From a virus, in the IMG/VR virus record IMGVR_UViG_3300045988_106519, positions 51,386-115,385 of that record: a stretch of DNA of 64,000 nucleotides; one strand, written 5' to 3'. The notes below the pieces were generated by a model, which searched no databases, was not told the origin of the DNA, and was given only the letters and a program-made list of their open reading frames with translations. Position numbers and translations under genes: made by a program. Shown piece after piece: positions 1 through 64,000 of the stretch. How positions within the stretch are numbered: the stretch's first letter is position 1; each line of letters begins with the position of its first letter.

Positions 1-68
1 ACATTAGGAATAGTTATTTCTAATATCTGTCCTTTCTCTATAGGTTGTCCATATATTATTTTTTCCAT
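1..68 (-). CDS. 5' end of an ORF that runs off the left window edge (MEKIIYGQPIEKGQILEITIPN...)
   Basis: ATG at 68-66 on the minus strand, with 22 codons open to position 1. Co-oriented with 127..471. Too short to judge. Confidence 0.25.
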   Translation of the reverse strand, partial: MEKIIYGQPIEKGQILEITIPN

Positions 69-126
69 AATTCTTTTATTTAGAAGTAGTGCAGAGTTTT
101 TTACTCCACACTACTTGTTATACATA

Positions 127-471
127 TTACCATTCACCTTTCAAGGTGGCAATGAGTTCTTCTCTTACATAAGAAGGAAGCTCTACACCATAGGCTTCAT
201 CAAAGAATTTGCCTAATGTAAGTACAAAAGTATCTGTTACTTCATTAGTTTCACCTACTGTAAAGAATACTTCATATCCATCTATAGGTATAGTTTCTCC
301 TTCTTTTGGAACAGCATAGCCATTAAACTCTATCATATCTCCTTGGAAGTCGGCAAGGTCATTTAAACAGTCTTCAAAATGATATATCATGAAGTTTTTT
401 AGTTCTTCACAATTGTTGAGGCATTCAAATGTTGGAATTTTATTTTCAATCATAATAAAAACAGTCTTCAT
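127..471 (-). CDS. hypothetical small acidic protein (114 aa)
   Basis: ATG-initiated ORF, D/E-rich, no recognisable motif. Confidence 0.55.
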   Translation of the reverse strand: MKTVFIMIENKIPTFECLNNCEELKNFMIYHFEDCLNDLADFQGDMIEFNGYAVPKEGETIPIDGYEVFFTVGETNEVTDTFVLTLGKFFDEAYGVELPSYVREELIATLKGEW

Positions 472-527
472 ACTAGAGTAGACTGAAAGAACTTTTGTTA
501 ATACTTTAAAGAATGATTATTTTAATG

Positions 528-553
528 AAAGGAGGAGCAGAAGCCCCTCCTTT
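528..553. terminator. stem-loop just downstream of 560..889
   Basis: AAAGGAGG(528-535) pairs with CCTCCTTT(546-553) around a 10-nt loop. The flanking U-run is weak. Confidence 0.35.
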
Positions 554-559
554 ATATTC

Positions 560-889
560 TTAGAGTCCAAGGTCAACATTTTCCCAAGAGTCCTGCCCCT
601 GATGGCAAAGTGAATACATGTCATCACCATCCTTTGTCTCACAGAGAACCACCTGAAGGTCATCCTTCTGTGCTGCAATTTCTCTTGGAGAGAGAACACC
701 AAGCTTGCTGCTGAATGCAACAAAGGTGCGAGTGTCACCCTTTGTGAAGATGCAGCTCTTAAATTTGTCACCAGATTCTGAGTTTACAAACTCACCAACC
801 TGCATCTTAGGACCAAACTCTCTTGCAAATGAGAGAAGTGACCAGCTGTTCTTGATTTTGTTTGCCTGTGCCATAGATAGTTGCCTCAT
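560..889 (-). CDS. unknown-domain ('domain X') family protein, copy 1 (109 aa)
   Basis: Shares a ~95-aa domain (SWSLL.F..EFGP.MQVGEF.N..(S/T)G(D/E)KFKSC.F....T.VAFSSKLG.L...EI......W..VDLGL-end) with the C-termini of 29087..29626 and 29619..30398. An alternative start is M6 at 874. Confidence 0.7.
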   Translation of the reverse strand: MRQLSMAQANKIKNSWSLLSFAREFGPKMQVGEFVNSESGDKFKSCIFTKGDTRTFVAFSSKLGVLSPREIAAQKDDLQVVLCETKDGDDMYSLCHQGQDSWENVDLGL

Positions 890-1176
890 AGCAGGACTTC
901 ATTAGTGCTATGCCTTTAGTTCCTCGGATGCTTTCTCCAGAGGCATGTATGCAGATGGATATTTGCCATTGAACAAACTGACAAATGGAAGGTTACTATT
1001 CTTCACCCTCAAATCATCATGGAATGAAATACCCCAGGGGGTATATCCCACTCCAAGATATAGTGGGGGTGGTGTGTTACATTATCTTCCCTCTTTATAC
1101 ACACACTTCATTTTTCATCATTATCTATATCTACACATTTTATTATATACTATTTTGCTGTTAAAAGTATTATAAG

Positions 1177-1184
1177 TAACTTTG
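1177..1184 (+). promoter_or_regulatory. Bacteroidota-type -7 box TAACTTTG
   Basis: Matches TAnnTTTG, 35 nt upstream of the ATG at 1220. Confidence 0.45.
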
Positions 1185-1219
1185 CAACAGAGCATTAGTA
1201 ACAAATACATCTATAAGAA

Positions 1220-1540
1220 ATGAAAGGATTGGAAGTATATATCTCAAAGCATGGTAGGCACTTTACTGAAAGACTTGCCATTGCAGCTATAGACAATAGA
1301 TGGAGTCCCTCAGAAATAGAAAGATCTTCTGAAGCAATGGTTTATTATAATGTGTCTGAGGCAACATTAGGAGATATAGTATTTCTAGTCAATAAGTATA
1401 AGAAGAATCATTGTTGTGCTACTAAGAAGAAATGTCTTAGATATGCTCTTAATATAATAGGAGATTATAGTTCCAATGGTTATGCTTTTACTCTGTTTAC
1501 TTTACTGAATAGCAGTATAGATTTAAAAGAATATGTATAA
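1220..1540 (+). CDS. hypothetical protein (106 aa)
   Basis: ATG ORF behind a -7 box; no motif recognised. Confidence 0.6.
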   Translation: MKGLEVYISKHGRHFTERLAIAAIDNRWSPSEIERSSEAMVYYNVSEATLGDIVFLVNKYKKNHCCATKKKCLRYALNIIGDYSSNGYAFTLFTLLNSSIDLKEYV

Positions 1541-1546
1541 AACAAT

Positions 1547-1577
1547 ATAAGAGGAGGCTATTACAGCTTCCTCTTAT
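1547..1577. terminator. hairpin between convergent genes 1220..1540 and 1611..1994
   Basis: 12-bp stem ATAAGAGGAGGC/GCTTCCTCTTAT (one G-U) with a 7-nt loop. A T-run (ATTGTTTTA) follows only in the minus orientation. Confidence 0.5.
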
Positions 1578-1610
1578 CCAATTAATTATAAATCTTTAAA
1601 CGTATGAACA

Positions 1611-1994
1611 TTATTTTACATTACCTAACTTATCTGCCCAAGCTTCTGTGTAAAACCAATTGTATGATTTGTCTGGAGCTATAGTCTTATGTGTCATAGC
1701 CCATAGTATACTTGGAATACCTATTATAATAAGGTATAGTGGTCCGAGATACAAACTCTGCCTTGTATGTCCATACTCATGTTTTATAGTATTCTCAGTT
1801 GCTTTTGGAGAAATGAATATGTAATTTCCAAATGTTACACTTCCTGAAGAATACTTTGTATAAACCTTTATCCCTTTATATTTTGTTATTGCAGGAATCT
1901 GATTCTCTACTATCAAATAGCTCAAATAAATTAGAGCAATAATGTTCTGAGGCAACTGCCAAATGTATTTCAGAACTGACTTTATTCTTTTCAT
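1611..1994 (-). CDS. small membrane protein with HExxH zincin-type motif (127 aa)
   Basis: Contains an HEYGH motif and hydrophobic segments. Starts 8 nt downstream of 2003..2470, suggesting an operon. Confidence 0.55.
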   Translation of the reverse strand: MKRIKSVLKYIWQLPQNIIALIYLSYLIVENQIPAITKYKGIKVYTKYSSGSVTFGNYIFISPKATENTIKHEYGHTRQSLYLGPLYLIIIGIPSILWAMTHKTIAPDKSYNWFYTEAWADKLGNVK

Positions 1995-2002
1995 AGTAAT
2001 CT

Positions 2003-2470
2003 TTATTTTATTGTTATCTCAATATTCTCACCTTTCTTGTATGCAGTATACATTATATTATATAGCTTCAAGAAATAGTCCTTTGACTTTGTAACCATTC
2101 CTTTCACATCATTCTTTCCTACAAGTATACAACCTTCTGTATCTTTGGCTGTGTTTCCTGCATGTATCAGTACACCATCATATCCAGGAACTTTCTCAAG
2201 TCTTGGTATTCTTGCACCATTACAATTCTTTACATACCAACTACTCTTGCTGTATTTTGGACTAACAATATCCATACTTATCTTATAAGTTCCAGTAGGT
2301 ATTGCTGTTTCACCAACTTTCTTCTTTTTCTTAATCTCTTCAATGGACATACTGCTTGTTAAACTTCTATCTCTATCTTCCAAAGTATTTGAGAAGAATA
2401 CACCATCAACATATAACTTACCAATAGTATAATCCTTTTTTTTCCATTTTCTATCTATCAATATCTTCAT
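2003..2470 (-). CDS. DUF5675-like protein, putative cell-wall hydrolase (YkuD-like H..G..C signature)
   Basis: The pattern GKLYVDG..SNTLEDRDR...TAIPTGTY...IPRLEKVPGYDGVLIHAGNTAKDTEGCILVG is recalled from a family common in Bacteroidota phages. Not searched. Confidence 0.55.
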   Translation of the reverse strand: MKILIDRKWKKKDYTIGKLYVDGVFFSNTLEDRDRSLTSSMSIEEIKKKKKVGETAIPTGTYKISMDIVSPKYSKSSWYVKNCNGARIPRLEKVPGYDGVLIHAGNTAKDTEGCILVGKNDVKGMVTKSKDYFLKLYNIMYTAYKKGENIEITIK

Positions 2471-2596
2471 ATTATATATGTATTAGTTATAACACAAAGG
2501 TACTATTATATGTTTCTCTATGAAAGTAGTTAAATGAATGTATTAACATGATATAAATGGTATTATTAGGTTATTGTCATGTAAGTCTATTGATTA

Positions 2597-2615
2597 TATC
2601 TTTGCAGTACTTAAA
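2597..2615 (+). promoter_or_regulatory. -7 box TATCTTTG inside the 19-mer TATCTTTGCAGTACTTAAA
   Basis: TAnnTTTG 20 nt upstream of the ATG at 2625. A near-identical 19-mer recurs at 5170..5188. Confidence 0.55.
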
Positions 2616-2624
2616 GAAAACAAA

Positions 2625-3248
2625 ATGGAAAAGTTAAAGAAATATGTTTGTATTGGAAGTATTGTATTAATGATAATAACAATAATTGTTCTATGTTTTA
2701 TACTTAAAAGTAAGGTCAAAACGGAGAATAGATGGAAAGAAGCTATTACTAATGTAAAGTCCTACGAGAATATGTTCAGTGATTCTAAGGACAATAGTAT
2801 AGCATTCCAATTGACTATTGCTCAGTTGAAGCATTCCAATGACTCCATCTTCCAAGAGCTTAATAATACAAGAAAGGAACTGAAGATAAAAGACTCCAAG
2901 CTAAAGAGCTTGCAGCATATATCTTCTAACTTCACAAAATCTGATATTATAATTTTGAAAGACACTGTTTTTAAAAACAAGGGGATTAATATTGATACTC
3001 TGTTATCAGATGAATGGTATTCTGTGAGGGTTGGTCTAAGATACCCTTCATCTGTAACTGTCACACCAAAATTCAAGAGTGTGAAAACTGTGATAGTATC
3101 AACTAAGAAGGAAACAGTTAATCCTCCAAAGAGGTTCTTCTTATTCAGATGGTTTCAAAAGAAACACACTGTTCTACATGTGAATGTAGTTGAGAAGAAT
3201 CCTTATATAGAAAGTCAGGATAACAGATACGTTGAGATTATTAAGTAA
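2625..3248 (+). CDS. N-terminally anchored membrane protein with coiled-coil-like region (207 aa)
   Basis: ATG at 2625; the track start at 2574 is a TTG lying upstream of the -7 promoter box. One TM helix (IGSIVLMIITIIVLCFIL). Confidence 0.6.
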   Translation: MEKLKKYVCIGSIVLMIITIIVLCFILKSKVKTENRWKEAITNVKSYENMFSDSKDNSIAFQLTIAQLKHSNDSIFQELNNTRKELKIKDSKLKSLQHISSNFTKSDIIILKDTVFKNKGINIDTLLSDEWYSVRVGLRYPSSVTVTPKFKSVKTVIVSTKKETVNPPKRFFLFRWFQKKHTVLHVNVVEKNPYIESQDNRYVEIIK

Positions 3249-3296
3249 GTAGTATTCTATTTGCTTTTTTATTATTTTTTAATTGTTAGGTTGGTT

Positions 3297-3332
3297 CTCC
3301 CCCTGTCAGCGGACAGAGGGAGTTTTTGTTTT
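3297..3332 (+). terminator. rho-independent terminator
   Basis: Stem CTCCCCCTGTC/GACAGAGGGAG (1 mismatch), loop AGCG, then TTTTTGTTTT. Confidence 0.6.
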
Positions 3333-3340
3333 ATCAAAGT

Positions 3341-4525
3341 CTATTTGGATTTATGATAGATAAGCTTCTCTATATAAGCAATAACCTTTTCATTGGCTTT
3401 ATTGATATTGGTATAATCCTTTTGTATATAGATGTCAGTAATACTCATATCTGATACATGGTTCAATGCTTCATGTATAGTATACTTATCTATACCAAGC
3501 CTGTTTCTTGCTATTGATGCCCAAGTATGTCTGGCAGAATAGAAATCAAAATGAGGAATACTCAAGGTGTCTGCAATTATATACAGTCCTTTATTTATAT
3601 GTTTGTTGAAATTAGCTGCATTGCTATACTTCTTATAGAAGTTAAACACTCTTGAGTCTCCTTTATATTTATCAAAAAGAGGTTTTATTATATTAGGTAC
3701 TGCTATTTCAATATGTGCATTATCTATTCTTCTATCTCTTGTCTTTGCTCTGTCATAAGCAAGTACACCATTACTATATGATGTACATTCATATAGATCA
3801 ACAGAGTTCATACCTATAAGACAGAATGATAAAATATAGCAATCCCTTGCCATTCCAACTCTTCTTGTTCCATGAAAGTTAAATAGTTTAATTAGGTTAT
3901 CAACACTGATAATTCTATTCTTTGTCATTGATACACTCTTAGGAATGATAAAGCTATTAAATGGATTATTGGTTATTACCTTGTTATCATCCATATTATA
4001 TTCTCTTATAGCCTCATTGAATATATGACGCATACAACCTAAGTATAAAGACTGTGCTCTTGGATGTCCAGTAAGATAATCTTTATAGTTGTTGAGAAGA
4101 TTATAATTAATATCAGAGAATAAAAGTGTGTCACTTTTTAGAAATCTGTATAAAGAATTAAGCATAATAGAGTAGTTGCCTTTTCCTTTATTATTTGATT
4201 TCTCAACCCACTTTCTTGTATATTCAAAAAAGTCCAGTGTCTTGACATTACCTGTTAATTGAGAATATATCCATTCAATATCAGCATCTTTATTTCCCAA
4301 GCTAGTCTCTATTTCATATAACCTATTCTTTAAAGTATTTATAGTGTCTTCAATATTTCTTTTAAGACTATCAGACTTTATCTTTCCTTGTTTTGTTAGG
4401 TCACACTCCTTTATAACAATATTTGTATGGATTCTCTTTCTTATTCCTTTATGAGATAGTGTTATTGAAACTTTCCTTGTCTTATCTTTTTTAGGTTCTT
4501 CTATTTTATATGTGATTGTAGCCAT
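3341..4525 (-). CDS. int: tyrosine recombinase / phage integrase (394 aa)
   Basis: C-terminal catalytic pattern: R in GMARDCYILSF, SARHTWAS (H-x-x-R box), ALNH and DIYIQ (Tyr). Lies adjacent to a tRNA-like sequence. Confidence 0.85.
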   Translation of the reverse strand: MATITYKIEEPKKDKTRKVSITLSHKGIRKRIHTNIVIKECDLTKQGKIKSDSLKRNIEDTINTLKNRLYEIETSLGNKDADIEWIYSQLTGNVKTLDFFEYTRKWVEKSNNKGKGNYSIMLNSLYRFLKSDTLLFSDINYNLLNNYKDYLTGHPRAQSLYLGCMRHIFNEAIREYNMDDNKVITNNPFNSFIIPKSVSMTKNRIISVDNLIKLFNFHGTRRVGMARDCYILSFCLIGMNSVDLYECTSYSNGVLAYDRAKTRDRRIDNAHIEIAVPNIIKPLFDKYKGDSRVFNFYKKYSNAANFNKHINKGLYIIADTLSIPHFDFYSARHTWASIARNRLGIDKYTIHEALNHVSDMSITDIYIQKDYTNINKANEKVIAYIEKLIYHKSK

Positions 4526-4563
4526 AGCAATGTTAACTTATGATTGTCGTTTTATGTCATTAA

Positions 4564-4601
4564 CTGCAATAATTTATATCTATTGAATTAATTCTGCAAT
4601 A
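4564..4601. repeat. two direct CTGCAATA copies (4564-4571, 4594-4601)
   Basis: Located between the int start and the tRNA-like core. They share TGCAAT with the 4863-4891 repeats. Confidence 0.4.
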
Positions 4602-4632
4602 TTTTCATCCTTTAAATACTATAACTCTCTCT

Positions 4633-4707
4633 GTTTCAATAGCTCAGTTGGATTAGAGCAACAGCCTTCTAAGCTGTGGGTCTTGGGTTCGAACCCCAAC
4701 GGAATCA
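4633..4707 (+). tRNA. tRNA-Arg(UCU)-like sequence with a non-pairing 5' acceptor strand; probable attP core, not a functional tRNA
   Basis: D arm GCTC/GAGC, anticodon arm ACAGC-CTTCTAA-GCTGT (anticodon TCT) and T arm TTGGG-TTCGAAC-CCCAA are all intact. The 3' acceptor CGGAATC pairs at only 4/7 positions with the 5' GTTTCAA. Confidence 0.6.
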
Positions 4708-4736
4708 CAACGAAAAAATGCTTCAAATTTGATTGT

Positions 4737-4780
4737 ATCGCTAATAGCTTATTTATCAAGCTGTTAGCGATATTTTTTTA
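4737..4780 (+). terminator. rho-independent terminator after the tRNA-like sequence
   Basis: 13-bp stem ATCGCTAATAGCT/AGCTGTTAGCGAT (one wobble), 9-nt loop, then ATTTTTTTA. Confidence 0.7.
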
Positions 4781-4862
4781 TTGTATTATATACTAATGTC
4801 TATAATTTCTTTTGCTTATTGAAATTTCTTTGTTATGTATTTAAAGATATGTAATGGGAAGT

Positions 4863-4891
4863 ATTGCAACATTATTGCAATAAAATTGCAA
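4863..4891. repeat. three ATTGCAA copies phased at exactly 11 nt (4863, 4874, 4885)
   Basis: Read directly: tATTGCAAcatTATTGCAAtaaaATTGCAAt. Spacing equals one helical turn. Candidate protein-binding (arm-type or operator) sites. Confidence 0.5.
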
Positions 4892-5169
4892 TTATTAATT
4901 TAAATAATTGGTAGGAGTAATTGTACTTCTAAAAATAATAGAAGGCAATGTAAATGTAGAGAAGACTTAACATAGTAAATGTAAATTAATATGATGTAAT
5001 ACGTAAATTCATTATTTGAGTTTGTGTGAGTGAATTAATGTATACAAAGGTATATATTATTTGAATAATGTAAGTATAAGTAAATAAGACAAATTAAAAT
5101 ATCTCATTTAAAGTTTGTTAATATGAAAAGTATTAACAGATTTACTATGCCAATTTAAGAGAAAAATTG

Positions 5170-5188
5170 TATATTTGCAGTACTTAAA
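5170..5188 (+). promoter_or_regulatory. -7 box TATATTTG inside the 19-mer TATATTTGCAGTACTTAAA
   Basis: TAnnTTTG 88 nt upstream of the ATG at 5266. It is an 18/19 match to 2597..2615. Confidence 0.5.
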
Positions 5189-5265
5189 CCAACAATTATA
5201 AATAACTATAAAATAGTGTGTTATGAAAGTTGGTTAAAGTAAAACTTTAAGTAAAATCAAATGTT

Positions 5266-5481
5266 ATGGTGGCAATAAAAAAGACAAGAAGCAGGGATGA
5301 ACTGAGGTGGCAGGCTGAGAGTGATGCTCAAACAATGGCAACCTATCAAGAAATACTTAGTGATAAGGCAAGAATGAATAGGGCTATTAAGGTAGCAAAA
5401 TCTCAGGCAGCAGATCTTACAAAGAGAGTTAATGCTCTACAGAGTGTATCAAGGACAAAATCATCATCTAAAAGAAAGTAG
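5266..5481 (+). CDS. hypothetical basic coiled-coil protein (71 aa)
   Basis: ATG ORF, first gene of a tightly packed co-oriented block. Confidence 0.55.
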   Translation: MVAIKKTRSRDELRWQAESDAQTMATYQEILSDKARMNRAIKVAKSQAADLTKRVNALQSVSRTKSSSKRK

Positions 5482-5484
5482 ATT

Positions 5485-5673
5485 ATGTGTGAGCAAGAAG
5501 GCAAAACTGTACAGAAAATACAGATGGACTATATACAAGCATCTTCATTAAGAGAGCTTTTGAATAAAGTCAATAGTTATAACAGTGATTATCCTGAATG
5601 TGCAATACTGAAGGAAGATATAGTTGAAATCCTCAAGGAAGAAGAGACATTCATTATGCTTTATTATAGATAA
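5485..5673 (+). CDS. hypothetical protein (62 aa)
   Basis: ATG 3 nt after the upstream stop. Confidence 0.5.
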   Translation: MCEQEGKTVQKIQMDYIQASSLRELLNKVNSYNSDYPECAILKEDIVEILKEEETFIMLYYR

Positions 5674-5717
5674 TGTAGTATATATAATAATGTGTAACTA
5701 TCTAATCAGATATAAGT

Positions 5718-6152
5718 ATGGCAAAGCAAGAGAGTATAAATGAGATGGAACTTGACACAGTGGACTTCTGTTCAAAGTGTTATTCCCTAAAAATAAAGTA
5801 TGAGGATTCCATTGGTATGGATTGCTGTGAGGACTGTGGCTGTACTGATTTCAAGACAGCATCTTTTGATGAATGGGAAAAACTGTATAAAGAAAGATAC
5901 GGTCATAAATATGTAGAAGAAGTTGGGGACATTAGGAAGTCACCTATATTTCAGATGTCAAATGATAAACTGAAGATAAAGGTTTCTAATGATCCATCAT
6001 GGAGGGAGATATGCAGAGCCATGTATCCTGCATTTCCAAATTGGCTCAGTAAGGCAGACTCTATTATACTATTGTTTGCAAAGTTGTATCAAGAAAACAG
6101 ATTGGATGATTTAAGAATGGAGCTTATAAACAGAAGTAATAACAAACACTAA
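5718..6152 (+). CDS. hypothetical Cys-rich (zinc-ribbon-like) protein (144 aa)
   Basis: CSKC...CCEDCGC cysteine cluster near the N-terminus. Confidence 0.6.
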   Translation: MAKQESINEMELDTVDFCSKCYSLKIKYEDSIGMDCCEDCGCTDFKTASFDEWEKLYKERYGHKYVEEVGDIRKSPIFQMSNDKLKIKVSNDPSWREICRAMYPAFPNWLSKADSIILLFAKLYQENRLDDLRMELINRSNNKH

Positions 6153-6166
6153 AGGAGGAGAATAAA

Positions 6167-6430
6167 ATGGAAGAGCAGAAGAAACTTACATATGAGCAAC
6201 TTAATGATGCCTGTAATCAGTTATGGCAACAGAACAAGCAGCTTGTAAAGAGAAATAAGGAATTGGAACAGTTTGTTATGAACAAGAGACTTGATTATCT
6301 CTTTAAAGTGCTTGAATGTAGTAAGGAATTTTCAAGTGATTTTATTGGAAACTGTGCAAGTGAAATTGAGGAAGCAATGACTATTCCTCAAGACATGGAA
6401 TATAACAGCAAGGAGGAGAGACATGAATAA
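6167..6430 (+). CDS. hypothetical coiled-coil protein (87 aa)
   Basis: AGGAGG RBS 8 nt upstream of the ATG. Confidence 0.6.
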   Translation: MEEQKKLTYEQLNDACNQLWQQNKQLVKRNKELEQFVMNKRLDYLFKVLECSKEFSSDFIGNCASEIEEAMTIPQDMEYNSKEERHE

Positions 6431-6845
6431 TACTGTTAATAAGCAAGGTCTACCAAAGCCAAACAATATAGTGACTATCTCCACTTCTCCAGGTATTGAG
6501 TTCTTTAAATGGTGGTGTATATTCCTCAGACCATTTATAAATCTCACAAATAGAGAGATAGATGTTATAGCCAGCTTCTTAAAGCAAAGATGGGAGTTGT
6601 CAAAAAGTATAAGCGACCCTACTATTCTTGACAGTATGGTTATGAGTGAAACAATCAAAGGCAAGGTGATAGAGGAATGTCAAATGACACAGCAACACTT
6701 CTATGTGGTAATGAGTAATCTGAGAAAGAACAATATTATAGTAAATAATATCCTTAACCCCAGACTTGTACCAAATATAAGAAAGGATGATAATGGATGT
6801 TTTCAGCTACTTATACTGTTCAAGGAAAACAAGAAGGCTGTATGA
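6423..6845 (+). CDS. hypothetical protein (140 aa)
   Basis: The ATG overlaps the upstream stop; no confident motif. Confidence 0.6.
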   Translation: MNNTVNKQGLPKPNNIVTISTSPGIEFFKWWCIFLRPFINLTNREIDVIASFLKQRWELSKSISDPTILDSMVMSETIKGKVIEECQMTQQHFYVVMSNLRKNNIIVNNILNPRLVPNIRKDDNGCFQLLILFKENKKAV

Positions 6846-7132
6846 CCTATGATGAGATTGTGATTGAAGTATCCAAGAGATTAGGACTCAGTAAAGAATT
6901 AGTCAATAAGACTTATAAAGCTTATTGGAAATCTGTCAAGGAACACATAGCTTCTTTACCTCTGAAGAAAGATTTGTCAGATGAGGAGTTTATGAAGTTA
7001 CAACCAAATGTGAATATACCTTCACTTGGTAAGTTCTGTGTCACCCTTGACAGATATAAAGTAATGACTAAAGCATTTAGAAACAAAACAAAAATAAAGG
7101 AGAAACAAGATGTTACATGTAACAAAGATTAA
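6842..7132 (+). CDS. possible HU/IHF-like DNA-binding protein (96 aa)
   Basis: The ATG at 6842 overlaps the upstream TGA (ATGA). MTYDEIVIEVSKRLGLSKELVNKTYKAYWKSVKEHI ... VNIPSLGKFCV resembles the HU helix-helix-strand pattern but lacks a long arm. This is a weak call. Confidence 0.35.
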   Translation: MTYDEIVIEVSKRLGLSKELVNKTYKAYWKSVKEHIASLPLKKDLSDEEFMKLQPNVNIPSLGKFCVTLDRYKVMTKAFRNKTKIKEKQDVTCNKD

Positions 7133-7523
7133 ACCACTTTTTGACCACTTGCTTATTACAGCAGATAGATTTGAAAAGGATATGGTACATAATGGAGTTA
7201 TCTTGGCAAACAAGGGAGACTTGAAATTATGGCAGACTGTAGTGGCTGTTGGTTCAGTAGTAAGGGACATCAAGGTAGGAGACAAGGTGATGATTAATTC
7301 AAATGATTTTGCTGTAAAGAAGTATAACAAGAACTCTGTGCAAAATGACTTGGACAACAATCCAGTACTGACATATAACTTCCCATTTGAGACTGTTGAT
7401 GATGAAAAGGGAAATCCAAAAGATTATCTCTATATCTCAGACAGGAATGTAAAATATGTGTTTGAGGGTATAGAGAAAGATGAATCACTGATATTGCCAG
7501 GAAAACCAAAGTTGATAATATAA
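7110..7523 (+). CDS. GroES/Cpn10-like co-chaperonin-fold protein with C-terminal extension (137 aa)
   Basis: IKPLFDHLLI...NGVILA...QTVVAVGS...IKVGDKVMIN is colinear with E. coli GroES IRPLHDRVIV...GGIVL...GEVLAVGN...VKVGDIVIFN. AGGAG RBS present. Confidence 0.5.
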   Translation: MLHVTKIKPLFDHLLITADRFEKDMVHNGVILANKGDLKLWQTVVAVGSVVRDIKVGDKVMINSNDFAVKKYNKNSVQNDLDNNPVLTYNFPFETVDDEKGNPKDYLYISDRNVKYVFEGIEKDESLILPGKPKLII

Positions 7524-7540
7524 GAGTAGAAGTTTGCAAT

Positions 7541-7571
7541 AGCCTAAGTTTTAATCGATTTAGGCTTTTTT
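7541..7571 (+). terminator. rho-independent terminator
   Basis: AGCCTAA/TTAGGCT stem followed by TTTTT. Confidence 0.6.
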
Positions 7572-7587
7572 AGTTATAGAAAGAAGT

Positions 7588-9843
7588 ATGGAGAACATAA
7601 GATTTAACAAGTGTCAGACACCTTTGGAAGATTTGCATTTAGAGAAATATCCAAAAGAAGTGCAAGAGCAGTGGTGGGACACAATAAATAATGTACCTTT
7701 TATTAAATGGATGGTGTCTGAGGACAGACCATTGGTTTCAGAATTGCCAAGAGATAAGGAAGGCAAGGCAATAATAGACATAACACATCCACCTATTCTT
7801 GAGGGAAGTGATTATTTCAGACCATCAGCATTGGCATATAAGAAGAACAAAGGAAGATATACAACTCTTAGACCAAATGCTAATCCAAACAGTGACTTTG
7901 GCAAGTGGTTGTATGAAGAGAGGAAGAGAGGATGGAATGGTTACTGCAATCCAAAGACAGGAATGTGGGTGACAGGAGATTACTACTGGATGCTTAACTT
8001 CTGCCCAATGCACCTTGTAGAGAAAAATAGTAATGGAGTAGCAATAAGAACAGTAGCTCATCCAAGGTTTTGGGATGGTCAGTTTCTTATGTCCCATTAC
8101 CTTAACCAAGGCAGAATACATGGACATCATGCTTCAACATTAGCTTCACGAGGAAGAGGAAAGACATCATTTGGTGCAGGACTGCTTTCAAGAAGATGTA
8201 TAATAGGGGAGTCAGAGGAAAACTCAAAAGAAGTGCAGTGTATGGTAACAGCGGTGGATAGGACAAAACTGATGGATACTAATATGATACTAAAGGTATT
8301 TAAGGATAATCTTGATCATTGTGCAAAGTACACACAGTTTGCTTCACACAGACTGAAATCCTCAGACCAAGAGATGGAATGGAAGATGGGATATAAGAAG
8401 GCAGGAAGTGAAATAGAATATGGAAGTAAGAACTCAGTATCAGGAATTATCTCAGGAGTAAATCAGGATAAATTGAATGGTTCACGTGGAGTGTTGTATC
8501 TTATTGAAGAGGCAGGTATTTTTAAGAATCTCCTTAGCATGTATAATATGATTAGACCTTCAGTAGAACAAGGCAATGATGTATTTGGAGAGATATTCTG
8601 TTATGGTACAGCAGGAGATGACCAAAGTGATTTCACTTCATTTGCAGAGATGTTCTATTCTCCAATAGGTTATAACATGGAAGCACTTGACAATGTGTAT
8701 GATAAGGAAGGTCAGGGAAGAAAACAATGCTGTTTCTTTTATGGAGCCTATATGAATTATGCAGATGATTGTATAGATGAAGATGGTAATTCAGATATTA
8801 CAAAGTCATTATTGCTTATATTGTATGACAGATACAAGACAAAATATGGTTCTATAGATGTGAATACCATTACAAAACGTATATCACAGTATCCTATAGT
8901 GCCACAGGAAGCTATGATAAGAAGTCATAGTAATGTGTTTCCAGTAACAGAACTTAATGAGAGACTTAATCAGATAGACAATAATCCAGATGAATATGCA
9001 GACACTTATGTGGGAAAGCTTGTGCAGGATAATAAGACAGGAGAAGTGAAGTTTAATCCTACTGTAGATATTCCGATAAGAGATTTTCCTACCAAAGATA
9101 ACAAAGTGACTGGAGCTATTGAAATATTTGAGATGCCAAAGAAAGGTAGTGATGGTAAGGTACCCTTTGGCAGGTATATATGTTCTTGTGACCCTTATGA
9201 CAGTGATGTTTCAAATACAATGTCATTAGGTTCTATCTTTATATTGGACTTATGGACAGACATGTTAGTAGCAGAATATACTGGAAGACCGCCCTTTGCA
9301 GAAGACTTCTATGAAATATGTAGGTTGATATGTTTGTTTTATAATTGTAGGTGTATGTATGAGCAGAATATTATGGGAATGTTTTCATACTTTAGTTCAC
9401 ATAATTCAACACATCTATTAGCAGAAACACCAGAATATCTTGTGCAGAGAAATATGATAGGAGGTATAGGATATGGTAATAAGGCAGTAGGAATTAGAGC
9501 TACCACACCTATTATAAATGGTGCTTTCAAGATGATACAGACATGGTTGAGGAAACCAGTAATAATTATAAAGACAGATGCAGAAGGAAACAATATAGAA
9601 GTGACAATACCAAATCTCTATAGGATAAAGAATAGAGCATTGCTGAAAGAACTTGTGCTATGGAATCCACAGGGAAACTTTGATAGAGTGATGAGCCTTG
9701 TGCAGTTGATGTTATATAGAGAAGAGAAACTTGTGCTTGGTCACGGTGACTTGAGGAGTTCAGAGACAGTTAGCAGTGGAATGGAGAATGATGATTATTG
9801 GGAGAAGAACTATCCAGGAAAAAAGAAAGTAATGGTGTGGTAA
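7588..9843 (+). CDS. terL: terminase large subunit (751 aa)
   Basis: Walker A-like ASRGRGKTS, Walker B-like VLYLIEEAG and the acidic nuclease-type CSCDPYDSD. Size and position ahead of scaffold/capsid genes also fit. Confidence 0.8.
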   Translation: MENIRFNKCQTPLEDLHLEKYPKEVQEQWWDTINNVPFIKWMVSEDRPLVSELPRDKEGKAIIDITHPPILEGSDYFRPSALAYKKNKGRYTTLRPNANPNSDFGKWLYEERKRGWNGYCNPKTGMWVTGDYYWMLNFCPMHLVEKNSNGVAIRTVAHPRFWDGQFLMSHYLNQGRIHGHHASTLASRGRGKTSFGAGLLSRRCIIGESEENSKEVQCMVTAVDRTKLMDTNMILKVFKDNLDHCAKYTQFASHRLKSSDQEMEWKMGYKKAGSEIEYGSKNSVSGIISGVNQDKLNGSRGVLYLIEEAGIFKNLLSMYNMIRPSVEQGNDVFGEIFCYGTAGDDQSDFTSFAEMFYSPIGYNMEALDNVYDKEGQGRKQCCFFYGAYMNYADDCIDEDGNSDITKSLLLILYDRYKTKYGSIDVNTITKRISQYPIVPQEAMIRSHSNVFPVTELNERLNQIDNNPDEYADTYVGKLVQDNKTGEVKFNPTVDIPIRDFPTKDNKVTGAIEIFEMPKKGSDGKVPFGRYICSCDPYDSDVSNTMSLGSIFILDLWTDMLVAEYTGRPPFAEDFYEICRLICLFYNCRCMYEQNIMGMFSYFSSHNSTHLLAETPEYLVQRNMIGGIGYGNKAVGIRATTPIINGAFKMIQTWLRKPVIIIKTDAEGNNIEVTIPNLYRIKNRALLKELVLWNPQGNFDRVMSLVQLMLYREEKLVLGHGDLRSSETVSSGMENDDYWEKNYPGKKKVMVW

Positions 9844-9922
9844 AGTAACGAGTTGTATAAGAGGATTTTTTATGAAGGCTTAGAGAAAAAATAAGGAATA
9901 ATATTAAGCATTGATGTTTTTG

Positions 9923-9930
9923 TACTTTTG
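9923..9930 (+). promoter_or_regulatory. -7 box TACTTTTG
   Basis: 37 nt upstream of the ATG at 9968. It lies inside the TTG-initiated track ORF, which argues for the 9968 start. Confidence 0.45.
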
Positions 9931-9967
9931 TGGAAAAGAAGAATGTAGAACTAAAGAGAAGAAAAGT

Positions 9968-11155
9968 ATGGAAGCATTAAGTTTTGACAATATTTTGGGT
10001 GAGAATGAGATTGATACCCTATTCACAGACCCAGAAGATACTACTGCTCAAGAAGAGCAAGACAACTCAGAAGAAGAGAATAATGATAATCCTCTTGATT
10101 CTGATAAGGAAAAGAATGAGAAAGAAACTACTGAGGTTGTTGACCCTGAGACCATGTTTGAAGAAGAGACACCAGAGAGCGTAAGTAGTGGAAAAGATAA
10201 AGAAGGTAAGGAAGATACTGTCACTGACGGGGAAGCAGATGGCACTTCTCCAAACAATAACTTCTACTCTTCCATTGCCAACGCCTTGGCTGTGGATGGT
10301 ATCTTTCCTAACCTTGATGATGAGACAGTGAAGAAGGCAGTTGATGCTGAGTCTTTCAGTGATTTGATAGAAGCAGAAATCAATGCTAGGTTTGATGAAA
10401 AACAACAAAGGATTTCAAAGGCTCTTGAGAATGGAGTAGAGCCAACTGATATTAGGAAGTATGAGAGTACCCTTGACTACATCAACAAGATAACAGATGC
10501 AGCTATTGCTGAAGAGAGTGAGAAGGGAGAGCAATTGAGGTATAATCTTATCTATCAAGACTTCTTGAATAAAGGAATGTCAGCAGACAAGGCAAAGAAG
10601 TACACAGATAGAACTATTAATGCAGGAACAGATGTTGAAGATGCTAAGGAAGCCTTGCTAAGTAACAAGGAATACTTTAGTAATGAGTACAACAAACTAC
10701 TTCAAGAGGCACAGCAGCAAGCAGATGAGGAAAAAGCAGATAGAGCAAAGCAGGCAAAGCAGTTGCAGACATCTCTTTTGAAAGACAAGAATCTGTTTGG
10801 TAATATGGAAATCAGCAATGATATTAGGAAGAAAGCCTTTGAAACAATATCCAAACCAGTGTATAAAGACCCAGAGACAGGAGATTATTTAACAGCTCTT
10901 CAGAAGTATGAGATGGAGCATAAAGCAGATCTTCTTAAATACACAGGTCTCATCTTTGCAATGACCAATGGCTTCAAGGACTTTGATTCCTTTGCCAAAG
11001 GTAAGGTTAAGAAAGAAATGAAAAAAGGTCTTAGAGATTTAGAGAAAACCCTGAACAACACATCAAGGTCGAAGGATGGTAACCTAAGAATGATAACCAA
11101 TCAGAGGGAAGATCCAGACTCCTTTATTAGTAAGGGGATGAAGCTTGATTTGTAA
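9968..11155 (+). CDS. acidic, coiled-coil scaffold-like protein (395 aa)
   Basis: Very D/E-rich N-terminus and K/E/Q-rich helical middle. Sits between terL and the capsid candidate. Confidence 0.45.
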   Translation: MEALSFDNILGENEIDTLFTDPEDTTAQEEQDNSEEENNDNPLDSDKEKNEKETTEVVDPETMFEEETPESVSSGKDKEGKEDTVTDGEADGTSPNNNFYSSIANALAVDGIFPNLDDETVKKAVDAESFSDLIEAEINARFDEKQQRISKALENGVEPTDIRKYESTLDYINKITDAAIAEESEKGEQLRYNLIYQDFLNKGMSADKAKKYTDRTINAGTDVEDAKEALLSNKEYFSNEYNKLLQEAQQQADEEKADRAKQAKQLQTSLLKDKNLFGNMEISNDIRKKAFETISKPVYKDPETGDYLTALQKYEMEHKADLLKYTGLIFAMTNGFKDFDSFAKGKVKKEMKKGLRDLEKTLNNTSRSKDGNLRMITNQREDPDSFISKGMKLDL

Positions 11156-11198
11156 GACCATGAAAAACAAATTTATAAATGCTTAATGTAAATAAAAA

Positions 11199-12722
11199 AT
11201 GGCCGGAAAATTAGGTAAATTCCAGAAGCAGACATTTAGCCATTGGAAGGGTACAACTAAGGCAAATCATCTTGGTGGTATTTTCCAGATGCAGCCACAG
11301 AGGGCAACATCCTTGATGGTACAGCTGCTTGCTTGGCATAAAGGTAAGACCCTTGAAACATTTTTGTCACAATTTCCAACAAAGTCTTTTGACAATGATG
11401 ATGAGTACACATGGGATATTTGTGGTAGTTCATCAAGGAACATTCCATTGGTAGAGGCAAGGGATGCAGATGGTATAGATGTATCAGCAACTTCACGTAA
11501 TGGAGCAAATGTTGGTGTGAATGGTGAGCCATTCTACTTGGTGTTTGCAGAAGATTGGTTTGCTGATGGTGAGGTAATTGTTGGTGAGCGCAATGAAGTA
11601 TATCCTATTAGGGTGCTTGCAGATGGTAGGAATGAGGGAACCAACACTGTATACAAGGTAGAGTTGATGGGTGGTATCACCTCTGGTATTCCAGTAGAAG
11701 AGCTGCTTGCAGGAAAGAGGTTCTCAGTTGACTTTGCCCCAGTAGAAAAGGACTTCTCTCGTAAGGTTGGTGATGTACGCTTCTCAAGTCCTATAGCAAT
11801 GAGGAATGAGTTTACAACCATTCGTATTCATACCAAAATAGCAGGCTCAATGATTAATAAGAAAGTAGCCTTTGGTATTCCTATTGTAAAAGAGACAAAT
11901 GGTCGCTATGTGAAGGACACTGTAAACATGTGGATGCACTATGAGCAGTGGGAGCTTGAACAGCAGTGGAGTGATTATAAAAACAATATGCTTGCTTATG
12001 GTCGCTCAAATAGAAATATGAATGGTGAGTACCTTAATATTGGTAAGAGTGGTGAGGTAATTCGTATGGGAGCAGGTCTTTATGAGCAGATGGAGGCAGC
12101 TAATACTTTTACTTATAACACCTTCTCATTGAAACTTATTGAAGATGCTCTCTATGAGTTATCAGCAGCAAAGCTTGGTATGGAAGATCGTACATTTGTA
12201 ATCCAGACAGGTGAGCGAGGAGCTATTCAGTTCCATAAGGCAGTGCTTAACACTGTAAGTGGTTGGAAAGCATTTACAATTAATGGAGACCAGATAGATA
12301 TGGTAAGGAAGGTACAGTCGCCATTGCATAAGAATGCTTTGTCAGCAGGCTTCCAGTTTGTAGAGTTCCAAGCACCAAATGGTGTAACTGTACAAATTAA
12401 GGTTGATTCTCGATATGATGACCCAGTGCGTAATAAGATTATGCATCCAAATGGAGGACCTGCTTATTCTTATAGGTACGACATCTTTGACATGGGTAAC
12501 ATGGACCAGCCAAACATCTTTAAGTGTGGTGTAAAGGGTATGGAAGGTGACTTGACATCTTATGAGTGGGGTCTAAGAAATCCATTTACAGGTCAGATGG
12601 GTAATCCAAATGCTTCACATGATGAGGATTCAGCAACCGTCCACAAGATGACAACAATGGGCATATGTGTGCTTGATCCAAAAAGGACATTGAGTTTGAT
12701 ACCAGCTATTTTGGTAGCTTAA
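11199..12722 (+). CDS. major capsid protein candidate (507 aa)
   Basis: Follows the scaffold-like gene. Codon use fits high expression (CGT/CGC Arg, GGT, AAG). A stem-loop lies downstream. No fold evidence is available. Confidence 0.5.
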   Translation: MAGKLGKFQKQTFSHWKGTTKANHLGGIFQMQPQRATSLMVQLLAWHKGKTLETFLSQFPTKSFDNDDEYTWDICGSSSRNIPLVEARDADGIDVSATSRNGANVGVNGEPFYLVFAEDWFADGEVIVGERNEVYPIRVLADGRNEGTNTVYKVELMGGITSGIPVEELLAGKRFSVDFAPVEKDFSRKVGDVRFSSPIAMRNEFTTIRIHTKIAGSMINKKVAFGIPIVKETNGRYVKDTVNMWMHYEQWELEQQWSDYKNNMLAYGRSNRNMNGEYLNIGKSGEVIRMGAGLYEQMEAANTFTYNTFSLKLIEDALYELSAAKLGMEDRTFVIQTGERGAIQFHKAVLNTVSGWKAFTINGDQIDMVRKVQSPLHKNALSAGFQFVEFQAPNGVTVQIKVDSRYDDPVRNKIMHPNGGPAYSYRYDIFDMGNMDQPNIFKCGVKGMEGDLTSYEWGLRNPFTGQMGNPNASHDEDSATVHKMTTMGICVLDPKRTLSLIPAILVA

Positions 12723-12740
12723 GATATAGAAAGAGGCAGT

Positions 12741-12759
12741 GAGGGAGTAAGACTCCCTC
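12741..12759 (+). terminator. stem-loop after the capsid candidate (no U-run)
   Basis: GAGGGAG-TAAGA-CTCCCTC. Confidence 0.3.
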
Positions 12760-12816
12760 CTGTACTCTAACTAAAGTAAAACAAAAACAAAAAACAAAAT
12801 AAAAGGAGAAGTTGAA

Positions 12817-13860
12817 ATGGGAAGAGTTAAGAAGGAAGAAAATCCAAATACAGAGACAATTATGCAGGATGTAGAATTGGATGTGACACCACAGGAGGAA
12901 ATGAAAACAGAAATTCCGTTGCCTAAGACAGAAACAAAGCCAAGTTATAGGGAGAAGAAAGAACCGAGCTATAGTAATGAGACAGTGAACTGCTTGAGGA
13001 ATGAGCGCATTATAGTAAGGTTTGTTCCAAGTCCTACAGCAATGGTGCAGCGGAAGGGACATATTCTGTATGGAGGTATGGCAGAGAATGCAATAAGAAG
13101 CTTTGTAGTGCCAAGGCTCAGTAAGACAGGTATGTTCAAGAATGTTCTTACAGATAGTGAGAAATCCTTCTTGGAGAAGGCAATGGGATTGGAAATCAAT
13201 GCTCTCAGTATCTATAAGAAAGAAAACAACTTCTGGGATGACAGTAATCCAAATGGTATAGGTAGAGTGACACTGCATAAACAAGATAACTATCTTGACC
13301 TAAGTATTCCAGAACAGTACATACAGTATAAGATTCTGCTTGCCAACAAGGATTATATTGCAGCGTCAATGGAGGAACTTGAGGAAAGACCAAAGGCAAC
13401 ATATCAGTTTGTGATTATCTCTGAAGGTGCAGAGGCACAGAAGAATCTCAGCAGGATGGACATTACAATGGAATGCTATACAGAATATGGTGCTGTAAAG
13501 AGAGACAAGAATACCCTCAAGACCATTATAGAGCAGCTTGAGAAACGTCCTATTAGTCCTAATGTGAAGATAGACTACTTGCAGAATAAGGTTAATAATT
13601 ATATTCAGGCAGATCCACGTAAGTTCTATACAGTGATTACAGACGAGTATCTTCCTGCAAAGGTTCTTATTAAGAGAGCTGTAGAGGCAGGACTTGTAGG
13701 AACAAAGAATAATACATACTATCTGCGTAAGGATGGTTCTCCATTGTGTGAAATGAATGAGGAGAGCACATTGAACAATGCAGCCAAGTATATTAGTTCT
13801 ATCAAGCATCAAGAACTGAAGTATATGTTGGAAGCACAGATAAAAGAGGCAGAAGAATAA
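12817..13860 (+). CDS. hypothetical virion-block protein (347 aa)
   Basis: GGAG RBS; co-oriented within the head gene block. Confidence 0.6.
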   Translation: MGRVKKEENPNTETIMQDVELDVTPQEEMKTEIPLPKTETKPSYREKKEPSYSNETVNCLRNERIIVRFVPSPTAMVQRKGHILYGGMAENAIRSFVVPRLSKTGMFKNVLTDSEKSFLEKAMGLEINALSIYKKENNFWDDSNPNGIGRVTLHKQDNYLDLSIPEQYIQYKILLANKDYIAASMEELEERPKATYQFVIISEGAEAQKNLSRMDITMECYTEYGAVKRDKNTLKTIIEQLEKRPISPNVKIDYLQNKVNNYIQADPRKFYTVITDEYLPAKVLIKRAVEAGLVGTKNNTYYLRKDGSPLCEMNEESTLNNAAKYISSIKHQELKYMLEAQIKEAEE

Positions 13861-13971
13861 ATTTAATCATATTGAGATTTGAAGAGAAGTATTGAGTGTG
13901 ATAGAGTTGTTGCCTATTCTTATTAAACATTTGATACTTCCTTCATATTTCCTTTTTAAAGCTATAAAGAT

Positions 13972-14898
13972 ATGTCAGTAGAAGAGATGGATAATATGTT
14001 TGATGTGTTATATAACAATATAACCTCAAATCAAGCACCAGGATTAAATGCATATGAGAAGAGTGTCTTCCTTACCAAAGGTCAGGATGAGACTCTTAAG
14101 AACTACTTTAATCCCAAGAGTAAAGGTAACAATACCCAAGATGGTTTTGACGGTAGTGCTAAGAGACAAGTAGATTTTTCCATGCTCACTACTGTAGCTA
14201 CAACAAGCACAACTTCTTACTCTTACACTCTTGTGTCTGATAAAACAGATAAGAATGGTAATCCTGTATATTCAAGAGTAGAAGTTTCCAGCATTATACC
14301 TAAATCTACCTATAGCTATACAGAAGCTTATGATTCAGATGGTAAGGTATTGAAGGATGCTATAGGAAATATACTTTATGTAAAGAATGAGGGAACAGAT
14401 GTTTCAGGTTTTGACACACCATTGTTTGACACACGACCAAATAGCAAGAGTATTACCTTACCTTCAAAGCTTATGTTTGCCATCAATGAAATGGTGGAGG
14501 TAAACAGGAACAATAAAACCACTCTCTTGCAGGTAGTGCCAGTTAAGTTTGATGAATATTCAAGGTTGATGTGTAAGCCATATAAGAGACCTTTGAAATA
14601 TCAGGCATGGAGGCTTACTAATAATAATGTAGTGAATAAGGCGGATATTGTAGTAGGACCCTCAGACACACTTACTAAATATACTATCAGATATGTAAGG
14701 AGACCAAATCCAATCATTGTATCAAACCTTGATGGACTTTCGATTGAAGGTAAAGAAGACAAGACGGAGTGTGAGTTGGACCCAATACTTCATGAGGAGA
14801 TACTTCAGAGAGCAGTAGAGCTTGCGAAGATAGCTTGGACAAACACAGGTCAAGATAATTTACAAGCAGTAATGCAAGCAGGTCAGAGGAGTGAGTAA
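13972..14898 (+). CDS. head-tail connector/neck-like protein, paralogue A (308 aa)
   Basis: Shares (F)..FD.L.N...YEKSV(F/L)LTK(G/A)Q(D/E)E at the N-terminus and Y.IRY(V/I)...P.I.....DGLS(I/V)EG....C.L....H..IL.RAV.LA at the C-terminus with 14916..15641. The function is a positional guess. Confidence 0.4.
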   Translation: MSVEEMDNMFDVLYNNITSNQAPGLNAYEKSVFLTKGQDETLKNYFNPKSKGNNTQDGFDGSAKRQVDFSMLTTVATTSTTSYSYTLVSDKTDKNGNPVYSRVEVSSIIPKSTYSYTEAYDSDGKVLKDAIGNILYVKNEGTDVSGFDTPLFDTRPNSKSITLPSKLMFAINEMVEVNRNNKTTLLQVVPVKFDEYSRLMCKPYKRPLKYQAWRLTNNNVVNKADIVVGPSDTLTKYTIRYVRRPNPIIVSNLDGLSIEGKEDKTECELDPILHEEILQRAVELAKIAWTNTGQDNLQAVMQAGQRSE

Positions 14899-14915
14899 CC
14901 ATAAACAATAATGAT

Positions 14916-15641
14916 ATGACAATAGATGAGTTTTCAAACAGCTTTGACACACTGCTTAACAGTTATGCTCTTACTCCTAACTTTGGTGAAGAGACATCTA
15001 AGCAAACAATAACTCTTGATGAATATGAGAAGTCAGTGCTTTTGACAAAGGCACAAGAGGAAATAGTTCTTAGCTTGTATAATGGTAAGAATCCTTATGG
15101 AGAAGCTTTTGAGGGAACAGAAGAACTAAGAAGGTATTTATCAAATTTGATAACAGAGAAATATCTTAAACCAATAACAAATACCTCTGGTACACCTCTT
15201 GGTCTTGAGAGTAAGTCAAAATTCTTCACTCTTCCTGAAGACTTATGGTTCATAACATTAGAGTCAGTGGTTGTTGACAATGGTAAATGTAATGATAACA
15301 CAATAATAAAGGTATATCCAGTCAAGCAGGATGAGTATCAAGTAATTAGAGATAATCCTTTTAGAGGAGCTAATGATAGAAGAGCATTGAGGCTTGACTT
15401 GTCAGAAGGTAATGTAGAGATAATCTGCAAGTACTTAGTATCAGTCTACTACATTAGATATATCAAGAAAGTACCTCCAATAGTTCTTATTGACTTACCA
15501 GATGGTTTGTCAGTAGAAGGAGAAGCAGAAGCAAAAGACTGTATCTTGCATAAAGCTTTGCATCAAAGAATACTTGATAGAGCAGTACAGCTTGCATTGC
15601 AAAGTAGAGGATATGGAATTAATAAGAGCAATAATAGTTAA
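14916..15641 (+). CDS. head-tail connector/neck-like protein, paralogue B (241 aa)
   Basis: See paralogue A. Confidence 0.4.
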   Translation: MTIDEFSNSFDTLLNSYALTPNFGEETSKQTITLDEYEKSVLLTKAQEEIVLSLYNGKNPYGEAFEGTEELRRYLSNLITEKYLKPITNTSGTPLGLESKSKFFTLPEDLWFITLESVVVDNGKCNDNTIIKVYPVKQDEYQVIRDNPFRGANDRRALRLDLSEGNVEIICKYLVSVYYIRYIKKVPPIVLIDLPDGLSVEGEAEAKDCILHKALHQRILDRAVQLALQSRGYGINKSNNS

Positions 15642-15642
15642 G

Positions 15643-15657
15643 GTCTACAATGTAGAC
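15643..15657. promoter_or_regulatory. 15-nt palindrome GTCTACAATGTAGAC
   Basis: Lies immediately after the stop of 14916..15641 and 26 nt before the ATG at 15684. Either a small hairpin or a binding site. Confidence 0.3.
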
Positions 15658-15683
15658 AATGTTTAATTTAATACTTAATAAAA

Positions 15684-16673
15684 ATGAGTGTATTTAGTAC
15701 AAACCAGGTAAGGCACCTGTATGTAGCAACAAAGTCAGTGGCATCAGATGCTACATTGGCAAATAAGGGAGAGTTCAAGGTGAAGACCTGTGGTGACATT
15801 GAGAAGGAGGTTTACTTTGAGGTACTTGGTCCAGATACAGTATTGAAGAGTGATAGGATTCCAGTGAAGAACATTAACTATGTTAAGGTTATCAAGGCAG
15901 CAGCTATGGCAACACCTATGAAGAAGGTGAAGGTAGTTTTGGACTCAACAGTTAACAGTGGTAATCCTATTGCAGGTCAGGATTATATTCTCCGCATTAA
16001 TCTTCGTCAGTTCTATGGAATGAGTGATCAGGACCAGTACTTCAAGGATGCAGCAGTACATGCAGTAAAGGGCATGACAGCAACAGCCTTCTATCAAGCA
16101 ATGGCAAAGTCACTTAATCTAAGTTTCTCACGTGAGGTAGGAGCAAATGCAACAAGTAATCCATATCTCAAGTTTACAGCAAGTGCAGCTGGTCTTGTAA
16201 TTGAGGAGCTTCCTCAGTCATGGCATCTTGGTACAGAAGCACAGGAAAGGGTATACTTTGATGTAGTACCAACTACAGTGTATGATGGAGTAGATGATTT
16301 GATATGGGGAACTGTAACAACAGAAGCTTCAACCACATTGGTTGGCAATGGTAAGAAGATGGCAGATCTTGAATACTTCCTTCTTGGGGAGCGTGGAGAT
16401 CAATATAGGAAGATAGGCTGGCCTAATGATATTGAGACAGTAGGCATGATAGACCCAAGCAAGGACTATGATGTAATTGAGATTCATTATGCCTTTACAG
16501 ATACAGGTGTCAATAGCTATAGGACAGAGAAGGACATGACCATTGCAGTACCATCAGAGGGAGGAGAAACCTTTACTGAGATTAATAAGATTATCACTGC
16601 ATTCAATACTGCTACTGGTCTTACAATTAGTCCACTTGTAAAGGAAAGTGTTGTAAGTGCCAAAAACATATAA
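15684..16673 (+). CDS. abundant virion protein candidate (auxiliary/decoration capsid protein or alternative MCP; 329 aa)
   Basis: Extreme AAG-over-AAA Lys usage (about 24:1 by eye), TTC/TAC/CAG preference, and the strongest canonical terminator in the block. Confidence 0.4.
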   Translation: MSVFSTNQVRHLYVATKSVASDATLANKGEFKVKTCGDIEKEVYFEVLGPDTVLKSDRIPVKNINYVKVIKAAAMATPMKKVKVVLDSTVNSGNPIAGQDYILRINLRQFYGMSDQDQYFKDAAVHAVKGMTATAFYQAMAKSLNLSFSREVGANATSNPYLKFTASAAGLVIEELPQSWHLGTEAQERVYFDVVPTTVYDGVDDLIWGTVTTEASTTLVGNGKKMADLEYFLLGERGDQYRKIGWPNDIETVGMIDPSKDYDVIEIHYAFTDTGVNSYRTEKDMTIAVPSEGGETFTEINKIITAFNTATGLTISPLVKESVVSAKNI

Positions 16674-16706
16674 TGTAGTAGTCTTTGTTTCATAAATTAT
16701 ATGATG

Positions 16707-16748
16707 GAGGGATTGGGGAATGTATCCCTGATCCCTCTTTTTTATTTT
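16707..16748 (+). terminator. strong rho-independent terminator
   Basis: GAGGGAT...ATCCCTC stem with inner GGG/CCC pairs, then TTTTTTATTTT. Confidence 0.75.
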
Positions 16749-16766
16749 ACTTAAAGAAAGGAAGAT

Positions 16767-17381
16767 ATGATAATTTTCGATCAGCTAAGAGTCTCAGATG
16801 ATGGAAAGAGACTGTATATCAATGCACATGTGAATAAGGCAGATTATTTTGCTAATGTGTATATAGACTCTATAGTGATAATGACAGCAGATAAAGTGTC
16901 AGAGACAGCACCAGGAACTCCAACCTCAGACTATGTGTATATAAAAAAGGCAGAAGACAATGCCAAGGAGTTGAACCTTGTATTGGAAGCATCAGATTTG
17001 TCAAGGTCATGGGAAGCAGACCCAAAAGCAATAGCCTTTGGTAGAGCAGATATGAGTAACACATTGTTCTTTGTATACATAAAATGTAAGGGAACACCAG
17101 AAGCTTGCACACCATGCAGACTTGATGAAAAGACGACTCTTGGAGTAGTGTTTGATGAGAATATTCTTTATCAGAGAGTAATGGATTACACTAAAGAACT
17201 GATTGCAGACTGTAGTGTACCAACAGAATTTACAGATTTCATATTATTGTGGAATGCTTTTAAGGCAGCTATAGAGACAGAGCATTATATAGCAGCCATT
17301 AAGTTTTATAACAAACTATTTGGTGTTGTAAGAAGCGGTTGCAGCAATAATATAATAAAAACTTGTGGATGTAATGGATGA
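16767..17381 (+). CDS. hypothetical virion-block protein (204 aa)
   Basis: ATG ORF with an RBS-like AAGGAAG upstream. Confidence 0.6.
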   Translation: MIIFDQLRVSDDGKRLYINAHVNKADYFANVYIDSIVIMTADKVSETAPGTPTSDYVYIKKAEDNAKELNLVLEASDLSRSWEADPKAIAFGRADMSNTLFFVYIKCKGTPEACTPCRLDEKTTLGVVFDENILYQRVMDYTKELIADCSVPTEFTDFILLWNAFKAAIETEHYIAAIKFYNKLFGVVRSGCSNNIIKTCGCNG

Positions 17382-17742
17382 AATATTGTTTGAAGCATTG
17401 TCTAAATATTTTCATGCCTTAGAGTTAAGAGGATATATGTCAAAGAGTCACAGTATAAAACTGTTAGTATTAAGTTTCTATAGAGACTTTGTATTCCATG
17501 ACTATCGAGGTATGTTGAGTGAGAAAGAGTATTGTTTTATAGAGAAAGCTTTAGATTGTATCTATGGAACAAGTTGTTTAATACCTTATCCAGATTATTT
17601 GAAAATGGGAAAACTACATTTAGGAGAAATGACAGAAATGGCTCAGAGGTTGAAGACTCTTGAGAATACAGAAGTTGTAAAGGTGATACATGAGGCTGAA
17701 GCAGACACTCAGTCAGATGTTATGGTTGTAATGGAAGAGTAA
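17374..17742 (+). CDS. hypothetical protein (122 aa)
   Basis: The first ATG is at 17374 (the track start at 17365 is GTG). Overlaps the upstream stop by 8 nt. Confidence 0.55.
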   Translation: MDEILFEALSKYFHALELRGYMSKSHSIKLLVLSFYRDFVFHDYRGMLSEKEYCFIEKALDCIYGTSCLIPYPDYLKMGKLHLGEMTEMAQRLKTLENTEVVKVIHEAEADTQSDVMVVMEE

Positions 17743-17779
17743 AAAAAGTAAAAAAGTAAAAGAGTAAAAAAGTAAAAAA
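17739..17779 (+). repeat. five tandem GTAAAA(A) units, period 8-9 nt
   Basis: GTAAAA begins at 17739, 17748, 17756, 17764 and 17772. The same unit occurs twice at 54173 and 54181. Confidence 0.6.
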
Positions 17780-17783
17780 TAAG

Positions 17784-17880
17784 GAGTTAAGAAGTTAAAG
17801 GAGTTAAGCCAAATGCTTTTTCTTTAGAGTAGAGCAGGAGGGTATACTATAAATCAAACAAAAACTTCTTAACTCTTTTT
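17784..17880 (+). terminator. long-loop hairpin with U-run (candidate terminator/attenuator)
   Basis: Perfect 13-bp pairing GAGTTAAGAAGTT(17784-17796)/AACTTCTTAACTC(17863-17875), then TTTTT. A second GGAGTTAAG at 17800-17808 could pair alternatively. Confidence 0.45.
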
Positions 17881-17955
17881 GCTTTAGAGCTATACTATTT
17901 TTAGTATAAAAAGACAATAAAATCTTGGAACTTTTAGCTTAAAACAAAAAGAGAT

Positions 17956-18657
17956 ATGTTAGTAAAGGAAATTGTATATATGGTGCTGGACTTGGCAAAG
18001 GCAAATACTTCAGATGATTCATTCTTCAATGAAGACCATGTGCTATTTCTACTAAAGAAATACAGGAGTTTTCTGATAAAAAAGGAGCAGGAGAAATTGA
18101 AGACAACTACTGACATAGCATCAGAGTTTGAGTATCAGCAGATATGCCTTGCCTTGGAGAAAGTACCAGCAATAGATGGAAGTCCATGTACTGGAGGATA
18201 TTATCTTAGAACAGTGAAAAAGATACCAAAGCTACTTGAAGGTAATATGCCAAGAGTATATCCTATAGATTTCTATCAGGGTATAAATATTACTTATGTG
18301 CCAAGAGACAAGATGAGATATATAGGCACAAACAAGTTCTTGAGAAACATAATATATGTGTCATTGGGAACAGACTTGCATCTGTATCTTAAAAGTATAA
18401 ATTCACAATTTCTGTATCTTGAGAAAATAAGTATGAGTGCTATATTTGAGGACTTTGATGAGATAGAGAAATATAAATGTGAAGGAGATACTACAGTATG
18501 CGATGTAATGGAGAGGGAGTTTCCAATAAGAGAATATCTGGTACCTACCTTGACAGAGCTTGTAGTAAAAGAACTTGTAGGAAGCATGTATAAGCCTGTA
18601 GATCAAGTTAATAATGCAAGTGATGATATGTCAAAGGTAGCAACAAAACAGAGTTAG
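17956..18657 (+). CDS. hypothetical virion-block protein (233 aa)
   Basis: ATG ORF, co-oriented. Confidence 0.6.
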   Translation: MLVKEIVYMVLDLAKANTSDDSFFNEDHVLFLLKKYRSFLIKKEQEKLKTTTDIASEFEYQQICLALEKVPAIDGSPCTGGYYLRTVKKIPKLLEGNMPRVYPIDFYQGINITYVPRDKMRYIGTNKFLRNIIYVSLGTDLHLYLKSINSQFLYLEKISMSAIFEDFDEIEKYKCEGDTTVCDVMEREFPIREYLVPTLTELVVKELVGSMYKPVDQVNNASDDMSKVATKQS

Positions 18658-18659
18658 AA

Positions 18660-19187
18660 ATGGATTATAAGGAGTTTAGAACCAAGCTTATGAAGGCAGA
18701 TGCTCCAAAGAAAACAAAAGTAAGAAATTCATGGGGAGTATATGATGCTTATAAGCAGATAAGAAAGAAAGGTTGGTATGATATAGGCAGACCTTTGAAA
18801 GAGCATGAGTTCTACAGTATTGTTAGAGGTATAAATGACTTATTAGCAGAAGAGATAGTCAAGGGAAATACAATAAAGTTTCCACATAATATGGGGGAAC
18901 TTGAATTGAGAAAATACAAGCCAGAGGTAAAAATAGTAGATGGAAAGTTAAAGATAGGTTATCCTATAAATTGGGACAAAACAATAAAACTTTGGTATAA
19001 GGATGAAGAAGCAAGGAAAAACAAAACTCTTCTTAGATATGAGCCAAAGTACATATATCACATAAAATACAATAGACATCATGCTATGTATGAGAACCAA
19101 GTTTTCTATGAATTTGATGTAAACAGATTTATAAAACGATCATTAGTAAAGAGTATTAATAACGGTAAAACAGATACATTATGGTAA
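18660..19187 (+). CDS. hypothetical basic protein, weak HU/IHF-like segment (175 aa)
   Basis: EFYSIVRGINDLLAEEIVKGNTIKFPHNMGELELRKYK has a helix-strand pattern reminiscent of HU/IHF. Weak call. Confidence 0.3.
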   Translation: MDYKEFRTKLMKADAPKKTKVRNSWGVYDAYKQIRKKGWYDIGRPLKEHEFYSIVRGINDLLAEEIVKGNTIKFPHNMGELELRKYKPEVKIVDGKLKIGYPINWDKTIKLWYKDEEARKNKTLLRYEPKYIYHIKYNRHHAMYENQVFYEFDVNRFIKRSLVKSINNGKTDTLW

Positions 19188-19942
19188 CAGAGATACAATA
19201 TACAAATATAAGGAGAGTGCTTGATGACTTAGTAGAGCACCCATTATTGAGAAACTTAACTCTTGAGCAAGTGGTAAGGCATACTCTTAGGTTTATATCT
19301 CTGCATGGTTATCCAAGGCTATACCAAGATAAGATTGCTGAAATAGAGATAAAAGACTTTAGAGGACTATTGCCTTGTGACCTTATATCAATAATACAAG
19401 TTAAGGGTCTTGATACAGGGATTTGTCTGAGAGCAATGACAGATACCTTTGCTAAGGGATTGAGGTCAAAGCCAAGAGAAGTAAATGCACATAAGGACTT
19501 GTTGAATAATATTCAGAATGAGTATATACCACCAAGGAATGAACATACGGAAGAACTATCATTCAAGACACAAGGTAGAGTAATATTCACATCATTTCCA
19601 GTAGGAAGAGTAGAAGTGGCATATAAGGCAATACCAGTAGATGAAGATGGTTTTCCGTTGTTGATAGACAATGAGACATATCTCAATGCACTGGAGGCAT
19701 ATATTAAGGTAAAGGTATTCACTGTAAGGTTTGATACAAACAATATGTCAGCAGGAGTATTAAGTAATGCACAGACAGAATATGCTTGGGCAGCACATCT
19801 ATTGCAGAGTGAGATGACAACACCATCAGTGTCAGAGATGGAAAGTATCACAAGGTATCTTAATACATTGATAAAGCCAGTGACACATTTTGATAATGGA
19901 TTTAAGAACTTAGGAGATAGAGAATATAGGAGGAGATATTAA
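19181..19942 (+). CDS. hypothetical virion-block protein (253 aa)
   Basis: Overlaps the upstream gene by 7 nt. Confidence 0.6.
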   Translation: MVTEIQYTNIRRVLDDLVEHPLLRNLTLEQVVRHTLRFISLHGYPRLYQDKIAEIEIKDFRGLLPCDLISIIQVKGLDTGICLRAMTDTFAKGLRSKPREVNAHKDLLNNIQNEYIPPRNEHTEELSFKTQGRVIFTSFPVGRVEVAYKAIPVDEDGFPLLIDNETYLNALEAYIKVKVFTVRFDTNNMSAGVLSNAQTEYAWAAHLLQSEMTTPSVSEMESITRYLNTLIKPVTHFDNGFKNLGDREYRRRY

Positions 19943-19943
19943 T

Positions 19944-22900
19944 ATGACAAAGAAATATATCAATTGGAAAACAAAAGGCATGAACAAAGATATGTCAGTT
20001 TCTGCCTTTAATCCAGAGTTTGCTTTTGAGAATCTTAATATAAGACTTGCTACCAATGAAGGTAACACAATGATGTCTTGGGTAAATGAAAGAGGACCAA
20101 AGAAACTGAGACTTCGTGTAGACACTATGCCTTGGGCTACAGAGAATATTGATGGTAGGTATGATAGTAATGTTGATGAAGAAACTAAAGAGATAACTGA
20201 TACAACTGTTATCAGAGGAATACCTATAGGTACAGCTGTGCTTAATCATAAGTTAGTGTTGTTTACTGCCAGTGATTATATCTATCTATTTGAGAAATCA
20301 GATGATAAGGATTATGACCTTAAAGGCAAGATTCTTTATTTTGGTTCATTAGGATTTAGTCCTAATTATCCTATAGAGACAGTAGTATCTTATGAGTCAG
20401 AAAATATTCAGAAAGTGTATTGGACAGATGGACTGAATCAACCAAGAGTAATCAATATAGCTCCTTCAATGGATTATAAGACAAATAAGTACATTAGTTC
20501 CTCTTTTGACTTTGTACCAGAGTTAGCTTTAAAAGAAACTGTGTCTGTTAGTAAGATGTATGGTGCAGGAGAGTTTCCTCCTGGAGTAATACAGTATGCT
20601 TTTACCTACTATAATAAATATGGTCAGGAAAGCAATATATTCTATACAACACATTTACAGTATATCTCTTATACCAATAGAGCAGGAAGTCCAGAAGAGA
20701 AGATAGCAAATTGTTTTAAGATACAGGTAAACAATATAGACAAGAACTTTGATTATATGAGGATTTACTCAATTCTCAGAACATCAAAGGATGACACACC
20801 ATTAGTTAAGAGAATACAGGATTTAGAGATAAAAGAGACTACTGAATCCCTGACCTATATAGATAATGGAACAAGTGGGGAGACTGTAGACCCTACAGAG
20901 CTTTTGTATAAAGGCGGAGAAGAGATAGCAGCCAAGACAGTAGAGCAGAAAGATGAGACACTGTTTTTAGGAAATATAGTAGTAACAAGACCTTCTATTA
21001 TTAATATAAAGAATATATTATTGAAGGAAAATGAAGTTACTAAAGAAGAACCTTTAATAAAAGATGAGTTAAATAAGGTTACAGCAATAGCAAAGCCAAG
21101 GAACTTTAGATTAGCTTCTAAATCTCCTTTCACTTACTATAATACTCTTGATACTAAAGGTGATTATCAAGGAGCCTCTTGTTTTAAATCCAGGGAATAT
21201 TATAGACTTGGAATACAGTTTCAGTATAAGAATGGAAAGTGGTCAGAGCCTTGTTGGATAGGAGACAAGCAATGTAATGCAATACCTTTAGAAGATACTG
21301 AGAAAGGAATTATAAAAGTTCCAGAGTTTGAGTATAAGATAAGAGATGTAGGGGACACTTATTCAAATAGTATATTTGAGAGTTTATATGAACAAGGTTA
21401 TAGAAAGGTAAGACCAGTATTTGCAATACCAAGAACACAGGATAGAACCATTCTATGTCAAGGAATAGGATGCCCTACAATGTATAGAACAGTAGATAGG
21501 AAGAATAATTTGCATGCTATTGCATCATGGTTGTTTAGAACAGGATATTTTACAAATGATGCTGGTTCTGATTGGAACATACCAAATAGTAAATTCACTG
21601 AAAAGGATGGATATACAGGAGGAGGTTATGTAGATATAAATGGAAATCTTGTATCACAGTATAAGGAACCATTTATTGTTTTTCCCTCAAATATTCAAGG
21701 ATTCAGTTCTATATTAGTATCTCCATATCTATCAAGTACAGAAGTTATGGGCACATTTAGTGACGATGATTCTTATAAGATAGATATAGACTTTATAACT
21801 TTAAATTCTCCAGATGTAGAATTTGATGACTTTATGGTTCATACAGACTTCAAGGGATATGATTTAAGTACTGTTGGGCGTGCTACCTTTGAGAAGACCT
21901 ATGGAGATATAAGTATTCAAACATCAACACCAACAATGGGTTCAGATGCAGCAGGATTCATTCATAGAAGTATTGTAGCTCCAGGATGTGGTGCTCTTAT
22001 TTCAGGACTCTTTTATAATGATTATGTAGTAGATGATTATGAAAATGTAAAATATAGTGCTTATAATACCAGTAGTCCTCCTATAGATTTTCCAATTTAT
22101 ATGTGGCATAAGAATGGTTCTTTGAACAATGATGTAGCCAGAGATAACAGAAGTGCTCAACTTTTAAAAAAGAAAATAAGTAACTATAGATTTGGTTCCA
22201 ATATTGAATATGCAGAAATAAAAAAAGCTCCGATATTAGGAGCCTCCGATATTCAATTATTCAATGCTGACTATCTATCTGTAGTGAAAGTTAATGGGCA
22301 GATATATCAAGGTAATGTAGATACTATGGTAGTTCCAAGTGAACCTTCCCCATATTATTTAGTAGGAGATCCTTGGAGAAAAAATGTAGATACAACTTAT
22401 AAATCAAGAAGTTACTTCAGATTAACACTTAAAGATCCAAATGACACCAGTTCAGAAAATGGTATATGGGAATTATATAAGAAAGATAATACTTGGGATT
22501 GGTATAAAAGAAGAAAAGAAAACAATAATATAGGTGATAGGGTAAAAGGATTGGCTCAATGGAGAGATGGTGTAAGTATAAAATATAAGTCTACTCCACA
22601 TTTGGTAGCAAGTATTGGAACAGATGTTTATACTTGGGTAGGTACAGAGTCTTTAAGTATGGGACAAGCTCCTATAATTGAAGTTTTTAAGGCATATAAC
22701 AAAGATGTGATATTTGGAGGAACATCAGATGAAGCATTGCAGGCAGCTACATGGATACCATGTGGACCACCTATTGCATTTGATGAAAACACTAAACAAT
22801 GTACATTAGAGTTTAAATGGGGAGATACATATTTTCAGAGATATGAATGTCTGAAGACATATCCTTTTACTACAGAAGACAAAAATCAAGTAATAGAGAT

Positions 22901-24230
22901 AGCATCCTTTATGGTAGAGACAAGAGTGAATATAGATGGAAGATATGATAGGAATAGAGGACAGTTAAGTAATTTGAATATGACCCCTCAGAACTTCAAT
23001 CTTATAAATCCAGTATATTCACAGATGGATAATTTCTTCTCATATAAGATAATGGATGAAGATAGCTATAAGAACACATCATTTCCAAATACAGTTACTT
23101 GGACTAAGACCAAGCAAAATGGAGCAGATGTAGATTTGTGGACAAACATCACTATGGCTAATACTTTGGAGATGGATGGAGACAAAGGAAAGATAAACAA
23201 GCTTACAAGGCTTAATAATCAGTTGCTTTCATTCCAAGATAGTGGTATATCCCAGATACTGTATAATGAGAATACACAAATTTCTACTACAGAAGGAGTA
23301 CCTATTGAGATAGCAAACTCACAGAAAGTACAAGGTAAGAGATACTATTCAGACACAGTAGGTTGTTCAAATAAGTGGTCTATGGTGCAGACACCTTTAG
23401 GCATATACTTTATGGACAGCAATGAGAAGAGTATATATCTGTTTAATGGTCAGTTGAATAATTTGAGTACAGCAGGAGGCTTTAATGCTTGGGCTAAGCA
23501 GAATATTCCATCAGCAGAAGTAGAATGGACACCTAATATGTTTGATTCATTTGTAACTTACTATGACAAACTTAATCAAGATGTATTGTTTATCAATGGA
23601 AATATAGCATTGGCCTATTCAGAAAAGTTTAACTGCTTCACTTCATTCTATGATTATGGTAGAACGCCCTATTTTATTAATCTTGATGATATGGGAATAT
23701 GGATGAAATCTTCAAATTTATGGCAACATCAAGCAGGAGGATACTGTAACTTCTTTGATGTAACAAAACCCTTCTCAATGACATTAGTTGCTAATCAAGA
23801 GCCACAGATGGATAAGATGTTTACTAACTTGGAGTTTAGAGCTTGTGTAGAAGGGGAAGGGGTATATGATGAAATTAAGGATAAGTTTACTCCTATCTTA
23901 CCCTTTGACACTATAGAAGTATGGAATGAGTATCAACATGGAAAGCTTAGTCTTAGTGATAGAAATGGTCATGACAGATTTACTCATGGAAACTTAGATG
24001 GTAATGCTTCATTAAACAGAAAGTTCAGAATGTGGAGGTGTGATATTCCGAGGGACAATGTAGAGATAAACAAGATAAATGCTGCTACAGAGTCCTTGAT
24101 GGGAATAAAGAGGTTTAAGGCAAGACCATTGGATAGAATAAGAAATCCTTGGGCATATATAAAGCTTACAAAAAATGAAGTCATAAGTAAGATAGAGGTA
24201 CATGATATCATGGTAACATACTTTGAATAA
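19944..24230 (+). CDS. large tail/nozzle-type structural protein (1428 aa)
   Basis: AGGAGG RBS. Size and position after the neck-like genes support the call; the function is positional. Confidence 0.4.
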   Translation: MTKKYINWKTKGMNKDMSVSAFNPEFAFENLNIRLATNEGNTMMSWVNERGPKKLRLRVDTMPWATENIDGRYDSNVDEETKEITDTTVIRGIPIGTAVLNHKLVLFTASDYIYLFEKSDDKDYDLKGKILYFGSLGFSPNYPIETVVSYESENIQKVYWTDGLNQPRVINIAPSMDYKTNKYISSSFDFVPELALKETVSVSKMYGAGEFPPGVIQYAFTYYNKYGQESNIFYTTHLQYISYTNRAGSPEEKIANCFKIQVNNIDKNFDYMRIYSILRTSKDDTPLVKRIQDLEIKETTESLTYIDNGTSGETVDPTELLYKGGEEIAAKTVEQKDETLFLGNIVVTRPSIINIKNILLKENEVTKEEPLIKDELNKVTAIAKPRNFRLASKSPFTYYNTLDTKGDYQGASCFKSREYYRLGIQFQYKNGKWSEPCWIGDKQCNAIPLEDTEKGIIKVPEFEYKIRDVGDTYSNSIFESLYEQGYRKVRPVFAIPRTQDRTILCQGIGCPTMYRTVDRKNNLHAIASWLFRTGYFTNDAGSDWNIPNSKFTEKDGYTGGGYVDINGNLVSQYKEPFIVFPSNIQGFSSILVSPYLSSTEVMGTFSDDDSYKIDIDFITLNSPDVEFDDFMVHTDFKGYDLSTVGRATFEKTYGDISIQTSTPTMGSDAAGFIHRSIVAPGCGALISGLFYNDYVVDDYENVKYSAYNTSSPPIDFPIYMWHKNGSLNNDVARDNRSAQLLKKKISNYRFGSNIEYAEIKKAPILGASDIQLFNADYLSVVKVNGQIYQGNVDTMVVPSEPSPYYLVGDPWRKNVDTTYKSRSYFRLTLKDPNDTSSENGIWELYKKDNTWDWYKRRKENNNIGDRVKGLAQWRDGVSIKYKSTPHLVASIGTDVYTWVGTESLSMGQAPIIEVFKAYNKDVIFGGTSDEALQAATWIPCGPPIAFDENTKQCTLEFKWGDTYFQRYECLKTYPFTTEDKNQVIEIASFMVETRVNIDGRYDRNRGQLSNLNMTPQNFNLINPVYSQMDNFFSYKIMDEDSYKNTSFPNTVTWTKTKQNGADVDLWTNITMANTLEMDGDKGKINKLTRLNNQLLSFQDSGISQILYNENTQISTTEGVPIEIANSQKVQGKRYYSDTVGCSNKWSMVQTPLGIYFMDSNEKSIYLFNGQLNNLSTAGGFNAWAKQNIPSAEVEWTPNMFDSFVTYYDKLNQDVLFINGNIALAYSEKFNCFTSFYDYGRTPYFINLDDMGIWMKSSNLWQHQAGGYCNFFDVTKPFSMTLVANQEPQMDKMFTNLEFRACVEGEGVYDEIKDKFTPILPFDTIEVWNEYQHGKLSLSDRNGHDRFTHGNLDGNASLNRKFRMWRCDIPRDNVEINKINAATESLMGIKRFKARPLDRIRNPWAYIKLTKNEVISKIEVHDIMVTYFE

Positions 24231-24237
24231 TAAAAAG

Positions 24238-24277
24238 AAGGTAAGGAAGTCTTAATGATTTTCTTACCTCTTTTTAT
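24238..24277 (+). terminator. rho-independent terminator
   Basis: AGGTAAGGAA/TTCTTACCT stem (one bulge), then CTTTTTATT. Confidence 0.55.
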
Positions 24278-24301
24278 TATAAGGATAAGAGAGGAGTTGT
24301 A

Positions 24302-27300
24302 ATGAGTGTAAAGAAGTATCTTTGCAATAAACATATTACTAATATGAGAAAAAGAAATAAATTATATAAAGTGAACAAATGGAATCAACCATTGTTTGCT
24401 ACAGAAGTAGATAGAGAACATCAGAATATCTTTGATGGTCTTGATTTTAGCTACTTGAATAATATTAATGCAGGAAGTTTAGGAAGTCTAACTAAGACAA
24501 TAGACCCATCAGAAATAACAAGTTCACAAATGTCAAGCTGGTTACCTAAGCATGTAGATGTGCCTGTAGGTAAGGTAGGTGGAGTAGGTAAGGTAGGCAA
24601 TATTGTAGGTGCATTAGGTAATGTAGTAGGTGGTGCAGCAAATAGAGTTATAAGTGGAGGGCTTAGTTCTGGTGTAGGTAATGCAATAAGTGGTATAGGA
24701 GGTACTGTAGGTGGTGCATTAAGTACTGTCAATCCTTTAGTAGGAGGTATAGTATCAGCAGCATCAGGTATTGTTAGTGGTGGTATTAATGCCCTCTTTG
24801 GCATGAAAACAGACCAAAAGAAACTTAATGCTGCTAATGAAGGTACAAGTTATCTGAACAACTTTATATCTAATGCTTCATCTTTTGATGATATACAAGG
24901 TCCAAATGCTGTTGCAGGAGTGCAGAATGCTTATAAAGGAGGGGTTTTTAATAAAGGTAAAGCCAGAAGGTTGAATGCACAGCTAAGAGCAGAAAGAGCA
25001 AATGCAGAGTCATGGGCAAATAGAAGTGTAGATAATAACATTGATAATATAGCAGGGACACAGATGGATAATATGCTTGCAAACTATGCAGCTTTTGGTG
25101 GACCTCTTGGAGGTATGCCTATTCAAGATACAGGAGCTATAGATTATGGATTTATGTCAGATTATCTTGTAACAAAGAATAGAATGGCAGACATGAAAAA
25201 CAAGGTTACAGGAACTGTATTTGATAATATACCTTCAACACCTATAAATACCTTTGAGTCAGGTGGAGGTATTCATATTAAGAAGAGTCATAGAGGATTA
25301 TTCACTAAAGAAGCTAAGACACATGGTATGGGAGTACAAGAGTTTGCATCACATGTGTTAGCTAATAAAGATAAGTATTCACCTGAAGTAGTGAAGAGGG
25401 CTAACTTTGCAAGGAATGCTGCTAAGTTTGCTTTAGGTGGAGATATGCAGACTAATGGAGGAGACTTTACAGATGGTCTTACTATTATTGATGCAGGAGG
25501 TTCACATGAGGAGAATCCTTATGATGGTGTGCAAGTAGGTGTAAGCAGAGAGAATGGTCAGCCAAACTTGGTAGAAGAGGGAGAGACTATATTTGATGAT
25601 TATGTGTTTAGTAAGAGAATAAAGGCAGATGCAGAGACAAAGAAGAAATTCCATGTAGGAAAGAATACTAATATAAGTTATGCAGACTTGTCAAAGAAAC
25701 TTGAGAAGGAAAGTCTTGAGAGGCCAAATGACCCAATATCACAGAATGGGTTGAAGAAACAACTTCATAATCTTGCAGATGAACAGGAGAGGCAGAAGGG
25801 AGAAGAAATGCAAGATGCTTTTGACAAACTACCTCCAGAACAGCAGCAGGTAATAATGCAACAGATAGCTATGCAGGAACAGCAGGCTAAGGAAGCACAG
25901 CAAGCTCAGAGTGAAGAACAGCTAAATAACGCACAGCAGGAAGAGCAGCTTCAAGGACAACAAGATAATGGAGAACAGATGGTAGAAGAGCCTAATAGAG
26001 AAGAAGAAAATACAGAACAGATAAATGCTTGTGGTGGAAAGATGAACAGATTTGATAAGGGTGGAGACATGAAGAAAAAGATATATAATCTTTTGAAAAC
26101 ACCTACAGACAGAGAATTTAATAAGTGGGCAGAAGACCATAAGATAGGTAAGATAGATGATTGGGAAAACATATTGAAAAACAAAGCCTTTGTAGAAGCT
26201 TTAGGAAAAGACGATCCTATGTTGAAGGATGCTCTTTCAAGAGGATATGACTTTGGTTTCTATGTTCCAAATAAAAATGGAAAACTAACCTTTGACTTTG
26301 TACATGGAGGTTGGGGAAAGGAAGACTATAATGCTTGGAATGGTAGTACTGATGCAGCTTGGAAAGAAGCAGTAGAGAAGGGTCTTGTAAAGAAAGGTAT
26401 GAAGTCGGAGGAAATAGGCAAAGCCCTATCACAGACAGATGCTTATAAGAGAGGCTCAGATTGGCTAAAAGAGAATGAGGAAAACAGACTATTCTACTTG
26501 CAGCAGATACTTAATAGTAAGGATGCACCAGAAGCAGCAAGACAATATGCAGCAAGATATGTTGATAATAATGGTTGGCTGAAAGATGCAAAGAGAGACT
26601 ATCAGACCATCTTTGAAGACCCCAATGGAACTGGTGTTAGAAATACTCATCCTGGAACATATTGGAAAACCCCTAATGAAATGTTGAGAAACAAAGTAAC
26701 AGGAAACTTTGTAGTGAATGATGATGGAACAGTAGATGAGATTGTAGGGGATATACCAAAAGAATGGAATAGTGCAGGAAATTATAATTGGAAAGATGCT
26801 AATAGTGATTATGTGTATAACTATTATAAAAGACCAGTAGATACTGTAGTTACTTCTGATAAGAAGAATGAGGTAGATGATGAGGAGTATGAGCCAGCAC
26901 ATAAACCAACATGGGGAAGGACAGCAGGACTATTAGGACCAGTGGTAGGTCTTGGAATGCAAGCCTTAGGTATAGGAAAGCCAGACTATTCAGGAATGGA
27001 TGCTTCATTGGAGATAGCAAATGGAAGTCCTGCAATGGCACATTATAAGCCAATAGGCAACTATCTGACCTACAGACCAATGGATATATGGTATGAACAG
27101 AATAGGATGGATGCTAATAGTAGAGCTACAGATAGAGCAATTCTAAATAATGCTTCACCAATGGGAACTAAAATGGCAGGACTTATAGCAAACGGTTATA
27201 ATAGTCAGATAGCAGACGGTGAGCTTTATAGGAAAGCTTTGGAATATAATGATGCACAGAGACAGAGAGTAGCAGAATTCAATAGAGGTACAGATATGTA

Positions 27301-27640
27301 TAATGCTAATGCTGCAAATCAGACATCAGCTACTAATGCTCAGATAGCAAACAATAACAGACAACTTAGAGCACAGATACAGATGGATGCTGCAAGGCAG
27401 AGAATGGCTGCTGATGCTGCCTGGAATCAAGGAATATATGGTAATGTGAATGGCTTATTTGCAGGTTTGGGAGCCTGGGGTAAGGAGAATGCACAACATA
27501 ATATGATTGCAGATATGGCTGCTGATGGATTGTTTGGAACAATGAGTGACAAGCAGAATATAGGTAAAGGCTATATTAGAAAGAAAAAGGCAGCATGTGG
27601 AGGCAAGATAAATAGGAAAAAGAAAGGTTTAACATTTTAA
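24302..27640 (+). CDS. Gly-rich internal/ejection-type virion protein (1112 aa)
   Basis: ~90-aa Gly/Val/Ser-rich hydrophobic tract (VGKVGGVGKVGNIVGALGNVVGG...), Q/E low-complexity region, and repeated A-x-G-G motifs including ACGGK(M/I)NR twice. Confidence 0.4.
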   Translation: MSVKKYLCNKHITNMRKRNKLYKVNKWNQPLFATEVDREHQNIFDGLDFSYLNNINAGSLGSLTKTIDPSEITSSQMSSWLPKHVDVPVGKVGGVGKVGNIVGALGNVVGGAANRVISGGLSSGVGNAISGIGGTVGGALSTVNPLVGGIVSAASGIVSGGINALFGMKTDQKKLNAANEGTSYLNNFISNASSFDDIQGPNAVAGVQNAYKGGVFNKGKARRLNAQLRAERANAESWANRSVDNNIDNIAGTQMDNMLANYAAFGGPLGGMPIQDTGAIDYGFMSDYLVTKNRMADMKNKVTGTVFDNIPSTPINTFESGGGIHIKKSHRGLFTKEAKTHGMGVQEFASHVLANKDKYSPEVVKRANFARNAAKFALGGDMQTNGGDFTDGLTIIDAGGSHEENPYDGVQVGVSRENGQPNLVEEGETIFDDYVFSKRIKADAETKKKFHVGKNTNISYADLSKKLEKESLERPNDPISQNGLKKQLHNLADEQERQKGEEMQDAFDKLPPEQQQVIMQQIAMQEQQAKEAQQAQSEEQLNNAQQEEQLQGQQDNGEQMVEEPNREEENTEQINACGGKMNRFDKGGDMKKKIYNLLKTPTDREFNKWAEDHKIGKIDDWENILKNKAFVEALGKDDPMLKDALSRGYDFGFYVPNKNGKLTFDFVHGGWGKEDYNAWNGSTDAAWKEAVEKGLVKKGMKSEEIGKALSQTDAYKRGSDWLKENEENRLFYLQQILNSKDAPEAARQYAARYVDNNGWLKDAKRDYQTIFEDPNGTGVRNTHPGTYWKTPNEMLRNKVTGNFVVNDDGTVDEIVGDIPKEWNSAGNYNWKDANSDYVYNYYKRPVDTVVTSDKKNEVDDEEYEPAHKPTWGRTAGLLGPVVGLGMQALGIGKPDYSGMDASLEIANGSPAMAHYKPIGNYLTYRPMDIWYEQNRMDANSRATDRAILNNASPMGTKMAGLIANGYNSQIADGELYRKALEYNDAQRQRVAEFNRGTDMYNANAANQTSATNAQIANNNRQLRAQIQMDAARQRMAADAAWNQGIYGNVNGLFAGLGAWGKENAQHNMIADMAADGLFGTMSDKQNIGKGYIRKKKAACGGKINRKKKGLTF

Positions 27641-27652
27641 AGAGTAGAAGAT

Positions 27653-29044
27653 ATGCCAGACTATTCATTTGTAGTTTCACCAACATTTAATCCATTCAGT
27701 ATGCAGGAAATGCTTGTACCATTTTCTGCATACAAGGATGCTTTTGAGAAGAGTGAAGAACAGTATGACACCTTAACACAAGGTGCAGATAAATTCAAGT
27801 ATCTTAGTGAGACATTGCCAGAAGGAAGTAAGGCAAGGCAAATATATGAAGGTTATGCTAATGACCTTAGAACACAGGCAGAAGACCTTGCACATAATGG
27901 TCTTACTATGGGAAATAGGAGAGCCTTGACATCCTTGAAAAGAAGATACCAGGGAGAAATGGGTAGAATACTTCAAGCAGATGAAGCTATGAGAGAAGAG
28001 AAGAAGCTAAGGCAAAGTCTTGGAACACAAGATACTTCATTGCTTTATGCTAATGATAATCTTAATATAGATGACTTCTTAGATGGTAATACTCCTAACC
28101 TATATAGGATTAGTGGTAATGAACTGTATACAAGAGGGGCAGCTGCTGGTAAGGCAGCATCATCGAGGATATTCTCAGCAGGAGATGCAGGAAGTACACT
28201 GAATGGTTATTATAGAGATTATGTGCAGAAAATGGGATATAGTCCTGAGACCATAAGAAAGTTCTATGAAGACATGTCTACAATACCAGAGTTGCAAAGA
28301 GCTGCTGATGCTATACTTGAGGAGAGAGGAGTGAATGAAAACCTCAGTGGATATAACCTCAGAAGAGCAAGGCAATCAGTTATTAATGGTATGATAGATG
28401 GAGCAGTATATCAGGAGAATCATAGTCCTCAGAGAGATTTGGGAGTGATGACACTTGCAGAGAAAACAGCTGATGCAAGGCAGAGAGAACAGATGGAACT
28501 CTCAGCAGCTTCAAATGGATTTGAAAGAGTGAATGGTAAATGGCAGTATAATCCTGATGTAGATCCATCATTAAAGAAAGCCATTGCAGTGGCAAATATA
28601 AAAGCAGAGGCTTCTGGTAAAAATGGAAATAATAGAACATCAGCTTATAATACAAGAAATAAGCAAGTGACAATGGTAGGAGCAAAGACTGGAACAAAGT
28701 ATAAAGACAGTAATGATGAAAATAGTGCTGGTACTCCTATTGATGATTTGAGTACAGCAAGAGCCTTATCTGAGCAGGAGTTTAATACTCTTGTAGATGC
28801 TAATGGTAATATTAGAAATCCATATCTTAGAAATGCAATAGGTAATGGAAATCTTTCTGACTATGAAATATATGTAATTCCTGCTGGAGCAGATGCAGAG
28901 AAACATTGGTGGAGACCAAATGAAACAACAGAAGAAGATGTGTATATAGCAATACCACGAGATTCTAAGAGAGCTGTAACAGATAATAGTGGTTCTAGTA
29001 GTACTGGAAGTTCTAGTGGAGGAGAGAATGATATACCATCTTAA
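27653..29044 (+). CDS. hypothetical virion-block protein (463 aa)
   Basis: ATG 13 nt after the upstream stop; Ser/Gly-rich C-terminus. Confidence 0.6.
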   Translation: MPDYSFVVSPTFNPFSMQEMLVPFSAYKDAFEKSEEQYDTLTQGADKFKYLSETLPEGSKARQIYEGYANDLRTQAEDLAHNGLTMGNRRALTSLKRRYQGEMGRILQADEAMREEKKLRQSLGTQDTSLLYANDNLNIDDFLDGNTPNLYRISGNELYTRGAAAGKAASSRIFSAGDAGSTLNGYYRDYVQKMGYSPETIRKFYEDMSTIPELQRAADAILEERGVNENLSGYNLRRARQSVINGMIDGAVYQENHSPQRDLGVMTLAEKTADARQREQMELSAASNGFERVNGKWQYNPDVDPSLKKAIAVANIKAEASGKNGNNRTSAYNTRNKQVTMVGAKTGTKYKDSNDENSAGTPIDDLSTARALSEQEFNTLVDANGNIRNPYLRNAIGNGNLSDYEIYVIPAGADAEKHWWRPNETTEEDVYIAIPRDSKRAVTDNSGSSSTGSSSGGENDIPS

Positions 29045-29052
29045 TATATTTA

Positions 29053-29080
29053 GGGGCAGATTATTTTCTGCCCCTTTTTA
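29053..29080. terminator. bidirectional rho-independent terminator
   Basis: GGGGCAG/CTGCCCC stem followed by TTTTT. Lies between convergent genes. Confidence 0.7.
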
Positions 29081-29086
29081 TAAAGA

Positions 29087-29626
29087 TTAAAGACCTAAGT
29101 CAACAGTTTTCCATTCATTAATGTCTTTATCATAAAGATAAAGTTTATTATTAGACATCTTACCTATTTTTAAATTATTTTTTCTTGCTGATATTTCAGA
29201 AGGAGTAAGTTCTCCAAGTTGAGACAGAAACTTTACAGAAGTTTCTTTACCAGAATTATCTATGAATATACATAGTTTAAAAGGCTCTCCAGTTGAATTA
29301 TTAGTGTAACTTCTTACTTGCATTTTTGGACCATACTTTCTTGCAAAATCAAGAAGTGACCATGACTGAATAAACAAAGAAGGTTGTTCAGTTGTTCCTA
29401 CATCATCAATACTAGTACCTTTATGATAGTATCTCCAAATGAGATAAACTACACATCCTAATATTAATGGGATTGTTACTAACCACCCAATAAACGGTTC
29501 CCAAAAATGATGGCCTCTTTCACCTGCGATAGCAATTAATACAATACTTGCATAAATGCTATATCCAATAATGTAAGGTAAATACTTTTTCATAATCAAT
29601 CTTTTATTATCAAATTTTTTATACAT
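29087..29626 (-). CDS. two-TM membrane protein with C-terminal domain X, copy 2 (179 aa)
   Basis: Two hydrophobic helices (YIIGYSIYASIVLIAIAG; WLVTIPLILGCVVYLIW), then QSWSLLDFARKYGPKMQV...VKFLSQLGELTPSEI...WKTVDLGL-end. Confidence 0.7.
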   Translation of the reverse strand: MYKKFDNKRLIMKKYLPYIIGYSIYASIVLIAIAGERGHHFWEPFIGWLVTIPLILGCVVYLIWRYYHKGTSIDDVGTTEQPSLFIQSWSLLDFARKYGPKMQVRSYTNNSTGEPFKLCIFIDNSGKETSVKFLSQLGELTPSEISARKNNLKIGKMSNNKLYLYDKDINEWKTVDLGL

Positions 29627-30398
29627 CTACATCTTTCCAAGCTTTTCTTCTTCCCTTTATCAGACTATAATGTCCTGCCTTTGACTTGATAACAGCCAAG
29701 TCCTCCTTCATATCTGCTATCTCTCTTTCAGTAAGTACACCTAATTTTGAAGAGAATGCTACAAATGTCTTGGTTCCATTTTCTTGTGTGAATACACAAC
29801 TCTTGAATTTCTCACCTGTGTCATGATTAGTAAATTCTCCTACTTGCATCCTCGGGCCAAACTCTTTTATAAAGGTAATCAAGCTCCATGTGTTAGAAGA
29901 ATGTCTATCATTTTTCTTGGAGTCGGAGGAAACATGGGAATTTTTATAGGATGATATTGACTTAAACTCCTCTTCTGTCATTTCCTTATAAACATTATAT
30001 TTCTTGAATATCTTTATAACCTCTGACTTTAGCTCTTCTTGAGTAAGAAGGTTCAGCTTTGAATTAACCTCAATATCCCATCTTAAAGCAGCACCTATTG
30101 AAGCCAATATCTGTGTATCATTTGACCTAAGCATGAATCTCCACATTCCACATATAACAGAAAGGAAGTCAATATAATTAGGAGCTATACCTTTATTTGC
30201 TGATTTCTTTAGGAGCCTTTCTATTTTTGAAGAAGACACAACAATTCTCATTACATCCCTTGCATTGTTTCTACTATGGTCTTGGTAATAGAATCTATCA
30301 AGAAAATGATTTCTTATTTCATAAAGATCTAATGAACAGTTCTTGTATAAGTCATATAATGAGTACTGCATGATACATAGTTTTTTCATATAACGCAT
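29619..30398 (-). CDS. two-domain protein with C-terminal domain X, copy 3 (259 aa)
   Basis: The C-terminus NTWSLITFIKEFGPRMQVGEFTNHDTGEKFKSCVFT...TFVAFSSKLGVLTEREIA...WKDVDV-end is close to 560..889. Confidence 0.7.
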   Translation of the reverse strand: MRYMKKLCIMQYSLYDLYKNCSLDLYEIRNHFLDRFYYQDHSRNNARDVMRIVVSSSKIERLLKKSANKGIAPNYIDFLSVICGMWRFMLRSNDTQILASIGAALRWDIEVNSKLNLLTQEELKSEVIKIFKKYNVYKEMTEEEFKSISSYKNSHVSSDSKKNDRHSSNTWSLITFIKEFGPRMQVGEFTNHDTGEKFKSCVFTQENGTKTFVAFSSKLGVLTEREIADMKEDLAVIKSKAGHYSLIKGRRKAWKDVDV

Positions 30399-30488
30399 GA
30401 TTACTTGATTTATTATATTGCAGTTAGTAAAAAAGGTACACTTTTTAAGTATTTTATTTAAGCTATTCTTACACTAATCCTTAATGCC

Positions 30489-30496
30489 TACCTTTG
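30489..30496 (+). promoter_or_regulatory. -7 box TACCTTTG
   Basis: 33 nt upstream of the ATG at 30530. Confidence 0.45.
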
Positions 30497-30529
30497 TACA
30501 TATAGATTAATTGAATAATAGATAATATA

Positions 30530-31375
30530 ATGTTAGACAAAATTTCTACACTAATACAGTCCTTTGCTGATTTTCTTGGAGGATTTAGCAAATTGAATGA
30601 TGTCAAAGATCATTCAGTGACTGTGTTCTTTAAAATCATTCTTTGCACCCTTGGTGCTCTTTTCTTTGGTAAGTTGTTTCTACGTGATGACCTTTATGAC
30701 TGGGTTGTCACTATAGCCTTGAAACCTAATCCTATTACTATTGCTATTGTTGTTGGGCTTGGAATGCTTGTCTATTCTGTGTATGCACAGAGAAGAATAA
30801 TGACAGCAGTAACAAGTGCTATTCAGCAACAGAAGAAACAAGACAAGCTTAAGAATAAAGAGTGCTATGCACAGACTTCAAGGATAGAAGAAGAAGCTAA
30901 TGCTCTTACCAATCATCTTAGAAAGTCACTCAATTGTGATATAGTGACTATAGAGCTTATGCATAATACAGAGAAATATATTGGAGGTTATCATAAGAGG
31001 TTCTATGATGAAAGTTTTCCATCAATTAATACTGCTGAGGGAATCACCTTTAACTATAAAGACTTCCAATGTATCCCTACCAATATATTCCCTATTATAG
31101 GACATATACTGAAGACTAAGTTTAAGTGGTTTACTTCTATGGATGAAGTAGCAAAGATTGATTCTGGCTATGCACATATTCTCAAGGAAACTAATTGTAC
31201 TGCCCTTGGTATGAGAGCTATGAAGACTTCAAAGAATGAAGATCTTGGAATACTAACAGTAACATGGAGGAAAGGACATGAAGACAGGATTCCTGATATA
31301 GACATAATACAGGATATGATGACTGAGGTTGCTTCTAAACTTGAGGTTCTGTTGGATATGTCAGCTTATGAGTAA
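30530..31375 (+). CDS. two-TM membrane protein with ~170-aa soluble C-terminal domain (281 aa)
   Basis: Hydrophobic helices at roughly aa 30-50 and 65-85. The C-terminal domain is of unknown fold; a GAF-like guess is unsupported. Confidence 0.55.
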   Translation: MLDKISTLIQSFADFLGGFSKLNDVKDHSVTVFFKIILCTLGALFFGKLFLRDDLYDWVVTIALKPNPITIAIVVGLGMLVYSVYAQRRIMTAVTSAIQQQKKQDKLKNKECYAQTSRIEEEANALTNHLRKSLNCDIVTIELMHNTEKYIGGYHKRFYDESFPSINTAEGITFNYKDFQCIPTNIFPIIGHILKTKFKWFTSMDEVAKIDSGYAHILKETNCTALGMRAMKTSKNEDLGILTVTWRKGHEDRIPDIDIIQDMMTEVASKLEVLLDMSAYE

Positions 31376-31411
31376 ATTTTAATAAAATATTTATTATAAA
31401 GTATTTATATT

Positions 31412-34400
31412 ATGAGTAATAATAGTTCATGTATTTTATATCCTGATGCTCCTAATGGAGAAGAGTCAAGATTGTATAAAAAGTTATTAAAGAAACTTCC
31501 AGACCGTCCACTTACTAATTGGTTCTATGCTTACTATAATATGCCTACATCAGATATAGCAAACAAAATGGACCAAGCAGGCTATCAGAGAAATAGTCAA
31601 GGGCAACATAATGCAGAGGATTTATTGAAGTTTCTCGACTATGGAACTATGGAAGCTGAGATAGCAAACCTCTCTTCTGCTGAAATACAGCTTGGAGCTG
31701 TAGATACAAATGGTAAAAGAGTAGACTTTACCAATGCTGAAGATGCTTTAAGAAAAGCAGATGACTTTAACAACACTCATAAAGGACTTGTTGCTACTGT
31801 TGTTCAATATGGTGATGTTTATAATATTATTGTTGCAGAAAAGAACTCAAGAACTCATACTTATGCAGATACAATTAAGGATAATCTTAAAGCATGGGAT
31901 ATTTATAAACAAGTGTTTAATGCTGTAGGTGTTGACATTACTTCTGTGCCTCAAGAAATACAAAGTGTGTTCAATCCTCTTAATGATGGGTTAGCTAAGT
32001 ATCTAAAAAGTGTAAGTAAACTAAACATTACTAATATTTATAAAAGAGATGCCTTGCTTCTTTTTTCACTGAATCCAAACTCTCGTCATATACAGAATTT
32101 GATTAATGCTTTTGGTTCTATTGAAGATGCTGCACAAGCTCTTGATGACTTTAATCATGGTTCTATTAATCTATCTAATCCCCAACAAACACTATTATTA
32201 AGAGCTGTAAACGATGCTCAAAAATTTCAAGGAATAGATTTGGATGCACTTATTACTCAGATAAAAGGAATATGGGTTAATACTGCTGCATATAGTGTAG
32301 AACAAGATATTAAGCAAGAAATTCGTAGCCTTGATAAGAAGTATAATATAGAGGTCAATGAAATTCATAGAGCCACTAAGAAAATCAAAACCCTTTCTGA
32401 CGCTGCTGCTGATGCTGTTGTCACTCTTCAAAGACAGATTAGACAATTAGAGAAAGAGAAAGGTAACAATTCTGAAGGTAGAAGACTTGAAATAATACTT
32501 AATAGGTTGATGAAAGAGCTTGCTTGTAAGAAGTATTGTTCAGGTGTACTTAACTTCCTGGGAGAAGCTTCTGTACAGATTTCAAATATTGACAATATGC
32601 TTCAGAATATTCCTCAAACAGGTACTGAACTTGAAAAGGCTTTTGGTACAGCTAAGATTCTACAAGACATAAAATCTCTTAAAGACCAATACTATACTTT
32701 GGTTTCTGCACTTGCGGATGAAAATTTGATTATTGATGAGTCTATCAGTCAGAATGACATTAATAATATTAGAATGTCTGCCAAGGATTTGAAGGATTTT
32801 TTTGATAAAAAGGATAAAGCAATAGATGATCTTACTGAAGGTACTATGATTAATCTTATGTTACAGATAGTGGGTAATACAGCCCCAGATGGCCAATCTA
32901 TCATTAATGCAGTTAGAATGGCAGCTGCTGATTCTTCTTATATGAATTATCTGTATAGTATGGGCAGAGCCTCAAACCCAGTAGTTGCAGCTGCTGGTTC
33001 TATCATTCATAATGCCCAAGACTCTCGTGATAAGAAGATAAATGACATCTCTCTTAGAATACGCAGGGCTACAGACAAACTTTATAAAGCAGGTTTCAAT
33101 TCAGAGTTTATGTATGAAGATGAAGAACATATTGCAAGTGATATTGATTGGGAACTCTATAAGGCTACAAGACAAGCTAAAATAAAATCTTTCTATGCTC
33201 AGAATCTTCGTGGATTTGATTTAAAACAGGCTATTGAAGATTGGGAAGACCAAAATACTGAAGAGCGTGTAGTTGATAAAACCAATGGAAGAACAGAAAG
33301 AGTTCCAAATAGTAATTACCGTAAGCAAGATAATTTCCAAAAAGATTGGTCTCCTGAGCAAATAGAGTATTATGATACTATGATGCAGCTTAAGGGAGAG
33401 ATAGGTTCTCTGCTTCCTACTTATGCTCAGCATCAATATCTTCCTCCTCAGGTTAGACGAAAATTTCTTGATGCTATGAATAATGCTAAAAGTATTAAAG
33501 ATGTGGGCAAGGCAATTAAAGATAAGATACAAAACCTTTATAAAGTGAGAGAAGATGATGAGAACTATAATACAAATGGTATTATTGATGGTGATGAGTA
33601 TTCTATTACACATGGAGCATTTGACAATACACCTCTTAGACAGATACCTATATTCTTTATTAATAAGGTAGAGCAAGGTGAACTTTTGAGAAACTTCTCT
33701 TCAGGTATACAAGCACTTGCTGGTACAGCAGTAAACTATGACACTATGAGTCAGGTTGCAGATGTAGTGGAGTTTATTGGTAATTTCATAAAAACACAGG
33801 AAGGTAAGGATAATAAATCACAAGCTGATATAGTACAGAATGGTGAGATACGAGTATTTAAAGACCTTTGGAAAAGAGCTGTAAATACCAATACTCAATC
33901 CATTATTGAAGGCTTTATCTCTCAGCATATCTATGGACAGTCAAGAGACCCTAATGAGAATAAAACATGGTCAAAGATATTTGGTAATATAGTTGCTTAT
34001 TCTTCATTTAAAGGTCTTGCAACAAATGTTAAGGGTGCTGTTGCCAACTATCTGATGGGTGAGTTTCAAATGCTTATTGAAGCAGGTGCTGGTGAGTTCT
34101 ATGGCTTTAAAGATTATGCCTGGGCACATACTAAACTGTTTGGTAATACAGGTGTTAAAGGAGAGTTTGCAGAACTTCTTACTAATAATATCAATCATAA
34201 GAGTGTTCTTATGAGAGAGCTATTTGATCCTCTGCAAGAGAATTTCTCTCAGAAGAGCCATACAAAGTACTATACAAGCATGTTTAGACAACTTGTTTCT
34301 CATGACTGTTCATTTATAGGCTACTCCTCTGGTGAGTATCTTATTCATTATGTCAATATGTATGCTCTTCTTCATAATCAGAAGGTATTGCTTAATGGTA

Positions 34401-35308
34401 AGAAGATAAGCTTATATGATGCCTTTGAGGTCAAAGACAAGCAGGATGGTAACTCAGAACTACACTTGAAAACAGGAGTCACAGACCTTGATGGTAATGT
34501 CATTACTGATGACTTTATTGATAAAATAAGAAAGAAGCTGAGATATGTAAACCAGTCTACACATGGAGCAATGAATGATGAGGATAAAGGTATTCTTCAT
34601 CAGAAATGGTGGGGACGTGGTATAATGAACTTTCGTCAGTGGATGGTAGAACATTATTCACGAAGATGGAGAGCACGTCATTTTGATGCTTCTCTTGGTA
34701 TGGATAGGGAAGGTTATTGGGTAAGTCTTTGGAAAGGGCTTGCCAATGATGATACTAAGGACATTTGGAATAGAAAGCAACATGCAAAAGCTATAGGTAT
34801 GTTTATGAAAGATTTCTATACTTTTATGCTCAGGTCAGAAGCACAATGGCATAATCTTGATGAAATGCAGAGATATAATATCAAGAGAGTCAGAACTGAA
34901 ATGTTGATGTTTGCTTGTCTGTTGGGACTTAGTTTTACTCTTGGAGCACCAGAAGACCATAAGAAAGAAGCTTGGCGTAGATTTTGGATTTACCAAACTA
35001 AGAGAGCACTGCTTGATACAGAAGCTTCAATGCCTGTACCACAAGCAGCTTCAAGTATTCTTACTACAATCAATTCTCCAATGGCATCTTTAAATACTAT
35101 AAATGGTTTCTTTTATGCTTTTTATGGTCTTGGTAATGGAGATGTATTTACTGAAATTAAGTCTGGGGACCATAAGGGTGAAAATAAATATGTAAGAAAC
35201 ATGCTTAAGTATGTTTTCCCTTTCTTTAAAGATTGGGAACAAATGCAGAAAATGGATGAGGATGATGCTATTTTCAAAGTATTTGAAAATTCACCGAGTA
35301 ATCATTAA
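31412..35308 (+). CDS. very large hypothetical virion/ejection protein (1298 aa)
   Basis: Long ATG ORF with a hydrophobic segment near the C-terminus (MLMFACLLGLSFTLGA). Codon usage is T-ending. Confidence 0.45.
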   Translation: MSNNSSCILYPDAPNGEESRLYKKLLKKLPDRPLTNWFYAYYNMPTSDIANKMDQAGYQRNSQGQHNAEDLLKFLDYGTMEAEIANLSSAEIQLGAVDTNGKRVDFTNAEDALRKADDFNNTHKGLVATVVQYGDVYNIIVAEKNSRTHTYADTIKDNLKAWDIYKQVFNAVGVDITSVPQEIQSVFNPLNDGLAKYLKSVSKLNITNIYKRDALLLFSLNPNSRHIQNLINAFGSIEDAAQALDDFNHGSINLSNPQQTLLLRAVNDAQKFQGIDLDALITQIKGIWVNTAAYSVEQDIKQEIRSLDKKYNIEVNEIHRATKKIKTLSDAAADAVVTLQRQIRQLEKEKGNNSEGRRLEIILNRLMKELACKKYCSGVLNFLGEASVQISNIDNMLQNIPQTGTELEKAFGTAKILQDIKSLKDQYYTLVSALADENLIIDESISQNDINNIRMSAKDLKDFFDKKDKAIDDLTEGTMINLMLQIVGNTAPDGQSIINAVRMAAADSSYMNYLYSMGRASNPVVAAAGSIIHNAQDSRDKKINDISLRIRRATDKLYKAGFNSEFMYEDEEHIASDIDWELYKATRQAKIKSFYAQNLRGFDLKQAIEDWEDQNTEERVVDKTNGRTERVPNSNYRKQDNFQKDWSPEQIEYYDTMMQLKGEIGSLLPTYAQHQYLPPQVRRKFLDAMNNAKSIKDVGKAIKDKIQNLYKVREDDENYNTNGIIDGDEYSITHGAFDNTPLRQIPIFFINKVEQGELLRNFSSGIQALAGTAVNYDTMSQVADVVEFIGNFIKTQEGKDNKSQADIVQNGEIRVFKDLWKRAVNTNTQSIIEGFISQHIYGQSRDPNENKTWSKIFGNIVAYSSFKGLATNVKGAVANYLMGEFQMLIEAGAGEFYGFKDYAWAHTKLFGNTGVKGEFAELLTNNINHKSVLMRELFDPLQENFSQKSHTKYYTSMFRQLVSHDCSFIGYSSGEYLIHYVNMYALLHNQKVLLNGKKISLYDAFEVKDKQDGNSELHLKTGVTDLDGNVITDDFIDKIRKKLRYVNQSTHGAMNDEDKGILHQKWWGRGIMNFRQWMVEHYSRRWRARHFDASLGMDREGYWVSLWKGLANDDTKDIWNRKQHAKAIGMFMKDFYTFMLRSEAQWHNLDEMQRYNIKRVRTEMLMFACLLGLSFTLGAPEDHKKEAWRRFWIYQTKRALLDTEASMPVPQAASSILTTINSPMASLNTINGFFYAFYGLGNGDVFTEIKSGDHKGENKYVRNMLKYVFPFFKDWEQMQKMDEDDAIFKVFENSPSNH

Positions 35309-35317
35309 CAATATGGT

Positions 35318-35350
35318 AAGGAGTGATACTATTAAGGTGTCACTCCTTTA
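35318..35350 (+). terminator. hairpin terminator candidate
   Basis: AAGGAGTGATA/TGTCACTCCTT (one wobble); weak U-run. Confidence 0.45.
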
Positions 35351-35472
35351 TAGTATAAGTCTATATGAGCTTTAAATAATAAGATATGTAAGATAAGAAA
35401 ATAGAACTTAATAATATAATTAATAAAGATAATGAAAACACTAAACAACATCGAGACATCTAAGTAGTTTAT

Positions 35473-35480
35473 TAAATTTG
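35473..35480 (+). promoter_or_regulatory. -7 box TAAATTTG
   Basis: 25 nt upstream of the ATG at 35506. Confidence 0.45.
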
Positions 35481-35505
35481 CATATATAACTAAAATAAAA
35501 AGAAT

Positions 35506-38500
35506 ATGCCAATAAATAAGCCACAAGGATTGAAAGGACTGCAAGGATTAGGTGGTCTTTCTAAAACACAATATGATAGTTTTATAGAGAAGAACAGAAA
35601 CTTGATTTCACAGCATGGATATGATCCTACATATATTAATAATTTGTATTCAAATAAACAGTTTATAGATAGGTATGGTGTTGAGAAGTTTAAAGCTATG
35701 CCTAATATAGATATGCGTAATGCTATGTATAAGGACGATGTAGTAAATACAGAGTTTAGTAGGTTATATAGTCCATTTGATGTAGATGGTGTAAGAAACA
35801 ATAATAGAGGACTTGGAGCTGATTTTGAGAAATATAATCAACTCTCAACAGATGCTAAGTTAAAACTAATGGAGAGTAATTACTTGACTCCAAATGAGTT
35901 TAATAATAAATGGGAGAGGCATATAAAGGAAATTAATGATAGGGGTAAAGTACTTGGACAAAGTAGAGCAGGTGCATTTATGCCTTTAAGTGCAGTACTT
36001 AATGCTCCTGCTGCTGAGAGTTCTACAGGTAGTGCAAGCGTAGATTTTTTAAGAGGTATTTCAGGTGATGAAGCAGGAAGGAAATTAGCACTGGATAAGA
36101 ATAACAGGATACTTGAGAAAATATACAATGATGATGTAGACAATGCTGCAAGCAAGTTTGCATCACAGGTAGCTGATGCCTATTATGGTTCAGAGATTGC
36201 AACAATGAGTGACACTCAAGTAAAGAAAGCTTTTGTACAAGCCATCAATGGTAATCCAAGGAAGGGAGACTTAGGTATTCCAGAGTTAGCATCACATTAT
36301 GGAAATGGTACTGAAAATCAAATAACGTCAGAGATGCAAGACTTTAGTATTGATGATATGAGACAAGTGCTTGCAAAGAAGAGAGTCTATGATGCCTATA
36401 TGTCACCAGATATGGCAATGACAGCATTGAATAATGATGCGAAAAGATATATTAGAGATCATCAAGGAAGTGTAAAGAGATTTGGATTGTTCCTAAAAGA
36501 TGTAGGCATCTCTTCAATGAGCTACACAGCAGATAAACTGAATGGTATAGCAGAGATTTACAGAATGGGACAAGATGCTTGGGCAGAGAAACCCATTGTA
36601 ATGGTAGATGATAAAGGAAATATTCTTGACCCTAAGAAGATAAAAGTTATAAGTGACAAGCAGGGAAGATTGCATTATCAAGACAAAGATGGACAACTAC
36701 ATTCAGTACATCAAGAGCAAGTAGACTATACTACATTACATAATATGGGAAAGAATCCTGATGGTAGTGATATAGAGGGAGCTTTTGGTGTAGATTGGAT
36801 GACACTGAATCCACAATATTGGACAAGGGCAGAGCAGTATGGAACCCTTGATGATAATGAGCAAAAGCAATATGAGAAGTTAGGAAGCAGCCCTTATAAG
36901 GTAGCATATAATCCTAATGAAGACAGTGATATAATGTATGAGGCATTTAAGATGATGAGCTTTGGTATTGCAGATGCAGCATCACAACTTATACCTTATG
37001 GTGTAGGAATATTAGGAAAATCATTAAGTACAGCAAGTAAGGTAGGAAAAGTTGCAAGAGGCTTTGGTAAAGTACTTGACACTACTGGAAAAATGCTTAC
37101 AGCAGAGACAAAGATAGGACAAGTAACACAGGGTACAGCAGGTGCTCTTGGTATTGCTTATGCTTATGGTAGAGGAGCATTTCAAGAGACACTGCAACAA
37201 AATCTTGCAAATGCAGAGGAAGCAGCACAAACAGCAAGTAGGAATGACATCTATAATCAATATAATAGTGACAAAGACTATAAGGCAGGAGTAGATAAAC
37301 TTATCAATGCAAGAGCTGCAAGTATGAAGGCTGACTATTTAGCTAAAATTCAGAAAGACAGCAACATGAAAGTAATAGATAAGAATACCCTTGACAAGAT
37401 GATTCATGCAAGGGCACAGGAAGCTGTGCTTGGAGAATTGGTGCAAAATAGAATAAAGGAAAGAATGGCATCAAAGGAATATGCAGATTTACAACAGAAA
37501 GCCATTGATGGTGCAGGAGATGCAGCTTTCAACTCATTTTTAACAGAAGGAATAAAGTATGGATTTGTAAATAACTTTGGATATAGGAAATACTTATATA
37601 CCAATCCTGCTGGACTGTCAAAGAAAGTATCTTCTACATTTAAGGGATTAGAAGAAATTACAACAAAAGAAGGCAGGCAGAGATTGACAGCAGGAGCAAG
37701 TAAGTTTCTTACAAGAGATCAGAAGCTGAAGGAGTTTGGTAAGACATTAGGTTCACAAGCATGGGGAGGAGCATGGACTAATGGCACTGATGATATGCAA
37801 GTAGATGCAGCAGAAAGAATCAATGAGGATAGCTTTAAGAGATATCTTGATGCCTATCAGAATGGAGAAGCCATAGCAGATATTTATGGTTTTGCAGATG
37901 GACTATATTCATATATGAAAGGACTAAGTAACTCAATGGGTCAAGAGACAACATGGAATGCAGCATTGGTTGGAGGTCTAGGAAGTATAGTGAATTTCAC
38001 TCCTAACTTTGCTAATATAGCAAGGCTTGCTACAAAGGAAGGTAGAGAAGCTTACAATAATAACTTTACAAGAAGAATTGTAAGAGATGAGAATGGAATA
38101 CCAGTGAAGAATGAAGATGGTTCCATTAAATATGAAGACCTTAAAAGAACAGATAACTGGAGAGAAAGAGCAAACTATTTCATTCAGAATGGTGTGCTAA
38201 ATACCTATTATGGAAAGAAACAGAGTGAAAGAGACTTACAAAGTCATGCAGACTATGTTAATGACTTATTGGACAGTTATAATGACTTTAAGGATATAGA
38301 GGGACTTGTAGCATCAAATGGGGCTTCAGAAAATTTAGAGAGTCAGGGAGATGCAAAGACATTACAGTTTATAAAAGCACTTCATTCTATTAATGCTCTG
38401 AATAGGTTAGGAGAGAACTCTAATGACCCAACTACATTATCATCGGTAGTACAGAATGCAAAAAACTTCATTGCTAAGGCTTCACAGCTTAATGATGAGA

Positions 38501-41500
38501 ATGGAGAGAGTCCTTTCAGTGAAGAAGAGATAAGCAATCTTCTTTCACAATACTATGCTGCAAACCCAGACTTAGACCAAAGTGAGTATAATTCACAGAA
38601 AGTATTATACACCATTGCACAGAATGCACAGAAGCTACAAGAAGCATCAGAAGCCTTTGACAAGGCAGAAGGTGAGATTCAGAAGATAGAGAAAAATAGA
38701 GGTGAAGCCATAGATCCAGAGGTGAGAACAAAGATGAAAATTCAGCAAGCACTCAATGGACATTGGGAAGAAAGAAAACAAAAAATGCAGTCAGAGATAG
38801 ACGATGCTTCAACAAGTGAGCAAACACATGATGCAAGTACAATCATAGCAAGTGTTGGAGGTATAGACAATGCCAAAGCACTTGTTAAAGTATATGATAA
38901 ACAGAAAGCTGAGATAGAAAAAGAACTTACAGAACAACAGAAAAGAACAAAGACTTTTGATGAAGAATACAAAAATGCAACAGAAGAATTGAACACTGCA
39001 AGAAGTAATGAAGATAGTGAGGCAGTACTTAAAGCAGAGAAAAAACAAAGAGAGACTAAAGCAAGGCTTGATTCATCAAAGGAGCAGGAGAATTATCTTG
39101 AAAGACTTGTTTCAATGACTGAAGACAAGAAGAAATCTTTGGAAGAGAACTTTACAGATGTTAGTGCAAAGATACTAACTGCTGATGAAATATTTGCACT
39201 TGACCCAGTGACAAGGGCAAGGATGGTGAATAAAGATAATAGAGAACTGTATAGCAAAGAACAGCAAAGAGAAATAGAGAAACTTGAGCAGAGGCTTATT
39301 ATGAGAGATGCTGATGCTCTTCAGAAAATACAAGACATAGCACTGTTGACACAAAGAATAGATTCTAATAAGGATGCTTATAGTAGAATGGCACAGAATC
39401 CAGAGGCAGCAGCAGTTTCCTTGGAGGCTCAAAGATTACAGTCAGCTGAAGCTGCATATAAACTGATAGGTCAGAGGAATGCAGAGACTGTTGCAGACTT
39501 TATCAATAAATTTGATGAAGGACTAAAGAACCGTTCTGATATATCTGAAGATAGTAAGAAGAACTATGTATTCAGAACATTAAGAAAACTCAATACAGGA
39601 CTGCTTGATATTATAGATGAAGACTCCATGCTTCCTAAATATCAGCAGCAGGTAGTTGATGCAAAGGAATGGGGTAAAGTTGTTGAGGATATTGTTTCTA
39701 TAATCAGTCAGTCAGACAAGGGAGAAGATTGGCAAAATAATATATTGAAGAATATAGACACAATAGTAGAAAATGCCAACAATAAAGAAGAGATTATGTC
39801 AGCTCTTGAGAAAGTTGTAGATGATACAGAAGGTTCAGAATCATCGAAAGACTTTGAATATATCCTTGATGGTATGAGGAAGTTAGGTTATCTGAGAGAT
39901 GCTACTATTATTGAGAATAGAAAACAAAGGAAGCAACGTGAAGCAGAGGAAGCAAAGAAGAAGGAAGAAGAAAAGAATAAAGTAGATGAGGCTGCAAAGA
40001 ATGCTGCTGAGAAAAAGACTGTTGAAGAGAAGGAGAAGCAACAGAATGAAGAAGGAATGGATATGGGTAGAAAACCAAATAAAAATGATGTTATAAATAG
40101 CACAGAAGATGTAGATATATTTGGTGATGAAAAGCCTTCAGAGGAGCAAAGTAAAGAAGAAGTAGGAGAAAAGCAGAGTGCTACAGCACCTGTTACTCAG
40201 AATATAAGAACTATCTTGAGTGATGGGTCTGGGGATAGGAGTGTTACAGCAGGAGATATGTGGCATGGTACAAAGGGTAATGCTAAGAAAGGAAAGTTCA
40301 CTGTGACAAAGATGGGAGATACTGTAACCTTTGATACAGATGAGAAGAATGATGTGCTGAGTGTTACTTCTGATGAATATGATGTAACTCCTGAGACTAA
40401 GGAGCATGAGGAAAATGCAGTGTTTGAGGCAAGTTCTATGGAGAAAAGAGGTGATGATTGGTATTTTGTTGGTAATTTTGCAGGAACCAAAAATACTACA
40501 GAAGTGAAAGCAAAGAAATCTTTTGACATAGAAAAGGCAATAAAAAGACAGCAGGAATCAAGGGAAGCAGAACTTGCAGCCAAGGGAGTAGATGTTGATA
40601 ATGTGAATGTTGTTGACAATGGGGATAGTGTGCAAGGTAGATCTGAGAATATTGATGAACAGAATAATAACATTACTCCTGATGATAAGGTGATAGAGGT
40701 GTCGGAGATTAATGAAGATGCTGATGAATTGAATGGTATAGGAGAGCATAATATAGAGACAAATGTTAATACTATTAGTGGTAATGCAATGAGTAGATAT
40801 GAGTCTGATCCATTAGCGAAGGATGGTAAACTTGTTAATAAAAAAGGCAAGGATGATAGAAAGCAGATGGATGAATATTATGCTTGGATGGATGCAGCTG
40901 GAATAAAGTTGCAGAATATTATTGACAGAGAACTTGCAAAAATACTAAAGAGAAATCCTAATGCCAAGGTGAAGTTTATGGCAGTGAGACCAGAAAGCAA
41001 TGCTACTAATGATAGCAGTATGCAGAGACACTTAATGCTTGTATTAGACTATGACAATAGTATTAATAAAGGAATTACTGCAATACACAACGATGATAAT
41101 GGTGGAGTGATAGAGAGTCAAGGAAAGAAGTATCTTGTGATAGGAGTTGCTGGTTATAGGAATGGAAACTTTGCGCAACAGTCACTCTATAATGTGTTAT
41201 GGAATCCTATATCTCCTACTTCAAGAAACAGTAAGGGAGAACCATTTGGATTGATGATAAAGCCTAAAAAGGAGTTCTTTGAGACACATCCTAATGAAAG
41301 ATTCTATGTGAATGAGAGTCTAAGTACTGAGATAGTGCCATATTCTTTGATACCAGGGTATATTGTTAAGCAGGGATTGAATGACAGTAATACAGAGTTC
41401 AGGAGTGTAAGAGAACTACTTGCTGACAAGGAGAGAAATCCTATGGGATATGATATGCAAAGTGTAGCATGGGGAATACAAGAATTGACAAAGTTCTTGA

Positions 41501-42867
41501 CTATAGGGGCTTTTGTAGATGATGTAATGGTTCCAAGGAATACTATAAGGAATGCAGGAAGTGCTTTTGTGCTTATGCCAGCAAGTAATGGAAAGATGGT
41601 ACCATCCTACTTGAAAGTGTTGAAGTATAATGAGATGAGAGATGGTGCATTAAAAGACAAAGTAGAAGGATTATTACAAAATGTTGTATCTCCAGACTAT
41701 GCAACAAGGTATCAGGCAGTGATAGATTTGAGTAATATCTTCTATTTTGATAAGGAAGGTGACACCATATTGCTTAGGAAAAACAAAGCAGAGTTATCAT
41801 TGGTGCATGATGGAATAGTGCAGAAGACATTTGTTCTTGACAGTAACTTTGACAGAGCAGAGTTTATGAAGGCAATGGAAGATATGAATCCAAGAATTAA
41901 TATTACTGCAAGAGTACTACAAAGTCAAGAGTTACTTAAAGAGTATGATGAAGTAGGAGCACTTATGACAGATGCAGCAATGTTTGGTACAGCAGGAAGT
42001 TCTTATAGTATTTATGGACTTGATGGTGAAGGCAATATATTGAAACCAAAACAGCCTGTGAATGAAGCTTCTAAGACTACTGTTAATAGTGATTTTAAGA
42101 ATGAGAATAAAAGTCAGGTGATATATAAGCACCAATATTACACTTATAGAGTGGATGATAGAATGTATTATCTTAATGGAGAGCCTGTCACTGATGAAAA
42201 GATGATAAAGCAGTTGGAGTATAACAAGATGATTATAAACAATCAGCTTAGTCCTATCAAGAATGAAGGAGTATGGGAATACTTTATTTTGAAAGAAGGA
42301 GAACATCCAGAGGCTATAAAGGTGAATAGAAATACTAAAGAAGTAAAGGAAGTAAGTGAGGAAAAGGTTAAGGAGATTATTAGTAAGATAGAAGAAGAGA
42401 AAGCCAAGAAGCAGAGAGAAGCTGAGGCACAGAAGCAACTGAAGATAATAAACTCTGAAGATGTAGATATTATAGGAAATTCTGATAATACAAACCTTGT
42501 GATGGATCCAAACACTGGAGAAATGGTTGTAAATAATACTGTTGATGAAACACCTGTTCCCAAAGAAGAAAACAAGAATGAAAACAAAAAAGAAGAAATA
42601 AAGAAAGAATCTAAGAGTGAGAAGAATAATAAGAAGACTGAGAGTAGTGACAATGCTACATCAACACAAACCTTTGCAGAACTTATAGGGAATAAGAAAC
42701 ATAGGATAAGTATAATAAAGTTGGTTAAAGGTAAATGGAAAGATGCTCCAGTTGTTCCTACCCAGCTTGAAAAGTTCTTGAGAGATAGAGATGTGGAGGT
42801 AGATAGTATTGGAACATCAGAGAAAGATATTGATGCTTGGATGAAGACAATAGAAGATTGTAGGTAA
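35506..42867 (+). CDS. giant coiled-coil-rich hypothetical virion/ejection protein (2453 aa)
   Basis: Uninterrupted ORF. It has a Gly/Ala hydrophobic patch (GVGILGKSLSTASKVGKVARGFGKV...GTAGALGIAYAYG), long K/E/Q helical regions, and no DxDxD polymerase motif seen. Confidence 0.4.
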   Translation: MPINKPQGLKGLQGLGGLSKTQYDSFIEKNRNLISQHGYDPTYINNLYSNKQFIDRYGVEKFKAMPNIDMRNAMYKDDVVNTEFSRLYSPFDVDGVRNNNRGLGADFEKYNQLSTDAKLKLMESNYLTPNEFNNKWERHIKEINDRGKVLGQSRAGAFMPLSAVLNAPAAESSTGSASVDFLRGISGDEAGRKLALDKNNRILEKIYNDDVDNAASKFASQVADAYYGSEIATMSDTQVKKAFVQAINGNPRKGDLGIPELASHYGNGTENQITSEMQDFSIDDMRQVLAKKRVYDAYMSPDMAMTALNNDAKRYIRDHQGSVKRFGLFLKDVGISSMSYTADKLNGIAEIYRMGQDAWAEKPIVMVDDKGNILDPKKIKVISDKQGRLHYQDKDGQLHSVHQEQVDYTTLHNMGKNPDGSDIEGAFGVDWMTLNPQYWTRAEQYGTLDDNEQKQYEKLGSSPYKVAYNPNEDSDIMYEAFKMMSFGIADAASQLIPYGVGILGKSLSTASKVGKVARGFGKVLDTTGKMLTAETKIGQVTQGTAGALGIAYAYGRGAFQETLQQNLANAEEAAQTASRNDIYNQYNSDKDYKAGVDKLINARAASMKADYLAKIQKDSNMKVIDKNTLDKMIHARAQEAVLGELVQNRIKERMASKEYADLQQKAIDGAGDAAFNSFLTEGIKYGFVNNFGYRKYLYTNPAGLSKKVSSTFKGLEEITTKEGRQRLTAGASKFLTRDQKLKEFGKTLGSQAWGGAWTNGTDDMQVDAAERINEDSFKRYLDAYQNGEAIADIYGFADGLYSYMKGLSNSMGQETTWNAALVGGLGSIVNFTPNFANIARLATKEGREAYNNNFTRRIVRDENGIPVKNEDGSIKYEDLKRTDNWRERANYFIQNGVLNTYYGKKQSERDLQSHADYVNDLLDSYNDFKDIEGLVASNGASENLESQGDAKTLQFIKALHSINALNRLGENSNDPTTLSSVVQNAKNFIAKASQLNDENGESPFSEEEISNLLSQYYAANPDLDQSEYNSQKVLYTIAQNAQKLQEASEAFDKAEGEIQKIEKNRGEAIDPEVRTKMKIQQALNGHWEERKQKMQSEIDDASTSEQTHDASTIIASVGGIDNAKALVKVYDKQKAEIEKELTEQQKRTKTFDEEYKNATEELNTARSNEDSEAVLKAEKKQRETKARLDSSKEQENYLERLVSMTEDKKKSLEENFTDVSAKILTADEIFALDPVTRARMVNKDNRELYSKEQQREIEKLEQRLIMRDADALQKIQDIALLTQRIDSNKDAYSRMAQNPEAAAVSLEAQRLQSAEAAYKLIGQRNAETVADFINKFDEGLKNRSDISEDSKKNYVFRTLRKLNTGLLDIIDEDSMLPKYQQQVVDAKEWGKVVEDIVSIISQSDKGEDWQNNILKNIDTIVENANNKEEIMSALEKVVDDTEGSESSKDFEYILDGMRKLGYLRDATIIENRKQRKQREAEEAKKKEEEKNKVDEAAKNAAEKKTVEEKEKQQNEEGMDMGRKPNKNDVINSTEDVDIFGDEKPSEEQSKEEVGEKQSATAPVTQNIRTILSDGSGDRSVTAGDMWHGTKGNAKKGKFTVTKMGDTVTFDTDEKNDVLSVTSDEYDVTPETKEHEENAVFEASSMEKRGDDWYFVGNFAGTKNTTEVKAKKSFDIEKAIKRQQESREAELAAKGVDVDNVNVVDNGDSVQGRSENIDEQNNNITPDDKVIEVSEINEDADELNGIGEHNIETNVNTISGNAMSRYESDPLAKDGKLVNKKGKDDRKQMDEYYAWMDAAGIKLQNIIDRELAKILKRNPNAKVKFMAVRPESNATNDSSMQRHLMLVLDYDNSINKGITAIHNDDNGGVIESQGKKYLVIGVAGYRNGNFAQQSLYNVLWNPISPTSRNSKGEPFGLMIKPKKEFFETHPNERFYVNESLSTEIVPYSLIPGYIVKQGLNDSNTEFRSVRELLADKERNPMGYDMQSVAWGIQELTKFLTIGAFVDDVMVPRNTIRNAGSAFVLMPASNGKMVPSYLKVLKYNEMRDGALKDKVEGLLQNVVSPDYATRYQAVIDLSNIFYFDKEGDTILLRKNKAELSLVHDGIVQKTFVLDSNFDRAEFMKAMEDMNPRINITARVLQSQELLKEYDEVGALMTDAAMFGTAGSSYSIYGLDGEGNILKPKQPVNEASKTTVNSDFKNENKSQVIYKHQYYTYRVDDRMYYLNGEPVTDEKMIKQLEYNKMIINNQLSPIKNEGVWEYFILKEGEHPEAIKVNRNTKEVKEVSEEKVKEIISKIEEEKAKKQREAEAQKQLKIINSEDVDIIGNSDNTNLVMDPNTGEMVVNNTVDETPVPKEENKNENKKEEIKKESKSEKNNKKTESSDNATSTQTFAELIGNKKHRISIIKLVKGKWKDAPVVPTQLEKFLRDRDVEVDSIGTSEKDIDAWMKTIEDCR

Positions 42868-42883
42868 GATAGATTGATATAAG

Positions 42884-42935
42884 AAGGTATATTGAGGTGA
42901 AAGATTTATTAGCCTTGATATACCTTTTATTTGTT
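42884..42935 (+). terminator. rho-independent terminator
   Basis: 14-bp stem AAGGTATATTGAGG/CCTTGATATACCTT (two wobbles), then TTTTATTTGTT. Confidence 0.65.
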
Positions 42936-43001
42936 ATTAGAACTTTATTTACATTATATGAATGGTTTTATTAGTTGCTTAAAATACAGGAAAAGAGTTT
43001 T

Positions 43002-43009
43002 TACATTTG
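43002..43009 (+). promoter_or_regulatory. -7 box TACATTTG
   Basis: 21 nt upstream of the ATG at 43031. The track start at 43007 is a TTG inside the box. Confidence 0.5.
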
Positions 43010-43030
43010 CATAAAATAAAATCATTAAGT

Positions 43031-43282
43031 ATGAATAAAGAAAATTACTTTGGTGAAGCTGCTATGAAGGATAATCCCAAGAAAAAAATAAGACTTGAGA
43101 TTAGAGATAATTCTGTGACAGAGAAAAAGATAGCAGAGAATGCTGTAACTACAGATAAGATATTTGATGGAGCTGTAACTAAAGATAAACTCTCTCCTGA
43201 ATTGTTGGAGGAGAATATGGTGGAGAGAATAACGGAGGAGGAGATAACAGAAATAGTAGGAGAGAAAGGAGACATACAATGA
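43031..43282 (+). CDS. small tail-fibre-repeat protein (83 aa)
   Basis: Three ~11-aa repeats NSVTEKKIAE / NAVTTDKIFDG / AVTKDKLSPE typical of phage fibre shafts. The stop overlaps the next ATG (ATGA). Confidence 0.5.
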   Translation: MNKENYFGEAAMKDNPKKKIRLEIRDNSVTEKKIAENAVTTDKIFDGAVTKDKLSPELLEENMVERITEEEITEIVGEKGDIQ

Positions 43283-44103
43283 ATAAGTTTGTAGATGATA
43301 AAGGACTTAAAAGATATACTGACAATATGAAACTTCTTCTTAAGAAGAAAGTTTCTAAGAAAAGACCTTATGGTCAGATAGTTATTGGTAAGTCAATAGA
43401 TCCAACATCGTATAATTGGGGAACAATATATGCTTTTCGTGGACATCCATGTATAACAATATGGAGTGATAATAAAGTTGAGACATTTAATATAATTATT
43501 CGTGATACTACGGATAAAGATGTAAGTAATACATATCAATCATCAGGAACAGTACTTACTAACACAAAAACTAAATATGTTCATTTTATATACTTAATAG
43601 GATATCCAAATATTTCATGTGGTTTTAAAATGTTTACTCAATATACAAAGGGAGATACTACTATACATTTACAAGAAATTAAGATTCCAGCGGATAACCT
43701 TACTGGTACTTCAAAAAAATACAGTTGGGTTAATGGAAAACGTGTGACAAGTAAAAAGGGAACTTTTGAGATGGCTTGTGAAATATTGAGATATAGGTTT
43801 GATCCTAATCAAACCTATACAGAGATTGGTATAGTAAAAGCTTATCAGTTACTTAATGGGGATTTTGGAGTACCGTATTGGAAGCATAATGTATTTCGAG
43901 GTAAACCTTATAGAGATAAATTTCCTGATAAAAAGTATAGATATACAAGATTTACGAGAAAAAGTACAAATAATGACTCATCATTAGGGGGTGGTCTATG
44001 GCTTGTACGTTTCTATGATGGAAGGAGTAAAACATATATGAATGATGTAAAAGTATATGTAAGGGAAACTAAAGAAGGAAAACTTATTTTCAAAAGGACA
44101 TAA
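43279..44103 (+). CDS. tail fibre/receptor-binding protein candidate 1 (274 aa)
   Basis: The N-terminus MNKFVDDKGLKRY is shared with 44288 and 44963. Confidence 0.45.
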   Translation: MNKFVDDKGLKRYTDNMKLLLKKKVSKKRPYGQIVIGKSIDPTSYNWGTIYAFRGHPCITIWSDNKVETFNIIIRDTTDKDVSNTYQSSGTVLTNTKTKYVHFIYLIGYPNISCGFKMFTQYTKGDTTIHLQEIKIPADNLTGTSKKYSWVNGKRVTSKKGTFEMACEILRYRFDPNQTYTEIGIVKAYQLLNGDFGVPYWKHNVFRGKPYRDKFPDKKYRYTRFTRKSTNNDSSLGGGLWLVRFYDGRSKTYMNDVKVYVRETKEGKLIFKRT

Positions 44104-44287
44104 AAAAAGGGCAGCGTTAGACAAGGAGGATACATAACCACATGGTCAGTACTTCATCCACCGTCTAACTTACCACCCATTGCAAAGATACTATATAATA
44201 TTCAGTTTTGCAAGAGTTTGAGTAATAAAATAAAGATAAAAGATAAAGTTTAACAAACATTAGTAATAAATTAACAAACAAACAATT

Positions 44288-44911
44288 ATGACAAAATTTG
44301 TAGACAGTTTAGGACTAAAAAGATTAGTCACAAAGATTGCTGAGGCAGTTGGTAATGGAACTTGGTTGCCAGTTAAGAAAGGAGAGGGTGAAGGTTCTGT
44401 TGTAATGGGAGAGAATACTATCGCATATGGTTCATATTCTCATGCTGAAGGTTCTGGTAATCATGCAATGGGTTCATGTTCTCATGCTGAAGGAAGCGAA
44501 ACTAACGCAGAGGCAGAGTGTTCTCATGCAGAAGGATTAAATACTATAGCAAATGGAGAGTTTTCACATGTCGAAGGTTATAACACTGAAGCCGATGGAA
44601 AAGGTTCACATGCACAAGGTTCTTTTAATTATTCTAATCCATTCTTTATTGATACGGTAGGTGTTGGTAATAACAGTGAGGATAAAAAGAATGCTTCTGT
44701 AATATATGTTGGACGAGATGAGTTAGATGAAGTTGATCCAAGCGATCCAAAAAATGGTTATCAGTATCTTCTTGGTATTGGTGGATATCAAGGTCAAGAT
44801 ATTGCAGAGAGTATGAAGAGTGTCCAGGAAGTGATAGCAGACCTTGAAAAAGAAGTGGCAGCAACAGAGACTATGACTGTTGAGGATATTAGAGAGATAA
44901 TGAGTGCATAG
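44288..44911 (+). CDS. tail fibre protein candidate 2 with SHAEG beta-roll-type repeats (207 aa)
   Basis: N-terminus MTKFVDSLGLKRL. Five ~14-16-aa repeats centred on SH(A/V)(E/Q)G (YSHAEGSGNHAMGSCSHAEGSETNAEAECSHAEGLNTIANGEFSHVEGYNTEADGKGSHAQGS). Confidence 0.55.
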   Translation: MTKFVDSLGLKRLVTKIAEAVGNGTWLPVKKGEGEGSVVMGENTIAYGSYSHAEGSGNHAMGSCSHAEGSETNAEAECSHAEGLNTIANGEFSHVEGYNTEADGKGSHAQGSFNYSNPFFIDTVGVGNNSEDKKNASVIYVGRDELDEVDPSDPKNGYQYLLGIGGYQGQDIAESMKSVQEVIADLEKEVAATETMTVEDIREIMSA

Positions 44912-44962
44912 AAATAAATGAAAAGATAAATAGTAACATAAATTTTTTTAAAACAAACAGTT

Positions 44963-45835
44963 ATGACAAAGTATTTAGACAAGGTAGGCCTTACAGAGTA
45001 TACTAAGCTGATGAAGGCTCATGTAGCAAAGAGTACATTAAAAATTGGTGAATCATCTGGTACGGCTTATGACGGAGCAAAGGGTAAGGCAAATGCCGAC
45101 TTCATTAATGGAGTGAAAAACGGTAACCTCGCTCTTGTGTCACCAGAAATCAGAGGCAGATGGAATGTGTTCAACGCAGCTGGTACAGCAGTGGAATCAA
45201 TGGTTTCATCATCAACCTCTCTGTCACTTGAAAACGGTTATCAAGCATCATGGACAGGCGCATTCTCATATCCAACAGCAAAGGAAGGCCAGAAAGTTCC
45301 AACAAGTGTATCTGGTAATTGGACTGCACTTCCAGCAGCAAATACACCATCTGCAACATACACAACCCCAGAGAAGGTAAAGACTGACACCACCATCTCT
45401 GCAACCATCGCAGCTGCCAAAACTGGTCTTATGGTTGTTGGTTCAGATGTAAAGCCTGCAAGTGGCAATGACACAAAGACAGCATCTGCAAGCGTACACT
45501 TCTATCATCGTCGTTACTTTGGTTTGGCTTCAACATCAAATATAACAGCAGATGTTATAAAGGGTTTGAGTAAGACAGACCTTAATAATTCACGCACAGC
45601 AAAACTTGAAGGTATTTCGGCAACAGATGCTCAGTACTATGTAATAGCTTATCCAAAGATAATGGGTGAGTTGACTAAGATAGTACAGAATGGAGCCACA
45701 CCATTGCTGAATGGAGGTTTTGTAAAGAGTGAGGTAACAGTGACAAATGCAGCTGGTGCTTCAATAGTTTACTTGGTATACCGTACAGTAAACCCAGGAG
45801 CATTGAAGGATAACTCATTCCTGGATATAGCATAA
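44963..45835 (+). CDS. tail fibre/receptor-binding protein candidate 3 (290 aa)
   Basis: N-terminus MTKYLDKVGLTEY. Visibly GC-richer than its neighbours. Confidence 0.45.
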   Translation: MTKYLDKVGLTEYTKLMKAHVAKSTLKIGESSGTAYDGAKGKANADFINGVKNGNLALVSPEIRGRWNVFNAAGTAVESMVSSSTSLSLENGYQASWTGAFSYPTAKEGQKVPTSVSGNWTALPAANTPSATYTTPEKVKTDTTISATIAAAKTGLMVVGSDVKPASGNDTKTASASVHFYHRRYFGLASTSNITADVIKGLSKTDLNNSRTAKLEGISATDAQYYVIAYPKIMGELTKIVQNGATPLLNGGFVKSEVTVTNAAGASIVYLVYRTVNPGALKDNSFLDIA

Positions 45836-45868
45836 ATAATTGTTTAACATTAAAAACATAAAAAAGAT

Positions 45869-46891
45869 ATGGCATTAAAACAAGCAAATACGCTGGCTCC
45901 AAGTAATGTGTCAGCAACAGGTTTTGCCTTGGCAGACGCAAGACATATTGGAGGTCATAAAGTTGTAGCAAGTCTAACAGCTTTGTATGCATTGCAGGAT
46001 TGGCAGCTGCTTAATCCTGGGGAAACAGACACAGCATTGGCATTAGGTCAGCAGTGGTATGTTAAGGGAATTGGTTTCTATAGACTAACCAACTGGGCTA
46101 ATCGTAAAACATCAAGTGGTTGGATAAAGGAAGTAGATCCAAATAACATTGACACTACTCTTTTTCAGATTGTGTCTGCTCTTCCTACAAGTGGTATTAA
46201 TAAGAATCGTATATATATTTTAGCTTCAGAAAACAGAGACCCTAATGGTAAAAATATATATGCCGAGTATATTTATACTGGTGATACCTCAGCCACCTAT
46301 GATGAAACCAAGTGGGAGAAAATGGGTGAGTATACAACCACAGTGGACTTATCTCCTTACATGAAGTTGGAGCAGAAGGGTGTGGCTAATGGTGTAGCTA
46401 CCTTGGATGCAAAGGGTAAGGTTACTGACAACCAGTTGTGGGATGCAACAAGCGAGAATCATGGCTTGATGTCAGAAGAAGATAAGAAAATTCTTGATAC
46501 AATCAATGACGATATCTTTAATGGTAAATACTCCGATGTATGTAAGTTTGATGATATATTTACACCACTGGGGGATGTTGAAATACTTCAGCAATCACTT
46601 TCTGATTCTGTAAAATATGATATTATCTATCTTACAACTAAAAATATGTTTGTAGCAAGACATGGGGGTAAATATTATATTAATTGGGATGATAAAACAG
46701 GAACTTTTGGTGATTTAAATACTCCAGTAGAAGGTAAATTGTATTTAAAGAAAGCAGAACTGATATCAGTGGCTGGTTCGATTGCATCACCTACTTTATA
46801 TACGGGTGATAGTAAAGGTCTCTATCCTCTTGTTAATGAAAAGGATATTGAAGTGATGTCTAATGCTGAGATTGATGCTTTGTTTACATAA
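45869..46891 (+). CDS. tail fibre protein candidate 4 (340 aa)
   Basis: The VANGVATLDAKGKVTDNQLW motif is common in phage tail fibres. Confidence 0.5.
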   Translation: MALKQANTLAPSNVSATGFALADARHIGGHKVVASLTALYALQDWQLLNPGETDTALALGQQWYVKGIGFYRLTNWANRKTSSGWIKEVDPNNIDTTLFQIVSALPTSGINKNRIYILASENRDPNGKNIYAEYIYTGDTSATYDETKWEKMGEYTTTVDLSPYMKLEQKGVANGVATLDAKGKVTDNQLWDATSENHGLMSEEDKKILDTINDDIFNGKYSDVCKFDDIFTPLGDVEILQQSLSDSVKYDIIYLTTKNMFVARHGGKYYINWDDKTGTFGDLNTPVEGKLYLKKAELISVAGSIASPTLYTGDSKGLYPLVNEKDIEVMSNAEIDALFT

Positions 46892-46913
46892 AACATAAGC
46901 TATAACAAGTAAA

Positions 46914-46957
46914 TAAAAAAAGTGGTGAACTTTTAGAAGGTTCACCACTTTTTCTTT
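46914..46957. terminator. bidirectional rho-independent terminator
   Basis: Perfect 10-bp stem AGTGGTGAAC/GTTCACCACT flanked by A7 and TTTTCTTTG. Lies between convergent genes. Confidence 0.8.
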
Positions 46958-47039
46958 GCTTTATTCTATCATATCCAAATCTTCTACAGCTGTTTGTATC
47001 TTTATATTTATTACCTTGTTCACTGTCTTATGTGTTTTT

Positions 47040-48026
47040 CTAAGTTTTATTTGTTGAGTCTTTAGCTTTATTTAGTAACACCATAAGAGAAGTTCTTAAA
47101 TCATCTTGTTTTACAAGATTAAGTTTCTTTCTAATATGAGTGCGTTGGCTTGTGATATTAGAAGGAGTTTTGTGAAGGGTGAAACATATTTCTTTTAAGG
47201 ACTTACCAATAAGAATGAGTTTACAGATTTCTACTTCTGAGGGTGTGAGGGATGGACAGATTGAGAGAAGGTTGATTGTTTCTATATACTGCTTATGGTA
47301 GTAATCTTTAATGTTATTGAGGAGTTCTTCTTGATGAGTAGAAGACAGTCTTGATAGGAGAGAATAGACTTTCTCCTTATCAGACTCATTAAGGTTGATA
47401 AGCATGTCAATAGCAGACTGTTCTTCTTTGGTGATTCTGTCGGGGAGACGAAGACCTTTGGTGGCATTCTTAGAGTCGAAGATTATGACATAGAGAATGA
47501 ACATATAACCAACAAAGAAGACTCGCATGACTCTAAAGATGTGGTGGAGAGGAGAAGTGATGCAGAAGATGATGAGACAGATGGTTAGGATTGTTGTTAT
47601 GATGGTAGCCAACTTATTTAGACGCACAGCTATGGATATTGAGGCAAGGATGAGGATGATAGTGAAGTTACCAAGAATGTGGGTACCATAAGCACCCTCT
47701 GTAGATAATTCGTAAAGAGATTCTGCTGATAGCTTTATAGCAATAGCAGTAAAGAAGATGTAGACAGATGCTTTGGTGGAAAGAGTGTTAGTCCAGAAAA
47801 GAATCTGTAGGATAATGACAAAGATAAGGTGAAGCCAGTTGTAGGTATCAAAGATGGTGGAATGATGGTAGTCATTAAGACCAAGAATGTTTGCAGGAAT
47901 ATAAAAAAGTTCTACAAAAGTAGTGAAAAGGAAACACACAAATTGTCTGCGCTCCTGAAGACCACAGTAATAAGGATACTTGAAGTGTTCAAGCTTACTT
48001 ATAAAATTAAAGAAAAATGTTGTCAT
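47040..48026 (-). CDS. multi-pass membrane protein with C-terminal LuxR/GerE-type HTH (328 aa)
   Basis: About 6 hydrophobic helices in aa 25-185. The C-terminus LTPSEVEICKLILIGKSLKEICFTLHKTPSNITSQRTHIRKKLNL matches the LuxR-family HTH pattern. Confidence 0.65.
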   Translation of the reverse strand: MTTFFFNFISKLEHFKYPYYCGLQERRQFVCFLFTTFVELFYIPANILGLNDYHHSTIFDTYNWLHLIFVIILQILFWTNTLSTKASVYIFFTAIAIKLSAESLYELSTEGAYGTHILGNFTIILILASISIAVRLNKLATIITTILTICLIIFCITSPLHHIFRVMRVFFVGYMFILYVIIFDSKNATKGLRLPDRITKEEQSAIDMLINLNESDKEKVYSLLSRLSSTHQEELLNNIKDYYHKQYIETINLLSICPSLTPSEVEICKLILIGKSLKEICFTLHKTPSNITSQRTHIRKKLNLVKQDDLRTSLMVLLNKAKDSTNKT

Positions 48027-48069
48027 AACTATTATATTGTTAGAATAAAGAGTGAATTAATAACAAAAG

Positions 48070-48077
48070 CAAAGTTA
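48070..48077 (-). promoter_or_regulatory. -7 box TAACTTTG (minus strand)
   Basis: The plus strand reads CAAAGTTA. It lies 43 nt upstream of the ATG at 48026. Confidence 0.45.
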
Positions 48078-48113
48078 AGAATAATAAATAGAAAAAGAAA
48101 ACCTGTAATGTTA

Positions 48114-48184
48114 AAACTGAAAAAATAAGTAAAAATCAGTTTTTCTATCAATAAAAATCAGTAACTTTCAGCATTTTTCAGTTT
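48114..48184. promoter_or_regulatory. operator-like repeat set in a divergent promoter region
   Basis: Perfect 11-nt inverted repeat AAACTGAAAAA(48114-48124)/TTTTTCAGTTT(48174-48184) enclosing two direct AAAAATCAGT copies (48131, 48153). Confidence 0.45.
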
Positions 48185-48215
48185 ATAATCACTTGTTATA
48201 CTTATAATATTGAGA

Positions 48216-48223
48216 TAATTTTG
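48216..48223 (+). promoter_or_regulatory. -7 box TAATTTTG
   Basis: 42 nt upstream of the ATG at 48266. Confidence 0.45.
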
Positions 48224-48265
48224 TCAATGTTAAGCTAATACAACGACATTAAAAAACTTAGTATT

Positions 48266-48844
48266 ATGAGAAAAAGACAAAAGAAAGAAGAAACAAAAGA
48301 CAGTGGGGACACTGTAGTAAGAGAAAACATAATCTGGAGATTCTATCAATGTGCAGCAGTGATATTTCCTATATTGTTGATGTTATCACATTGGTGTATT
48401 TTTTATGTTTTTAGTCAAAACACACAAGAGCTGATGAAATATTCAGATCAGAATGAGATATGTATAGCATGGATATACGTATTTCTTTTCTTGGTGTTGC
48501 CATTAATAACATTACCAGCAAGTTTTCTTTATGGATGGTGTAACTTCCTCAGAGTACCATTTGTGTATTTTATATTTATTAATGTAGAGAGATGGTATTA
48601 TGGCTCATGGTTTTGTACCAATGAAATGGTTGACACACACTATATCCTTATATACTGTATACTCTGTATATATGCAATGGATATAGCGGAGATATGTGTA
48701 AAGCATAGGAAGAATGTAGGAGGAATCCTAAAATCCATGTTGATATGCTTATTGAAGATACTTAGAAAACCATTTGAGGGAAATGAGAAGACTAATGAGT
48801 TGTATAATGAGGTAATGATGGAAATGGAAAGGAGGAAGCAATGA
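48266..48844 (+). CDS. multi-pass membrane protein (192 aa)
   Basis: About 4 hydrophobic helices. The stop overlaps the next ATG. Confidence 0.6.
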   Translation: MRKRQKKEETKDSGDTVVRENIIWRFYQCAAVIFPILLMLSHWCIFYVFSQNTQELMKYSDQNEICIAWIYVFLFLVLPLITLPASFLYGWCNFLRVPFVYFIFINVERWYYGSWFCTNEMVDTHYILIYCILCIYAMDIAEICVKHRKNVGGILKSMLICLLKILRKPFEGNEKTNELYNEVMMEMERRKQ

Positions 48845-49176
48845 CAACACCTGGAGAACAATGGTTGTGTAGAGCACTGGACAGATTCAAGGAAATAGTG
48901 ATGAAAGGACTTTGCTCAAAGGTAGATATTACCTATTTCAGCAACTTATTAAAGTATGAGTTTGGTAGAAGAGAAGTTAGTATAGATGAAAAGGAGTGGT
49001 TGACTAAGATAGAAACAAGTAAGCTGCTTGGAGTAAGTACTTCAACTTTAGACAGAATGATATCAAGAAAAAAGTTTCCAAAAGGAAGGAAGATAGTGCA
49101 TCAAAAGCACTTAGTATGGAAGAGAGAAATAGTTGAGCAATATAAGGAGACAATGTTACTCAAAAGAAAGACTTGA
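48841..49176 (+). CDS. Xis/AlpA-type HTH DNA-binding protein (111 aa)
   Basis: LTKIETSKLLGVSTSTLDRMISRKKFPKGRK...LVWKREIVEQY fits the excisionase/MerR-like HTH_17 pattern. Confidence 0.5.
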   Translation: MTTPGEQWLCRALDRFKEIVMKGLCSKVDITYFSNLLKYEFGRREVSIDEKEWLTKIETSKLLGVSTSTLDRMISRKKFPKGRKIVHQKHLVWKREIVEQYKETMLLKRKT

Positions 49177-49197
49177 TACACAATGACTTATGATATG

Positions 49198-49230
49198 GGT
49201 TGAGCAATGTTATGTTGCCCAACCTTTTTT
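49198..49230 (+). terminator. rho-independent terminator
   Basis: GGTTGAGCAA/TTGCCCAACC stem (1 mismatch), then TTTTTT. Confidence 0.6.
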
Positions 49231-49234
49231 ATTG

Positions 49235-49242
49235 TATCTTTG
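49235..49242 (+). promoter_or_regulatory. -7 box TATCTTTG
   Basis: 66 nt upstream of the ATG at 49309. Confidence 0.45.
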
Positions 49243-49308
49243 CAATGTAGTCGATTACATAGTGTTTTATATTTTTTTGATAGTTAATTGCTTAATAAAG
49301 ATTGTATC

Positions 49309-50079
49309 ATGGATATGACAAATGAGAAAGTCATTGAGAAAAAGGTTTATGAAGATGACAACAGAAAGCATGATTATGCAAGCAAAGGTGTTGCAGGAAC
49401 AGCCCTTGGTTTAGGTATAGCAGGCACTGCATTGGGAGTATTACCTTGGCTTACAGGTAATGGTGGTCGCAGTATTTTTGGTTCCCTTGGTAACGGTATG
49501 CCAGACAATGTAAACATCAATACTTATGGAGGTATGTCTGCTAATAATGCAGCTCCAACAGCTCTTGAGGTAATGGAGAAGGAATGTGCAGATGAAGTGA
49601 AGTTGCTTACAGACATGTTTGGACTGAAGCTTGACACTGCAAATAAATTCTATGCAATGAGAGAGACAGATGTGGCAGAGAAGTTTGGCTTGTGGAAAGG
49701 CTTTGTAGAGGCACAGAATGCTGAGAATAGGAGAGCTATGGAGGCAGAGTTTGGTCTTTATAAGAGTCAGAGAGATAGTGATGACAAGTTGAAGGATGCA
49801 ATGGTGCAGCAAGGCTTTGGACTCTACAAGAGTCAGAGGGATGGATATGATGCACTTAATGAGAAATATGCTGCAAAGTTCAATGAACTTGACAAGAAGG
49901 TAGCTGTAATGGAAGCTATACGTCCATATCAGGACAAGCTGTTGATGGACTATACTGACAAGAAGACTTGCAAGTGCATATATGGTCAGCTTGTATTGCC
50001 AAGTACTCCTACAGTTACAGGTTATGGCAGTTATCAGGGCTGCAACTGTGTCAGTAGTGGAACACCAGCAGGAGCCTAA
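49309..50079 (+). CDS. single-TM protein with internal FGL(Y/W)K repeats and Cys-rich C-terminus (256 aa)
   Basis: ATG at 49309 (the track start is TTG). Gly-zipper TM GVAGTALGLGIAGTALGVLPWL. Repeats FGLWKGFVEAQ / FGLYKSQRDSDD / FGLYKSQRDGYD. Confidence 0.55.
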   Translation: MDMTNEKVIEKKVYEDDNRKHDYASKGVAGTALGLGIAGTALGVLPWLTGNGGRSIFGSLGNGMPDNVNINTYGGMSANNAAPTALEVMEKECADEVKLLTDMFGLKLDTANKFYAMRETDVAEKFGLWKGFVEAQNAENRRAMEAEFGLYKSQRDSDDKLKDAMVQQGFGLYKSQRDGYDALNEKYAAKFNELDKKVAVMEAIRPYQDKLLMDYTDKKTCKCIYGQLVLPSTPTVTGYGSYQGCNCVSSGTPAGA

Positions 50080-50116
50080 AAAAACTAAAGCTCGTAAGAG
50101 GAAATAGATGAAGGGA

Positions 50117-50156
50117 GCCAGTGCTAAGAGGGAGGAAGCTCTTGGTGCTGGCTTTT
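50117..50156 (+). terminator. rho-independent terminator
   Basis: 14-bp stem GCCAGTGCTAAGAG/CTCTTGGTGCTGGC (3 wobbles), 8-nt loop, then TTTT. Confidence 0.6.
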
Positions 50157-50187
50157 AAAGTATAAACAATAAAACCAAATACTTGTT

Positions 50188-50670
50188 ATGATGAATTTTG
50201 GATCAGACCCAGTATTAGGGGGACAGCAAAATCAAACCTTGGAACAGTTGAACCAAGAATGGGCACAGAAACTTATGGAGTTGCAGAAGCAGAAGGGTAC
50301 AATAAACATGCAGCCACAGCAGACAAAGACTCCTACTTGGGATGAGATAGACAAAATAATGGATGGGTTGACAGACTCACAGAAAAATTATCTGAATAAT
50401 AATGAAGAGTTTGTAGAGAGCTATAAGAATGTAGCAGACATACTGCAAAGAGAAGAACTAAGGATAATCAGACCATTGGTAGAGCAAACCAAGGATGGAA
50501 AGGAAGCCTTAGAGAAACATCTTTCCCTTATAAGAAAACTCAGGAAGAATGCAATGCAAGCAGAAGAAGAAAAGACTGCATTGTGGAATGAGTACATGAC
50601 AAACTATAGTGACATGACTTTCAAGGACTTTATGACAATGATGAAAGCAAAGAAAGGAGGAAACAAATGA
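50188..50670 (+). CDS. hypothetical coiled-coil protein (160 aa)
   Basis: ATG ORF whose stop overlaps the next ATG. Confidence 0.6.
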   Translation: MMNFGSDPVLGGQQNQTLEQLNQEWAQKLMELQKQKGTINMQPQQTKTPTWDEIDKIMDGLTDSQKNYLNNNEEFVESYKNVADILQREELRIIRPLVEQTKDGKEALEKHLSLIRKLRKNAMQAEEEKTALWNEYMTNYSDMTFKDFMTMMKAKKGGNK

Positions 50671-51098
50671 ATATACCAACATTAAAAGAGAAGTTTCTAA
50701 GTAGCTTGGATTTATGGTTTAATGAAAGAGTGGATGAAATGGTGAAAGACAATCCTGCTCTTACAGTACCATCAGTATATATCAAGCGGGGATGCCATAA
50801 CATTATAAACAAGTATGAAGGAAAGATAAGTGAAGGCATAGACAATGCAGCACTATTTCTTGCTGATGAAAATGGAGACATTAATCCAAATACATTGTTT
50901 ACAGATGCTATGGAAATGTTCAATGGTATGGAAGAAGCAACCTTTGACATGGGATTTGTGAAAGGAGTTATGGGAAAAGGAAAGTTAGCTATAACATTAC
51001 CAGACAATATACTGATGAACATAATATTTGGAAGTAAGAAAACAATAACATTCAGTAGTGAGGATTTTATGGAGTTGAAATCATTGCTCACAACATAA
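50667..51098 (+). CDS. hypothetical protein (143 aa)
   Basis: Translationally coupled to the upstream gene (ATGA). Confidence 0.6.
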   Translation: MNIPTLKEKFLSSLDLWFNERVDEMVKDNPALTVPSVYIKRGCHNIINKYEGKISEGIDNAALFLADENGDINPNTLFTDAMEMFNGMEEATFDMGFVKGVMGKGKLAITLPDNILMNIIFGSKKTITFSSEDFMELKSLLTT

Positions 51099-51115
51099 TA
51101 AATAAGACTTGAGAT

Positions 51116-51619
51116 ATGGAACAGAATGAAATAATGAAAGCCTTTGAAAGGCTATACAATAAAATGGTAACATCAAAAGAACCAAAGTACATGAGTATAT
51201 TTGGAGGTGTTATGAAATGCATGATGAAGGATATTGCAGATTGGAGACCAGATGTAGCACAGGAATACATAGACAGATTGGAGGCAATAAACTGGCACAA
51301 CTATTTATCAAAGAAAGAAGCTACACAGATAGTAAGTGGCATGGAGCCAGAGGGAGGATGGAATACCTCAGAATGGGAGAGCTGTATGAAGTCACAAGGC
51401 ATTTGTTTGGAGGAAGAGCCTTACTATAATAAATGGGCTATGTATACTGCAATGAACATGGTATATTCAGACAGTATAAAGACAATAGCAAAAATAGCAG
51501 GGAAATCTCTGACAGAAATGTCACAAGAAGAGAGATTTAATGCAGTACACCTATTAGCATTGGATAAGTTGAAAGATAAGGATGGAGTTTTTAATGTAAG
51601 GAAATACTTTGGAGTATAG
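51116..51619 (+). CDS. hypothetical protein (167 aa)
   Basis: ATG ORF, co-oriented. Confidence 0.6.
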   Translation: MEQNEIMKAFERLYNKMVTSKEPKYMSIFGGVMKCMMKDIADWRPDVAQEYIDRLEAINWHNYLSKKEATQIVSGMEPEGGWNTSEWESCMKSQGICLEEEPYYNKWAMYTAMNMVYSDSIKTIAKIAGKSLTEMSQEERFNAVHLLALDKLKDKDGVFNVRKYFGV

Positions 51620-51625
51620 ATTTTA

Positions 51626-51667
51626 AGCCTTTCTATATCTAATAAAGATATGGGAAGGCTATTTTTA
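51626..51667 (+). terminator. rho-independent terminator
   Basis: AGCCTTTC...GGAAGGCT outer stem with inner TATATCT/AGATATG pairs, then ATTTTTAT. Confidence 0.6.
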
Positions 51668-51730
51668 TGCAATAAGGTTAGATAAGATTAGGGGAAATCT
51701 TAGATGAAGTATGGAGTTAATAGGTTTTAT

Positions 51731-51738
51731 TATCTTTG
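51731..51738 (+). promoter_or_regulatory. -7 box TATCTTTG
   Basis: 39 nt upstream of the ATG at 51778. Confidence 0.45.
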
Positions 51739-51777
51739 TCTTAGAATAATAATAAGAAAAATAAAAGGAGATAATAT

Positions 51778-54168
51778 ATGGCTTATAATGCAATAGGAGG
51801 TTTCCCACCACAACAGCTTTCTTTTAATAAGAAAGGAAAGAAGTGGAGAGCTAAATGTGTAGATTTTGGAGATGACCATAGCTTGATGCACTATCATCTT
51901 ACAAGAAAATCAGTAAGAGCAATGAAAATAAACTATGACTTACTGAATGGAAGAATACACATGGATGACTTAAAAGTTATAGTGAACCCTTATAATATAG
52001 AGGCATCCTTTATACCAGAGAATATACAACACTATCCAGTTATAAATTCAAAACTTGAAGTTCTTAGAGGAGAAGAGTCAAAGAGAACTTTTGACTTTAA
52101 AGTGATTGTGACTAATCCAAATGCTGTGTCAGAGATAGAAGAAGAGAAGAATCTACAAGTAAATGCAATGCTTCAACAGCTTGTGATGGATGGTTCTATG
52201 GATGAGGAAAGCTTTAACAGAGAAATGGAGAAACAGGCAGACTACTTTACTTATGAATACCAAGACAAAAGAGAAGTAAGAGGAAATCTGCTGCTTAATC
52301 ACTATATGAAGGAGCTTGAAATGTCACAACTCTTTAATAAGGGATTTGTAGATGCTTATACCGTAGGAGAAGAAGCTTATATATGTGATATAGTCGGAGG
52401 AGAGCCATACTTGGAAAAGATAAATCCTCTGAAGATGAGAGTAATAAAGTCAGGAGCTTCATCATATATAGAAGATGCAGACATGATAGTGTTGGAAGAC
52501 TATTGGAATCCAGGAAGAGTAATAGATACTTTTTGGGACCAACTATCTAAGAAAGATATTGAAGCATTGGAAAACACAAGAAGTAGTACAGGAAGTAGTC
52601 CTTATGCAGACAGTATGGATAATATAGATAGCAGATATGGTTTTATACCTAATGTAAATTTGTCAACTGCTGGAGATGAAGTTATAGATTCATATAGTTT
52701 GTTTGATAATGAGGATGATACATCTTATCTGCCCTATGACATGAATGGAAATGTAAGAGTATTGAGAGTTTATTGGAAGTCAAGGAGACAGATAAAAAAA
52801 GTGAAAAGTTATGACCCTGAAACAGGAGAAGAAGAATTTAACTTTTATCCTGAGACCTATCACAGTAACCCAGACAAAGGAGAAGAGGAACAGACATTTT
52901 GGATTAATGAGGCATGGGAAGGAACAAAGATTGGAGCAGATATATATGTGAACATGAGACCAAGACCAGTGCAATATAACAGATTGAGCAATCCATCAAG
53001 ATGTCACTTTGGTATTGTGGGAAGTATATATAACCTTAATGGTGATGAACCATATTCATTGGTAGATATAATGAAACCATATTCTTACCTATATGATATA
53101 TTTCATGATAGACTTAATAAAGTACTTGCAAAGAATATGGGAAAGATAGTTAGAATGGACCTTGCAAAAACACCAAAAGGATGGGATGCAGATAAATGGT
53201 TGTATTATATTAATGTGAATGGTGTTTCAGTAGAAGATAGCTTCAAGGAAGGCAGTGTAGGTATGGCAACTGGTAAGCTTGCAGGAGCAATGAACAATGC
53301 TTCATCAGGAGTTATAGATGCTTCTTTGGGTAATGAGATACAACAATACATAAATGTGCTTGAATGGATTTCAACAAAGATAGGAGAGCTTGCTGGAATA
53401 TCAAAGCAGAGAGAAGGACAGATTAGTAATAGAGAGACTGTTGGAGGTGTAGAAAGAGCAACACTACAATCGTCACTCATTACAGAAAGACTCTTCTTTA
53501 CCCATGACAGTGTGAAGAAGAGAGTACTGGAATGTTTCTTGGAGACAGCAAAGATAGCTATAAGAGGCAGGAAGAAGAAGTTTGACTATATATTGAATGA
53601 TGGAAGTAAGAAACTTGTTGAGATAGATGGTGATGAATTTGCAGAGTGTGACTATGGAATAGTAGTGGATAACAGCAATGGTACTATGGAACTTAACCAG
53701 AAACTTGATACACTGGCACAGGCAGCACTTCAGAATCAGTTGCTTGACTTCTCTTCAATAATGAAGCTCTATACTACAACAAGTGTTGCAGAAAAGCAGA
53801 GAATGGTTGAGGCTAATGAGAGAAGGAAGAGGGAAGAAGCATTGCAACAGCAGCAACAGGCACAACAGATGCAGCAAGCACAGTTACAGCAGCAACAGCA
53901 GATTGCACAGATGAAGGCAGAGCAGGAATATAAGATGCACCAAGAAGATAATGAGGTGAAGATATTGGTTGCTCAAATAAATTCTAAGGCTGAAGCTGAT
54001 AGGATGTCTATCATGAATAATGATGCAGCTGATACTGCTACACTTGAAAGAGAAAAACTATCAGAGAATGCAAGACAATTTAATGAAAATCTTGCTCTGC
54101 AAAAGAAGAAGCAAGCTGATGATGTGAGGATTCAAGAGAAAAAAGTGAATGCAGCATTGAAGAAATAA
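51778..54168 (+). CDS. portal protein candidate (796 aa)
   Basis: Size fits. Q-rich C-terminal coiled coil (QQQQQAQQMQQAQLQQQQQIAQMK) like barrel-bearing podovirus portals. Has GISKQREGQ-type loops, an AGGAG RBS, and its own promoter and terminator. Confidence 0.6.
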   Translation: MAYNAIGGFPPQQLSFNKKGKKWRAKCVDFGDDHSLMHYHLTRKSVRAMKINYDLLNGRIHMDDLKVIVNPYNIEASFIPENIQHYPVINSKLEVLRGEESKRTFDFKVIVTNPNAVSEIEEEKNLQVNAMLQQLVMDGSMDEESFNREMEKQADYFTYEYQDKREVRGNLLLNHYMKELEMSQLFNKGFVDAYTVGEEAYICDIVGGEPYLEKINPLKMRVIKSGASSYIEDADMIVLEDYWNPGRVIDTFWDQLSKKDIEALENTRSSTGSSPYADSMDNIDSRYGFIPNVNLSTAGDEVIDSYSLFDNEDDTSYLPYDMNGNVRVLRVYWKSRRQIKKVKSYDPETGEEEFNFYPETYHSNPDKGEEEQTFWINEAWEGTKIGADIYVNMRPRPVQYNRLSNPSRCHFGIVGSIYNLNGDEPYSLVDIMKPYSYLYDIFHDRLNKVLAKNMGKIVRMDLAKTPKGWDADKWLYYINVNGVSVEDSFKEGSVGMATGKLAGAMNNASSGVIDASLGNEIQQYINVLEWISTKIGELAGISKQREGQISNRETVGGVERATLQSSLITERLFFTHDSVKKRVLECFLETAKIAIRGRKKKFDYILNDGSKKLVEIDGDEFAECDYGIVVDNSNGTMELNQKLDTLAQAALQNQLLDFSSIMKLYTTTSVAEKQRMVEANERRKREEALQQQQQAQQMQQAQLQQQQQIAQMKAEQEYKMHQEDNEVKILVAQINSKAEADRMSIMNNDAADTATLEREKLSENARQFNENLALQKKKQADDVRIQEKKVNAALKK

Positions 54169-54172
54169 AAAG

Positions 54173-54188
54173 GTAAAAAGGTAAAAAA
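54173..54188 (+). repeat. two GTAAAAA units (second copy of the 17739 module)
   Basis: GGTAAAAAGGTAAAAAAGAGTTGAGTAGTTAAG aligns with AGTAAAAAAGTAAAAAATAAGGAGTTAAGAAGTTAAA at 17764-17799. Confidence 0.5.
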
Positions 54189-54189
54189 G

Positions 54190-54230
54190 AGTTGAGTAGT
54201 TAAGTAATTCTTAACTACTTGACTATTTTA
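54190..54230 (+). terminator. rho-independent terminator after the portal gene
   Basis: 15-bp stem AGTTGAGTAGTTAAG/CTTAACTACTTGACT (2 mismatches), 5-nt loop, then ATTTTAAATT. Confidence 0.6.
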
Positions 54231-54259
54231 AATTAGATAAAAATTAAATAAAGGAAGAG

Positions 54260-54811
54260 ATGAAGTTAATAAAGATAGAGAATTATTCATTGCAGATTGC
54301 TGATGAGGCACTGTTGATAAGGCCTATAAGGAAACTATACAACCAAGATAGAAGTGCATCGAAAGAACAGTTCTATAAACAGATGTCATATCTTTATTTT
54401 ATGATAGACCCAAGAAGTACTTACTCATATATACTAAATGAGGAAGAGAGAGCTAAAACTATTATAGAACAAGAAGGACTTGACAAGGACTTTAAGCCAT
54501 CACCCTTGTTGCAGGAAGCAATGGAAGTATATAAGAAGCATACAGTGACACCTTCACAGGAGTTGCTTAATGCTGCCCTTGTAGCAGCAAGAACTGTAAG
54601 TACTTTTCTAAAGAATCCAAACATATTGAATGAAGAGGATGATAAAGGAAGACCTAAATATCAAATATCTGCAATAACTACAGCACTGAAGAATGTTGAG
54701 GGAATAGTATCATCATTGCAGAATCTTCAGAGGAAAGTGGAGAGTGAGCTTAGTGAACAAAGTAAAGCAAGAGGAAGTCAGGAGTTGACAATATTTGATG
54801 ATGTAGATTAA
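54260..54811 (+). CDS. hypothetical protein (183 aa)
   Basis: ATG ORF downstream of the portal gene. Confidence 0.6.
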   Translation: MKLIKIENYSLQIADEALLIRPIRKLYNQDRSASKEQFYKQMSYLYFMIDPRSTYSYILNEEERAKTIIEQEGLDKDFKPSPLLQEAMEVYKKHTVTPSQELLNAALVAARTVSTFLKNPNILNEEDDKGRPKYQISAITTALKNVEGIVSSLQNLQRKVESELSEQSKARGSQELTIFDDVD

Positions 54812-54823
54812 ACAATAAAGATT

Positions 54824-55702
54824 ATGAAAGCAGGTAAATTACAATATGATAATGAAGGAAGTCTTGATGTTTCAGATTGGAGTGATTTGTCTATCTCTGA
54901 TAAAGCTGAAATGATGAAGGTTGCTATTGCTAATGGTATTACTACATTACCTGAGATAAGGAGATCTTATAATGAGTTTGCTAAGGGAGGAAAGATGAAT
55001 ACTTCACAAGGATATCGTCCCTCAGACAGTATAAAGAAGAGGATAGCTAATTGGGAGGGAAGCTCTATGAGGACAAATAGAAGTTTTGAGGATGAGGCAA
55101 GAGACTTTAACAGAGTAATTCCTTCTGAGGTGAGAGACAGGTTGACTCAACAACAGAAAGATGCTTTGTATTCTTATGGATATAATGTAGGTATGGGAAG
55201 GTTGAAGGAAAGGGTTGTACCAATACTAACTGCTTATACAGAAGGTAAAGCTTCAAAGGAGGATGTGCAGAGAGCTATGTGGGCTTCAAGAGATAATGAG
55301 CTAAGAGGACTTACTACAAGAAGAAATGCTGAAAGAGAGATGTTCGGAGGAAATTATAGAACCAAGTTTACTGGTACTGGAAAGCTTGGAATACATGTAG
55401 ACCCTTCAGAATATACTATACCATCTAATTACTTCAATAACTTCAATGCAGAGATAACATTACCTCAGATGCAAATGCCTAATGGTATGGATGTAGATCC
55501 AGAGACACTTTATAAAGCTCCTGTTATTGATGAAACATTGTTTGAGAAGTCTGCTGAGCCAATGGAAGAGATTACTTATAATCCTCAAGAGGATAAGATG
55601 GAAGGAATAAGGAGACTTGGAAATGTGCTTGGGATGATGGGGGATAATAGTGTGAATAATTCATTGGGAATATTGGATTATGTAGGAAGGATATATTCAT
55701 AA
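54824..55702 (+). CDS. GH24 (lambda/P22-type) lysozyme-like protein with N- and C-terminal extensions (292 aa)
   Basis: IANWEG (catalytic Glu context), LTQQQKDALYSYGYNVG (compare P22 gp19 LNQNQYDALCSLIFNIG) and GLTTRRNAEREMF (compare LLPRRRRERALF). Confidence 0.55.
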   Translation: MKAGKLQYDNEGSLDVSDWSDLSISDKAEMMKVAIANGITTLPEIRRSYNEFAKGGKMNTSQGYRPSDSIKKRIANWEGSSMRTNRSFEDEARDFNRVIPSEVRDRLTQQQKDALYSYGYNVGMGRLKERVVPILTAYTEGKASKEDVQRAMWASRDNELRGLTTRRNAEREMFGGNYRTKFTGTGKLGIHVDPSEYTIPSNYFNNFNAEITLPQMQMPNGMDVDPETLYKAPVIDETLFEKSAEPMEEITYNPQEDKMEGIRRLGNVLGMMGDNSVNNSLGILDYVGRIYS

Positions 55703-55720
55703 GATAGGTAAATGTTGGAA

Positions 55721-55754
55721 AGAAAAAAGGGAGGTAGTGACACCTCCCTTTCTT
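55721..55754. terminator. bidirectional rho-independent terminator
   Basis: 9-bp stem AAGGGAGGT/ACCTCCCTT. An A-run lies on the left (a U-run for the minus-strand giant gene) and TCTTGTT on the right. Confidence 0.7.
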
Positions 55755-55755
55755 G

Positions 55756-58700
55756 TTAGCAATATTTGTGGAACTCATCAATAGCCTCATCCTCATTGAG
55801 GTCAAGACCTTTGTGCTTAAAGACCTTTTGAAGGAACTTACGGAACATCTTTTCTTTGTCCTTGATTTCCAAAGCAAGTTTTTCAGCACCTTCATGATCA
55901 AGCTTAGGATTCTGAAGCATAATCAAGTCAGCAATAGCAGAAAGATTCTTGACTTCCTCTGTCTTAGTGATGACTGGAGTTTTGACAGATTCTTCAGCAC
56001 TTAACTCTTGATGACTTTCAGTCTTTAAGTCTGTGGCAGACTCCTGTACAGTAGCTGTGATTTTATTCTCAGAAACACTTGAAGTGTCGCTTAAAGGATT
56101 GACAATCTCAGAAGTACTAATCTCAAGATACTCACCATTATTACCAAGAGGTTTTACTCTCTTAAAAGTAAGCTCATTTGGAGAAGAAGTTTCAAGATGC
56201 CAGAGATAAGTCTCCTTACCTACTTTTGTCTTCATGTAGGAGACATCTGTAAGATCAGCTATTTCTTCTGGTCTGTATACTCTAAGTTCACCAGTCTTGA
56301 GATTGACATTATAGTGAGTATCCTTACCACCTTTCCATGGAACAAGTTTAGTGTTATCCCAATTATTGCGGATGAATTGATTAATCACCAACTTAGGAAC
56401 AACAGTAGGGAAGTGTCTATAAGTGTCAACATAAGAAGCACCAGTATTTTCATTCATCAATCTTTCCTTGACATAAGTAGGAACCAATGCCATGAAAGTC
56501 TTAGGAGAAAAACCAATGCCAGCACGGAAGAAACTATAGTCAAACAACATCTTAGAGAGCTTAGGGTCAGCCTTATGAAGGTCAATCCAAGCACTACGAA
56601 GTTCCTCCTTACGCTGTTCATCCATACCAGTGATATTAATTGTAAGATAAGGATGTCCTGTCTTCTTAGAAACATTCATCCTAATGGCTTGAATAAGCTC
56701 ATTATTAGGAAATTCATCCTTGAAGTTCTGCTCCATAAACCACTTAGGGAATGCTGTTGCATAGTCCTTGAGATTCTTAGAGTCAATAACCCCAGACTGT
56801 ACAAGAAGATAAGACTGATAGAAGTTAGAGAACTGGTCAAGTAATTTCTTATCACCATACATCTTGTCAGCAATATCCTTTGGCAACTTAGCAAGCAAGT
56901 TTCTGAATCCAACACTGCCAGCAGGCATGTCAGAGAACAGAGACTTAGCTATATCAACAGTTCTTGCAAACTGCTTCAAGACAGGATGGTCAAAGAATAT
57001 GTCATCAATATCCACAGGAACATCATCAGCAGTGTAGAAGTGAGTACCATTATCAGTATTGGCATCAATAAACTGAGACATTTTGTGCTCAATTATAAGA
57101 TTGTCAATGATGAGTGGACCAACAGCACTGGAGATAGAATTGAATCTTGTAGCATAAGTAGGCTTACGCATAGCATCAGTAAGACTTCTCATCTTTTGGA
57201 AAGCAAGCAGTACTTTATAATCAGTAGCTTCATGCTCCTCAGAAGTAAGACCATTAACAAGTTCCTCAGTAGAAAGAGGTTCAGTGTTGATATTAGAAGA
57301 GTCACTGATATTATACTTCTGACGATAAGTGTCAAGCCACTTATTGATGAGACCATCAAGAGACACATAGTTAGTAAGATTATCCCTATTGAACTGACTA
57401 AGCAGACGCTCTATAACATCCTGAGATAGGAAGAGAGCAGCATCATTGAAAGTCATACCCAATCTCAACATAGTATTAAGCATACCAGCAGTAGTCATAT
57501 TGACATTCATAAGATTGAGGATAGGATCTTTCACAGCATCAGCAGAAGCAGATACAAGAGAACCAAGAGTCTTACCAATAAGAGTACCTTCACGGTCATA
57601 CTTCTGGTCTATCTGCATTCTACCACCAAAGGTAGTGCCAGCAATAGTGAAATCATCATTACCACAAATCTCAGATACATCAAGGAATATGTCATTACTC
57701 TCAAGAGTAGCATGAGCTACTTTATTGACAGCAAACACACCAATCAATGATGCAGCAGCAGAGTTCTGCTTATAGAACTGAACCTGAGTATCAGCAAATG
57801 TAAGGTCTTTGTCAGTATAAGACAACTTCTTGAGTTCATCAATAGACATACCTTGAAGAGCATTCCAAGAGATACCCTTATTAGCAGGATTCTTATAGGC
57901 AGCAACCATGTATCCCATCTTCTTAGGAGCATCAAAGCCACCAGGATTAAGAATCTTGTCAGCAGTCATCTGATTGGTAAGAACAGCATAAGTCATATCA
58001 ATAATCTTGTTATCTCTATATGTTCTACCAAAAGTAGGAGCATCAGTATAGTAAGCAACTTGTTGATATTGACCATAAAGCCATTGCATAAACTTATCAG
58101 TAAACTTCATCTTCTGAGGATTGTCAAGGAACATTCTTACCTGCTCACCAATCCATTGGTTGTTAGTTTTACCATTATGAGCCTTAGCATAACTTTCAGA
58201 AGCTCTCTTAAAGAGTTCATTTTCAATATCCTTCCTTCTTTTAGTCTTAATAGGTATGTCTTTACGCATGACATAACGCTTATCAACATCAAAGTCAGAA
58301 TCATCAATCTCAGTAAGCTCATAAGGAAGCATAATAGCATCACCAGCTTCACGAGGCATAAAACCAACAACCTTCATAGGAGCACAAGAGTACTTATCCT
58401 CAGTAGGAATACGGTAGCTAACCATTTTAAGAAGTTCTGGATCAACAGCATTGATAGCATCAACATTGATAGAACCATCAGCATTAGAGAACTTGTCAAA
58501 AAGTTCATTAGACCATATAGGACAGAACACTTCAAAGTAAGCAATACCACCTTGATTCTTCTTAAGATAGTCTTTATAAGAAAGATCATCATGTTCAGAG
58601 GGAACATACTCCTCCTCAAGAGGAATGAGATTACCCTGCTTATCATTGAATCTAATGTGAAGCTGCTTAGAAGTACCAAAATTAGACACCTGAACAATAG

Positions 58701-61700
58701 GACCACCAGCAATCTTCTGCTTGTTAATTCTGTTCTTAATAACAGAATTTATAAGCTGTTCAATGCGTTTAGCCTGTATAGGGTCACCTTTAGGTATTCT
58801 AAATTCACCAGTCTCCTTATCAATAGAACAAGCCTGTACAAGGTCAATGCCATAACGAGGAGAAGATAAAACTTCTCTTTGAAGAATCTTAGAAAGAGCA
58901 ATATTTCTCTCACGCTTATCCTCACTATTCAAGTGAAGTTCAGCAGAAAGATTATTAATACTCTCTTCAATATTATCAGCAATAGTCTGCTCATACTCCT
59001 TACGGAACTCATCAGCCTTCATTCTCTTGACAGTACCATCAGGTTCAGTCCACTCATAGAAGTTATCCACTTGCTGACCATTCTCATCAATAGTGAAGAG
59101 GTCAAGGTCAGAGGGAGTAATCATTCTAATCTGAGAACCATGAGCCTGAGAATGCTCCTTGAAATGTTCAGGAACCTCCTGCTGAAGACAATAATCTTCA
59201 AAAGAAGTCTCATGTACAAAGGTATTAGTGTTATAGTTCTTATAAATTCTTTCACCTGTAGCATCAGTTTCTTCCTTGAAGATTTGATTCATCATAAAGG
59301 TATAGGCAGCATCCTCACCACCTTCCATATCTCTGAACTGATAGATATTCATCTTGCCTTGAAGACCAGACTTGATGGAAGATTCAAACTGAACAGTATC
59401 AATGCCTTTAGTAGGCATAAGACGTTCAGAGTCTTCCATTACTTTATAGACAGCTCTAAGAAGATTAGGACGAGAAAGCTTTTCACCTTTAAGGATAGCA
59501 TCAGCCATGATAAGAAGATACTCAGCATTCTTAGCTTGGAAAGGTACTTGCATACTGTGAATAGGAGCATTATCTACACCCATATCCTTAGTAAGTTTAG
59601 AATACACAAAAGGCTTGAGAGGCTGGAAAGCAGTCTCAAGGTCAGTATATGTGTATTCACCTTTAAGCATTTTTTGATAAATATCCTCAGCATGACGAGA
59701 CCATTTGCCAAAGATGTAAGCCTTCTTTCTGTAAGAAGAAGGAGAGGAATAGCCTTGAGCATCAGTGACATTAATATTAGTGTACTTACCATCCTTGCCA
59801 ACAAGAGACTCCTTGAGAGCAATCATTGCAGCCTTCTGATTGTCAGGGGCAGCAGCAATTCTGCGGTCAAATACCTCTGTGATATTAGCTATGATGTTAG
59901 ACTTGAAAGAATCAAAGTCTTGCAAGATGAAAGTTCTGTACTTACCATCAGACACTCTATTACCATCATAATCAATAGCGTTAATATTACCTCTGACACC
60001 AGGAGCATGAAGCTGAGCAAGACGTTTCTGCAAATCCTCAGTATCTTTGTAGAAAGCAATGTCAGAGAGAGTGAGTTGAAGAATATTCTTAGATGCAAAA
60101 GAATCATTCCAAAGGAAGTTCTCCACTTGCTTTCTAACCCAATCATTGATTACACCCTCTCTTTCCTCATTCTTTATGTTTGAAGAATTATCAAACTCAG
60201 AAGGATATATGTCCTTAATGTTCTTTGCAGCCTCAAGAATACCATTGCTTTCCCATGTATCAAGGATAGACTGTACTCTGTTCTCCATAGACTGACGGAT
60301 AACCCTTTCAGCAAGCTTACTAAGCTCAACCTCTTCATCAGGAGTAAGATTAATCTCACCATTGACCTTCTTCTGAAGAAGAGAAGCAAACCTATTATTG
60401 TCAGAAGATACAGAGCCATCCTCATTACGGAGAATAGTTCTCTTGGAAACAGCACTCTCTTCAAGATAGCTATTGAATACAGGAAGGAAGTTGAACTTAC
60501 GACCATTAGTATCAAAGTTCTTAATGAATCCAGGGTCATTCTTAGACATGTTTCTTCTAAGGACAGTCTGTATTCTACTAATCTCTTGTAGGAACATGTT
60601 ATGAAGACCATTAACAATAGCATTCTTATAACCGTCACCTCTATAAGAGTAGAACTTGATGAACTCAGAAGAAGGCTTATTAGATTGCATGGGCACTCTA
60701 TACCAAGCAGGAACTCTATCTTCAACTTTTGCACTCTCAGAGAAGTATTCAGTGATGAGAGAAAGAGTATATTCAGCATCACTCATATTGCGCATATAGT
60801 TATGCTTATTGAAGTTAAGCTCAACCTTATGGTCAAACACCTTACGAGCATTCTCATCTCTTGCAAGAAGTCTGAGCCACTCATTACGCCAACCCTTAGT
60901 AATATCACCATCACCAGCACCAAACTTAAACCATTCAGAAGAGCCATACTCATCAAGAATGAAATCCTCAAAAGCCTGACCTTCCTGACGGAACTTGTTA
61001 AAGAGCTTAGTCATGAATGAAGGAGTGACATAAGACTGATACATTTTACCACTATCATAGAAAGCATTGACAGCAGTATCCTCAAGCTTATCAGTAATAG
61101 GAGTGAGGAAGTTTTTCACAGAACCATCAATAGAATACTCACCTTTAAATTTGAAAGGATTGTACTTTTTAAGTTCTCCAGATTCTTGTTTCTGTAAAGC
61201 CTCATTTAAGTCATCTACCATAAACTTAAGATACTTTGTAATCTTGTGAATATTCTCAGCATTGACAACATCAGTAAGCAAGTCTTCAGTGACATTATAT
61301 CCTAAGACCTTACAAACAGCTATGATATTATCAGATGCAACCTTAGACATTTTATCATCAAGAGTATTGCCCTGCTTAATAGACTTATCTATATTCTGAA
61401 GTTCAGACAATGCCTTATGAAGAGTGAAGTCATTGCTAACAGAGTTAGCAGAACCAAGCAACTTAGTGTTAACCTTACCATTAATGCCAAAGAGAGGATG
61501 TTCTCCAATCTTGAATTGAGAAGTGATAGTATTCATCACATCTGTAAGAGCAGGATGACTATTAACAGCTATACTATGATACTTACCATCTTCAAGAAGA
61601 ACAACAGAGTAAGGTTGGAAATGCTTAGAGAACACTCCATAGAATTGGCTTTGGAAGTCAGTTTCACTACCACTCTTGTCAGACAATCTCTGAACAAGCT

Positions 61701-64000
61701 GAGAGAGCCAAGGGTTCTGAGACTGCTTGTCAGAGAGTTTCTTAACCATAGCATCAAGAGATAAGGAGCCTTGAGTCCAACGGAGAATACTATTTACAGC
61801 TTCACGAGGATTAACACGCTCTGCAATACCCCATTTACTCATAACCTTACTACTATCAGCATTAAGAAGATAACACTCATGAATGCCTTGTCTAACAAGA
61901 GCAGACATAGAGTTAAGAACATCAATAGTACGGTTTTCTATCTGCCAATGCTCTTGATCATCCTTCTCACCTTCCTCAGCAGCAATATCCTGGTCATTGG
62001 AATAGTCATTGAAGTTGTCATAGTCAATATAAGAATCACCAGTAGTAGTAAAGTTACCCTTAGAGAAATCCTTAGCAATACCAAAGCCTTCGTTCATAGC
62101 AAAGACATCAGCAGCAAGATACATGATAGCATCCCAGTTGTCAAAGATAAGGTCAGCTTGGAAACTGATACCATTTTCATCATCCTTATAGGAATCCCAG
62201 TTAGCTTCAGTATCAAATATAGACTTAACACTATCAATAAGACGGTTGATACCAACAGCCTCAACAATTTGCTTTCTTGAGGCAGATTGAAAGTCAAGGT
62301 CAGTCTTAAGGGTAGGGAATAGCTTTTCAGCAAGACCCTCTTCCTTTTGAAGCTTTGTTATTGAGTCAGAAATTTCATTGGCCACAAGTTCAGCAGTATG
62401 ACGAATCTCAGATGCAGAAAGATGTTCTATACCAAGTTCATCAAGATGATACACCTCACCATCAGACTCCAAGTCTTGATTGCCAAGAAGATTGTCAATC
62501 TGACGATTAAGTTTATCATACTCATCAAGAGTCTTTTCAACTTGCTTCTTTTCAGAGTTCTTAGACTCTTGAAGATACTCTTTTTCACTTGTAGATTGTA
62601 GAATGTTGTCCATGTGATTAATAATGTTTTGATTATCCTCTATAGAGTTTTCATCAGAGATTTGAGCATCAAGTTCCTTAAGATAAGGAATTTTCCAGGC
62701 AGCATCTACTGGTGTGTCCTCATAGAGGTCATTAAAGTATTCATAACTTGGAAGAAAAACTGTTGAAGGCTCTTCCTTAGTAGAGGTGGGAGGGGTGGTA
62801 GGTTTTGTAGGAGGTGTAGGGACAGTAGGGGTAGTGGGTTGAGTTTCTTTTGAAGGATTATCATAGAAATCTCCATCAATGACGTTGTATTGTCTTTCTC
62901 CATTGACAATCCTTACAAGCACATTCTGAGGCTTCAAGTCTTGTAGGAGATAGTCTTCTGTTTTGTAGGATGTGTTTCCTATGACAGAAGGGTCTTTTTC
63001 AGCATTAAACCTTTCTTTTACAAAAGAATCAATCTCTTCTTGAGAAGCATAAGCACCCTCCATAAAAGGTTGCTCAATAATAATAGAAAACTCATCATCA
63101 CCATTGCCAAAGCCTACAACTTTCATTGCAGTCTCAGGGAACAATGTATTGTGCAGTTCTATAGACCTTAGAGCATCAGAGACAGTATTGTAGCCAGTAA
63201 TACTGCGAGACTTGATAACAGTGTCTTTATCTTTTCTGTATACCCATGCCTCACTGCCATGACCAATTCTACCGCCATACTTCTTCTCTAATTTTGTGTC
63301 TACATTATCTGCCCATTTTCCTTGTTCCTTGGCGAATTTTTCAAGAGATTCTCTGTCTTCTTGGTTTCTTTTGTCGATGTCTTCCTGAGAGAGAACTCCT
63401 TGTTCCTGAGTTTCTCGTAGGTTTCCATCTCCTCTCTGGATTCTGGCTTGTGACTCAGCAAGTAATCCTCCATCGCTTGTCTGTTGTTTTCCTGCAACAG
63501 TTTCTGCATTTCTTGTATTGTTGCTTTCATTGTTTTCTGTTTTATTATTGGAACGTGAATTATCCTCTTTTATTGTAGTATCTTTGTGTAAAGGAGAACC
63601 TTCCTTCTTGACATTGTTAGACACAATGGTAACTGTGTCAGTGGCTCTGGAGACACCTACATATTCAAGCTGTTGCTTGAGATTGATAGTTTGAGTAGGT
63701 GCTGTATGTTTAGTGGGTTCAGTAAAAGATGTAGAGAAATTATTTGAAAATCCCAAATCAACATCTTCTGCATCTCCAGTGAAATTAGCACTTGAAGCTA
63801 CGTTATTATCTACTTCACCAAGGTCAACAACTTCCATAGCATTGTTACTATTAAGACCAGCTCTTGAAATGTCAACATCATCAATAAGAACATTGGTAAA
63901 GGTAGAGCCTTGAGACTTATGAACAGTCATGGCATAGCCAAAGTCAATGGTCTTAGCTTGAAGAAGGTTGTGATTACTGTCCTCAATATTATCGTTGACA
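55756..64000 (-). CDS. giant multidomain protein (>2,747 aa, N-terminus outside the window): SF1 helicase C-terminus + kinase-like core + beta-prime-like single-chain RNA polymerase
   Basis: The frame stays open from 64000 to the stop at 55756. Motifs seen: YAMTVHKSQGSTF / YVGVSRATDTVTIV (helicase); GHGSEAWV..VIK..DLKPQNVLV..DGDF (kinase-like); SYRIPTEDKYS...GDAIMLPYELTEIDDSDFDVDKRY (DPBB with DxDxD). Confidence 0.65.
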   Translation of the reverse strand, partial: VNDNIEDSNHNLLQAKTIDFGYAMTVHKSQGSTFTNVLIDDVDISRAGLNSNNAMEVVDLGEVDNNVASSANFTGDAEDVDLGFSNNFSTSFTEPTKHTAPTQTINLKQQLEYVGVSRATDTVTIVSNNVKKEGSPLHKDTTIKEDNSRSNNKTENNESNNTRNAETVAGKQQTSDGGLLAESQARIQRGDGNLRETQEQGVLSQEDIDKRNQEDRESLEKFAKEQGKWADNVDTKLEKKYGGRIGHGSEAWVYRKDKDTVIKSRSITGYNTVSDALRSIELHNTLFPETAMKVVGFGNGDDEFSIIIEQPFMEGAYASQEEIDSFVKERFNAEKDPSVIGNTSYKTEDYLLQDLKPQNVLVRIVNGERQYNVIDGDFYDNPSKETQPTTPTVPTPPTKPTTPPTSTKEEPSTVFLPSYEYFNDLYEDTPVDAAWKIPYLKELDAQISDENSIEDNQNIINHMDNILQSTSEKEYLQESKNSEKKQVEKTLDEYDKLNRQIDNLLGNQDLESDGEVYHLDELGIEHLSASEIRHTAELVANEISDSITKLQKEEGLAEKLFPTLKTDLDFQSASRKQIVEAVGINRLIDSVKSIFDTEANWDSYKDDENGISFQADLIFDNWDAIMYLAADVFAMNEGFGIAKDFSKGNFTTTGDSYIDYDNFNDYSNDQDIAAEEGEKDDQEHWQIENRTIDVLNSMSALVRQGIHECYLLNADSSKVMSKWGIAERVNPREAVNSILRWTQGSLSLDAMVKKLSDKQSQNPWLSQLVQRLSDKSGSETDFQSQFYGVFSKHFQPYSVVLLEDGKYHSIAVNSHPALTDVMNTITSQFKIGEHPLFGINGKVNTKLLGSANSVSNDFTLHKALSELQNIDKSIKQGNTLDDKMSKVASDNIIAVCKVLGYNVTEDLLTDVVNAENIHKITKYLKFMVDDLNEALQKQESGELKKYNPFKFKGEYSIDGSVKNFLTPITDKLEDTAVNAFYDSGKMYQSYVTPSFMTKLFNKFRQEGQAFEDFILDEYGSSEWFKFGAGDGDITKGWRNEWLRLLARDENARKVFDHKVELNFNKHNYMRNMSDAEYTLSLITEYFSESAKVEDRVPAWYRVPMQSNKPSSEFIKFYSYRGDGYKNAIVNGLHNMFLQEISRIQTVLRRNMSKNDPGFIKNFDTNGRKFNFLPVFNSYLEESAVSKRTILRNEDGSVSSDNNRFASLLQKKVNGEINLTPDEEVELSKLAERVIRQSMENRVQSILDTWESNGILEAAKNIKDIYPSEFDNSSNIKNEEREGVINDWVRKQVENFLWNDSFASKNILQLTLSDIAFYKDTEDLQKRLAQLHAPGVRGNINAIDYDGNRVSDGKYRTFILQDFDSFKSNIIANITEVFDRRIAAAPDNQKAAMIALKESLVGKDGKYTNINVTDAQGYSSPSSYRKKAYIFGKWSRHAEDIYQKMLKGEYTYTDLETAFQPLKPFVYSKLTKDMGVDNAPIHSMQVPFQAKNAEYLLIMADAILKGEKLSRPNLLRAVYKVMEDSERLMPTKGIDTVQFESSIKSGLQGKMNIYQFRDMEGGEDAAYTFMMNQIFKEETDATGERIYKNYNTNTFVHETSFEDYCLQQEVPEHFKEHSQAHGSQIRMITPSDLDLFTIDENGQQVDNFYEWTEPDGTVKRMKADEFRKEYEQTIADNIEESINNLSAELHLNSEDKRERNIALSKILQREVLSSPRYGIDLVQACSIDKETGEFRIPKGDPIQAKRIEQLINSVIKNRINKQKIAGGPIVQVSNFGTSKQLHIRFNDKQGNLIPLEEEYVPSEHDDLSYKDYLKKNQGGIAYFEVFCPIWSNELFDKFSNADGSINVDAINAVDPELLKMVSYRIPTEDKYSCAPMKVVGFMPREAGDAIMLPYELTEIDDSDFDVDKRYVMRKDIPIKTKRRKDIENELFKRASESYAKAHNGKTNNQWIGEQVRMFLDNPQKMKFTDKFMQWLYGQYQQVAYYTDAPTFGRTYRDNKIIDMTYAVLTNQMTADKILNPGGFDAPKKMGYMVAAYKNPANKGISWNALQGMSIDELKKLSYTDKDLTFADTQVQFYKQNSAAASLIGVFAVNKVAHATLESNDIFLDVSEICGNDDFTIAGTTFGGRMQIDQKYDREGTLIGKTLGSLVSASADAVKDPILNLMNVNMTTAGMLNTMLRLGMTFNDAALFLSQDVIERLLSQFNRDNLTNYVSLDGLINKWLDTYRQKYNISDSSNINTEPLSTEELVNGLTSEEHEATDYKVLLAFQKMRSLTDAMRKPTYATRFNSISSAVGPLIIDNLIIEHKMSQFIDANTDNGTHFYTADDVPVDIDDIFFDHPVLKQFARTVDIAKSLFSDMPAGSVGFRNLLAKLPKDIADKMYGDKKLLDQFSNFYQSYLLVQSGVIDSKNLKDYATAFPKWFMEQNFKDEFPNNELIQAIRMNVSKKTGHPYLTINITGMDEQRKEELRSAWIDLHKADPKLSKMLFDYSFFRAGIGFSPKTFMALVPTYVKERLMNENTGASYVDTYRHFPTVVPKLVINQFIRNNWDNTKLVPWKGGKDTHYNVNLKTGELRVYRPEEIADLTDVSYMKTKVGKETYLWHLETSSPNELTFKRVKPLGNNGEYLEISTSEIVNPLSDTSSVSENKITATVQESATDLKTESHQELSAEESVKTPVITKTEEVKNLSAIADLIMLQNPKLDHEGAEKLALEIKDKEKMFRKFLQKVFKHKGLDLNEDEAIDEFHKYC

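Follow-up and report, generated by a model that had tools for sequence, protein, structure and literature searches.

A family of kinases that lack a C-lobe was described in the "polyvalent proteins" of phages and conjugative elements by Iyer, Burroughs, Anand, de Souza, and Aravind (J Bacteriol 2017; PMC5512222). The hallmarks named for this family, Kinase-PolyVal, are a Glu after the Gly loop and a Gln of the last N-lobe strand, and its authors judged the retained core to be nearer to protein kinases (PMC5512222). In Pfam, the family is PF18762, which belongs to the PKinase clan (PMC9758233). The fusion of a host-modifying enzyme to a virion RNA polymerase has also been proposed, namely, that of an ADP-ribosyltransferase (ART) on N4-like polymerases (PMC5512222); the text of that paper mentions neither "crAss" nor a kinase-crAss polymerase architecture. 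[quoted passage not shown]

The protein studied here shares with the Kinase-PolyVal proteins a full-profile match, the same C-lobe loss, and the same hallmarks (the Glu that follows the Gly loop, the Gln, and the catalytic Asp, Asn, and Asp), as well as the setting of giant multidomain proteins of Bacteroidota phages with ART-PolyVal, a helicase, and a probable zincin module. It differs in the partner of the kinase, a two-barrel crAss-type virion RNA polymerase, whereas the 2017 paper covers N4-like polymerases only. Like the N4-like virion RNA polymerases with their fused ART, lysozyme, PBECR, and zincin domains, it would couple an injected early-gene polymerase covalently to host-modifying enzymes that arrive together with the DNA, but the N4-like enzymes are T7-like single-subunit polymerases unrelated to the two-barrel type, and no kinase fusion is reported for them.

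T7 gp0.7, cited as the functional precedent of the family, is likewise a phage Ser/Thr kinase for host takeover, which targets host RNA polymerase, RNase III, and translation factors; in contrast, it is a separate early protein made after infection, is neither virion delivered nor fused to a polymerase, and is not a PF18762 member. T4 Alt is a virion-packaged ART that is injected with the DNA and modifies host RNA polymerase, and ART-PolyVal fills an adjacent slot in relatives of our protein, although Alt is a separate protein of different chemistry and fold. The type III secreted effectors NleH1 and NleH2 (and SteC; PDB 4LRJ, 4LRK, 4O96, and 8JBI) resemble it in having very small kinase domains (~160 residues) and in being delivered into the target cell, but NleH1/2 share only 16 to 18% sequence identity with it, at an rmsd of ~6 Å, and use another delivery route. 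NleH keeps C-lobe helices past the DFG motif, whereas the domain described here stops directly after it.

The giant open reading frame and its polymerase region

The window (the whole 64,000-nucleotide stretch of viral DNA that was analyzed) contains a giant open reading frame (ORF) on the minus strand (55756..64000), which encodes the virion RNA polymerase of a crAss-like phage as part of a polyvalent protein. Its stop codon is at 55756-55758, and 2,747 codons are visible, the frame being uninterrupted up to base 64000, where the window ends. Residue numbers (e.g., K240) count from the Met at 63930, which the earlier note had treated as the start; because the frame is open to base 64000, this is an internal Met, and translation starts somewhere beyond the window. 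Since residue 1 of the window protein aligns with residue 1199 of the relative L007, about 1,200 N-terminal amino acids fall outside. The complete ORF of L007 has 3,943 amino acids, with an RNA polymerase part 72% identical to the window protein, and that of P0020 has 4,269 amino acids, with 55% identity across 2,713 amino acids of the giant ORF. Judged by such complete relatives, the full protein is a predicted polyvalent protein of ~3,900 to 4,300 amino acids.

The crAss-type virion RNA polymerase region (55759..62760, minus strand) was recognized by phmmer, by tblastn, and by its catalytic DFDVD motif, located at 58282-58296 on the same strand. With phmmer, the stretch at ~56425-58983 matched chain A of PDB 6VR4, the DNA-dependent RNA polymerase of phi14:2 (E value, 5.7e-19), and with tblastn, the matches included the "putative RNA polymerase" of crAss001 (E value, 2e-111) and the polymerase of cr116_1 (47.8% identity). 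The region matches 123 crAss-like or Flavobacterium/Cellulophaga phage records, and crAss muzzle, cargo, and portal proteins are also encoded in the window, so that the gene lies in a crAss-like genome. By homology, the protein that houses the kinase is a crAss-like virion RNA polymerase related to 6VR4 over its C-terminal ~2,300 amino acids, DFDVD included, and it would be packaged in the virion and ejected as the phi14:2 enzyme is. It differs from that enzyme in length (6VR4 is a 2,194-residue chain, versus 3,943 to 4,269 amino acids in the complete relatives) and in having at least a helicase and a kinase ahead of the polymerase. The proposed covalent attachment of a kinase to a phage RNA polymerase was borne out: a single ORF combines helicase, kinase, and polymerase, and its polymerase part matches 6VR4 and crAss001.

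A kinase core of the Kinase-PolyVal family

The kinase module (62860..63450, minus strand) consists of conserved N-terminal helices and a truncated kinase core, as supported by Pfam PF18762, AlphaFold, Foldseek, and dN/dS. The PF18762 match (E value, 1.3e-29; 103.7 bits against a gathering score of 27 bits) covers model positions 2 to 157 of 160 and lies at 62863-63363, wider than the kinase span of 62866-63264 given in the earlier note. All of the motifs reported for that span were found in place, namely, G223-H-G-S-E-A-W-V, V-I-K240, IIIEQ287PF, LQD331LKPQN336VLV, and VID352GDF, followed by the Pro/Thr linker. The kinase signature in the window is real. Its description as a minimal eukaryotic-type (Hanks-superfamily) kinase, with the N-lobe, catalytic loop, and Mg-binding Asp kept, agrees with the PF18762 match, the conservation, and the AlphaFold and Foldseek results. 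We assign the domain by sequence to Kinase-PolyVal, a monophyletic, C-lobe-less branch of the Ser/Thr/Tyr protein kinase superfamily with ATP-binding and phosphotransfer residues kept.

As the earlier note had observed, there is no canonical C-lobe: the Pro/Thr linker begins 6 residues past D352, and the structural model has no helices beyond the last strand. Stand-alone homologues stop 3 to 10 residues beyond IDGDFY. The domain stops after the DFG-equivalent Asp, short of the activation segment, the APE motif, and the αF to αI helices of the canonical Pkinase domain (PF00069), and a Pfam profile search of the window protein yielded no PF00069 match even at E values up to 10. Searches of PDB sequences with the single sequence and with a profile likewise gave no match for the kinase domain. 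The loss of the C-lobe is the defining trait of the family and was already described in 2017 (PMC5512222).

Conservation was counted over 186 copies of the domain, drawn from 157 cluster representatives. The nucleotide-binding loop G225-S-E227 (63250..63258, minus strand, as are the following sites) has a family-invariant Gly (G225, 97%) and Glu (E227, 98%), the latter being one of the family hallmarks; the other, Q287 of the last N-lobe strand (63070..63072), is found in 100% (178/178 copies). K240, the ATP-anchoring lysine of strand β3 in VIK (63211..63213; codon confirmed in the sequence), is conserved at 96%, and N261 is conserved at 99%. In the catalytic loop D331-L-K-P-Q-N336 (62923..62940), D331 and N336 are each present in 163 of 164 copies (99%), and D352, the metal-binding Asp equivalent to that of DFG (62875..62877), is present in 129 of 130 (99%), with the domain ending ~5 residues on. 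The retention of K240, D331, N336, and D352 in homologues, a check named in the earlier note, was therefore confirmed at 96 to 99% across the 186 copies, and these four residues are invariant in an alignment of 47 sequences down to 28% identity. In an hhalign comparison, EDYLLQDLKPQNVLVRI aligned with HRVLHRDLKPQNLLINT of CDK2; the catalytic loop counterparts in CDK2 are D127 and N132.

Other details of the earlier description held in part or not at all. In the Gly loop, G225 and E227 are conserved as stated above, whereas G223 occurs in only 28% of copies. In the D-L-K-P-x-N loop, the Asp and Asn hold, but at the position of K333, 45% of copies have His and 21% have Lys. The "acidic helix" (ALRSIELH) is not supported by conservation: E258 is not conserved across the copies; the family usually has its acidic residue at position 255 (D/E in 76%), where the window protein has Arg, and no invariant acidic residue that could serve as the αC glutamate partner of K240 was found on the predicted αC helix in the 186 copies.

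An AlphaFold model of 148 residues (pLDDT, 95.1; pTM, 0.88) has the order β1-3, helix, β4-5, helix, β6-9 and lacks C-lobe helices. The best 50 PDB matches in Foldseek all belong to the kinase superfamily (50/50; TM, 0.34 to 0.52), and the best of those listed are the minimal effector kinases NleH1/2 (TM, 0.48 to 0.52; probability, 1.00). By score, the similarity to solved kinases is modest (E value, ~4e-3; TM, ~0.5; rmsd, ~6 Å). The best and most complete matches are the protein kinases NleH, ULK3, CK1, and CDK2, with APH(2'') structures at ranks 12, 17, and 46 of the 50. The best viral matches, in BFVD, are annotated PolyVal kinases (TM, 0.72 to 0.77). The predicted fold, a further check named in the earlier note, is kinase-like, with a pLDDT of 95 and only kinase superfamily structures among the matches listed.

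Distribution, proposed function, and alternatives

In close relatives, the modules run, from N to C terminus, as a HExxH region, a variable effector slot, an SF1 helicase, a linker, the kinase, a Pro/Thr linker, and the two-barrel virion RNA polymerase. The HExxH-motif region is possibly a zincin peptidase. The effector slot upstream of the helicase is filled by ART-PolyVal in L007 and by a second kinase in L006, which is sequence evidence for the swapping of effector slots between close relatives. The more distant cr116_1 has ART-PolyVal in an N-terminal extension and no detectable kinase.

A homologue search returned 1,377 cluster representatives of the kinase domain. Kinase and polymerase occur in one protein in at least nine divergent representatives and in three IMG/VR loci, and across nine different representatives, the kinase precedes the polymerase, follows it, or sits within it. 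Going by these sequences, the fusion of this kinase to a crAss polymerase is a recurrent one in metagenomes. No instance was detected in 50,697 GenBank phage records, and none is reported in the searchable literature; tblastn of these records, crAss001 included, with three kinase queries gave no kinase match and none to T7 gp0.7. Among the kinase-bearing representatives of at least 1,500 amino acids, 39 of 48 have no polymerase, and stand-alone kinase genes are present in Bacteroidota chromosomes. With most family members in polymerase-free giant proteins or standing alone, the kinase is not peculiar to the polymerase.

Because its position varies, most large representatives lack a polymerase, and stand-alone copies occur, we consider it fairly probable that the PolyVal kinase is a general effector delivered by co-injection, which phosphorylates host proteins at an early stage of infection, and not a regulator devoted to the polymerase. 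The polymerase part, going by its homologues, would be packaged in the virion, leave it together with the DNA, and transcribe early genes; the kinase, being on the same polypeptide, would be in the host cytoplasm from the very start, with no need for gene expression. There it might use ATP to phosphorylate proteins, most likely host ones such as the transcription or translation machinery or defense factors, and so aid takeover in a manner comparable to that of T7 gp0.7 and T4 Alt. Catalytic competence is predicted from the conservation of K240, D331, N336, and D352 and from a dN/dS of 0.10. In canonical kinases, the αF to αI scaffold organizes the catalytic and regulatory spines; since this scaffold is absent here, activity in isolation is not assured. 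The same functional prediction was made for the Kinase-PolyVal family in 2017 (PMC5512222), and our literature search found no biochemical assay of any PF18762 member. A wider picture, which we advance tentatively, is that some lineage of crAss-like gut phages delivers, along with its DNA, a single giant protein in which one or two C-lobe-less kinases, an SF1 helicase, a probable peptidase, and, in some relatives, an ADP-ribosyltransferase are physically linked to the virion RNA polymerase, with the kinase phosphorylating host transcription, translation, or defense proteins where phage transcription begins.

The kinase could instead act in cis on the polymerase or linkers of the giant protein or on copackaged cargo, and could thereby govern how the protein refolds once ejected, how active the virion polymerase is, or when early transcription gives way to middle transcription. 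The recurrent covalent link, the insertion of the kinase within the polymerase in P0068, and the Ser/Thr-rich linkers on either side of the kinase as possible substrates are consistent with such a role, but the polymerase-free proteins, the stand-alone chromosomal genes, and the variable position make it unlikely, as do the many crAss-like polymerases (among them those of cr116_1 and crAss001-like phages) in which no kinase is detectable, from which it follows that a crAss-like polymerase needs none. Similarly improbable is a phosphotransferase for a nonprotein substrate (a small molecule, a nucleotide second messenger of defense, or an envelope lipid or sugar) in the manner of aminoglycoside, Kdo, and choline kinases. 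The prevalence of His in the family loop (consensus D-L-H-P-x-N rather than D-L-K-P-x-N), the few aminoglycoside phosphotransferases among the fold matches, and the missing peptide-binding C-lobe elements leave room for it, whereas the loop of the window protein reads D-L-K-P-Q-N, the Ser/Thr kinase form, and lines up with that of CDK2, protein kinases give the best and most complete fold matches, and the core was held closer to protein kinases by the family's authors (PMC5512222).

[quoted passage not shown] Pseudokinases usually lack at least one of the four catalytic residues, however, and the 96 to 99% retention of all four across the family, together with strong purifying selection, renders this very improbable. 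Chance resemblance, to which only the brevity of single motifs could point, was rejected given the profile match at an E value of 1e-29, the 1,377 homologous representatives, and the confident kinase-like model matched by AlphaFold/Foldseek.

The claim of novelty made in the earlier note does not stand. The same truncated kinase family was described in 2017 and is in Pfam as PF18762, and the idea of coupling a takeover enzyme to phage RNA polymerase, presented in the earlier note as new, had been stated for ART on N4-like polymerases (PMC5512222). No new category is opened, since both the domain family and the concept of polyvalent proteins date from that 2017 paper. New here are the specific pairing of this kinase with a crAss-type polymerase, the recurrence of that pairing in varied layouts (N-terminal, C-terminal, internal, and duplicated), and the evidence for effector-slot exchange.

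Few viruses in the human gut rival crAss-like phages in abundance, and to our knowledge, their takeover of Bacteroidota cells is little understood. A polymerase protein that is injected, by homology, and bears a conserved, apparently active kinase would offer a concrete, experimentally accessible way into the first seconds of infection and a natural test case of how little of the kinase fold suffices for catalysis. If true, the proposed function would make this the first enzymatically characterized Kinase-PolyVal, the first kinase delivered within a virion polymerase, and a protein kinase able to work without any C-lobe.

Helicase end and linkers

Upstream of the kinase lies the C-terminal end of an SF1 (Dda/Pif1/RecD-like) helicase (63619..64000, minus strand), with the motifs TVHKSQGSTF and YVGVSRATDTVTIV. 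It matches Pfam UvrD_C_2 (E value, 3.3e-7; amino acids 21 to 46, 63862-63939) and the Dda-like helicase of PHROG 325 (E value, 2e-13), and a full AAA_30/PIF1 helicase is found upstream in relatives of the window protein. A low-complexity linker rich in Asn, Ser, and Glu, evident in the sequence, joins helicase to kinase (63451..63618, minus strand); the near-identical relative L006 has an additional module of ~150 amino acids at this point.

The dN/dS values were 0.10 for the kinase, 0.11 for the polymerase, and 0.19 to 0.29 for the linkers, with 0.29 for amino acids 61 to 183 of the window protein (linker amino acids 128 to 183 plus the helicase end) versus 0.10 for the kinase. The Pro/Thr-rich flexible linker behind the kinase (62761..62859, minus strand), recognized by its sequence and by a pLDDT of <50, is the stretch most divergent from L006 (81 to 85% nucleotide identity, gapped).

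The kinase domain and its reading frame

The giant gene that carries the kinase domain ends at a minus-strand stop codon (55756 to 55758), and its 2,747-codon frame contains no further stop up to base 64000, where it is still open. The first ~127 visible residues (63619 to 64000, minus strand) form the C-terminal end of an SF1 helicase of the Dda/Pif1/RecD-like type, with matches to Pfam UvrD_C_2 (E value, 3.3e-7) and to PHROG 325, "Dda-like helicase" (E value, 2e-13). The methionine at 63930, which the earlier note took as the start of the protein and from which residues are numbered here, lies inside the sequence …KTIDFGYA-MTVHKSQGSTF…, the classic last motif of SF1 helicases. Because the frame is open and the motif spans this methionine, it is an internal residue; the true start lies beyond the window, and ~1,200 residues are missing. 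On the plus strand, short ORFs of 43 and 110 amino acids overlap the kinase region and were treated as shadows of the 2,747-codon frame.

The domain at 62863 to 63363 (minus strand) belongs to Pfam family PF18762, [quoted passage not shown] which it matched over model positions 2 to 157 of 160 (E value, 1.3e-29) with 103.7 bits, the Pfam cutoff being 27 bits. The motifs listed in the earlier note are all found in the sequence at the positions it gave, namely, GHGSEAWV (223 to 230), VIK240, IIIEQ287PF, LQD331LKPQN336VLV, and VID352GDF, and the Pro/Thr-rich linker that it described after the kinase is present. Two residues mark the family, a Glu that precedes strand 2 and a Gln conserved in the final N-lobe strand (PMC5512222), and the window domain has every family feature given by Iyer et al. 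Kinase-PolyVal is listed under Pfam's PKinase clan in a survey paper (PMC9758233). A profile built from the window domain and 11 close homologues matched 1,377 cluster representatives at an E value of ≤0.001 in a search of 1.84 billion proteins; no PHROG family was found for the kinase segment. Sequence searches of the PDB with the single domain and with the 12-sequence profile returned no match even at E values up to 10, so that sequence alone provides no tie between the domain and solved kinases, and an hhalign comparison of the family alignment with CDK2 aligned only the 17-residue catalytic loop.

Structure prediction gave a kinase-like fold. The AlphaFold2 model of 235 residues had a pLDDT of 81 overall and >90 in most of the core, and a trimmed model of 148 residues, built on 47 sequences, reached a pLDDT of 95.1 and a pTM of 0.88. 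The predicted order of elements in the trimmed model (three strands, a helix, two strands, one helix, and four strands) corresponds to the N-lobe, catalytic-loop, and metal-binding strands of a kinase, and no C-lobe helices follow the DFG-equivalent Asp in that model. All 50 of the 50 PDB matches listed for each of the two models belong to the kinase superfamily. The best matches of the trimmed model were NleH2 and NleH1, minimal type III effector kinases (TM, 0.52 and 0.48; probability, 1.00), followed among the matches listed by CK1, ULK3, Wee1, NEK7, CDK2, and a few APH(2'') enzymes. These scores are modest (E value, about 4e-3; rmsd, about 6 Å), which argues that the domain is a distant, reduced kinase relative. 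In the comparison with predicted viral structures, PolyVal-type kinases took the top three places (TM, 0.72 to 0.77; E values down to 3e-8), one of which carries the name "PolyVal Serine/Threonine/Tyrosine Kinase."

The C-terminal ~2,270 residues of the window protein match the DNA-dependent RNA polymerase of phi14:2 (PDB 6VR4; E value, 5.7e-19) and the crAss001 "putative RNA polymerase" and its counterparts in many other Crassvirales (E value, about 1e-111), with the catalytic DFDVD motif at 58282 to 58296. The closest GenBank relative of this part is that of cr116_1 (Steigviridae), with 47.8% identity. The kinase is covalently linked to both the helicase and the crAss-type polymerase. The core interpretation of the earlier note, a minimal kinase on a phage polymerase, is therefore upheld by the PF18762 match, the kinase-like model, and the presence of the 6VR4-like polymerase in the same ORF. 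Elsewhere in the window are genes for a crAss muzzle protein (19944 to 24230), cargo protein 1 (24302 to 27640), portal (51778 to 54168), and lysozyme (54824 to 55702) on the plus strand and for a LuxR/GerE-type HTH protein (47040 to 48026) on the minus strand; the giant ORFs at 31412 to 35308 and 35506 to 42867 had no Pfam match.

Module architecture of related proteins

An IMG/VR locus with ~96% DNA identity to window positions 55699 to 64000 (L006) encodes a divergent second Kinase-PolyVal domain (amino acids [aa] 390 to 598; L006 6965 to 7591), an SF1 helicase (aa 682 to 1115), the orthologous kinase (aa 1373 to 1601), and then the polymerase. A second IMG/VR locus (L007) encodes a complete 3,943-aa ORF with ART-PolyVal (aa 455 to 575), helicase (aa 806 to 1242), Kinase-PolyVal (aa 1406 to 1571), and then polymerase; residue 1 of the window protein aligns to its residue 1199. 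The same place upstream of the helicase thus holds a second kinase in L006 and ART-PolyVal in L007, and this effector slot is swapped between relatives. The window protein is a textbook "polyvalent protein," with effector slots that vary among its close relatives, and a second kinase is probable in the window phage. P0020, a 4,269-aa protein with 55% identity to the window protein, has a helicase and two adjacent kinase copies, and gp051 of the more distant cr116_1 has ART-PolyVal (aa 248 to 376) in its N-terminal extension and no detectable kinase.

An HExxH motif (ILLHEVxHxxSMYALSN) is conserved near the N terminus in L006 (aa ~232) and L007 (aa ~231) and at aa ~635 of cr116_1 gp051. The surrounding region has weak SprT-like Pfam similarity (E values, 0.05 to 0.09); judged from its sequence, it could be a zincin peptidase module comparable to the zincins that N4-like virion polymerases carry as fusions. 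L006 also has an in-frame extra module of ~150 aa between helicase and kinase (9412 to 9888; …ANKFIGFADGIFNSSTGKYAQQAG…VVFVSIPGKRG…), which the window protein lacks (~63563 to 63592). Pfam searches with this module and with the N-terminal 390 aa of L006 gave nothing significant beyond the weak SprT-like hint. A single-base indel near L006 12748 (window ~60600 to 60720) divides the giant gene into overlapping ORFs (5798 to 13264 and 12748 to 17682), whereas the window ORF is continuous; either a misassembly or a genuine frameshift may explain the indel. The cr116_1 polymerase is likewise split, by the inserted gene gp050.

Occurrence of the kinase with and without the polymerase

Kinase-PolyVal and a crAss-type polymerase occur together in 9 of 157 representatives, with the kinase N-terminal to the polymerase in 7 of the 9. 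The other two of the nine are metagenomic crAss-type polymerases with different positions: P0082 has two kinases (aa 2534 to 2747 and 2848 to 3015) C-terminal to the polymerase (aa 488 to 2254), and in P0068 the kinase (aa 1254 to 1473) is inserted between polymerase segments (aa 379 to 1212 and 1584 to 2029). At another IMG/VR locus (L008), a kinase 35% identical to that of the window is joined to a 65%-identical polymerase. Of the 48 representatives that reach 1,500 aa or more, 39 have no polymerase. The nearest homologues of the window kinase (52 to 61% identity) are stand-alone proteins of 208 to 409 aa, surrounded by bacterial chromosomal genes on the contigs examined. One such gene (L005 7171 to 7911) shares its contig with a Bacteroidota-type GldD lipoprotein, and two tandem pairs (L003 4440 to 6073; L004 1204 to 2838, with an integrase nearby) each have a 71-aa ORF between the copies. 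A single copy beside a DDE transposase (L002 9490 to 10719) runs on into a segment with HExxH and resembles a piece of a polyvalent protein. The giants without polymerase, the stand-alone copies, and the variable position of the domain indicate that the kinase is a portable effector module rather than a polymerase-specific accessory.

The suggestion in the earlier note that this is a new kind of system does not hold, since the family and the polyvalent concept were published in 2017 and are in Pfam. Kinase-PolyVal was described mainly from (pro)phage polyvalent proteins of Verrucomicrobia-Chlamydia and Bacteroidetes, with stand-alone versions in Bacteroidetes (PMC5512222); that paper mentions neither crAss-like phages nor their polymerase. 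In its main text, a large crAss-like genome survey (PMC7886860) does not mention a protein kinase among the genes of the transcription block, and our literature searches found no paper tying Kinase-PolyVal or PF18762 to crAss-like phages, no description of a kinase-crAss polymerase fusion, and no report of an assay of any family member. Three diverse Kinase-PolyVal sequences had no tblastn match in 50,697 GenBank phage records, and the giant gene had no megablast match among GenBank phages. The arrangement is apparently unreported so far; it places Kinase-PolyVal on the polymerase of a prominent gut-phage group, and the unusual truncation of the domain poses a real enzymological question.

Proposed role and conservation of the active site

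Iyer et al. proposed that Kinase-PolyVal phosphorylates host proteins, by analogy with T7 gp0.7 (PMC5512222). In the most likely mechanism, the giant protein would be carried in the virion and ejected, as its phi14:2 homologue is, so that the kinase would be inside the host as soon as the DNA enters. There it would phosphorylate proteins with ATP, most probably host proteins, and so favor takeover or block defense, and the putative peptidase module may release other modules. Alternatively, the kinase could act in cis, regulating the polymerase or cargo. Its substrate could also be something other than protein, a reading to which the family catalytic-loop consensus D-L-H-P-x-N (position 333 is His in 45% and Lys in 21% of copies) and the APH enzymes among the fold matches lend support.

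That the domain is a pseudokinase is unlikely because its catalytic residues are conserved. Among 186 domain copies from the 157 representatives, conservation was 97% for G225, 98% for E227, 96% for K240, 99% for N261, 100% for Q287, and 99% each for D331, N336, and D352. All of these except G225 are invariant in the 47-sequence alignment, down to 28% identity. The earlier note had held that loss of K240, D331, N336, and D352 in homologues would speak against a kinase; the four are retained at 96 to 99%. Two of its other proposed hallmarks fared less well: G223 of the Gly loop is kept in 28% of the copies, and the "acidic helix" Glu, E258, is not conserved. Position 255 is D/E in 76% of family copies and Arg in the window.

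The kinase is under purifying selection: compared with the 77%-identical L007, dN/dS was 0.10 for the kinase core, 0.11 for the polymerase, and 0.19 to 0.29 for the linkers, values that are approximate with dS near saturation. An "86%" figure had suggested mosaicism, with the kinase diverging faster than the polymerase when the window and L006 are compared; this reading was rejected, as the kinase core is 96 to 99% identical in nucleotides. The divergence sits instead in the Pro/Thr-rich linker (QPTTPTVPTPPTKPTTPPTSTKEEP; 62761 to 62859, minus strand), the most variable stretch relative to L006 (81 to 85% nucleotide identity, with indels); this linker could serve as a flexible tether or as a region where cleavage or phosphorylation occurs.
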